Part shown: positions 1 through 35,482 of the stretch, piece after piece | Layout: each line of letters begins with the position of its first letter | Numbering within the stretch: position 1 is the first letter of the stretch | Source: an uncultured Roseburia sp. | GTDB taxonomy: Bacteria > Bacillota > Clostridia > Lachnospirales > Lachnospiraceae | Length of the DNA stretch: 35,482 nt | Assembly: GCA_964515325.1 (NCBI GenBank) | Contig: CAZESO010000001.1 | Span: 1-35,482, forward strand | Direction: 5' to 3' | Made by a program: the position numbers and the translations under genes | The notes under the pieces: generated by a model | What the model was told of the DNA's origin: nothing | Database searches by the model: none | What the model saw: the letters and a program-made list of their open reading frames with translations, nothing else

Positions 1-970
1 GTTCTGGCTTTTCCATTGTTACAGGAACCTGATGAGCTCTGAATGAACCTTCAACTCTTTCGCCATCAACAACCTTTGGACCTGTCCATCCCTTTGGAGT
101 ACGGAGAACGATCATTGGCCAGAAAGGTCTTTCCTTCTTACCATCTTCTCTAGCTGCTCTCTGGATTTCTTTGATTTCTTCAATACACTTGTCAACAGCT
201 TCGCTCATTAACTTGTGCATTGTCATTGGATCATCACCTTCTACAAAGTATGGCTTCCAACCACATCCATGGAAGAAGCTTTCAACTTCATCATGAGAGA
301 TGTGTGAGAATACTGTAGGGTTAGAGATCTTATAACCGTTTAAGTGCATGATTGGGAATACAGCACCGTCTGTAGCTGGGTTGATGAATTTGTTTACATG
401 CCAAGCTGTTGCAAGAGGACCTGTTTCAGCTTCACCATCACCAACGATTACAGTTGCGATTAAGTCTGGGTTATCGAAAATAGCACCAGTAGCGTGGGCG
501 ATTGAATAACCGAGCTCGCCACCTTCATTGATTGAACCAGGTGTTTCTGGAGCAACGTGACTTGAAATACCACATGGGAATGAGAACTGCTTACAAAGTC
601 TCTTCATACCTTCATAGTCTTCGCTTACGTTTGGATAAATTTCACTGTAGTGACCTTCTAAGTAAGAGTTACCTACGAAGAAGTTTCCACCATGACCTGG
701 GCCTGAGATTAAGATCATGCTCAAATCGTACTTCTTGATTGCTCTGTTCATATGAACATATACGAAGTTCTGTCCTGGAACTGTTCCCCAGTGACCAACG
801 ATTTTCTTCTTAACCTGGTCTCTTGTTAATGGTTCGCGTAAAAGTGGGTTGTCTAACATATAAAGCTGAGCTGCAGCAATATAGTTTGTTGCACGCCAGT
901 AAGCATTCATTTTCTCAAGATATTCCTGAGTCATTGGCTGCTTTTCTGGACAATCATTGATATTTGCCAT
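1..970 (-). CDS. xfp: xylulose-5-P/fructose-6-P phosphoketolase, N-terminal ~323 codons (C-terminus lies beyond the window edge)
   Basis: Absent from the ORF track because it runs off the edge. Minus-strand translation from ATG 970-968 reads [75 protein letters not shown], which matches the phosphoketolase N-terminal/TPP signatures. AAGGAG RBS (rc of 980-985) lies 9 nt upstream. Confidence 0.85.
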
Positions 971-1160
971 GTTTAAATTCTCCTTTGATAAATTTTCTTA
1001 ATGTATGTTAACGATAAAATATCGTTTAACTCCGTTTATATCATAATTGATTTTTGGGTATTTTGAAAGCACAAATTTTTTTTTCTAAATAATTGATATA
1101 AACTTACAAGATTTTACAAAAATTTAGTGCAAAATGTATAAAAAACTTGTGGGGTGTTAA

Positions 1161-1196
1161 AAATAAAGGGGATTTCACGTATGTGATACCCCCTTG
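1161..1196 (-). terminator. rho-independent terminator after prs
   Basis: On the minus strand: AAGGGGG (rc of 1189-1195), loop, CCCCTT (rc of 1166-1171), then TATTTTT. It begins 13 nt after the prs stop. Confidence 0.5.
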
Positions 1197-1208
1197 CACT
1201 CTAGTTAA

Positions 1209-2393
1209 TTATGAAATTTTGCCAGTTTCTTTGTATTCATTTACTCTTGTATGAATACGGTCAACCGGATTGAGCAATTCGCTCATAGAACCATCGTGGT
1301 TTAATGTGTCGATGATAAGAGAAATATATTTGTTCATATCACAACTTACATACCAAGGTCTCTGTAAAAGCTCAGGCATCTGATAAATAACATTAGTTGT
1401 AAGAACCTTGTTGATAAGACCATCTTCGTAAGCTTTGTCAAATTTATCCAAACCATCTGTAAATAAACCGAATGTTGTAGCAACAAATACTTTTCTTGCA
1501 TCTCTGTCTTTTAATTTCTTTGCAACATCTATAACACTGTCGCCCGAAGAAATCATATCATCAATAATAAGAACATCCTTGCCTGCAACTGATGAACCTA
1601 AGAATTCATGAGCAACAATAGGATTCTTTCCATTAACAATCTTAGTGTAATCTCTTCTCTTGTAGAACATACCCATATCAAGACCAAGTACATTGGCAAG
1701 ATAAACTGCACGGCTTGTACCGCCTTCGTCAGGGCTGATAATCATCATATGGTCAGCATCAATCTGTAAGTCGCTCTCAGAATGTAATAATCCTTTGAGA
1801 AACTGATAAGCAGGCTGAACAGTTTCAAAACCTTTAAGAGGAATTGAATTCTGAACTCTTGGGTCATGTGCGTCGAATGTGATGATGTTTTCAACACCCA
1901 TATCTGTAAGTTCCTGAAGTGCAAGTGCGCAATCAAGAGATTCTCTTGCTGTTTTCTTGTGCTGTCTGCTTTCATATAAGAAAGGCATAATAACTGTGAT
2001 TCTCTTTGCTTTACCACTAACGGCAGCAATTATTCTCTTTAAATCCTGATAATGGTCATCAGGCGACATATGATTTTCATAACCACATAAAGAGTATGTC
2101 ATACTATGATTTAAAACATCTACGAGAATGTACAAATCCATACCTCGTACAGATTCATTAATAACACCTTTAGCTTCACCTGAACCAAATCTTGGTACTT
2201 TGGTATTAACAAGGTAAGAATCTTTTAAGTATCCTGAAAAAGAAATTGTATGTGGATACTGTGTTGTACGGTTTTTTCTCCATTTAGCAATATAGCTGTC
2301 TACGAATTGAGCCTGTCCCTTAAAGCTATCAAGGGCAATAATTCCTAAAGGCCCCACTGGAATAGTTTCGACAAATTTTTCGTTGTTTGGCAT
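1209..2393 (-). CDS. prs: ribose-phosphate pyrophosphokinase (PRPP synthetase), long divergent form (394 aa)
   Basis: Trimmed from the track ORF to MPNNEKF (ATG 2393-2391) because GGAGGA (rc of 2401-2406) lies 7 nt upstream. Motifs seen: RFGSGE, PFLYESRQHKK, DAHDPRVQ and the PRPP-binding loop VLIIDDMISSGDS. Confidence 0.8.
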   Translation of the reverse strand: MPNNEKFVETIPVGPLGIIALDSFKGQAQFVDSYIAKWRKNRTTQYPHTISFSGYLKDSYLVNTKVPRFGSGEAKGVINESVRGMDLYILVDVLNHSMTYSLCGYENHMSPDDHYQDLKRIIAAVSGKAKRITVIMPFLYESRQHKKTARESLDCALALQELTDMGVENIITFDAHDPRVQNSIPLKGFETVQPAYQFLKGLLHSESDLQIDADHMMIISPDEGGTSRAVYLANVLGLDMGMFYKRRDYTKIVNGKNPIVAHEFLGSSVAGKDVLIIDDMISSGDSVIDVAKKLKDRDARKVFVATTFGLFTDGLDKFDKAYEDGLINKVLTTNVIYQMPELLQRPWYVSCDMNKYISLIIDTLNHDGSMSELLNPVDRIHTRVNEYKETGKIS

Positions 2394-2449
2394 AAGTAAA
2401 TCCTCCATAGATGTGGTTAGTTGTTTATAACTATTAATTATACAAGAGA

Positions 2450-2478
2450 TATATAACAATATAAACTTGGTTTGTCAA
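2450..2478 (-). promoter_or_regulatory. sigma-A type promoter for prs
   Basis: Minus strand: TTGACA (rc of 2473-2478), 17-nt spacer, TATATA (rc of 2450-2455), preceded by TGT (extended -10). Confidence 0.45.
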
Positions 2479-2486
2479 GTGGAAAA

Positions 2487-3464
2487 TTAAAAGGCAAGTC
2501 TTAAATCATTCCCAAAAATTTTCAACAAAGTGTAGTTGCTGGCGATGCGGGAAAATACTCGTTCTGAGTACATTTCACGCAATTGACCGATTGATAAATT
2601 TGAGGAAATAATTACAGATTTTTGTCTTAAAAATCTTTCATTAATCAAGTTGAAAAATGATGAGGTGGTAAATGAATTTACCATTTCTGTTCCTAAATCA
2701 TCAATAACTAAAAGATCACATTCTAATAAATCTTTAGTTTGCATATCCATTTCAGCATCACCAAATCTGTTAAATGTATTTTTGGCTAATACATCAAAGA
2801 GATTGATTGCAGACATATAGATAACAGAATGAGATGTATCTATAAGCTCTTTGGCAATGCAGTTGGTGAGAAAGGTTTTTCCAACACCTGTTTCTCCATA
2901 AATAAATAAATTTTTAAATATAGAATCAAAATTGTTAATATAATCTTTAGCAATATCATAGATTTCCAACATATTCTGTCTGGCAGAAATCTTGGTATTG
3001 GAATCAATGAATTGCTCAGAATAACAATCCAAATTAAACTTGCTGAAATTTTCCTTTTTTAATTGTGCCTTTATATTAGACTGATTATACAAAGCAGCAA
3101 TAATTTTGTTCTTGAGGCAATGACATTTTTCACCATCAATAAAGCCTGTATCCTTACAATCCTTACAGCTATAATTCATAGAAAGATAATTTTTATCATA
3201 GCCGGCTTCCACAAGCATTTGTTCTTTTAAGGAAATAAGTCTTGCAAGTTCTGATTTTATATCAGACATAGAGCCTTTTTCTTCTAATATAAGTGCTTTT
3301 GCACTTCTCAAAGAAAAACTGCTGATTTCATCATTTAAATCCTTTAATTTAGGATACTTTATATAGAGCTTGTTTGTACGTTCTTCAAGCTCATTATGGG
3401 CATCAATGCGTTTGCGTTCATAATCACGCATTATTTCATTGTATTTTTCCGTTGTAAGTCCCAT
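2487..3464 (-). CDS. DnaC/DnaI-family replicative helicase loader ATPase
   Basis: Walker A GETGVGKTFL, Walker B LLVIDDLGTE, and an N-terminal Cys cluster CKDCKDTGFIDGEKCHC as in DnaI-type loaders. Sits directly downstream of a DnaD/DnaB-like gene. Confidence 0.8.
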   Translation of the reverse strand: MGLTTEKYNEIMRDYERKRIDAHNELEERTNKLYIKYPKLKDLNDEISSFSLRSAKALILEEKGSMSDIKSELARLISLKEQMLVEAGYDKNYLSMNYSCKDCKDTGFIDGEKCHCLKNKIIAALYNQSNIKAQLKKENFSKFNLDCYSEQFIDSNTKISARQNMLEIYDIAKDYINNFDSIFKNLFIYGETGVGKTFLTNCIAKELIDTSHSVIYMSAINLFDVLAKNTFNRFGDAEMDMQTKDLLECDLLVIDDLGTEMVNSFTTSSFFNLINERFLRQKSVIISSNLSIGQLREMYSERVFSRIASNYTLLKIFGNDLRLAF

Positions 3465-3485
3465 GTTAAAATCCTTTCAAGGTGC

Positions 3486-4550
3486 CTATCTTCGTTTCAA
3501 AAGATCGCGTTCCAATGCATCATAATCATATGTTCTCTGATTAAAATTATTGAAACTATTTTTGGAAACTGCTACTGAAACAGAAGATTTAGCTTTCTTG
3601 TTGTGTTCGTCATCAATATCTTTTAAATCGTCTAAGCTTTTAACATTTTTCTTCTTCCATCTTTGCAAAATGGAGTCGGCATATGGAAAGCTTGGTTGAT
3701 GAATCGTATTAATAGTACGACTACAGGCATCAAGTATAATATCCATATCAAAACCATATTCTTTAGTCCACTTTACGATAAATGACTTTTCAATAGCAGC
3801 AGGAGCTCTGTTGGTAAGTCCAAAAGCTTTGAGAACAGGATAAAAACTATTGTTCATATCAGAAACATACTCTTTGGCCTGCTCAACAGTTTCTATATTG
3901 TGTTCAGCCCAATCTAAAGCAACAGTTTCTATGTAGTTAAGCTTTTTGTGATTGTTAGAAACACAATATTCAATAAGAAATTCTATAAGCTCCGGAGAAA
4001 AGCCTAATTCGTCATAAAAATAAAGTACGATATTAGTTTCAGTAGGAGTGAAAGGCTTTCCTATATATGTTTGTGCTATGTAAAGTAATTCTCTGATTTC
4101 ATCATTTGCAGTTAAAGCTGCAAGCTTTTCAGGAGATACAGAGTATTTTGGCTTCTTGATTGATTCCTGCTTTTCGGAAACTTCAGGTTTGTTTTGAGAA
4201 GCTTCAGCTTTGGTGTTTTCAGGAACAATCTTGAAACTCATGGGAAACTCTCTCATAACATTTTTTAATGAGATTCCGGTTATATCATTACTTTCATCAT
4301 AAGTGAGAGATAACAGGCCTAACTGTTCCCAATAATTCAATGCACGAATAATGTCCTTTTCTGTATTGTCAAATTTATCTGCAATGTCAGAAATAGTAAA
4401 ATCTATGTTAGAATTGCCACAGCTTCTTAATAGGAAAAGGTAAACCTTAACATATTCGCCGCTTGCTTTTGGCATATATTCGTCTAAAAAATAGTTTGAT
4501 ACTACTGTAACATCAGATAAAGAATTTTTATCTAATACTATCTTTTTCAT
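3486..4550 (-). CDS. DnaD/DnaB(Firmicutes)-family replication initiation protein (DnaB_2-type repeat domain)
   Basis: Trimmed to MKKIVLDKN (ATG 4550-4548) with GGAGGG (rc of 4555-4560) upstream. Winged-helix-like N-terminus, charged linker, then a DnaD-like C-terminal region (FTPTETNIVLYFYDELGFSPELIEFLIEYC ... KWTKEYGF). Paired with the loader ATPase gene. Confidence 0.7.
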   Translation of the reverse strand: MKKIVLDKNSLSDVTVVSNYFLDEYMPKASGEYVKVYLFLLRSCGNSNIDFTISDIADKFDNTEKDIIRALNYWEQLGLLSLTYDESNDITGISLKNVMREFPMSFKIVPENTKAEASQNKPEVSEKQESIKKPKYSVSPEKLAALTANDEIRELLYIAQTYIGKPFTPTETNIVLYFYDELGFSPELIEFLIEYCVSNNHKKLNYIETVALDWAEHNIETVEQAKEYVSDMNNSFYPVLKAFGLTNRAPAAIEKSFIVKWTKEYGFDMDIILDACSRTINTIHQPSFPYADSILQRWKKKNVKSLDDLKDIDDEHNKKAKSSVSVAVSKNSFNNFNQRTYDYDALERDLLKRR

Positions 4551-4581
4551 AAGTCCCTCCAGTAACAAATTAGCAATAGTT

Positions 4582-4610
4582 AATATAGCATAAAAATATA
4601 AAAATGTTAA
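4582..4610 (-). promoter_or_regulatory. candidate promoter of the dnaD-like/dnaI-like operon
   Basis: Minus strand: TTAACA (rc of 4605-4610), 17-nt spacer, TATATT (rc of 4582-4587), preceded by TGC (extended -10). Confidence 0.4.
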
Positions 4611-4657
4611 GTGAAAAATTTTGAAAAATGTCAGTAAATATCAGCGTTTGAGGGGAT

Positions 4658-4684
4658 TGTGGATAATGTGGAAATTGTGGAGAA
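4658..4684 (-). promoter_or_regulatory. three abutting DnaA-box 9-mers
   Basis: TGTGGATAA (4658-4666, perfect rc of TTATCCACA), TGTGGAAAT (4667-4675) and TGTGGAGAA (4676-4684), head to tail. Confidence 0.55.
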
Positions 4685-4740
4685 AATGAAATGCAGAATT
4701 AAAAAAAGCCGATAATGTAATGAAAATTAAATTAAGAAAA

Positions 4741-4783
4741 ATCCACATAAAATGTGAGTAAAAAAGGTACATTTTATGTGGAT
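4741..4783 (-). terminator. murC terminator hairpin
   Basis: Perfect 15-bp inverted repeat atccacataaaatgt (4741-4755) / acattttatgtggat (4769-4783) with a 13-nt loop. It starts 13 nt after the murC stop and is followed on the minus strand by a T-rich tract (TTTTTCTTAATTT). Confidence 0.55.
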
Positions 4784-4794
4784 AATGTGGATAA
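4777..4794 (-). promoter_or_regulatory. two abutting perfect DnaA boxes
   Basis: TGTGGATAA at 4777-4785 and at 4786-4794. The first overlaps the right arm of the murC terminator stem. An opposite-orientation box-like AAATCCACA lies at 4739-4747. Confidence 0.55.
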
Positions 4795-4795
4795 A

Positions 4796-6175
4796 TTATT
4801 TTTTTAACAGGTTGTTGCCGACTTCTACGATATTTCCGGCACCCATAGTTATCAACAAATCATTTTCTTTACAATTTTTTATTAAAAAGTTTTCTATCTC
4901 ATCAAATGTAGAAAAATGATATGCCTCACAACCTAAGTTTTTCAACTCGGAAAGTATATCAAGGGAGCTTACTCCGAGAGTATCAGTTTCTCTTGCGGCA
5001 TAAATATCAGCTAAAACAACTTTGTCTGCCAATGACAGTGCTTTGGCAAAATCTTTAAGAAAAGCCTTGGTTCTGGTATAGGTATGTGGTTGGAATACGC
5101 ACCACACATCATTTACAGAACATTTCTTGGCTGTTTCAAGAGTGGCTTTGATTTCATCAGGATGATGAGCATAGTCATCAACGATTGTAAAACCATTTAA
5201 TTTGCCCTTCAATTCGAAACGTCTTTCTGTTCCTTTGTAGCTTTCAATTCCTTCCTTAATAAAGGAAATATCTTCGCCGTTAGCATAAGCTGAGCCAATA
5301 GCGGCAAGAGCGTTTTCTATATTGTGTGAGCCGGGAACATTTAGCTTTATATGAGCAACATTCTCGCCTTTTATATACAAATCAAACTCGCCATGGGATA
5401 AGTTATCATATTTAATATTGCAAGCTGAAATGTCAAGCTTTGGGTTTTCAAGTCCGTAGGCATATACCTGACAGACCAAATCGTTGGTAAAAAATTCATA
5501 ATTTGGAATTGTGGAATTTATTACCAAATTGCCATTTTCAGGTAAAAGCTCAGTAAACTTTTTAAAGCTTGAACGTATATCATCAATGTCTTTGAAAAAG
5601 TCCATATGGTCCTCGCAAACATTGAGTATTACTGCAGTTGAAGGATAAAACGATAAAAAGCTGTTAGTGTATTCACAAGCTTCTGTTATGAGTACATCCG
5701 ATTGACCGATTCTCAAATTACCATTTATTGACTCTAGTATTCCACCTACTAATATAGTAGGATCACTATGTGAGGCAAGGTAAATATGTGATACCATGGA
5801 TGTGGTTGTCGTTTTACCATGTGTGCCAGAGACAGCTATAGAAATAGGATGTTCCTTCATGATGCACCCTAGTAATTCTCCTCTCGTGATACAAGGAATC
5901 TTCTTGTTTCTGGCTGTCATAAGTTCTGGATTGTCCTCTTTTACAGCAGCAGTGTATACTACCAAATCTATGTCATCAGTAATATTATCTGAAGATTGAC
6001 CATATAATACCTTGGCACCTGAAGCGACAAGATGTTTGGTTAAAGGGGTTTCAGCTCTGTCAGAGCCTGATACGGAAAAATTCTTGGATAAAAGAATCTC
6101 TGCCAGACCGCTCATGCTGATACCACCAATGCCGATAAAATGTATATGTGAATAATCATTTAAATTATAATTCAT
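4796..6175 (-). CDS. murC: UDP-N-acetylmuramate--L-alanine ligase
   Basis: 459 aa. HFIGIGGISMSGLAEIL N-terminus and Mur ligase P-loop GTHGKTTTTSM. Confidence 0.93.
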   Translation of the reverse strand: MNYNLNDYSHIHFIGIGGISMSGLAEILLSKNFSVSGSDRAETPLTKHLVASGAKVLYGQSSDNITDDIDLVVYTAAVKEDNPELMTARNKKIPCITRGELLGCIMKEHPISIAVSGTHGKTTTTSMVSHIYLASHSDPTILVGGILESINGNLRIGQSDVLITEACEYTNSFLSFYPSTAVILNVCEDHMDFFKDIDDIRSSFKKFTELLPENGNLVINSTIPNYEFFTNDLVCQVYAYGLENPKLDISACNIKYDNLSHGEFDLYIKGENVAHIKLNVPGSHNIENALAAIGSAYANGEDISFIKEGIESYKGTERRFELKGKLNGFTIVDDYAHHPDEIKATLETAKKCSVNDVWCVFQPHTYTRTKAFLKDFAKALSLADKVVLADIYAARETDTLGVSSLDILSELKNLGCEAYHFSTFDEIENFLIKNCKENDLLITMGAGNIVEVGNNLLKK

Positions 6176-6345
6176 CTAAACCAACCTTTCTAAAAATAAA
6201 GACATAACTATGTACATTATACTACCGCAATAGTAAAAAATAAACTTTTTGAGAAAATTTTTTGATAATTTTCATATTTATTAACAACAATTTGTTTAAA
6301 ATATCTAAAAAATAACTCGAAATAGGTTTTTTGCTGTAAATTTTG

Positions 6346-6374
6346 TTCACATTTTGTAATAAATGTGTTATAAT
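6346..6374 (+). promoter_or_regulatory. candidate glgC promoter
   Basis: TTCACA (6346-6351), 17-nt spacer, TATAAT (6369-6374) with TGT extended -10. A 7-bp inverted repeat cacattt/aaatgtg (6348-6367) spans the spacer. Confidence 0.45.
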
Positions 6375-6405
6375 AAAAACTATCTTAAAGACAAGAGGTG
6401 ATAGC

Positions 6406-7677
6406 GTGATTAAAAAAGAAATGATTGCCATGTTATTGGCAGGAGGACAGGGAAGCAGATTAGGTGTGCTTACTTCCAAAGTAGCAAAGCCTGCAGTATC
6501 ATTTGGCGGCAAGTACAGAATAATTGATTTCCCACTTAGTAATTGTATTAATTCAGGAATTGATACAGTAGGTGTACTGACACAGTACCAACCACTCAGA
6601 CTTAACTCGCATATAGGAATTGGTATACCATGGGATTTGGATAGAAACTATGGCGGTGTAAGTATTCTTCCACCATATGAGAAGAGTGAAAACAGTGATT
6701 GGTATACAGGAACTGCTAATGCTATATATCAGAATATCGATTATATGGAGCAGTATAATCCTGATTATGTACTTATTTTATCTGGTGACCATATTTATAA
6801 GATGGATTACGAGATAATGCTTGATTATCATAAGGCGAATAATGCGGATGTAACTATTGCAGCTATGCCAGTGCCTATGGAAGAAGCAAGCAGATTTGGT
6901 ATTGTTGTTACTGACAACGAGACACGTATAACAGACTTCCAGGAGAAACCTGAAGTTCCAAAGAGCAATCTTGCATCAATGGGTATTTACATATTTAAAT
7001 GGTCAGTTTTGAAGGATGCTCTTATCAAGTTGAAGAATCAGAGCAATTGTGACTTTGGTAAGCATATAATTCCATATTGCTTTGAAAAGGGCGACAGAAT
7101 ATTTGCATATGAGTACAATGGTTATTGGAAGGATGTTGGTACATTAGGTTCATATTGGGAAGCTAATATGGAACTTATTGATATTATTCCTGTATTTAAT
7201 CTCTATGAAGAATTCTGGAGAATTTATACAAGAAATAATACTCTTCCACCACAGTTTATCGCAGATACAGCCAAGATTGGCAGAAGTATCATAAGTGAAG
7301 GCTGCGATGTTTACGGTGAAGTGACTAATTCTGTTATCGGAGCAGGTGTTACTATTGAAGCCGGAGCAGTTGTAAAGGATTCCATCATTATGAAGGGAAC
7401 CGTTGTAAAAGCAGGTGCTAAGATTGATAAGGCAATTATTGCTGAAGACGTTGTTATTGGCGAGAATGTTGAGATTGGTGTTGGCGAAGAAGCACCTAGT
7501 AAGTTAGATGCCAGAATTTATGCATTTGGTCTTGCTACAATTGGTGAGAAATCAGTTGTGCCAGCAAATATTAAGATAGGTAAGAATACAGCGATTTCGG
7601 GAGAGACAACATTAGAGGATTACAATAATGGTGTTCTTGAAAGCGGCGAGTATATTATTAAGGTAGGTGAAGTGTAA
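6406..7677 (+). CDS. glgC: glucose-1-phosphate adenylyltransferase, catalytic subunit
   Basis: Start moved to GTG 6406 ([19 protein letters not shown]) because AGAGGTG (6394-6400) lies 5 nt upstream. Motifs LAGGQGSRL and [10 protein letters not shown], plus a hexapeptide-repeat C-terminus. Confidence 0.9.
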
Positions 7678-8798
7678 TGAGAGCTATAGGAATTATTTTA
7701 GCAGGTGGAAACAACAACAAGATGAAAGAGCTTTCTTACAAAAGAGCCATTGCGGCTATGCCTATTGCAGGAAGCTACAGAGCCATTGATTTCGCATTGA
7801 GCAATATGTCTAATTCGCATATTCAGAAGGTTGCTGTTCTTACACAATACAATGCAAAGTCATTGAATGAACATTTAAGTTCATCTAAATGGTGGGATTT
7901 TGGTAGAAAACAAGGTGGTTTATATGTATTTACACCTTCTATTACAGCAGACAATGGTTTTTGGTACAGAGGTACAGCAGATAGTATATGGCAGAATATC
8001 AGTTTCTTGAAGAATAGCCATGAACCATATGTTGTTATTGCTGCCGGTGATGGTATTTACAAGTTGGATTACAATAAGGTTCTTGAATATCATATTCAGA
8101 AGAAGGCAGATATTACTGTTGTTTGTAAGGATATTAGTGATAGAGAAGATATTACAAGATTTGGTCTTGTTAAAACAGATGCAGATGCTAGAATTGTAGA
8201 TTTTGAAGAAAAACCGATGGCATCTAATTCCAGAACCGTTTCAACAGGTGTATATATTATAAGAAGAAGACTTCTTATTGAGCTTGTTGAGAAGTGTGCT
8301 GAAGAAGAGAGATTTGATTTTGTTAATGATATTTTAATCAGATATAAGAACTTGAAGAAGATATATGCGTATAAGATGGATTCATATTGGAGTAATATTT
8401 CCTCGGTTGAATCATATTACAATACAAATATGGATTTCTTGAAACCGGCTACAAGGGATTACTTCTTTAAGCAGCATCCTGATATTTATTCAAAGGTTGA
8501 TGATTTACCACCGGCAAAGTACAATCCGGGTTCAAACATAAAGAACAGTTTGATTTCAAGTGGATGTATTATAAATGGACAGGTTGAGAATTCAATATTA
8601 TTTAAGAAGGCGTTTGTAGGTAATAACTGTATTATTAAGAATTGTATTATCTTGAATAATGTGTATATTGGAGATAACACATATCTTGAGAATTGTATTG
8701 TTGAAAGTAGAGGAACAATTCGTGCTAATACTACTCATATTGGAGAAAATGGACAGGTAAAGGTTGTTATAGAACGTAATGAAAGATTAGGTTTTTAA
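7677..8798 (+). CDS. glgD: glucose-1-phosphate adenylyltransferase, GlgD regulatory subunit
   Basis: ATGA start/stop overlap with glgC. GlgC paralogue with a degenerate G-loop (ILAGGNNNKMKEL), giving the Firmicutes GlgC/GlgD pairing. Confidence 0.85.
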   Translation: MRAIGIILAGGNNNKMKELSYKRAIAAMPIAGSYRAIDFALSNMSNSHIQKVAVLTQYNAKSLNEHLSSSKWWDFGRKQGGLYVFTPSITADNGFWYRGTADSIWQNISFLKNSHEPYVVIAAGDGIYKLDYNKVLEYHIQKKADITVVCKDISDREDITRFGLVKTDADARIVDFEEKPMASNSRTVSTGVYIIRRRLLIELVEKCAEEERFDFVNDILIRYKNLKKIYAYKMDSYWSNISSVESYYNTNMDFLKPATRDYFFKQHPDIYSKVDDLPPAKYNPGSNIKNSLISSGCIINGQVENSILFKKAFVGNNCIIKNCIILNNVYIGDNTYLENCIVESRGTIRANTTHIGENGQVKVVIERNERLGF

Positions 8799-8837
8799 TT
8801 ATTACTACTTAGCGAAGGCAGAAAGGGGGCTTTTTAC

Positions 8838-9092
8838 ATGAAAGTTACAGATGTAAGAGTTCGAAAAGTATTAAGTGATGGAAAGCTTAAAGCAGTAGCT
8901 TCCGTAACATTTGATGATGTGTTTGTGGTACATGACATCAAGATTATTAACGGAGATGATGGTTTGTTTATAGCAATGCCAAGCAAGAAAGCTGCTGACG
9001 GAATGTTTAGAGACATAGCTCATCCAATTAATACTGAGACTAGAGAATACTTGAAGCGTACAATTTTAGAAAGTTATGAAAACGCACAGTAG
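8838..9092 (+). CDS. spoVG: septation/regulatory protein SpoVG
   Basis: 84 aa. [61 protein letters not shown] upstream. Confidence 0.92.
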
Positions 9093-9096
9093 TTAT

Positions 9097-9124
9097 AAAG
9101 GCATCGGATTAGTCCGATGCCTTT
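9097..9124. terminator. bidirectional terminator between spoVG and mfd
   Basis: aaaggcatcgga (9097-9108) / tccgatgccttt (9113-9124), a 12-bp stem with a 4-nt loop flanked by A/T runs. Lies between two convergent genes. Confidence 0.7.
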
Positions 9125-9129
9125 CTCTA

Positions 9130-12100
9130 TTATTCTTTAAATGTAAGCTCTGCAATATCATTTACTAAATTGTTCAAAAGTTCTATGAAAGCTTTAGTAT
9201 CACCAATAGGTTTGTCGACACTACCTGCATTTGGAGTATATGTCAGATAAGGGTTAATATCAGCTGTAAATTTGAGCTTGTTTCTGTATTTTGACAACAA
9301 TACATTTAGTTTTTCAGCGTCAACAGGAGCCTTGTTGTACATCATAAGCTTAATGGTGTTTTTGTTGCCTGTTATTTCTGTAATGTATGCTTTATGTGCT
9401 GCTGATTTAAGCAATGAAACCAAAAGTAAATTCTCAGTAACAGAAGGAATATCACCAAAGCGGTCTATCAATTCATCTTGCATATCCTCGTATTCATTCA
9501 TATTGTCAATGGCAGCAATTCTCTTGTAAATATCAAGCTTTTGCATTTCGTTCTTAATATAAGTAGAAGGAATGTAAGCATCAATATCAATATCTAATGA
9601 TGTGTCAAAATCGGATGTAGGTTCGTCAAGACCTTTTAATTTCAATACAGCTTCGTTTAGAAGTTTACAATATAAATCGTAACCTACAGATGCCATATGT
9701 CCGTGTTGCATTTCACCCAAGATATTTCCTGCACCACGAATCTCTAAGTCGCGCATTGCGATTTTAAAGCCGGAACCTAAGTCAGTAAATTCACGGATTG
9801 CCTGAAGTCGCTTTTCAGCAACCTCTTTAAGCATCTTATCTCGTCTGTACATAAGGAATGCATAAGAAGTTCTACTACTACGGCCAATTCGTCCTCGAAG
9901 CTGATAGAGCTGTGAAAGTCCAAGCTGGTCTGCGTCGTGTATAATCATTGTATTAGCATTGGCAATATCAAGACCGGTCTCAATGATTGTGGTTGATACC
10001 AATACATCTATGTCACCATTTATAAAGTCATACATAATCTGCTCAAGCTTTCGTTCACTCATTTGTCCATGAGCATATGCAACTGTTGCATCAGGAACTA
10101 AAGCGGCAATCTTGGCAGTTATTTCGTCAATACTTTGAACCTTATTATATACATAATATACCTGTCCGTTACGATTCAATTCTCTGTTGATGGCTTCGCG
10201 AATGATTTCATCATTATATTCCATTACATAGGTCTGAATAGGGATTCTGTCAACAGGAGCTTCCTCTAATACGCTCATATCTCTTATTCCGATAAGACTC
10301 ATATGAAGAGTTCTTGGAATAGGAGTAGCTGTAAGCGTAAGAACATCAACAGTATTCTTTAACTGCTTGATGGCTTCCTTATGGTTAACACCAAATCGCT
10401 GTTCCTCATCTATGATAAGTAAACCTAAATCCTTGTATTCTATATCCTTAGATAATAGTCTGTGTGTTCCGATAACAATGTCTACAAAGCCTTTCTTTAG
10501 ATTCTCAATGGTCTTCTTATTGGCTGTAGGTGTTCTGAATCTGGACATTAACTCAATTGTTACAGGGAACTCCTTCATTCTCTGCTTAAAATTAGTATAA
10601 TGCTGTTGGGCAAGAACTGTTGTAGGAACAAGAAATGCTACCTGTTTGCCATCGGAAATTGCTTTAAATGCTGCACGGATGGCAACCTCTGTTTTGCCGA
10701 AGCCAACATCGCCACAAATAAGTCTGTCCATAATCTTGCTGCTTTCCATATCTCTTTTAGTATCTTCTATGGCAGTAAGCTGGTCTTTAGTTTCTTCATA
10801 TGGGAAAGCTTCTTCGAATTCTCTCTGCCATACAGTATCAGGTTGGAATTCATGTCCTTTGTTGGCCTGTCGTTTAGCATAAAGTTCAACTAATTCTTTG
10901 GCAATCTCATTAACGGCAGTTTTAACCTTGGACTTAGTTTTATTCCATTCCTGAGTACCTAAGCGGTTAAGTTTTGGAGGTTTGGCTTCTGAGCTTGCAT
11001 ATTTCTGGATCATATCCAGCTGCATAGCAGGAATGTATAGATTTCCGCCACCTTCGTACTGAACTTTAATGTAATCTTTAGTAATTTTATCTACAACAAT
11101 TTTTTCAATACCCTTATAGATGCCAAGTCCGTGATTTTCATGAACAACATAGTCGCCAATATTAAGCTGAGCAAAGGAACTAATCTTCTGACCGCTATAT
11201 TTTTGTCGGCTACGCTTCTTAGACTTCTGCCCGGTGAAAATATCACTTTCGGTTATAACTATAAGCTTGATAGATGAAAATTCATAACCTTTTCTAATAT
11301 TACCATAGCTTACTACAATCTCACCTGGAACTAATTCTTTATCAGGATTATCAGTGTAAATGGCAGGTAAATCCATTTCGTTTAGAAGTGTGTCGGCAAG
11401 ACGGGCACCTCTTGTTTTGGAACCGGATAAAATAACAATACTATAATCCTTTTTCTTGTATGCCTTCAAATCCTTAACCAAAAGCTCCATGCTATTGTTA
11501 TAAGGATTAACATTCTTCATTGAAATATTATAATTTTCATCTATATCAAAGCCTTTAATCTTGGTAATTAATGTGGTGAAATGAACGGTATTTACACCAC
11601 CAAGATATGCTAAAATCTTTTTGTAATCCCATAAAACATTTGCCTGTTTTGGAAGAACATAACCCTTTTCAAGACGATGAATCATACTTTCTTTAAATTC
11701 GGTAACCACTACATTGATATGTTCGTTGACTCTGTTGGTTTCATCTATTATAAAGAGAGTTTCATTCTTGTCGAAATAATCAATAAGAGATTCCTTTTCA
11801 TCTAAGAAATACTCAACATAGCTGTCCAAAGAAACGGAATGTCTGCTGTATTCAAGCAATTCTAAAAATTCTCTGGTAGCAGTTTTAAGGCGATGAGCTT
11901 CCTCTGTAAGCATATCGGCACGGAACTTCTTCTCACATTTATCACAATCTTTTTTAATCTTTTCAATGCCCTTTGAAATAGTCTCTTCATCAAAGATATA
12001 TTCAGTTGCAGGAAGTATAGTAATAGAAGAAATGTTTTCTATAGTTCTTTGACTTTCTGGGTCGAAAAGTCGGATGGAGTCTATCTCGTCATCCCAAAGG

Positions 12101-12684
12101 TCGATTCTGACAGGAACATCATCGGTAAGATTAAAGATGTCAATGATGCTTCCTCGTACAACAAACTGACCATGAGAGTCTACCTCTGATACACGCTCAT
12201 AGCCTAAAAGTGTAAGCTTTTTAGTTAGTGCTTCTATATTTACTAAGCTGTCAGAATCCAAAGTGAAGCAATTCTCCATAATTTTCTTAACCGGCATAAG
12301 CTTGTCAAGAAAACTGTCGATGGTTGTAATAAGAGTTACGCCCTCATCTTCAGCTAAAGCTTTGATAACTTTGAGTCTTTCTGACAGTGTTAATGAACCA
12401 TTTATATCTGCACTGTAGAAAATAAAGTCCTTGGCAGGATATAAAATAGGATTGTCATTAAAGTACTTCATGTCATCATAGATTTCTTTGGCTCTGGCAG
12501 AACTGAAAGTAATGATAACATTGTGTTTGTAGTCTTTTCCTAACACATTAGCAATATTTACAAGTCCTGTATCAACTGCTCCTGAAATCTGTACGTTAGA
12601 AAATCCGGAAGAAAGCTTTTCTTTAATCAGTTCAATTTCGCTTAAAGTATTCAGTTTGCCATTAATTGAATTTACACATTGCAC
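9130..12684 (-). CDS. mfd: transcription-repair coupling factor
   Basis: About 1180 aa. Helicase motifs LICGDVGFGKTEVA and DEEQRFG, plus a TRCF-type C-terminus. Start uncertain: GTG 12684 has GAGGG 8 nt upstream, while the track's GTG 12699 has no SD. Either start overlaps the pth 3' end. Confidence 0.9.
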   Translation of the reverse strand: MQCVNSINGKLNTLSEIELIKEKLSSGFSNVQISGAVDTGLVNIANVLGKDYKHNVIITFSSARAKEIYDDMKYFNDNPILYPAKDFIFYSADINGSLTLSERLKVIKALAEDEGVTLITTIDSFLDKLMPVKKIMENCFTLDSDSLVNIEALTKKLTLLGYERVSEVDSHGQFVVRGSIIDIFNLTDDVPVRIDLWDDEIDSIRLFDPESQRTIENISSITILPATEYIFDEETISKGIEKIKKDCDKCEKKFRADMLTEEAHRLKTATREFLELLEYSRHSVSLDSYVEYFLDEKESLIDYFDKNETLFIIDETNRVNEHINVVVTEFKESMIHRLEKGYVLPKQANVLWDYKKILAYLGGVNTVHFTTLITKIKGFDIDENYNISMKNVNPYNNSMELLVKDLKAYKKKDYSIVILSGSKTRGARLADTLLNEMDLPAIYTDNPDKELVPGEIVVSYGNIRKGYEFSSIKLIVITESDIFTGQKSKKRSRQKYSGQKISSFAQLNIGDYVVHENHGLGIYKGIEKIVVDKITKDYIKVQYEGGGNLYIPAMQLDMIQKYASSEAKPPKLNRLGTQEWNKTKSKVKTAVNEIAKELVELYAKRQANKGHEFQPDTVWQREFEEAFPYEETKDQLTAIEDTKRDMESSKIMDRLICGDVGFGKTEVAIRAAFKAISDGKQVAFLVPTTVLAQQHYTNFKQRMKEFPVTIELMSRFRTPTANKKTIENLKKGFVDIVIGTHRLLSKDIEYKDLGLLIIDEEQRFGVNHKEAIKQLKNTVDVLTLTATPIPRTLHMSLIGIRDMSVLEEAPVDRIPIQTYVMEYNDEIIREAINRELNRNGQVYYVYNKVQSIDEITAKIAALVPDATVAYAHGQMSERKLEQIMYDFINGDIDVLVSTTIIETGLDIANANTMIIHDADQLGLSQLYQLRGRIGRSSRTSYAFLMYRRDKMLKEVAEKRLQAIREFTDLGSGFKIAMRDLEIRGAGNILGEMQHGHMASVGYDLYCKLLNEAVLKLKGLDEPTSDFDTSLDIDIDAYIPSTYIKNEMQKLDIYKRIAAIDNMNEYEDMQDELIDRFGDIPSVTENLLLVSLLKSAAHKAYITEITGNKNTIKLMMYNKAPVDAEKLNVLLSKYRNKLKFTADINPYLTYTPNAGSVDKPIGDTKAFIELLNNLVNDIAELTFKE

Positions 12685-13222
12685 GATCCATTCCCTCACT
12701 GATAATACATTCTACTGCATCGTTTACCTTTACAAAAGTTTCATTTATAACCTTCTGTTCAGAAGGTGAAAAATGTCCAAGTACATAGTCTGCCAAGTCA
12801 TAGTTAGCCGGCTTGTCGCCAACACCTGTCTTGATTCGCTTGAACTTATCTGTACCTAAAAGATTGATAATACTCTTGATTCCGTTGTGTCCACCTGCGC
12901 TGCCTTTAGCACGAAGTCTTAAGCGACCTACATCAAGACTTATATCATCATAAATTACTATTAATTCTTCTTCTACATCGATTTTATAGAAGTTGGCGAT
13001 AGAAGCCAATGATTCTCCGCTTAAATTCATAAATGTCTGAGGTTTTACAAGAATAACCTTTTGACCACCTATAATTCCTGCACCACACAATGCCTTGTGT
13101 TTAAGCATTTCAACCTTTATGCCATGTTTATCCGCAATACAATCTATGGCATCAAAACCCACATTATGACGAGTGTGTTCATATTTTGAAGAAGGATTTC
13201 CGAGTCCTGCTATTATATACAT
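12662..13222 (-). CDS. pth: peptidyl-tRNA hydrolase
   Basis: Trimmed to MYIIAGLGNPSSKYEHTRHNVGF (ATG 13222-13220), the canonical Pth N-terminus. 186 aa. Confidence 0.92.
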   Translation of the reverse strand: MYIIAGLGNPSSKYEHTRHNVGFDAIDCIADKHGIKVEMLKHKALCGAGIIGGQKVILVKPQTFMNLSGESLASIANFYKIDVEEELIVIYDDISLDVGRLRLRAKGSAGGHNGIKSIINLLGTDKFKRIKTGVGDKPANYDLADYVLGHFSPSEQKVINETFVKVNDAVECIISEGMDRAMCKFN

Positions 13223-13416
13223 AATTAAAATTACCTTTCGAATATACTGTTTATTGTTAAAATAACAATTATTGCATGAGAACATAAGCTTTGCAAAATT
13301 GTAAAGACATTATAGCATAACATATTGTAAAATACACATATTTTTTGATTGAATTATGATTTGAAAATTGATAGAGGAGAAATTTTATGGTGAAAAATTG
13401 GGTGAGAAATTATTGC

Positions 13417-13679
13417 CGAGGTACAGATATACAATTTGGATTTATAATACCACGCAAATTTTACTGGCGAGGTACGGAGTAGGAAATGTGTCATGTGGTA
13501 CCTCGTAAATTGAGGAGTTGAGGCACAGGAATGTAAGAGTTTCCTTATATACCTCGCTTTTGAACGAAAATTGCATTTTTGGACAAAAAGCGAGGTAGTG
13601 GTGGGAAAATTATAAGAAATATACCTCATTTAAGTTGTTGTCGAGGTATAGGAACACACATAGGACCTGATGTACCTCA
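13417..13679. repeat. array of eight CGAGGTA / TACCTC(G/A) motifs in mixed orientation with ~10.3-bp-multiple spacing
   Basis: Copies at 13417(+), 13468(+), 13499(-), 13550(-), 13591(+), 13622(-), 13642(+), 13673(-). Centre-to-centre spacings of the GAGGTA core are 51, 30, 51, 42, 30, 21 and 30 bp. Confidence 0.6.
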
Positions 13680-13783
13680 AACAAGAATATTTGCAAAGAG
13701 GCATCATTGTATACAATGGATGTTGTTTCCGTAGTTAAATAATAAAGTTAGAAAAACATAATGATGAAAAATGACGAAAAATG

Positions 13784-13813
13784 TTGTATCTTTTTGCTTT
13801 ATTATGTTATAAT
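13784..13813 (+). promoter_or_regulatory. candidate promoter of the SPFH/zinc-ribbon operon
   Basis: TTGTAT (13784-13789), 18-nt spacer, TATAAT (13808-13813) with TGT extended -10. This would give a ~190-nt structured leader. Confidence 0.35.
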
Positions 13814-14008
13814 ATCGTTGTGTTTTTTCAAATGCAAATAAAAACATAAGATATATAAGGGAGAAAAATGTAAAAAATCACATTGATATGCTGATTTTTT
13901 ACATAGCAATTTGTGCCGAAGCGACACAAATTTGCTATTATGTGATAATAGAAATTGCTACGCAACTTTCTATTACACTCCTTGCTTCGCTTCGGAATGG
14001 AGGAAAAT

Positions 14009-15418
14009 ATGGGACTTATTAAAACAGCAATTGATGTTGTAAAGGGATCTTTCGCAGATCAGTGGTTGGAGTACTTCTATTGTGAATCACTCAGCGAAGA
14101 TGTATTATTGACAAAAGGTATGAAGAGAACTAACGGTTCTGCTAATAAGAAGGGCAACGATAACATTATTTCAAATGGTAGTATCATTTCGGTTGCAGAT
14201 GGACAGTGTATGCTTATCGTAGAACAGGGTAAGGTAGTTGAAGTTTGTGCTGAACCAGGTGAATTCAAATATGATAGTTCAACAGAACCAAGTATCTTTG
14301 CAGGAAGTCTTGGTACAAGCATTCTTGATACATTCAAGCAGATTGGAAAGCGTTTCACATTTGGTGGTGAGACAGCAAAGGATCAGAGAGTTTACTATGT
14401 TAATACAAAGGAAATCGTTGGTAACAAGTTTGGTACAGCTACACCAATTCCTTTCCGTGTTGTAGACTCAAAGATTGGTCTTGATGTGGATGTATCAGTT
14501 CGTTGTAATGGTATGTATACATATAAGATTGCTAATCCATTATTATTCTACACAAATATTACAGGTAATGTAGAACAGGATTACACAAGAGACAGATTAA
14601 CAGAACAGATGCGTTCAGAAATGCTTAACAACTTAGGACCGGCTTTTGCAAATATCTCTAATTTAGAGATTCGTCCAAATCAGTTGGTAAGCAAGAATAA
14701 AGAAGTAACAGAAGCTTTGAAGGTTGAACTTACAGAGCAGTGGAGTAACCTTAGAGGTATTGAGCTTGTAATGGTTTCATTCAACTCTGTATCTATACCG
14801 GAAGAAGATCAGCAGATGATCAAAGATTTACAGAAGACAGCTGTATTCTCAAATCCTGGTATGGCAGCAGCTTCATTGGTATCAGCACAGAGCGATGCTA
14901 TGAGAGCAGCAGCATCTAATGAAAATGGTGCTATGATGGGCTTTATGGGAATGAATATGGCAATGCAGTCAGGTGGAATGAATGCAAATCAGTTATTCCA
15001 GATGAATCAGCAGAATCAGATGCAGCAACAGCAGATGGCTATGCAACAGCCACAGATGGCAGCACAGCAGCCACAGGCAACAGCAGGTGTTGCAACAGCT
15101 CCAGAAGCACAGCCTGCAATGGCTCCAGCCAGCCAGGCAACAGCTGATTCATGGACATGTACATGCGGCGCAACAGGCACAGGAAGATTCTGTATGGAAT
15201 GTGGTAACAGCAAGCCAGAACCAGTTGCAGGATGGGCATGCTCATGTGGAGCAACAAATACAGGTAAGTTCTGTCCTAACTGTGGAGCAAAGAAACCGGC
15301 AGAGGAACCACTTTACAAGTGTGATAAGTGTGGTTGGGCTCCGGAAGATCCAAAGAATCCACCAAAGTTCTGTCCTGAATGCGGTGACGTATTTGATGAA
15401 AATGACGTACAGAATTAG
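14009..15418 (+). CDS. SPFH (stomatin/prohibitin/flotillin)-like protein of the YdjI/COG4260 type, with a Q/M/A-rich linker and three C-terminal zinc ribbons
   Basis: Trimmed to MGLIKTAIDVVKGSFADQWLEYFYC (ATG 14009) with GGAGG (13999-14003) 5 nt upstream. The C-terminus has W-x-C-x-CGAT-x-TG-x-FC-x-x-CG twice, then YKCDKCG..FCPECG. Confidence 0.75.
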   Translation: MGLIKTAIDVVKGSFADQWLEYFYCESLSEDVLLTKGMKRTNGSANKKGNDNIISNGSIISVADGQCMLIVEQGKVVEVCAEPGEFKYDSSTEPSIFAGSLGTSILDTFKQIGKRFTFGGETAKDQRVYYVNTKEIVGNKFGTATPIPFRVVDSKIGLDVDVSVRCNGMYTYKIANPLLFYTNITGNVEQDYTRDRLTEQMRSEMLNNLGPAFANISNLEIRPNQLVSKNKEVTEALKVELTEQWSNLRGIELVMVSFNSVSIPEEDQQMIKDLQKTAVFSNPGMAAASLVSAQSDAMRAAASNENGAMMGFMGMNMAMQSGGMNANQLFQMNQQNQMQQQQMAMQQPQMAAQQPQATAGVATAPEAQPAMAPASQATADSWTCTCGATGTGRFCMECGNSKPEPVAGWACSCGATNTGKFCPNCGAKKPAEEPLYKCDKCGWAPEDPKNPPKFCPECGDVFDENDVQN

Positions 15419-15530
15419 TGTACAATAATAAAGGAAGCGACAGCGAAACATAAATACTCAAGGCTCAAATGAGATTAAACCCCGTTTGGGCCTTGTATTA
15501 TATAGTAGGAAATTCTAACGGAGGATGAAA

Positions 15531-16631
15531 ATGGGTGACGAATTTTTCGATGAAAGTACGATAACAGATACATTAAAAGAAACAGATAAAAAATGCCCTA
15601 ACTGTGATGGTGTTATGAATTTTGATCCTGCAACAGGTGGAATGTTGTGTGAATTCTGTGGACATACAGAGGCAGTTCAGGTAAAAGAAGAAGTTAAGAT
15701 GGCTGAGGAACAGGATTTTTCAGCAGTTGAGAAAACAGGAAATTGCAACTGGGGCGTTGAAAAGAAGACAATTCTTTGTAAGTTCTGTGGTGGTGAAGCA
15801 ATTTATGATGCGATGCAGACTTCAGGTGAGTGTCCGTTCTGTGGTTCTAATCAGGTAATGGAAGCTTCAACAAAAGATACATTGGCACCAAATGGTGTAA
15901 TTCCATTTGCTATTGATAAGAAATCATGTGGTGACAGATTTACAAAATGGCTTAAGGGCAAGTTGTTCTGTCCAAATGAGGCTAAGAGAAATGCTAAGCC
16001 TGAGGCGTTTAATGGCGTATACCTTCCATATTGGACATTTGATGCAGATACAGACACAAGCTATACAGCAGAATATGGTAAGAACAGAAGAGTAAGAGAA
16101 AGCAATGGAAATACTAAGACTGTAACCGATTGGTACAGAACAAGCGGACAACATAGCCAGTTTATTGATGACCAGCTTGTAATTGGTACTGACAGACATG
16201 AAGAATATGTTATGAAAAGAATCGAGCCATTTGATACAAGTAAGAGCATAGAATATAAGCCTGAATATGTATCAGGTTTCGTGTCAGAAAGGTATTCAAT
16301 TGGTGTACAGTCAGCGTGGGAAAAGGCTAAGAACTTTATCAAGAATACATTGCGCTCAAGCATTCGTTCTAAGATTAAGAAGGAAAAGCATGCTGATGAG
16401 GTAAGAGGTCTTGATTTAAGAACAACATATTCAAATATTACATATAAGTATCTGATGTTGCCGGTGTGGATTTCATCATTTAAGTATAATGGCAAGGTTT
16501 ACCAGTTTTATGTAAATGGTCAGACCGGTAAGGTTGGCGGTAAGGCACCAGTTTCACCATATAAGGTGGCTATTGCAGTTGCTATCGGTATTTTATTTGT
16601 TATATTAATTTTTATGACAGGTAATGAATAA
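15531..16631 (+). CDS. double zinc-ribbon protein with a C-terminal transmembrane anchor (YdjG-like architecture)
   Basis: Start at the second ATG (15531), since GGAGG (15520-15524) is 6 nt upstream and abuts the track's ATG at 15525. Ribbons CPNCDG..CEFCGH and CKFCGG..CPFCGS. C-terminal helix VAIAVAIGILFVILIFM. Confidence 0.6.
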   Translation: MGDEFFDESTITDTLKETDKKCPNCDGVMNFDPATGGMLCEFCGHTEAVQVKEEVKMAEEQDFSAVEKTGNCNWGVEKKTILCKFCGGEAIYDAMQTSGECPFCGSNQVMEASTKDTLAPNGVIPFAIDKKSCGDRFTKWLKGKLFCPNEAKRNAKPEAFNGVYLPYWTFDADTDTSYTAEYGKNRRVRESNGNTKTVTDWYRTSGQHSQFIDDQLVIGTDRHEEYVMKRIEPFDTSKSIEYKPEYVSGFVSERYSIGVQSAWEKAKNFIKNTLRSSIRSKIKKEKHADEVRGLDLRTTYSNITYKYLMLPVWISSFKYNGKVYQFYVNGQTGKVGGKAPVSPYKVAIAVAIGILFVILIFMTGNE

Positions 16632-16682
16632 TATTCTTTGTTTGGCGTGACACAGGAAAACGCCACAGAAAGGTGGATAAAG

Positions 16683-17279
16683 ATGGAAGGATGGATGTTT
16701 TTTCTAGGCGGAATCGTCGTAGTTGGAATTGCAATATCCGTAGGAGTATACAAGGTTAGACAGAAGTTAAGAAGCTTTTCGAGAATGGCCTTTGGAACTG
16801 ATTCATTAATGGATGGTCTTCAAAGAACGGAGCTTGAAGCGCAGCAGACACCGAAGTCATTGTCGGGTATGGATTCAACATATTTGCCGATGATAAAGAA
16901 GGATTTTCCTGAATTTAATGTGGATGTTGCAAAGAATCACGTAAGACAGGAGCTTAAGAAATACTTGAAAAATAAGCAGTCTGTAAAGATACATAATGTT
17001 GTTATCAGAAATTACAAGAAACATGAATTTGAAAGTGTAATTGTAATGCAGGCATCTGCGGAATATATTGAGAATTCTAAGAAAAATCAGAAAAGATATG
17101 ACTTCAATTATATTCATGCATTAGTTGGTTCGCTGACTGATAGCAAGATAGCGGCAGTATGTCCAAGCTGTGGTGGTCCAATTTCAAATACAAGCCTTGC
17201 AAACTGTGAATACTGTGGTGCCAGACTTGTAAATATTATCGAGAGAAGCTGGGAAGTAAAGGATATAGTGGAAAGCTAG
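16683..17279 (+). CDS. N-terminally membrane-anchored protein with a C-terminal zinc ribbon (YdjH-like position)
   Basis: Trimmed to MEGWMFFLGGIVVVGIAISVGVY (ATG 16683) with AGGTGG (16671-16676) 6 nt upstream. C-terminal CPSCGG..CEYCGA. Confidence 0.5.
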   Translation: MEGWMFFLGGIVVVGIAISVGVYKVRQKLRSFSRMAFGTDSLMDGLQRTELEAQQTPKSLSGMDSTYLPMIKKDFPEFNVDVAKNHVRQELKKYLKNKQSVKIHNVVIRNYKKHEFESVIVMQASAEYIENSKKNQKRYDFNYIHALVGSLTDSKIAAVCPSCGGPISNTSLANCEYCGARLVNIIERSWEVKDIVES

Positions 17280-17288
17280 AAGTATATG

Positions 17289-17322
17289 AATGGGTGTCGG
17301 AATTTTCCGACACCCATTTTAA
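17289..17322. terminator. bidirectional terminator (SPFH operon / MATE gene)
   Basis: aatgggtgtcgg (17289-17300) / ccgacacccatt (17307-17318), a 12-bp GC-rich stem followed by TTTT. Lies between convergent genes. Confidence 0.75.
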
Positions 17323-17336
17323 TAGTAATAAAAATT

Positions 17337-18671
17337 TTAAGTGGTCAGTTTATACAACATCCATTTCTCACTTTTGTACCGTATAAGGAAGAATACTACT
17401 CGTACGACCCAATCTATAAACATTGATATCCATACACCGAGTAATCCTATTTCTAATACTTCTACAAATAAAAAGCTGAAGAAAATTCTGCATATCCACA
17501 TAGATGCAATTGAAACTATCATTGGATATTTTACATCACCGGCAGCACGAAGTGCGCTTGGGAACACAAATGAAAGTGGCCATATGGTCATAGCTACAAT
17601 GCTATGTATGGATATAATGAGTACGGCAAGGGATGTAGCTTCTGCTGAAACATTTCCAAATAATCCCACAATTCCTTTTACGAATATTAAGCAAATAACA
17701 TTTGTGCTTATCATTGCTCCATAAGCAATTTTCATTAACTTTTTAATGTTGTATTTAGCGCTATCATAATCGTTGGCACCAACACATTGTCCAACAACAG
17801 TTACCATGGCAAGAGAAAGGGCTTGTCCTGGAATATTTGGCAATTCCACAACGGTACTTACAATGGAATGAGCGGCAATTTGTGCAGTTGCAAGTCCTGA
17901 TATAAATACCTGAACAATTATTTTACCAAGCTGGAACATAGCGCTTTCTAAACCATTAGGAACGCCAATTCTAAGAATTTTCTTCATTGTATCTTTGTGA
18001 AAACCAAATCGATAATACTTATCTATATGTATATCATTATTTTGATTTCTAATAAGCATAAGCATTATAAATGCTGCCACAAAACGAGAAACAAGAGTTG
18101 GGATGGCAATGCCTTCCACGCCCATTTTAACAACATAAATTAATAATGCATTTCCAACAATATTAATACCATTCATTAAAAAAGAAATCTTCATTGAAAT
18201 GGAAGAATTTCCCATAGCTCTAAAAAGTGCGGCACCACCATTGTATATGCCAAGGAATGGAAATGAAAGAGCCGTAACAAAAAAGTAAGTGTTAGCATGT
18301 TTCATAACCGCCGGTTCTACCTGTCCGATAAGGAGATTTAATAGCGGTTTCTTAAATATAAGGGCAAGAGCAGTGATGGCAACAGATACCACAATTACCA
18401 TTAACATAAGCTGGTTGGCAACTATATTGCAGGCTTCCTTATTTTTATGTCCGAGATATTGTGATGCTACAACTGCGCCACCTGTAGCCAATGCGCTAAA
18501 TGTAACAATGAGAAGTATATTTATGGTGTTGACAAGTGAAACGCCGGACATGGCAGCTTCACCTAAAACTGAAACCATAAATACATCTATTAACCCAACG
18601 AGAACAGCAAGAGTTTGTTCAACGATGAGGGGAATTATTAATTTTTTTAAATCCTTATTTGTAAATGTCAT
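17337..18671 (-). CDS. MATE-family efflux transporter
   Basis: 444 aa with about 12 hydrophobic segments and a typical MATE N-terminus (LIIPLIVEQTLAVLVGLIDVFMVS). GGAGG RBS upstream. Confidence 0.88.
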   Translation of the reverse strand: MTFTNKDLKKLIIPLIVEQTLAVLVGLIDVFMVSVLGEAAMSGVSLVNTINILLIVTFSALATGGAVVASQYLGHKNKEACNIVANQLMLMVIVVSVAITALALIFKKPLLNLLIGQVEPAVMKHANTYFFVTALSFPFLGIYNGGAALFRAMGNSSISMKISFLMNGINIVGNALLIYVVKMGVEGIAIPTLVSRFVAAFIMLMLIRNQNNDIHIDKYYRFGFHKDTMKKILRIGVPNGLESAMFQLGKIIVQVFISGLATAQIAAHSIVSTVVELPNIPGQALSLAMVTVVGQCVGANDYDSAKYNIKKLMKIAYGAMISTNVICLIFVKGIVGLFGNVSAEATSLAVLIISIHSIVAMTIWPLSFVFPSALRAAGDVKYPMIVSIASMWICRIFFSFLFVEVLEIGLLGVWISMFIDWVVRVVFFLIRYKSEKWMLYKLTT

Positions 18672-18698
18672 ATTTTGCCTCCTGGGATTAGAACCCTA

Positions 18699-18737
18699 GT
18701 ACTTGATTATAAAACTTATGATTAAAAAATCAAGTAC
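18699..18737 (-). promoter_or_regulatory. MATE promoter embedded in a 10-bp inverted repeat (candidate operator)
   Basis: gtacttgatt (18699-18708) / aatcaagtac (18728-18737). On the minus strand TTGATT, 16-nt spacer, TATAAT, with the -35 and -10 hexamers each overlapping one repeat arm. Confidence 0.35.
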
Positions 18738-18895
18738 AATATGTTATAATTGACGTAAGAAGAATATAGTGAAGAACGATTGTGTTAAGAATAAGCTTAG
18801 GTTTATGGTGTAGAAGAGGAAATGAAAAACAATACTTTAGAATTGGAGGTCTTTATGAAAAAGAAAATTATTATAAGTGTTTTAGCTTTTTTGTC

Positions 18896-19708
18896 TTATT
18901 TCAACCTACAACTATCAAATATAAACAAATCAAATTTATCCTTAGATTCTTCATATTGTTCCTGACTTCTGATTGTCCATGCAACTCTTAAAGCACCAAG
19001 CTTTCCACATAACCGTCTTGAGATATTATTGGCATCAAAATGTTTATATGCAATAAAGTCAGGTCTTGTTGCAACATTTGTCAGCAAGTATGTAAGGAAA
19101 ACATAAAGAAGTTTTCCTTTATACTTTTTGTCCTTTCCAAAGTTCATAGAAAGCTGACCTCGAACAACATCCGGACGATTTTTTCTATACCACATAAGTG
19201 CTAATGGATGGAATGACTCTATGCAGTATGGACCATTGTAATTTTTTAAAAGTTCATTAGCAAGTTTACACACTTCATTACTTGGAACGTCCAGCTTATA
19301 TTCTATAATAATAGGAACATTTCCACCTATAACCTCTAATGCTTCTGCAAAGGTTGGAATGGTTTCGTGAGAATTTAAAAGCTTAAAACTCTTAAGCTCA
19401 GCCAAAGTGTAATCCCAAACATTTCCATCAAAGCCGCACATTCTTTTTAAGGTTGCATCATGGAATACCACAGGAACTTTGTCTTTGCTAAGTTGTACAT
19501 CTAATTCTATTCCGTACCCATTTTCTACGGCATTTCTAAAAGCTGTAAGAGAATTCTCAGGAGCTTCAGAAGTATTATCAAAGAGTCCGCGATGAGCATA
19601 TAAATGCTTCATCAGATGAGCTCTGGAAGGTTTATTTACAGTTCTTGGAAATATTAGAAAAATATACAACATGAAAAGGATAATTATTGTTAAAAAAATA
19701 TATATCAT
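18896..19708 (-). CDS. glycerophosphodiester phosphodiesterase family protein with an N-terminal membrane anchor
   Basis: AHRG..ENSLTAFRNAVENGYGIELDVQLSKDKVPVVFHD is the GDPD catalytic signature. N-terminal helix IYIFLTIIILFMLYIFLIF. Confidence 0.85.
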   Translation of the reverse strand: MIYIFLTIIILFMLYIFLIFPRTVNKPSRAHLMKHLYAHRGLFDNTSEAPENSLTAFRNAVENGYGIELDVQLSKDKVPVVFHDATLKRMCGFDGNVWDYTLAELKSFKLLNSHETIPTFAEALEVIGGNVPIIIEYKLDVPSNEVCKLANELLKNYNGPYCIESFHPLALMWYRKNRPDVVRGQLSMNFGKDKKYKGKLLYVFLTYLLTNVATRPDFIAYKHFDANNISRRLCGKLGALRVAWTIRSQEQYEESKDKFDLFIFDSCRLK

Positions 19709-19884
19709 ACAAACCTCTCTGAAATTAATCGTATATATAAAAGTTAAAAAGTAATACCAATTATATCATATATAGAATAAAAATGTTTAAAATTTGAGTA
19801 AAAAACATTGTAAAATATGTGAAATTGGATTAGAATTATAGTATATGTTTTGTGTGAAAAATTAAGAATGAGAGAGATGAGATT

Positions 19885-22092
19885 ATGGGTGAAATAAGGA
19901 ATAGAGTAATCCGTATTGTATTGCTGACTCTTTTGGGCATTGCAGCTGGGTTTGCAGTATGGGGTTGCGTTGACCGTATATCAAATGAATTAAGTGAACA
20001 AATGCAGTCAACATTGGAGGATGTTGCTGTACAGAATAAGCTTGTAATTCAGGGAGAAATTAATGAAAAGCAGAAATTTCTTGAAGGAATTGCAGGTGAT
20101 TTACAGAGTACTTATAATGATAATCAGCTTATTATAGAGCATTTGCAATCGTTTACGGAAGTATTTGGTTTTAAGCGAATGGGTTATATTGATTTAAATG
20201 GTGATGCTGTTACAACAGATGGTTATACAGCAGATCTTAGTGATGAAAACCATTTTAAGGCAGGATTGCAGGGAAGAAATTACATAACAGGTGTGTTGAA
20301 GGAGAAATTGGGAGAAGCGGAGGCTATAAATGTTATGACTGTTCCTGTGTATTCCACAGAGAATACAGTTGAAGGAGTTTTGTTTGCAACATATCAGACT
20401 GAACGATTGAGAAATTTATTAGATGTAGAATCGTTTGATGGCAAGGGAACCACACTGGTAGTAACTTCTAATGGTGAATTGATAGCAGAAACAGGTGTAA
20501 ATTCATTTGATGAGCAAATGGATTTGTTTGATTATATTTTGACTATGAATGGAGATAATAATGAATTAGTATCAGAATTAAAGGTTGATTTAAAGCAGGG
20601 TAGAAGCCTAAATGTTATGGTTGAGGGTGATACAGACAGATTTATGTATTTTGAACCTTTGAATTTTGAAGTGGATAATCAAAAGTGTTATATAGTTACA
20701 ATTTTGCCTGAAAGTGTGTTAACAGAAAGAATAAAAAATGTGGGATATCATCTTGAAAGATTTATGGTGATAATGTTTGCAATACTGGTTGTTGCTTTTG
20801 TTTTAACGGTATATTCATATGTTAAACAGAGCAGAAAGGTAGTAGAACTGGCATATTCAGATAAGATAACAGGCGGTAAAAATTACGCATATTTTATTCA
20901 AAAACTTAAGCAACATAAAGAAAAAAGTGGCTATATAGTGGCTATGGATATAGATGAATTTAGAATTATAAATAATATCTGTGGAGTTAAGACCGGTGAT
21001 AAGCTTCTTAAAAGAATATGGAAGATTCTGAAAAGAAATATCAAAATAACAGAATGTCATGCAAGGGTCAACGCAGACAGATTTATTATATTCTTTGAAA
21101 ATGATAATAAAGAAAATGTTGCTGCAAGATTTGCGAAGATTACAGAGGAGATACTCAAGGAAGAGGGATTACTGAATATTCCTAAGGTTATGCCATATTT
21201 TGGTGTATATCCTATTATTAATTTTGAAAATATTGAGAGTGCATACGGCTATGCTAATCAGGCTAAACATACAGTCAAAGGCCAGCATAAAGCTAATTTT
21301 TGTTTCTATGAAGATGGTGATTATCAGGATAGAATTGAATTGAAACGCCTTGAAGATGGATTTGAGGATGCCATAGAGGACAGACGGTTTGAAGTATGGT
21401 ATCAGCCAAAGTTTGATACAAAGAATTCTCGGGTGGTTAGTGCTGAAGCATTAGTTCGCTGGAGGGCAGTTGATGGAAGTTTAATTTCACCGGGCAAATT
21501 TATACCATTATTCGAGAAGAATGGTATGATTTCTACATTGGATGAGTATGTGTTTGATGAAGTTTGCAGAAGACAGAAGAAGTGGAGTGATGAAGGAAGA
21601 AGAATGCTTCCGGTTTCTGTAAATATATCAAGAGCCAGTCTGTACTATGAAAATGTTGCGAAGAAGTACAGAAAGATTGTGGATTCATATGGGCTTGATG
21701 TGAAACTTGTTCAATTAGAAATTACAGAAAGTGCAACTATTGAAAATGAAGATATACACAATTTAGTTGATGAATTTCATAAGGAGGGCTTTACATTATT
21801 ACTTGATGATTTTGGAAATGGTTATTCGTCATTGTCGAGTCTTAATGAATTACAGTTTGATGTGTTGAAGCTCGATAAGAGTCTGGTTGATCATATTGGT
21901 GACAGAAAGGGTGAAACCTTGCTTGTTCATATTGTCAGGTTGGCACAGCAATTGGGGCTTCATATTACGGCTGAAGGTGTTGAGACTAAGGAACAGGTAG
22001 ATTTTTTGAAGACTCTTGAGTGTGATGACATTCAGGGATATTATTTCTCAAAACCATTACCAAATAAGGATTATGAAGTGATGTTGGTGTAA
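19885..22092 (+). CDS. membrane sensor (Cache-like extracytoplasmic domain) with a degenerate GGDEF and an EAL domain; probable c-di-GMP phosphodiesterase
   Basis: Two TM helices flank a ~270-aa extracytoplasmic domain. The GGDEF position reads NADRF (21070-21084). EAL motifs are intact: EAL (21445-21453), DDFGNGYSSL, EGVET, QGYYFSKP. Confidence 0.88.
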   Translation: MGEIRNRVIRIVLLTLLGIAAGFAVWGCVDRISNELSEQMQSTLEDVAVQNKLVIQGEINEKQKFLEGIAGDLQSTYNDNQLIIEHLQSFTEVFGFKRMGYIDLNGDAVTTDGYTADLSDENHFKAGLQGRNYITGVLKEKLGEAEAINVMTVPVYSTENTVEGVLFATYQTERLRNLLDVESFDGKGTTLVVTSNGELIAETGVNSFDEQMDLFDYILTMNGDNNELVSELKVDLKQGRSLNVMVEGDTDRFMYFEPLNFEVDNQKCYIVTILPESVLTERIKNVGYHLERFMVIMFAILVVAFVLTVYSYVKQSRKVVELAYSDKITGGKNYAYFIQKLKQHKEKSGYIVAMDIDEFRIINNICGVKTGDKLLKRIWKILKRNIKITECHARVNADRFIIFFENDNKENVAARFAKITEEILKEEGLLNIPKVMPYFGVYPIINFENIESAYGYANQAKHTVKGQHKANFCFYEDGDYQDRIELKRLEDGFEDAIEDRRFEVWYQPKFDTKNSRVVSAEALVRWRAVDGSLISPGKFIPLFEKNGMISTLDEYVFDEVCRRQKKWSDEGRRMLPVSVNISRASLYYENVAKKYRKIVDSYGLDVKLVQLEITESATIENEDIHNLVDEFHKEGFTLLLDDFGNGYSSLSSLNELQFDVLKLDKSLVDHIGDRKGETLLVHIVRLAQQLGLHITAEGVETKEQVDFLKTLECDDIQGYYFSKPLPNKDYEVMLV

Positions 22093-22120
22093 TGATTTGG
22101 TACGAAATATGGAGGTATAG

Positions 22121-22903
22121 ATGAAAAATTATTTAAACAGTGTAAATGCAGGCTATTTTTACCTTATAGTGGCATTGGTATTGGCATTTGTTGTGGCAAT
22201 GTGTGTAATATTTCTGGTAAAGAGCTACAAAGCGGGGATAAAGCTTGGAATGGACAAAAAGGTCCTTAAAAAGACAATAATGTCCAGTGCCACATTTACA
22301 CTATTGCCATCGATTAGTATATTGTTGGGAGTTATTGCTTTGAGCGGAACCTTGGGAGTACCTTTTTCATGGCTTAGATTATCGGTAGTAGGTTCTTTAC
22401 AATATGAGCTTAATGTGGCAGAAATAGCTGCCCAAAGCTTAGGACTTGAGGGATTGAAAGTGTCTGAGCTCAGTACAGAAGCATTTGTGACGATTGCATT
22501 GGTTATGACTATTGGTATTTTGGGAGGCGTATGCTGTTGTATATTCTTTCTTAAAAAATATATGACAAAGCTTAACAGTAAGCCGAAGAAAGAAAAAGAT
22601 AAAAAAGACGCTGAAGATGAGTCGGCAAAAAATGCAAAAAAAACTGGTTTTGGTGCATATGCAACTACAGCTATGTTTGTCGGTTTATGTGCGGCGTATA
22701 TTGGTTCATATATAGGTAAAGCTGTTCCGAGGGAAGGGTCAGATATAATGCCATTAATAGTGGCTATTATTGCAGCTATATGTATGGGAGTGTTCGAGTA
22801 TTTTATTCAAAAGAAGAATATGAAGACTCTTGAAAATTTCAGTCTTGCGGCAAGTATGCTGATAGCTATGGCAGCAGCTGTGATTATTCAGTTGGTTATG
22901 TAA
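22121..22903 (+). CDS. uncharacterised polytopic membrane protein with a K/E/D-rich loop
   Basis: 260 aa with GGAGG RBS. Multiple hydrophobic helices and a charged loop KPKKEKDKKDAEDESAKNAKK. I recognise no catalytic motif. Confidence 0.6.
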   Translation: MKNYLNSVNAGYFYLIVALVLAFVVAMCVIFLVKSYKAGIKLGMDKKVLKKTIMSSATFTLLPSISILLGVIALSGTLGVPFSWLRLSVVGSLQYELNVAEIAAQSLGLEGLKVSELSTEAFVTIALVMTIGILGGVCCCIFFLKKYMTKLNSKPKKEKDKKDAEDESAKNAKKTGFGAYATTAMFVGLCAAYIGSYIGKAVPREGSDIMPLIVAIIAAICMGVFEYFIQKKNMKTLENFSLAASMLIAMAAAVIIQLVM

Positions 22904-22918
22904 GGAGGTGGAGCTGTT

Positions 22919-23605
22919 ATGAAGAATAATATTAATGAGAAAGACAAGTTTTTTGAAGAATTTAGTAATAGTCTCCATAGATTGGGAAGAATTATGTTGA
23001 TTCTTGCAATTATATTGTTGACGGCAGTGCCATTTGTATTTGGCGCAGTTAATGGGGTTTCTGTTGATTTGAAAGGATTTTTGAGTGGTTTTGCAAAGGT
23101 TGGAATTATATATATTCCAGTGGCGATAGTAGAATTTCTTGTATATGCACCAATGCTTGGTATTGGTGGAAGTTATCTTTCGTTTTTGACAGGTAATGTA
23201 ACCAATATGAAGATTCCTTGTGTTATGAATTCTAAAGACATTGCAGGAACAGAAAGTGGTACGGTTGAGCATGAGATTATTTCAACCATAAGTGTTGCAA
23301 CTAGTGCTATTGTAACTACACTTGTAGTTGTAGTGGGTGTTATTTTATTAGTTCCACTTCAACCGGTGTTGAACAGTGAAGTTTTAGCTCCTGCATTTGC
23401 AAATGTAGTACCGGCTTTATTTGGAGCACTGGGATTAAAATATTTTGCAAAGAGTCTTAAAATAACAGTAATTCCGTTGGTTTTGATGACTTTGTTGTGT
23501 GTGTTTGTACCATCAATGATAAGTCAAACAAGTATACTGCTGTTGCCCAGTGGAGGATTAGCGTTGGTTATAGCTTTGGTGTTGTATAAGAAGAATAAGT
23601 TATAA
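22919..23605 (+). CDS. uncharacterised polytopic membrane protein
   Basis: 228 aa with AAGGAGG RBS, starting 15 nt after the previous gene. Multiple hydrophobic helices. Confidence 0.6.
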   Translation: MKNNINEKDKFFEEFSNSLHRLGRIMLILAIILLTAVPFVFGAVNGVSVDLKGFLSGFAKVGIIYIPVAIVEFLVYAPMLGIGGSYLSFLTGNVTNMKIPCVMNSKDIAGTESGTVEHEIISTISVATSAIVTTLVVVVGVILLVPLQPVLNSEVLAPAFANVVPALFGALGLKYFAKSLKITVIPLVLMTLLCVFVPSMISQTSILLLPSGGLALVIALVLYKKNKL

Positions 23606-23618
23606 AAGGAAACAAAGG

Positions 23619-25058
23619 ATGAAGATATTTTTAGTTATTTTTGTGGTAGTTATTATACTTGCTACAATATTAGTTTTAAGAGCCTTAATGCTGAAACCAA
23701 CAAGTGCAGCCAATGCCAGCATCAAGCCTGACACATCTGACAGAGCCATGAAGTATGGGAAAAATCTTTCGAGGATGGTACAAAAGGAAACTGTGTCATC
23801 CAGATTTGATGATGATAGGACTAAGTTTTATGAATTTCATAAGCTGTTGGAGGAGTTGTATCCAAATGTTCATAGAGTTTGTGAGAAAAATGTTTTTGAT
23901 GGCAGCTTGTTGTTTAAATGGACTGGAAGTGGTGAGGCAAAACCAATTATGTTTATGAGTCATCATGATGTTGTTGAGGCAAATGGCCAATGGGAACATG
24001 AGCCGTTTAGTGGAGATATAGATAAAGATGGAATTGTGTGGGGCAGAGGAACAGTAGATACAAAGGCTAGTTTGAGTTGTATGCTTCAAGCCGTTGAAGA
24101 ACTTATAGAAAGTGGCTTTAAACCAAAGTGTGATGTTTATATAGGAAGCAGTTGTACGGAGGAATGGAGTGGTCCGGGGGCTCCTGCAACAGCTAAGTTT
24201 CTTGAAAGTAATGGTGTAAAACTGGAATTGTTATTAGATGAAGGTGGAATGATAATCGAGGAGCCAATAAAGGGCGTAAAGGGAATTTATGCCATGGTCG
24301 GTGTTGTGGAGAAGGGGTATGGCGATCTAAAATTCATCGCAAGAGGAAGTGGCGGACATGCAAGTGCACCTAAGAAAAACACACCGCTTGTAAGACTTGG
24401 TAAATTTATGGCAGATGTTGATGGTAAAAGTCCATTTAGGGCACGGATGACACCCACAATATGTGAGATGTTTAAACGTTTTGCTCCAAATATGAACTTT
24501 GGAATAAAAATAATATTTGCAAATATGTGGTTATTTAAACCTTTACTTGAAAGAATTTTACCTGACATAAATTCTCTTTCCGGAGCAATGGTTAGAACTT
24601 CAATAGCGTTTACTAAAGCATCAGGCTCAGAAGGTCTTAATGTTTTGCCGCAGGAAGCTTTTGTTACTGCAAATATGAGATTTATACATCATCAGTCCAA
24701 TAAAGAAAGTATAGAAGTTATTAGTAAATTAGCCCGAAAATATGATATAGAAACAGAAATAATATATCAGGCTGAGCCATGTCCTATAGTTGATTATACA
24801 AGTGATGCTTTTGCGGTTATTGAAAAGGTGACAAATGAAGTGTATCCGGGAGTGGGCGTTAGTCCTTACATAATGACAGGTGGAACTGATTCGAAATGTT
24901 ATAAAGATGTATGTGATAATTGTATTAGATTCGCACCATTGTACATAACAGGACAACAACATAACAGCATTCATGGTTTGAATGAAAATATTAATCAGGG
25001 AATGTTACCAATGGCGGTAGATTTTTATAAGAAAGTTGTTGAAAGCTATAGCGAATAA
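23619..25058 (+). CDS. M20/M25/M40-family metallopeptidase/amidohydrolase with an N-terminal membrane anchor
   Basis: FMSHHDVV, GRGTVDTKAS and LLLDEGG are M20 metal-ligand motifs. N-terminal helix IFLVIFVVVIILATILVL. Confidence 0.85.
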   Translation: MKIFLVIFVVVIILATILVLRALMLKPTSAANASIKPDTSDRAMKYGKNLSRMVQKETVSSRFDDDRTKFYEFHKLLEELYPNVHRVCEKNVFDGSLLFKWTGSGEAKPIMFMSHHDVVEANGQWEHEPFSGDIDKDGIVWGRGTVDTKASLSCMLQAVEELIESGFKPKCDVYIGSSCTEEWSGPGAPATAKFLESNGVKLELLLDEGGMIIEEPIKGVKGIYAMVGVVEKGYGDLKFIARGSGGHASAPKKNTPLVRLGKFMADVDGKSPFRARMTPTICEMFKRFAPNMNFGIKIIFANMWLFKPLLERILPDINSLSGAMVRTSIAFTKASGSEGLNVLPQEAFVTANMRFIHHQSNKESIEVISKLARKYDIETEIIYQAEPCPIVDYTSDAFAVIEKVTNEVYPGVGVSPYIMTGGTDSKCYKDVCDNCIRFAPLYITGQQHNSIHGLNENINQGMLPMAVDFYKKVVESYSE

Positions 25059-25064
25059 TAAAAG

Positions 25065-25096
25065 AGGCTATACTACGAAATGAAGTAGTATAGCCT
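25065..25096. terminator. bidirectional terminator (M20 gene / thioesterase gene)
   Basis: aggctatactac (25065-25076) / gtagtatagcct (25085-25096), a 12-bp stem flanked by A/T. Lies between convergent genes. Confidence 0.75.
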
Positions 25097-25105
25097 TTAT
25101 GTCAG

Positions 25106-25828
25106 TTAATTTAATACTAAATGGCAGGAAAACTTTTTGTTTCCATTGTCACAAATTCCTTTTGCAAGGATTTCTTTTTCTTTTCGCTCAGTATGTATAT
25201 TTAATTCTGTGCCGGATACAACCTCTTGAATATAATCAACCTGAAATGTTTTAATGCTTTCATTTTCGGAAAGGTTAATGGCATTAAATACATAGTTGGC
25301 ATATTTGGTATTATTTACATGACCATTTATGTCACAATCGCAAAAAGTAGTTTTGACAGTATAAGGTTCTGAATTCAATTCAAAATCTTGAATCTTTTTT
25401 ATCTTTCCCTCAAATGATTTTTCAGTTATGAACCCTTCTTTTATTGGGAAAATATCAGCAACAGTCACTAATTTACGAGTAATGCTGTTTATTACAACCC
25501 ATTCGGAACTGCCTTTAACAAGGATTTCGCCATTCATATCTGTTATAAGATATTCTCTTGTACAAACAATTCTATCGGGTTGCAGAGGCCATGTTTTTAC
25601 ATGTACTGTTTGGTATGTTGAGGGCTGTTTATATATCTCAAATTTAACTTTGGAAAGAACCCAGAGGGTTTCGTTAGCGCTCATTGCATTGAAGCCTATA
25701 CCTAAATCTGTTGCATGACTTGCAGCTATATCTTGAAATATATCAAGAACTGAAGATGCAAGAAGCCTTCCATAACGGTCAAAATCTGAAATTCTCAAAT
25801 AATAGTCTTTTTCAAGTAATACATCCAT
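25106..25828 (-). CDS. acyl-[acyl-carrier-protein] thioesterase (FatA/B-like double hotdog)
   Basis: 240 aa. DFDRYGRL..., a second hotdog with DINGHVNNTKYANYV. AGGAG RBS upstream. Confidence 0.82.
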   Translation of the reverse strand: MDVLLEKDYYLRISDFDRYGRLLASSVLDIFQDIAASHATDLGIGFNAMSANETLWVLSKVKFEIYKQPSTYQTVHVKTWPLQPDRIVCTREYLITDMNGEILVKGSSEWVVINSITRKLVTVADIFPIKEGFITEKSFEGKIKKIQDFELNSEPYTVKTTFCDCDINGHVNNTKYANYVFNAINLSENESIKTFQVDYIQEVVSGTELNIHTERKEKEILAKGICDNGNKKFSCHLVLN

Positions 25829-25969
25829 GTTTATTCATCTCCTAATTAATGTATAAGTGATTATTAATACTGATAATGCTGATTATAACTCTAAAAAAAT
25901 TAAGTTGCAAGAAAATATGAAAGACTAATAAATGTTGGTAGTCTTTTGTGGCTAAAACGGGCTGAAATC

Positions 25970-25998
25970 TTGACTTTTTCTGCATTTTATGGCATAAT
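25970..25998 (+). promoter_or_regulatory. promoter of the symporter/acyl-CoA ligase operon
   Basis: TTGACT (25970-25975), 17-nt spacer, CATAAT (25993-25998), preceded by TGG. Confidence 0.5.
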
Positions 25999-26012
25999 TT
26001 GAGAGGTTTTTA

Positions 26013-26041
26013 TTGCTTTAAAGTGCAACACTTTAAAGCAA
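26013..26041 (+). promoter_or_regulatory. perfect 13-bp-arm palindrome just downstream of the promoter (operator or leader hairpin)
   Basis: ttgctttaaagtg (26013-26025), caa, cactttaaagcaa (26029-26041). Confidence 0.45.
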
Positions 26042-26084
26042 ATTCTGAAATAGAATCATAATATAACAAAGGAGAAGATTTAAA

Positions 26085-27596
26085 ATGGCTATTAAGATTA
26101 TTATGTTAGTCGTATTTTTTAGCGTTATGATTGGTGTTGGCTTATATTGTAGAAAGCACGCAACTGACGTTAATGGGTTTGTTTTGGGAGGTAGAAATGT
26201 AGGACCATGGCTTACAGCATTTGCGTATGGTACTTCATATTTTTCGGCGGTTATATTTGTAGGTTATGCAGGACAGTTTGGGTGGAAGTTCGGCGTAGCT
26301 TCAACTTGGGTTGGTATAGGTAATGCTATTATTGGTTCGTTACTTGCATGGTTAATTCTTGGTAAAAGAACAAGAACTATGACACAGCATTTACAGAGCA
26401 AGACAATGCCTGAGTTTTTTGGACAGAGATTTGATTCAAATATGCTTAAAGTAGTGGCATCAATTATTGTATTCATATTCTTGATTCCATACACAGCATC
26501 TTTATATAATGGTCTTTCAAGACTTTTTGAAATGGCGTTTAATATTGATTATTCAGTATTTATCGTAATTATGGCGGTACTTACGGGTGTGTATGTTATT
26601 GCAGGTGGTTATATGGCTACTGCCATTAATGACTTTATTCAGGGTATCATTATGATTGTTGGTATTGTGGCAGTTATTGTGGCAGTACTTAATTCACATG
26701 GTGGTTTAGGCGAAGCAATGGATAAGCTTGCATTGGTTGAGGATACAGCTGCAAATGCTCAAGCAGGAGATTTTGCATCGCTTTTTGGTCCCGACCCGCT
26801 TGGATTATTAGGTGTAGTTATTCTTACATCTCTTGGTACATGGGGATTGCCACAGATGGTTCAGAAATTCTATGCTATTAAGGATGAGAAATCTATTACA
26901 AAAGGAACGGTTATTTCTACAATATTTGCATTAATTGTTGCAGGTGGTTGTTATTTCCTTGGTGGTTTCGGCAGATTATATGATGTGGATGTGGCTAAGG
27001 TAGGATATGATGCAGTTGTTCCTACAATGCTTGAAAGCCTTCCGGAACTGCTTATTGCAATAGTTCTTGTACTTGTGCTTTCAGCTTCAATGTCAACATT
27101 ATCATCATTGGTACTTGCATCAAGCTCAACACTTACACTTGATCTTATTAAGGACAATATTGTTAAGAAGATGGATGAGAAGAAGCAGGTATTTATAATG
27201 AGAGTTTTCATTGTAATATTTATTGTAATATCAGCAGTTATTGCTGTATTCCAGTATAATACTAAGGTTGCATTTATTGCGCAGCTTATGGGTATTTCAT
27301 GGGGTGCTTTGGCAGGCGCATTCCTTGCACCATTTATCTACAGCTTATACTGGAAAGGTGTAACAAAATTGTCAGTAATAGTGAATTTTATTGTAGGATG
27401 TGTTATAATGGTCGTTAATATGATAGACACTTTGATGACAAATGTTAATATTTTCCCTACAATGTTACAGTCTCCAATTAACTGTGGTGCGTTTACAATG
27501 ATTTTGGGACTTGTACTTGTTCCTGTTATCAGCCTTGTAACACCAAAGCTTAGTAAGGAAAAGACGGACGAAGTATTTAAGTGTTACGAAAAATAA
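26085..27596 (+). CDS. sodium:solute symporter (SSS) family transporter
   Basis: 503 aa with about 13 hydrophobic segments. LGGRNVGPWLTAFAYGTSYFSAVIFVGYAG is an SSS-type N-terminus. AAGGAG RBS upstream. Confidence 0.85.
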   Translation: MAIKIIMLVVFFSVMIGVGLYCRKHATDVNGFVLGGRNVGPWLTAFAYGTSYFSAVIFVGYAGQFGWKFGVASTWVGIGNAIIGSLLAWLILGKRTRTMTQHLQSKTMPEFFGQRFDSNMLKVVASIIVFIFLIPYTASLYNGLSRLFEMAFNIDYSVFIVIMAVLTGVYVIAGGYMATAINDFIQGIIMIVGIVAVIVAVLNSHGGLGEAMDKLALVEDTAANAQAGDFASLFGPDPLGLLGVVILTSLGTWGLPQMVQKFYAIKDEKSITKGTVISTIFALIVAGGCYFLGGFGRLYDVDVAKVGYDAVVPTMLESLPELLIAIVLVLVLSASMSTLSSLVLASSSTLTLDLIKDNIVKKMDEKKQVFIMRVFIVIFIVISAVIAVFQYNTKVAFIAQLMGISWGALAGAFLAPFIYSLYWKGVTKLSVIVNFIVGCVIMVVNMIDTLMTNVNIFPTMLQSPINCGAFTMILGLVLVPVISLVTPKLSKEKTDEVFKCYEK

Positions 27597-27645
27597 TATA
27601 ATGGACGGTGGGTGATTTTGTTCGCTTATCGGAACGGAGGAAGAA

Positions 27646-29280
27646 ATGCCTATTACTGAGTTTTTAGAGCGTAATGCCAGAGAATACGGGGATGATGTAT
27701 GTCTCGTGGAAATCAATCCTGATATTCAGGAAAAGAGAAGAATAACATGGCGTGATTATGAACTTATCGAGTCTAATCCATACTGCGATTACCGTAGAGA
27801 GATAACATGGCATGTTTTTGATGAGAAGGCAAACAGATTTGCGAATTTACTTATTTCAAGAGGTATTAAGAAGGGTGATAAGGTTGGTATTCTTCTTATG
27901 AACTGTCTTGAATGGTTACCAATATATTTTGGTATTTTGAAGACTGGTGCTTTAGCAGTGCCACTTAATTTTAGATATGATTCAGAGGAAATCAGATATT
28001 GTCTTAATCTTGCTGATGTGGATGTTCTTGTATTTGGTCCTGAATTTATCGGAAGAATTGAAAAAATCGCAGATGACATTGAGAAGAACAGACTTGTGTT
28101 TTTTGTTGGTGGTAATTGTCCTTCATTTGCAGAGGACTATGACAGACTCACAGCAAATTGTTCGAGCAAGAAACCTGACATAACTATTGAAGATGAGGAT
28201 GATGCAGCTATTTATTTCTCGTCTGGTACAACAGGTTTCCCTAAAGCTATTTTACATAATCATGAATCATTGATGCATTCGGCAGCAGTTGAGCAGAAGC
28301 ATCATGGTCAGACAAAGGACGATGTATTTTTATGCATTCCTCCTTTATATCATACAGGTGCTAAGATGCACTGGTTTGGTAGTTTGATTTCAGGTGGTAA
28401 GGCAGTACTTTTAAAGGGTGTTACACCTAAGTCGGTATTTGATACAGTTTCTAATGAAAAATGTTCAATAGTATGGCTTTTAGTACCTTGGGCTCAGGAT
28501 ATTTTGCTTGCCATCGAAAAGGGCGATATAAATATCAATGATTATGAGACATCTCAATGGAGACTTATGCATATTGGTGCACAGCCTGTACCACAGAGTC
28601 TTATAAAGAAGTGGAAGGAAATTTTCCCTAACCATGAATATGATACAAACTATGGTCTTAGTGAGTCTATCGGACCAGGTTGTGTACATCTTGGTGTGGA
28701 AAATATACATAAAGTTGGCGCAATCGGTGTTCCGGGCTACGGCTGGGAGGTTAAGATTGTTGATGAAAATAACAACAAGGTAGCACAGGGCGATGTAGGT
28801 GAGCTTGCAGTTAAAGGCCCGGGTGTAATGACATGTTATTACAAGGACGAAAAAGCAACAAACGAAGTATTGAAAGATGGCTGGTTACATACAGGTGATA
28901 TGGCTATGCAGGATGAAGATGGATTTATCTTCCTTGTTGACAGAAAGAAGGATGTCATCATCAGTGGTGGTGAAAATCTCTACCCTGTACAGATTGAAAA
29001 TTACTTAAGCAAGTTTGAGAAGATTAAGGATGTTGCCGTAATCGGTATCAAGGATGTGCGACTTGGTGAAATAGCCACAGCCATCATCGAGCTTAAACCG
29101 GGTATGACATCTACAGAAGAAGAAATCAATGAATTCTGTAAGGAGCTTCCAAGATATAAGCGACCAAGAAAGATAATCTTCGCAGATATCCCACGAAATC
29201 CTACAGGAAAAATCGAGAAACCAAAGCTTCGTAAGATGTACAACAGCGAGAATCTCGTTGCAGAACAAAATAACGCGTAA
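27646..29280 (+). CDS. AMP-dependent acyl-CoA synthetase/ligase (ANL superfamily)
   Basis: IYFSSGTTGFPKA, NYGLSE, HTGDMA..DGFIFLVDRKKD, PRNPTGKI. GGAGG RBS upstream. Confidence 0.9.
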   Translation: MPITEFLERNAREYGDDVCLVEINPDIQEKRRITWRDYELIESNPYCDYRREITWHVFDEKANRFANLLISRGIKKGDKVGILLMNCLEWLPIYFGILKTGALAVPLNFRYDSEEIRYCLNLADVDVLVFGPEFIGRIEKIADDIEKNRLVFFVGGNCPSFAEDYDRLTANCSSKKPDITIEDEDDAAIYFSSGTTGFPKAILHNHESLMHSAAVEQKHHGQTKDDVFLCIPPLYHTGAKMHWFGSLISGGKAVLLKGVTPKSVFDTVSNEKCSIVWLLVPWAQDILLAIEKGDININDYETSQWRLMHIGAQPVPQSLIKKWKEIFPNHEYDTNYGLSESIGPGCVHLGVENIHKVGAIGVPGYGWEVKIVDENNNKVAQGDVGELAVKGPGVMTCYYKDEKATNEVLKDGWLHTGDMAMQDEDGFIFLVDRKKDVIISGGENLYPVQIENYLSKFEKIKDVAVIGIKDVRLGEIATAIIELKPGMTSTEEEINEFCKELPRYKRPRKIIFADIPRNPTGKIEKPKLRKMYNSENLVAEQNNA

Positions 29281-29294
29281 ATATTGAGTAGGGC

Positions 29295-29364
29295 AAAAAT
29301 GGACATGTTTCACTCACAAAAAATAAGTTTACTTATTTTTTGTGAGTGGAATATGTCCATTTTT
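29295..29364. terminator. very long (about 34 bp) hairpin flanked by A4/T4, probable bidirectional terminator
   Basis: aaaa + atggacatgtttcactcacaaaaaataagt (29299-29328), tt, acttattttttgtgagtggaatatgtccat (29331-29360) + tttt. Two mismatches in the 30-bp arms. Begins 15 nt after the ligase stop. Confidence 0.55.
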
Positions 29365-29761
29365 ATGCGACGAAAGTCGCGTAGCGAAAGGCTGTAAAGC
29401 CTTGAGCTAACGCCCTACGGAGTAGTGTTAAGTGAGAGTGCTTGCATATTTTCTCTATAGTAGAGATTTATGCGCTTTAGGGAAAATATAATGAAAAAAA
29501 ATAACAAAAAATAGGGTTATTTTCCCTAGTATCATTTAAAATTGCCCAAAGATACTCAAATTATGATTTTCTTGTATCTTTTTGGGTATTTAACTTAATG
29601 GAGGGAAAAAATAGGATGTTTTCAGCCAAAATCACAATGAAATTTTCTCTATAAGCCAATTGAATTCATATGGGGAAAATGGCATTAATGAAGCGAAGGG
29701 GTGTAGAAAATATTTTCAAGGAGACGCCCCAAAAATTTGTGCGTTGATAATTTAATAAGGC

Positions 29762-29790
29762 TTTACACCTGCATTAAAAAGCCCTATAAT
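29762..29790 (+). promoter_or_regulatory. near-consensus promoter of a small stand-alone transcription unit
   Basis: TTTACA (29762-29767), 17-nt spacer, TATAAT (29785-29790). Confidence 0.45.
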
Positions 29791-29824
29791 TAAAATATAT
29801 GTATATTGAAAGGGGCGAGGAAGG

Positions 29825-30003
29825 ATGAGCGACATCATGACAGATAAGGAACTTATTGCAGTAACAATTGACAGATATACAGATTTGCAAAGAATAAAAA
29901 AGCAAATGGAGATTGTATAAACACAGAACTTGAATATCAATTAAAAGTAACAATAGCAAAATTATCATCTTTGGGAGTGTCTGTTGAAGATATCACATTA
30001 TAA
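29825..30003 (+). pseudogene. small ORF split by a frameshift at an A6 run (31 codons, then 34 codons in the +2 frame)
   Basis: GAGGAAGG RBS, then ATG 29825: MSDIMTDKELIAVTIDRYTDLQRIKKQMEIV* (stop 29918-29920). One extra A in the run 29896-29901 would give a continuous 59-aa ORF ending ...NTELEYQLKVTIAKLSSLGVSVEDITL* (stop 30001-30003). Confidence 0.3.
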
Positions 30004-30028
30004 TATTTAAATTAAGTAACTGGTAAAC

Positions 30029-30072
30029 AAGGTGTAAGGTCTTATTAAATTATTAGACTTTACACCTTTTAT
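30029..30072 (+). terminator. rho-independent terminator
   Basis: aaggtgtaaggtct (30029-30042) / agactttacacctt (30055-30068), a 14-bp stem with one G-U pair, followed by a T run. Confidence 0.6.
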
Positions 30073-30129
30073 ATATAATTCCATTAATTATATCTTTGTG
30101 TTATAATACTTCTGTTGTGAGGTGAAGTT

Positions 30130-30717
30130 ATGAAAAAGAATTCATATTTATACAAAGTATTAAGACCAATATTTACATTTATATTTAAAATATATTATAA
30201 TCCGACAATTATAAACAGGGAGTATGTTCCAAAAGATGGGGCGGCAGTAATTGCCGGCAATCATAAGCATGCATTGGATCCGATTTTGGTGGATGTTTGC
30301 ACAAAAAGGGTTGTACATACATTAGCGAAAAAGGAATTGCATGATGGAGCTTTTGGTTGGTTTTTTAGAGCGATTGGGACTATACCTGTGGACTTGCATG
30401 CAAAACGTAATAAGGAAGCACTTGAATCGGCCATACAATGCTTAAATGATGGTGCATTGATAAATGTGTCACCGGAGGCGAAGAGAAATTACACAAACGA
30501 AATATTATTGCCTTTCAAGTTTGGAGCAGTTGTTATGGCTCAGAGAACTGATAGCAAAATTACTCCTTATTCAATAACAGGAGATTATAAGTTTAGAAGT
30601 AAGAATTTAAAGATTACATTTGGTGAGCCGTTGGATGTATCTAAGTTGACGGCAGAAGAAGCAAATGAACTGTTGTTTGAAAAGGTAAAGAAATTAATAC
30701 TGGAAGCTAAAAAATAG
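30130..30717 (+). CDS. PlsC/LPLAT-family (1-acyl-sn-glycerol-3-phosphate-type) acyltransferase
   Basis: NHKHALD (HX4D, 30259-30279), AKKEL, and a degenerate third motif SPEAKR. GAGGTG RBS. Extended -10 TGTTATAAT at 30099-30107. Confidence 0.82.
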   Translation: MKKNSYLYKVLRPIFTFIFKIYYNPTIINREYVPKDGAAVIAGNHKHALDPILVDVCTKRVVHTLAKKELHDGAFGWFFRAIGTIPVDLHAKRNKEALESAIQCLNDGALINVSPEAKRNYTNEILLPFKFGAVVMAQRTDSKITPYSITGDYKFRSKNLKITFGEPLDVSKLTAEEANELLFEKVKKLILEAKK

Positions 30718-30725
30718 GGGGTACC

Positions 30726-32393
30726 ATGGAAAAAGTACATTTGAATTATCCTGACATTTCTGTTTATGAAATGCTTAGGGAATCAATGAAAAAACATACA
30801 GATTATATTAGTTATAATTATTTTGGGACAAAAAGAACATATAAACAATTTGTTAGGGAAGTAGATGAATGTGCGAAGGCATTTTTGACATTAGGTGTAA
30901 AGCATAAGGACAGAGTCAGTATTTGCATGCCAAATACGCCTGAGGCAATAATCGCATTTTATGCTCTTAATAAAATTGGAGCAGTTGCTAATATGATACA
31001 TCCGCTATCGGCTGAGCAGGAGATAAAATATTATTTAAATGTTTCAAAAAGTCATTATGTTGTAGCTATTGACATTGCGTTCAACAAGATAAATCATATT
31101 GCTAAAGAAACTTCACTAAAGAAATGCATAATAGTTTCGGCAAAAAATTCAATGCCATTATATATGCAAATAGGTTATCAGCTGACAAAGGGAAGAAAAG
31201 TCAAATTAGAAGAAAGTGACCTTAAATTATATTGGAAGGACTTTATAAAATTAAGTAAGAATTACAATGAAAATGTAGAGAGTGGTTTTAAAGGAAATGA
31301 AGTTGCGGCGATTCTTTATAGTGGCGGAACAACAGGCTATCCAAAGGGAATAGAGTTGACAAACTTGAATTTTAATGCATTGGCAATGCAGAGCTTTGAG
31401 GCTTGTGGATGCTTGGAAGCAAAGGATAAAGTATTAGCGATAATGCCTGTATTTCATGGATTTGGTCTGGGAATTTGTATACATACGGTACAGTATTTTG
31501 GCGGAACAAGCGTGATGCTGCCACAGTTCAGTGCTAAGACTTTTGATAAATTGTTGAAGAAATACAAGCCTAATATTATTGCAGGGGTTCCGACCTTGTA
31601 TGAGGCATTACTGCGAAATAAGAATTTGGACGGATATGATTTATCATTTTTGAAATGTGTCATTTCCGGGGGCGATTCGCTTTCTGTCAGCTTGAAGAAG
31701 AAGGTGGATAGTTTCTTGAAGGAGCATGGAGCGAACATACAGATAAGAGAAGGCTATGGGCTTACAGAGTGTGTAACAGGAAGCTGCCTGACTCCAATGA
31801 ATTATTATAAGGAAGGCAGTATAGGAGTTCCTTATCCTGATACATATTATAAAATTGTAAAGCCTGATACCGAAGAAGAATTGCCATGTGGACAAGATGG
31901 TGAAATATTAATAAGTGGTCCGTCTGTTATGAAGGGATATTTAGAGGCAGAGGAGGAAACCAAAAAAACTCTTCGTAAGCACAAAGATGGACGAGTGTGG
32001 ATGTATACAGGTGATATGGGCTGTATGGATGAAGAAGGATTCATTTATTTTAAGCAGAGGATTAAAAGAATGATTATCAGTGCCGGTTATTGCCTTTATC
32101 CTCAGTATATTGAAAATATTATTGATTCTCATCCAAAGGTGTTGATGTCATGCGCCATAGGTATAGACCATCCGTACAAAATACAGGTTGTAAAGGCGTT
32201 TGTGGTATTAAGAGAAGGTATTCAACCAGATGATGAAATATTAAAGGAAATCAAGGAATATTGTGAGAAAAATCTGGCACAGTATTCTTGGCCTTATGAA
32301 TACGAATTTAGAAAAGAACTACCGAAAACTTTAGTAGGAAAAGTAGCATATTCGAAACTTGAGGAGGAAGAAAAAAGTAAAAATGAAAAGTGA
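30726..32393 (+). CDS. acyl-adenylating enzyme (ANL superfamily; fatty-acid--CoA/AMP ligase-like)
   Basis: ILYSGGTTGYPKG, GYGLTE, YTGDMG..EGFIYFKQRIKRMI, LPKTLVGKV. AGGGGG RBS. Starts 8 nt after the acyltransferase gene. Confidence 0.9.
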   Translation: MEKVHLNYPDISVYEMLRESMKKHTDYISYNYFGTKRTYKQFVREVDECAKAFLTLGVKHKDRVSICMPNTPEAIIAFYALNKIGAVANMIHPLSAEQEIKYYLNVSKSHYVVAIDIAFNKINHIAKETSLKKCIIVSAKNSMPLYMQIGYQLTKGRKVKLEESDLKLYWKDFIKLSKNYNENVESGFKGNEVAAILYSGGTTGYPKGIELTNLNFNALAMQSFEACGCLEAKDKVLAIMPVFHGFGLGICIHTVQYFGGTSVMLPQFSAKTFDKLLKKYKPNIIAGVPTLYEALLRNKNLDGYDLSFLKCVISGGDSLSVSLKKKVDSFLKEHGANIQIREGYGLTECVTGSCLTPMNYYKEGSIGVPYPDTYYKIVKPDTEEELPCGQDGEILISGPSVMKGYLEAEEETKKTLRKHKDGRVWMYTGDMGCMDEEGFIYFKQRIKRMIISAGYCLYPQYIENIIDSHPKVLMSCAIGIDHPYKIQVVKAFVVLREGIQPDDEILKEIKEYCEKNLAQYSWPYEYEFRKELPKTLVGKVAYSKLEEEEKSKNEK

Positions 32394-33762
32394 TAATTTA
32401 ACAGTTCTTCTCATTCATCCTGAAATATCCAGAACAAAGTATAACTTTGTGGGAGTAATTGAAAATGAATGTTTGGAGCTGGAGTATATATCAACTGTAT
32501 TAAAAGAAAAGGGACATACAGTATATTTATATGATGGACAGGTAGAAAAGGGAACAGTTTCCGGGTGTATTGTAAAGTATAAACCTGATATTGTATATGT
32601 GTGTGGAAGAACCAGACAGGAAAATTTTATGCTGGAATATTGCAGTGAAGCCAAAAAACAGAATAAGGATACTATAACAATAATAGGCGGATTGCATGCA
32701 CAACTGTGTTATGAAAGAATGTATAAGGCAGATGTGGATTATATTTTAACGACCTTTGATGTCTACAAATTATTAGATATTATTGAATATAATTTTGGAA
32801 ATCAAGATATTGATTTAAAGGAAGTTGAAGGCATTTGCTACAAGGAAAATAATCAATGGATTGCTAATAAAGCAATAGCATTTGACATAAACAGATTGCC
32901 TTTGCCGGACAGGTCGTACTTCTACGAGCATCCGAAGAATTATAGATATTTAGAGCTTGAACATTCAGCCTGGGTCAGAACAGCTTATTCATGTCCGTAT
33001 CGTTGTAGCTTTTGTCATAGGAATAGAATGAATCAGGGCGAATATGTATGCAGAGACATAAAAGATGTGGTTGAAGAAATAGAAAATATACAGTCTGAGA
33101 ATATTTATATAGTTGATGATGATTTTCTGTTTAACAATGACAGACTTAATGAGTTTATCAGATTGATAAGAGAAAAAAATATCAATAAAAAATACATTTG
33201 CTATGGCAGGTCTGATTTCATTGCAGCAAATGAAAAACTGATGAAAGAGTTGCAAAGCATTGGATTGTATTATGTATTAGTGGGATTGGAAGCCATAAAT
33301 GATAATCATTTAAAGGATTATAATAAAAAATCTAATATTGATAATAATATAAAAAGTATTGAAATATGTAACAAGCTGGGCATCAATATTATGGGAATGT
33401 TTATTATTGATTTGGATTATACATCTAAAGATTTTAAGGATTTGTATAAATGGATTAAGAATCATAAATTAAAGCATGTAGCAGTTTCTATATTTACACC
33501 TGAGATGGGAATGGAAACTTTTGATACATACAAAGACAGGCTTATTACGGATAATCCTTCACATTGGGATTATTTACATTTAGTGGCGAAGCCTGGTAAA
33601 ATGAGTGTAAAAAGATATTATTTCAATTACTATAAGCTGTTAATTAAATTGTTCTTGAAAGCTCAGAGGGAAGGCGTGTATGATTTCATTGATTATGGTT
33701 ATTACATTAAATCTTTCATAAGTAATATTTTTAAGGGCAAAAGGAGTAATGATGAACAATAA
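32383..33762 (+). CDS. B12-binding-domain (class B type) radical SAM enzyme
   Basis: CPYRCSFC = CX3CX2C (32992-33015), preceded by a ~200-aa Rossmann-like N-domain (VLLIHPE...DIVYVCGRT...IIGGLHA). I prefer ATG 32383 to the track's TTG 32359. Overlaps the upstream stop by 11 nt. Confidence 0.88.
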   Translation: MKSDNLTVLLIHPEISRTKYNFVGVIENECLELEYISTVLKEKGHTVYLYDGQVEKGTVSGCIVKYKPDIVYVCGRTRQENFMLEYCSEAKKQNKDTITIIGGLHAQLCYERMYKADVDYILTTFDVYKLLDIIEYNFGNQDIDLKEVEGICYKENNQWIANKAIAFDINRLPLPDRSYFYEHPKNYRYLELEHSAWVRTAYSCPYRCSFCHRNRMNQGEYVCRDIKDVVEEIENIQSENIYIVDDDFLFNNDRLNEFIRLIREKNINKKYICYGRSDFIAANEKLMKELQSIGLYYVLVGLEAINDNHLKDYNKKSNIDNNIKSIEICNKLGINIMGMFIIDLDYTSKDFKDLYKWIKNHKLKHVAVSIFTPEMGMETFDTYKDRLITDNPSHWDYLHLVAKPGKMSVKRYYFNYYKLLIKLFLKAQREGVYDFIDYGYYIKSFISNIFKGKRSNDEQ

Positions 33763-34447
33763 AAAAGAAGATACAAATGAAGTGAAAAAAATAATTCCAA
33801 GTAAATTAGAAACAGGCTTTCAACAATTATTGTACAAGACTATTGGAAAATATATACCTGAAAATATGACACCTAATCAGATAACATTAATAGGTGCCAT
33901 AGGTGGCTTCATTGGAATTATATGTGCATTTCTGTCAAAGATAAATTCATTATTTTTGCTCGGAACCATTCTTGGAATGTTGTGTCATTTAATATGTGAT
34001 GATTTGGATGGTTATGTTGCCAGAATCAGAAATATGACATCTAAGGCAGGTGGGTATTTTGATTTGCTGACAGACATATTGCATATCACATATTTGATAA
34101 TAGCTTTGGCATTTGCAGGCTATGTCAGCTTTGAAATTTCAATATTTTTAGTTCCGGTATATGCATTAATAATATTTACATCCATGAATTATATTTTATA
34201 TTTAAAAGAATTTCTATTTCCGAGATTGGGCCCCATTGAAACCCATTTGTTTTTTATGGTACTTTGTATAGGAAGTATGGTTTGCGGAAATTCAGCTCTG
34301 TGTGTGGTAGCAGGATTTGGATTGAAATTTGCGGATATAGTATTATTGGTTGGCGGAATACCAATGTATTATGAAATGATAAGATTGCAGATACAGTTGT
34401 TTAGAAGGTTAAAAGAGCAGGATAAAAAGGAAAAAGAAAATGAATAA
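33749..34447 (+). CDS. CDP-alcohol phosphatidyltransferase family membrane protein
   Basis: Complete signature DGYVAR-x8-G-x3-D-x3-D (34007-34075). About 6 hydrophobic helices. 14-nt overlap with the radical SAM gene. Confidence 0.9.
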   Translation: MMNNKKEDTNEVKKIIPSKLETGFQQLLYKTIGKYIPENMTPNQITLIGAIGGFIGIICAFLSKINSLFLLGTILGMLCHLICDDLDGYVARIRNMTSKAGGYFDLLTDILHITYLIIALAFAGYVSFEISIFLVPVYALIIFTSMNYILYLKEFLFPRLGPIETHLFFMVLCIGSMVCGNSALCVVAGFGLKFADIVLLVGGIPMYYEMIRLQIQLFRRLKEQDKKEKENE

Positions 34448-35057
34448 TGAGTACATATATATTGTTTTGGTAAAAGCATTAACGGGACTGGGACAGTTTA
34501 GCAGAATTATAAGTAAATATGAGTATTCACATATAGCAGTTTGTCTTGATGAAAATTTAAATGACTTCGTTACTTTTTCAAGAAGAAAGCATTATTCGCC
34601 TTTTAATGCAGGGTTCATGCATGAAAAGAGGGAGCATTATGCATTTGGTGAAAATGAGAAGGTAAAGGTGAAGGTGTTCAAAGTGCCTGTTAGCACAGAG
34701 AACAAAATAAAAATCATAAAGTACATAGAAAAAATTGAAAATGATAAAGAATATGTTTTCAATTTATATTCAATGCTTACAATGCCTTTTATCCATGGCT
34801 TTGAAATATACAAAGCCCATAACTGTATGTCTTTTGTTGGAAAGATAATAGAACTAAGCAAGTCGGTGGAAATGGACAAACCATATTACAAATATAATAT
34901 TCCTGAAATGGATGAATTGCTTGAAGACTACAAGTATAAGGAAGGCTATTTGAAAAAGAAGCAGGAAGATTATGAGTATATGCAAAAAGATGATATGGTT
35001 AGTAATGTGAAAATGTTTGTGGGATTGAATGGTGAATTAATAAAGAGAATGCTGTAA
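34440..35057 (+). CDS. hypothetical protein; possible permuted NlpC/P60 (YiiX/LRAT-like) Cys-His acyl-/amido-transferase
   Basis: The ORF itself is solid: 8-nt overlap with the upstream gene, then a terminator. The family call rests only on His31 in YSHIAV (34530-34532) followed by Cys129 in HNCMSFV (34824-34826). This His-before-Cys order and NC-x-x-F context resemble LRAT/YiiX-type enzymes. Confidence 0.45.
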   Translation: MNNEYIYIVLVKALTGLGQFSRIISKYEYSHIAVCLDENLNDFVTFSRRKHYSPFNAGFMHEKREHYAFGENEKVKVKVFKVPVSTENKIKIIKYIEKIENDKEYVFNLYSMLTMPFIHGFEIYKAHNCMSFVGKIIELSKSVEMDKPYYKYNIPEMDELLEDYKYKEGYLKKKQEDYEYMQKDDMVSNVKMFVGLNGELIKRML

Positions 35058-35071
35058 TGGCATTCTTTTTT
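35045..35071 (+). terminator. rho-independent terminator of the five-gene operon
   Basis: agaatgc (35045-35051) / gcattct (35059-35065) followed by TTTTTT. The stop codon lies in the loop. Confidence 0.7.
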
Positions 35072-35111
35072 GTTGTATTTTCAAAAATACAATACTGACA
35101 AAACAACTGTC

Positions 35112-35140
35112 TTGTCAGATGTAAAGTTTTGTGTTACAAT
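35112..35140 (+). promoter_or_regulatory. nadA promoter with an overlapping inverted repeat
   Basis: TTGTCA (35112-35117), 17-nt spacer, TACAAT (35135-35140) with TGT extended -10. The inverted repeat ctgacaa (35095-35101) / ttgtcag (35112-35118) overlaps the -35. Confidence 0.5.
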
Positions 35141-35214
35141 GGCAGAAATTTACATTATGTGAATTTGTATTTTTCGATGACAGAATGCGGAGGTGCATTC
35201 GGAATGGAGTGAAA

Positions 35215-35482
35215 ATGGGTACATTAACAGAAGACATAAAAAGACTTAAAGAAGAGCGAAATGCGGTTATTCTTGCTCATTATTATGTAAATGATGATGT
35301 TCAGGAAATAGCAGATTACATAGGTGACTCTTATTATTTAAGCAAGGTTGCAAAGGATTTAAAAGAGGATGTAATAGTATTTGCAGGGGTTTCGTTTATG
35401 GGAGAGAGTGCAAAGCTTTTAAGTCCAAATAAAACAGTTCTTATGCCTGATATGAGTGCAGATTGTGCGATGGCACATATGG
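35215..35482 (+). CDS. nadA: quinolinate synthase, N-terminal 89 codons (continues beyond the window)
   Basis: Not in the track because it is open-ended. GGAG (35206-35209), then ATG 35215: MGTLTEDIKRLKEERNAVILAHYYVNDDVQEIADYIGDSYYLSKVA...FMGESAKLL..MPD..A.C.MA, a NadA N-terminus. Confidence 0.88.
   Translation, partial: MGTLTEDIKRLKEERNAVILAHYYVNDDVQEIADYIGDSYYLSKVAKDLKEDVIVFAGVSFMGESAKLLSPNKTVLMPDMSADCAMAHM

Follow-up and report, generated by a model that had tools for sequence, protein, structure and literature searches.

What do five tightly coupled genes, carried on the forward strand at positions 30130-35057 of the window (the whole 35,482-nucleotide stretch of DNA from an uncultured Roseburia sp. 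that was analysed), make together? In the ORF calls and translations, five same-strand ORFs lie between two hairpins, and the catalytic motifs can be read in all of them. O1 (30130-30717, 195 aa), a PlsC/LPLAT-family acyltransferase, is followed after an 8-nt gap by O2 (30726-32393, 555 aa), an ANL (FadD-like) acyl-activating enzyme, which shares 11 nt with O3 (32383-33762, 459 aa), a cobalamin-binding (class B-type) radical SAM enzyme. A membrane enzyme of the CDP-alcohol phosphotransferase family, O4 (33749-34447, 232 aa), overlaps O3 by 14 nt, and O5 (34440-35057), assigned to a permuted papain-like Cys-His family that has no Pfam model, overlaps O4 by 8 nt. The start of O3 is placed at ATG 32383, from which its homologues align, though the mechanically longest ORF begins at TTG 32359.

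The boundaries of the unit are marked on the same strand. Upstream, a hairpin with a U-run (30029-30072; 14+2 bp stem, dG -19.4 kcal/mol, z -5.2), matched in folding by none of 200 shuffles and missed by the terminator scan solely because of its 8-nt loop limit, insulates the operon from the non-coding stretch 3' of the upstream ANL gene. It is followed by an extended -10 promoter-like TGtTATAAT (30099-30107) and by GAGGTG, the ribosome-binding site for O1 (30119-30124), 5 nt before the ATG. At the other end, an intrinsic terminator-like hairpin with a subsequent T-run (35042-35070, within a folded stretch at 35038-35075; dG -13, z -4.7), also returned by the terminator scan, overlaps the O5 stop codon. 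The first-pass annotation had described a single insulated cassette of five intact enzymes, and its gap, overlaps, hairpins and catalytic signatures are all borne out; of its promoter, the -10 element is present as a consensus match only, with a weak -35. This arrangement shows O1-O5 to be one insulated, translationally coupled operon.

Conservation was assessed by a genome scan with two peptide patterns, which reaches only fairly close relatives and whose best 80 loci, all from Clostridia, are the base of every 80-locus count below. The order O1-O2-O3-O4-O5 is unchanged in 63 of these 80 species-level genomes, from Lachnospiraceae and Oscillospiraceae, and is therefore more than chance; the co-occurrence test set beforehand was passed. 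Butyrivibrio species, Ruminococcus albus and R. flavefaciens carry the cassette. Genes on the flanks vary between loci, accessory genes excepted, and all five cassette genes are under strong purifying selection (dN/dS of 0.035-0.083 between the window and the related locus L001). None of the five proteins reaches a curated family cut-off, and a literature search found no paper describing the combination, in agreement with the earlier remark that no characterised pathway with it was known. The five-gene unit is a real, uncharacterised operon common to many gut and rumen Clostridia.

Profile searches returned the suspected families for O1-O4 and none in Pfam for O5. O1, with the HX4D motif NHKHALD, matches Acyltransferase PF01553 (80.8 bits, Pfam cut-off 23), stays under the cut-off of TIGR00530 (80.5 against 102.95), and resembles the acyltransferase domain of Aas (NF006386, E 9e-17); it is present in 76 of the 80 loci. 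O2 matches AMP-binding PF00501 (270.8 bits) and AMP-binding_C (58.6 bits), with the motifs YSGGTTGYPKG, GYGLTE, YTGD and PKTLVGK, and its top NCBIfam model, a long-chain-fatty-acid-CoA ligase, scores below cut-off (369.5 against 766 bits). Eight otherwise complete cassettes among the 80 loci do without O2.

The constant member of all cassette variants is O3. Both of its domains are recognized (B12-binding PF02310, 49 bits against 32.1; Radical_SAM PF04055, 66.1 against 29.5), the three cysteines of its Fe-S motif CPYRCSFC (C204-x3-C208-x2-C211) are invariant in 18 homologues, and 272 cluster representatives match it at E<=1e-30. Its best curated matches are HpnR and BchE, with no phosphonate enzyme among them, and the top one, HpnR, is reached with 153 bits against a cut-off of 650.

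It had been speculated that O3 joins acyl chains tail to tail into a membrane-spanning lipid of the diabolic-acid type. Such coupling requires radical chemistry, and Butyrivibrio, where the cassette is found, is known to contain diabolic acids (PMC13159169); the coupling enzyme, however, has already been identified as Mss (bacterial membrane-spanning lipid synthase). This anaerobic radical SAM enzyme works on lipids, is present in Butyrivibrio and by itself makes diacids in E. coli (PMC13159169). Like O3, Mss is a radical SAM enzyme of anaerobes, but by its description it stands apart: it acts alone, the paper mentions no cobalamin domain, and the homologues reported for it come from Thermotogales, Dictyoglomi and numerous further phyla (PMC13159169), a far wider phyletic range than the Clostridia that hold all of the best 80 cassette loci. 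In addition, the conserved partners of O3 are head-group enzymes, and R. albus and R. flavefaciens have the cassette as well. The speculation is thus unsupported and very improbable.

Among these head-group enzymes, O4 carries the full motif D-x2-DG-x2-AR-x8-G-x3-D-x3-D, seen as DDLDGYVAR-x8-G-x3-D-x3-D, and matches CDP-OH_P_transf PF01066 (46.3 bits against 22). It meets no equivalog cut-off, AIPS giving 54 bits against 180; O3 and O4 thus both stand outside the characterised families, a point on which the first-pass annotation had staked its reading. The nearest solved relatives of O4 are AF2299 and IPCT-DIPPS, both users of soluble CDP-alcohol donors, then cholinephosphotransferase 1, with PgsA and PIPS ranking lower.

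For O5, the evidence comes from the fold. All of 20 divergent homologues keep His31 and Cys129 (HNCMSF), and the AlphaFold model (pLDDT 84.7, pTM 0.82) finds TseH (E 4e-3), 3kw0 and YiiX in the PDB by Foldseek. Against BFVD, nine matches reach E<=1e-3, among them 'permuted papain-like amidase YaeF/YiiX C92', and a weaker one (rank 30, E 0.14) is 'lecithin retinol acyltransferase'. As modelled, O5 is a permuted papain-like (YaeF/YiiX C92, LRAT-like) Cys-His enzyme. The earlier guess of the NlpC/P60 clan holds by fold, but not by sequence profile, as profile comparison with permuted NlpC/P60 enzymes detects no similarity. In L081, L085 and L086, homologues of O5 (36-37% identical) are encoded beside the radical SAM enzyme; the pairing holds even in distant variants that have PssA/Psd instead, and the glycolipid-synthase variant retains the acyl module and has no O5.

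The best hint of function comes from genes beside related cassettes, outside what the window shows. A LicC/PntC-type cytidylyltransferase (NTP transferase), which among solved structures is nearest to LicC, PntC (6pd1, a phosphonate cytidylyltransferase) and IPCT, lies 3' of the cassette in 48 of the best 80 loci. In 28 of those 48, PEP mutase (TIGR02320, 364.7 against a cut-off of 319.55) and phosphonopyruvate decarboxylase (TIGR03297, 420.6 against 312.5) also lie 3', mostly together with an Fe-alcohol dehydrogenase. Other accessory genes are an NTP-transferase-Fe-ADH fusion, a stand-alone NTP transferase and an OPA-family MFS transporter, and six loci (L033, L036, L065, L075, L080, L089) have Fom1-like cytidylyltransferase-PepM fusions. 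By analogy, the accessory set is read as the fosfomycin-type route by which 2-hydroxyethylphosphonate (HEP) is made and joined to CMP; the B12-radical SAM methylase Fom3 acts on the resulting CMP-HEP. Where at least 4 kb is available on both sides (48 loci), 33 loci have some part of the accessory module and 15 have none, and no PepM, Ppd, cytidylyltransferase or OPA transporter is encoded in the whole 35 kb window. In an NJ tree, the window and L001 are nested in a clade in which every other member has either the HEP set or MFS with NTP transferase, and linkage to HEP genes is also seen in basal Oscillospiraceae clades.

Because the cassette adjoins activated-phosphonate genes in most relatives, the operon probably builds an unusual, possibly phosphonate-headed, membrane lipid. 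The product might instead be something other than a membrane lipid. In that case the phosph(on)o-alcohol would go onto a polymer of the cell wall, an anchor of the lipoteichoic-acid type or a small acceptor in solution and would be acylated, yielding either a decoration of the cell surface or an acyl-phosphonate natural product that is secreted. Decoration of glycans or lipids is the presumed role of about half of phosphonate clusters (PMC8942020), AF2299 and DIPPS use soluble acceptors, and cell-wall amidases, TseH for one, are among the relatives of O5 by fold. This outcome is nonetheless improbable: the conserved set has no glycosyltransferase, flippase, polymerase or LicD-type transferase, it includes a PlsC-family acyltransferase together with a FadD-type ligase, and the enzymes found in sister variants, PssA/Psd or one resembling a diacylglycerol glucosyltransferase, are enzymes of membrane lipids.

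Those sister variants raise the question of which part of the lipid O3 acts on. Paralogous radical SAM clades, 43-49% identical, adjoin PssA/Psd or a glycolipid synthase and have no phosphonate genes, which also fits an O3 acting on a part common to all these lipids. In line with the core idea of the first-pass annotation, one could suppose that O3, together with O5, with O1 and O2 or with all three, acts on the glycerol backbone or the hydrophobic part, for instance through C-methylation at the sn-3 carbinol carbon or in an acyl chain; each variant would have its own head-group transferase because a modified diacylglycerol needs a dedicated one, and the phosphonate would be just one of several interchangeable heads. 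Consistent with this, the radical SAM enzyme is constant while the heads vary (DIPPS-like CDP-OH transferase with HEP genes, PssA-like enzyme with Psd, Mgs-like GT4), the ANL gene lies directly 5' of the radical SAM gene and overlaps it, more distant radical SAM relatives cluster with ANL and a PP-binding carrier protein, the top curated match is a lipid methylase, and the 15 fully flanked loci and the window manage without adjacent donor genes. Several observations argue the other way. The ANL enzyme is dispensable, as its eight absences indicate, and an enzyme that modifies tails would have no need of a head-group transferase of its own. In the variant L092, moreover, PlsC and ANL share 58% and 76% identity with O1 and O2, while the radical SAM enzyme, whose gene is paired with a MGlcDAG-synthase-like GT4, is only 46% identical to O3; therefore, the radical SAM clade switches with the head-group enzyme, and the acyl module is portable, being swapped between clades. 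Finally, HEP-CMP and a B12-radical SAM enzyme, exactly the combination used for fosfomycin, come together again in 28 species or more. Tailoring of tail or backbone is rather unlikely.

The preferred reading is a self-contained module for specialised membrane-lipid assembly with a head derived from a CMP-activated small phosph(on)o-alcohol, a full multi-step explanation to which a probability of about 0.4 is assigned. The donor of O4 would be soluble and cytidylyl-activated, and the enzyme would pass the polar head from it to a lipid alcohol, presumably and most simply diacylglycerol, in a Kennedy- or DIPPS-type reaction. In most relatives, the donor would be made by the LicC/PntC-type cytidylyltransferase encoded directly downstream, and in about 40% its precursor would be HEP, formed by PEP mutase, phosphonopyruvate decarboxylase and Fe-alcohol dehydrogenase, in which case the product would be a phosphonolipid. 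In the source genome, donor genes may lie elsewhere, the donor may be scavenged, or another CDP-alcohol may be used. By analogy, O3 would most likely perform a Fom3-like cobalamin-dependent C-methylation, with either CMP-HEP or the head group already in place as its substrate. O2 and O1, acting as a split Aas, would convert a fatty acid to its activated form and attach it through an ester bond to a hydroxyl left free on the lipid or on a hydroxyalkyl head, and O5 might move or remove an acyl chain through an acyl-Cys intermediate, as LRAT/PLAAT-like enzymes would suggest; we infer the order of these steps. Against a phosphonate head stand the window and the 15 relatives that lack phosphonate genes, as well as the distant radical SAM relatives beside ANL and a carrier protein, and the HpnR and BchE matches speak, at the level of sequence, against a Fom3-like O3. 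The general logic proposed at first, in which an acid is activated, loaded, given a head group and modified by a radical step, still offers the best frame, but the accessory phosphonate genes indicate head-group chemistry with a Fom3-like O3 at least as strongly as the acyl-chain chemistry then favored.

Several known systems resemble parts of the cassette. The O1-O2 order repeats the PlsC-type acyltransferase-ANL domain order of Aas, the bifunctional 2-acyl-GPE acyltransferase/acyl-ACP synthetase, with the two domains here as two genes, far below the Aas model (60 bits against 1221); eight cassettes, moreover, have no ANL gene. HpnR, HpnP and other class B radical SAM methylases share with O3 an N-terminal B12-binding domain before the radical SAM core, whereas cassette genomes have no hopanoid context. 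YaeF/YiiX (peptidase C92), poxvirus G6R/OPG091 and LRAT/PLAAT share with O5 the permuted papain-like fold with His before Cys, and NCEHF of LRAT resembles the xNCxxF motif around the invariant Cys; relative to permuted NlpC/P60 enzymes, O5 is a separate family, always paired with the B12-radical SAM enzyme. Archaeal IPCT/DIPPS (cytidylyltransferase plus CDP-inositol phosphotransferase; 4mnd, AF2299) is the best structure or model match for both O4 and the NTP transferase and shares the logic that CTP activates a small phospho-alcohol for transfer onto an alcohol. It unites both activities in one protein, while cassette loci have separate genes scoring far under the bifunctional model NF041135 (35 and 49 bits, cut-off 580), and its substrate is inositol phosphate, where a phosphonate, with a lipid as the probable acceptor, is proposed here.

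A close parallel in gene content is the early fosfomycin pathway of Streptomyces, in which Fom1, Fom2 and FomC make HEP-CMP and the class B radical SAM enzyme Fom3 methylates its C2 (PMC8158854). Relatives hold the same enzyme set in one gene string with the cassette, namely PEP mutase, phosphonopyruvate decarboxylase, Fe-alcohol dehydrogenase, cytidylyltransferase and cobalamin radical SAM enzyme, some even with the cytidylyltransferase-PEP mutase fusion of Fom1; O3 is likened to Fom3 by this context, which the window itself does not have. In place of the FomD hydrolase and HppE epoxidase, both absent from cassette loci, there are a CDP-alcohol phosphotransferase, an acyltransferase, an ANL enzyme and a Cys-His enzyme, and therefore the CMP-phosphonate would serve as a donor and not be hydrolysed. 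A second parallel is found in predicted phosphonolipid clusters such as 'Burkholderiales_CDP-OH' (Group 1, Yu et al. 2013), whose product lipid, by the summary in PMC8942020, is still uncharacterised. They combine, as relatives of the cassette do, PEP mutase and phosphonate cytidylyltransferase with phospholipid-type genes including a CDP-alcohol transferase, and lead via a transaminase to AEP or 1-hydroxy-AEP without a radical SAM enzyme (PMC8942020). Cassette relatives, by contrast, take the HEP branch via Fe-ADH, live as anaerobic Clostridia, and count the B12-radical SAM enzyme and the YiiX/LRAT-like enzyme as core members.

The feature at 30130-35057 comprises five same-strand genes: a PlsC-type acyltransferase (O1, 30130-30717), an ANL ligase of FadD-like type (O2, 30726-32393), a B12-radical SAM protein (O3, 32383-33762), a CDP-alcohol phosphotransferase (O4, 33749-34447) and a permuted papain-like Cys-His protein (O5, 34440-35057), all on the plus strand. 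The start of O3 is taken as ATG 32383 rather than TTG 32359, where the mechanical longest ORF begins, because homologues align from the ATG. A six-frame ORF list agrees with the spacing described in the first-pass annotation, namely an 8-nt gap between O1 and O2 and then overlaps of 11, 14 and 8 nt, and the hairpins it had placed on both sides of the operon are recovered by folding, one with a U-run at 30029-30068 (plus strand; -19.4 kcal/mol, z -5.2) and the other at 35038-35075 (plus strand; -13 kcal/mol, z -4.7), the latter by terminator scan as well. The proposed promoter is present as TGtTATAAT at 30099-30107 on the plus strand, graded as a consensus match only, and a GAGGTG ribosome-binding site is read 5' of the operon. 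Because Rfam gave no match in the window, and in eight related loci only two tRNAs, there is no clue to a riboswitch.

The non-coding stretch 5' of the operon has features of its own. A perfect 32-bp inverted repeat (29296-29366; dG -43.3 kcal/mol, z -14) lies directly 3' of the upstream ANL stop codon and, being symmetric and far longer than a usual terminator, could end transcription both ways. The ~760 nt of non-coding DNA 3' of this repeat had no Rfam match. A small ORF in the same stretch (29825-29920) has a good ribosome-binding site (MSDIMTDKELIAVTIDRYTDLQRIKKQMEIV), and a further short reading frame (29920-30003) ends just 5' of the upstream hairpin.

The catalytic motifs named from the sequence are all seen in the translations, and Pfam recovers the domains predicted for four of the proteins (PlsC-type acyltransferase, AMP-binding plus C-terminal domain, B12-binding plus Radical_SAM, CDP-OH_P_transf), with O5 left without a family. 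O1 scores 80.8 bits against PF01553 (gathering threshold 23) and carries HX4D as NHKHALD, which makes it a member of the PlsC/LPLAT family; it falls below the cut-off of TIGR00530, the 1-acylglycerol-3-phosphate O-acyltransferase proper (80.5 vs 102.95 bits), and in NCBIfam matches the acyltransferase domain of Aas. O2 is an ANL superfamily member with AMP-binding domains of 270.8 and 58.6 bits in Pfam and the core motifs present, its best NCBIfam model being a generic long-chain fatty-acid-CoA ligase (369.5 bits vs a cut-off of 766), and it reaches no equivalog or subfamily cut-off. The order of O1 and O2 mirrors the acyltransferase-ANL order of Aas, but here as two separate genes, and the Aas equivalog NF006386 stays far from its cut-off (60.1 vs 1221 bits).

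O3 is a cobalamin-binding class B-type radical SAM protein (PF02310, 49 vs 32.1 bits; PF04055, 66.1 vs 29.5 bits), in which C204, C208 and C211 of the CX3CX2C motif are invariant among aligned homologues. Its best NCBIfam match, the hopanoid C-3 methylase HpnR (TIGR04367), reaches 153.4 bits against a cut-off of 650, and BchE 125 against 481; a PDB sequence search returned OxsB, AprD4 and CysS only, all weakly, and a full-database search 272 cluster representatives at E<=1e-30. O4 belongs to the CDP-alcohol phosphatidyltransferase family (PF01066, 46.3 vs 22 bits; D-x2-DG-x2-AR-x8-G-x3-D-x3-D in the translation). Among the NCBIfam equivalogs for named head-group synthases (AIPS, PIPS, PgsA, PssA, ClsA, DIPPS), no cut-off is reached by O4, the best score being that of archaetidylinositol-phosphate synthase, AIPS (54.4 vs 180); PgsA scores 28.7 vs 109 and PssA 25.4 vs 107. 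It had been considered that the radical SAM protein and the CDP-alcohol transferase might fall inside well-characterised families with unrelated substrates; no protein of the cassette, these two included, reaches any curated NCBIfam cut-off.

O5, which has no Pfam or NCBIfam family, has homologues in about 400 protein clusters, all unnamed. An AlphaFold model built from 29 sequences is confident (pLDDT 84.7, pTM 0.82), and Foldseek relates it in the PDB to the NlpC/P60 effector TseH, the cysteine peptidase 3kw0 and YiiX. In BFVD, nine matches at E<=1e-3 (query TM 0.50-0.64) include some named permuted papain-like amidase YaeF/YiiX C92, and weaker ones include poxvirus OPG091 type (E 5.7e-3) and lecithin-retinol acyltransferase, LRAT (E 0.14). 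His31 and Cys129 (xNCxxF) are invariant in 20 divergent members, and model and alignment together give a papain-like fold in which the catalytic His precedes the Cys, that is, a permuted NlpC/P60 fold. The earlier NlpC/P60 guess thus stands at the level of fold and fails at that of sequence profiles, as none of the 29 members matches PF05708, PF04970 or PF00877 at E<=10; sequence and profile searches of PDB sequences likewise found nothing. By likeness to LRAT/PLAAT enzymes, an acyl-Cys intermediate may be inferred for O5.

The cassette is widespread among Clostridia. A pattern scan of one genome per species, covering 185,579 species, yielded 122 O3 relatives, and the best 80 loci, which were studied further, are all from this class. 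The hosts include Lachnospiraceae (Butyrivibrio, Agathobacter, Acetatifactor, Anaerosporobacter), Ruminococcus albus, R. flavefaciens, other Oscillospiraceae and [Eubacterium] saphenum. By tblastn and ORF clustering, the full collinear cassette is found in 63 of these best 80 loci, so the concern that the five genes might not co-occur outside this genome falls away; eight of the 80 lack the ANL gene only, one lacks O4, two have the radical SAM gene alone, and six stop at or near a contig end. In L029 (8001-9353) and L038 (8001-9374), an O3 orthologue 65-68% identical occurs with the other four cassette genes absent within 8 kb. Across related loci the cassette has sharp borders, and its flanks are variable. 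Between the window and its closest relative, L001 (~90% identity), dN/dS is 0.035-0.083 in all five genes, a strong constraint from which it follows that the window's cassette still functions.

In relatives, neighbour clustering and profile searches identified recurrent same-strand genes directly 3' of the cassette: a PEP mutase (TIGR02320, 364.7 bits, above the cut-off of 319.55), a phosphonopyruvate decarboxylase, Ppd (TIGR03297, 420.6 bits, above 312.5), and an NTP transferase fused to an iron alcohol dehydrogenase (ADH) or, in other genomes, standing alone. Four genomes have a transporter of the organophosphate:phosphate-antiporter-type MFS ahead of the NTP transferase, and in some loci the cytidylyltransferase is fused to PEP mutase in a Fom1-like manner. 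Among solved structures, the NTP transferase lies closest to LicC (CTP:phosphocholine cytidylyltransferase), PntC (6pd1), which is a phosphonate cytidylyltransferase, and IPCT. It occurs in 48 and PEP mutase in 28 of the best 80 loci. In a differently drawn subset of 48 loci, those with at least 4 kb on each side of the cassette, 19 have the full set for 2-hydroxyethylphosphonate (HEP), nine the NTP transferase only, two the transporter plus NTP transferase, two the NTP-transferase-ADH fusion without PEP mutase, one Ppd plus ADH, and 15 none of the accessory genes. All eight ANL-less cassettes among the best 80 loci have the cytidylyltransferase, a pattern not taken as significant because these loci are phylogenetically clustered. 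In L066 (10754-12490) and L073 (10679-12430), the cytidylyltransferase-Fe-ADH fusion lies 3' of the cassette with PEP mutase and decarboxylase absent nearby, which would fit salvage of phosphonoacetaldehyde, e.g. from AEP breakdown, rather than de novo synthesis.

Taken together, the accessory genes encode the route from PEP through phosphonopyruvate, phosphonoacetaldehyde and HEP to CMP-HEP. In Streptomyces, the steps from PEP to CMP-HEP are carried out by the early fosfomycin enzymes Fom1, Fom2 and FomC, whose product CMP-HEP is then methylated by Fom3, a cobalamin radical SAM enzyme (PMC8158854). As the HEP branch is found in 8.5% of PEP-mutase neighbourhoods, vs 56% for AEP (PMC8942020), it is a minority branch, so that chance is an unlikely reason for its recurrent pairing with a B12-radical SAM gene. 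O4 most resembles, among proteins of solved structure, AF2299 and IPCT-DIPPS, then cholinephosphotransferase 1, all of which use a soluble CDP-alcohol, while PgsA and PIPS, which use CDP-diacylglycerol, rank lower. In addition, the bifunctional IPCT/DIPPS model is matched by both O4 and the downstream NTP transferase. On account of these relatives and this shared match, a CMP-phosphonate as the donor of O4, with a lipid alcohol as acceptor, is weakly favoured.

The window itself has no tblastn match to PEP mutase or the other phosphonate accessory genes anywhere in its 35 kb. An NJ tree built from the radical SAM proteins places the window and L001 within a clade in which every other member has either the HEP set or transporter and cytidylyltransferase together, and HEP linkage also occurs in basal Oscillospiraceae branches; given this nesting and basal occurrence, the linkage looks ancestral, and lost or relocated in the window lineage. 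This lineage may have its donor genes elsewhere or scavenge the donor. The gene 3' of O5 looks, by eye, like a quinolinate synthase (nadA) unrelated to the cassette, and the rest of the window is ordinary chromosome, with Prs, DnaB/DnaI-like proteins, a Mur ligase, two GlgC/GlgD-like (glycogen-type) NTP transferases, Mfd, Pth, a GGDEF-EAL protein, a DUF5058 protein with an M20 peptidase, an acyl-ACP thioesterase, and an SSF symporter with a second ANL. The DUF5058 and M20 genes form a three-gene string (22121-25058) with a gene for a 228-aa protein without a Pfam family.

Two lipid-related genes lie within 12 kb of the operon, for a glycerophosphodiester phosphodiesterase (18896-19708, minus strand) and the acyl-ACP thioesterase (25106-25828, minus strand), neither of which is a conserved neighbour in the best 80 of 122 related loci. 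The SSF sodium:solute symporter and the second ANL gene, which is acyl-CoA-ligase-like (26085-29280; best NCBIfam 421 bits vs a cut-off of 476), may serve together in taking up and activating a carboxylic acid; among related loci this ANL gene adjoins the cassette only in L001 (95% identity). All four were rejected as parts of the system, being conserved neighbours in L001 at most.

All the partners are lipid enzymes, so the most economical assumption is that the cassette makes a specialised membrane lipid; a non-lipid product is improbable. The reading we favour, with a probability of roughly 0.4, is head-group chemistry. CMP-HEP would be made by the cytidylyltransferase, and O3 would carry out a C-methylation at head-group level in the manner of Fom3 (UniProt Q56184); O4 would move the phosphonyl group onto a lipid alcohol, O2 and O1, as a split Aas, would esterify a fatty acid to a free hydroxyl, and O5 would move or remove an acyl chain. 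Because PF01553 enzymes such as OlsA acylate non-glycerol hydroxyls, the hydroxyl esterified could be on the hydroxyalkyl head.

Variant cassettes bear on the main rival, the first-pass annotation's own idea that the radical step acts on the acyl chain or backbone. L089, whose radical SAM protein is of the same family (64% to O3), has the full cassette followed by a PntC-PEP-mutase fusion, Ppd and NTP transferase. In L081 and L082 (43%), a PssA-like CDP-OH transferase, a methyltransferase, an O5 homologue, an Rce1-like protein, PlsC, ANL, the radical SAM protein and a HAD phosphatase are encoded together; L085 (49%) has the radical SAM gene with an O5 homologue, a PssA-like transferase and phosphatidylserine decarboxylase, L086 (49%) the radical SAM gene and an O5 homologue only, and L092 (46%) PlsC (58% to O1), ANL (76% to O2), a GT4 most similar to alpha-monoglucosyl-diacylglycerol synthase, and the radical SAM gene. 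The L081 variant (913-10408) directly adjoins TnpV, MobC and relaxase genes, and so appears to be carried on a mobilisable element. The constant member of these variants is the radical SAM gene, which is partnered most closely by O5, by the PlsC-ANL pair or by both, and which, L086 with its O5 homologue only aside, is always found with an enzyme for attaching a head group to diacylglycerol or CDP-diacylglycerol. Exchange of the acyl module between variants is seen in L092, in which the ANL protein is 76% and the radical SAM protein 46% identical.

More distant relatives (30-42% to O3) occur in tandem, as arrays of between three and five B12-radical SAM paralogues (L083 3997-10681; L084 4506-12641; L087 5567-10649; L088 7234-13291; L090 5610-11031; L091 4341-9662). 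A class I methyltransferase is present in five of the six arrays, two unannotated genes of ~330-360 aa accompany four, and one array, L088, also has an ANL and a carrier protein; these look like an uncharacterised iterative-alkylation gene cluster. That the radical SAM protein stays constant across differing head groups, and that distant relatives are linked to ANL, speak for a radical step on the acyl chain or backbone; the radical SAM clade, for its part, changes together with the head-group enzyme, and we consider that reading possible and somewhat doubtful. The first-pass annotation had also speculated on acyl coupling of the diabolic-acid type, which is very improbable for O3, as that coupling is already assigned to the radical SAM membrane-spanning lipid synthase Mss, which acts alone in E. 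coli and is nowhere described as cobalamin-binding in the paper on it. The criterion of Sahonero-Canavesi et al. for Mss is an identity of 30% or more, with E<=1e-50, to Tmari_0825 or the T. ethanolicus Mss; the names looked up in 10 near-relative O3 clusters were Formimonas, Lachnospiraceae and Fibrobacteria, with no Thermotoga, Thermoanaerobacter or Dictyoglomus. Head-group chemistry, the preferred reading, can be extended to an unseen Clostridial lipid class with a cobalamin-dependently C-methylated hydroxyalkylphosphonate head, e.g. diacylglyceryl-2-hydroxypropylphosphonate, possibly O-acylated, and, more generally, to a B12-radical SAM plus YiiX/LRAT-like pair for modular C-alkylation of head groups or glycerol backbone across phosphono-, PS/PE- and glyco-lipid variants. 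In this full form the proposal is unlikely.

In line with the initial impression that no characterised pathway has this gene combination, a full-text literature search, whose coverage did not extend to Yu et al. 2013, found no paper describing it, and phosphonate inventories covering complete RefSeq genomes do not mention the cassette. We regard the cassette as a good lead that lends itself to experiment rather than as a new pathway already demonstrated. It is compact, strongly conserved and common in bacteria of gut and rumen, with hundreds of matching protein clusters in metagenomes, and it joins fosfomycin-type HEP-CMP chemistry to phospholipid-type enzymes. Cultured carriers open to direct testing include Anaerosporobacter mobilis, Butyrivibrio spp., Ruminococcus albus and R. 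flavefaciens; A. mobilis DSM 15930 and Butyrivibrio sp. LB2008 combine the cassette with HEP genes, and R. albus 8 has the cassette alone. Tests on such strains could bring to light a new membrane lipid whose C-P head is non-hydrolysable, with bearing on phosphorus economy, phage and host recognition and B12 dependence. They could also show cobalamin radical SAM enzymes acting on a new class of substrate and give the unannotated papain-like family of O5 a function.

Among known systems, Fom3 offers one comparison, as its neighbourhood with CMP-HEP genes is matched in 28 of the 80 related loci and apparently ancestral, whereas the window is without them. The other is with phosphonolipid clusters, which together with those for phosphonoglycans are predicted to account for roughly half of the phosphonate capacity of microbes, almost none having a known product (PMC8942020). 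Predicted phosphonolipid clusters with a CDP-alcohol transferase are already known; this cassette differs from them in its use of the HEP branch, in having a B12-radical SAM protein and an unannotated papain-like enzyme as core members, and in its portable acyl module and its distribution in gut and rumen Clostridia.
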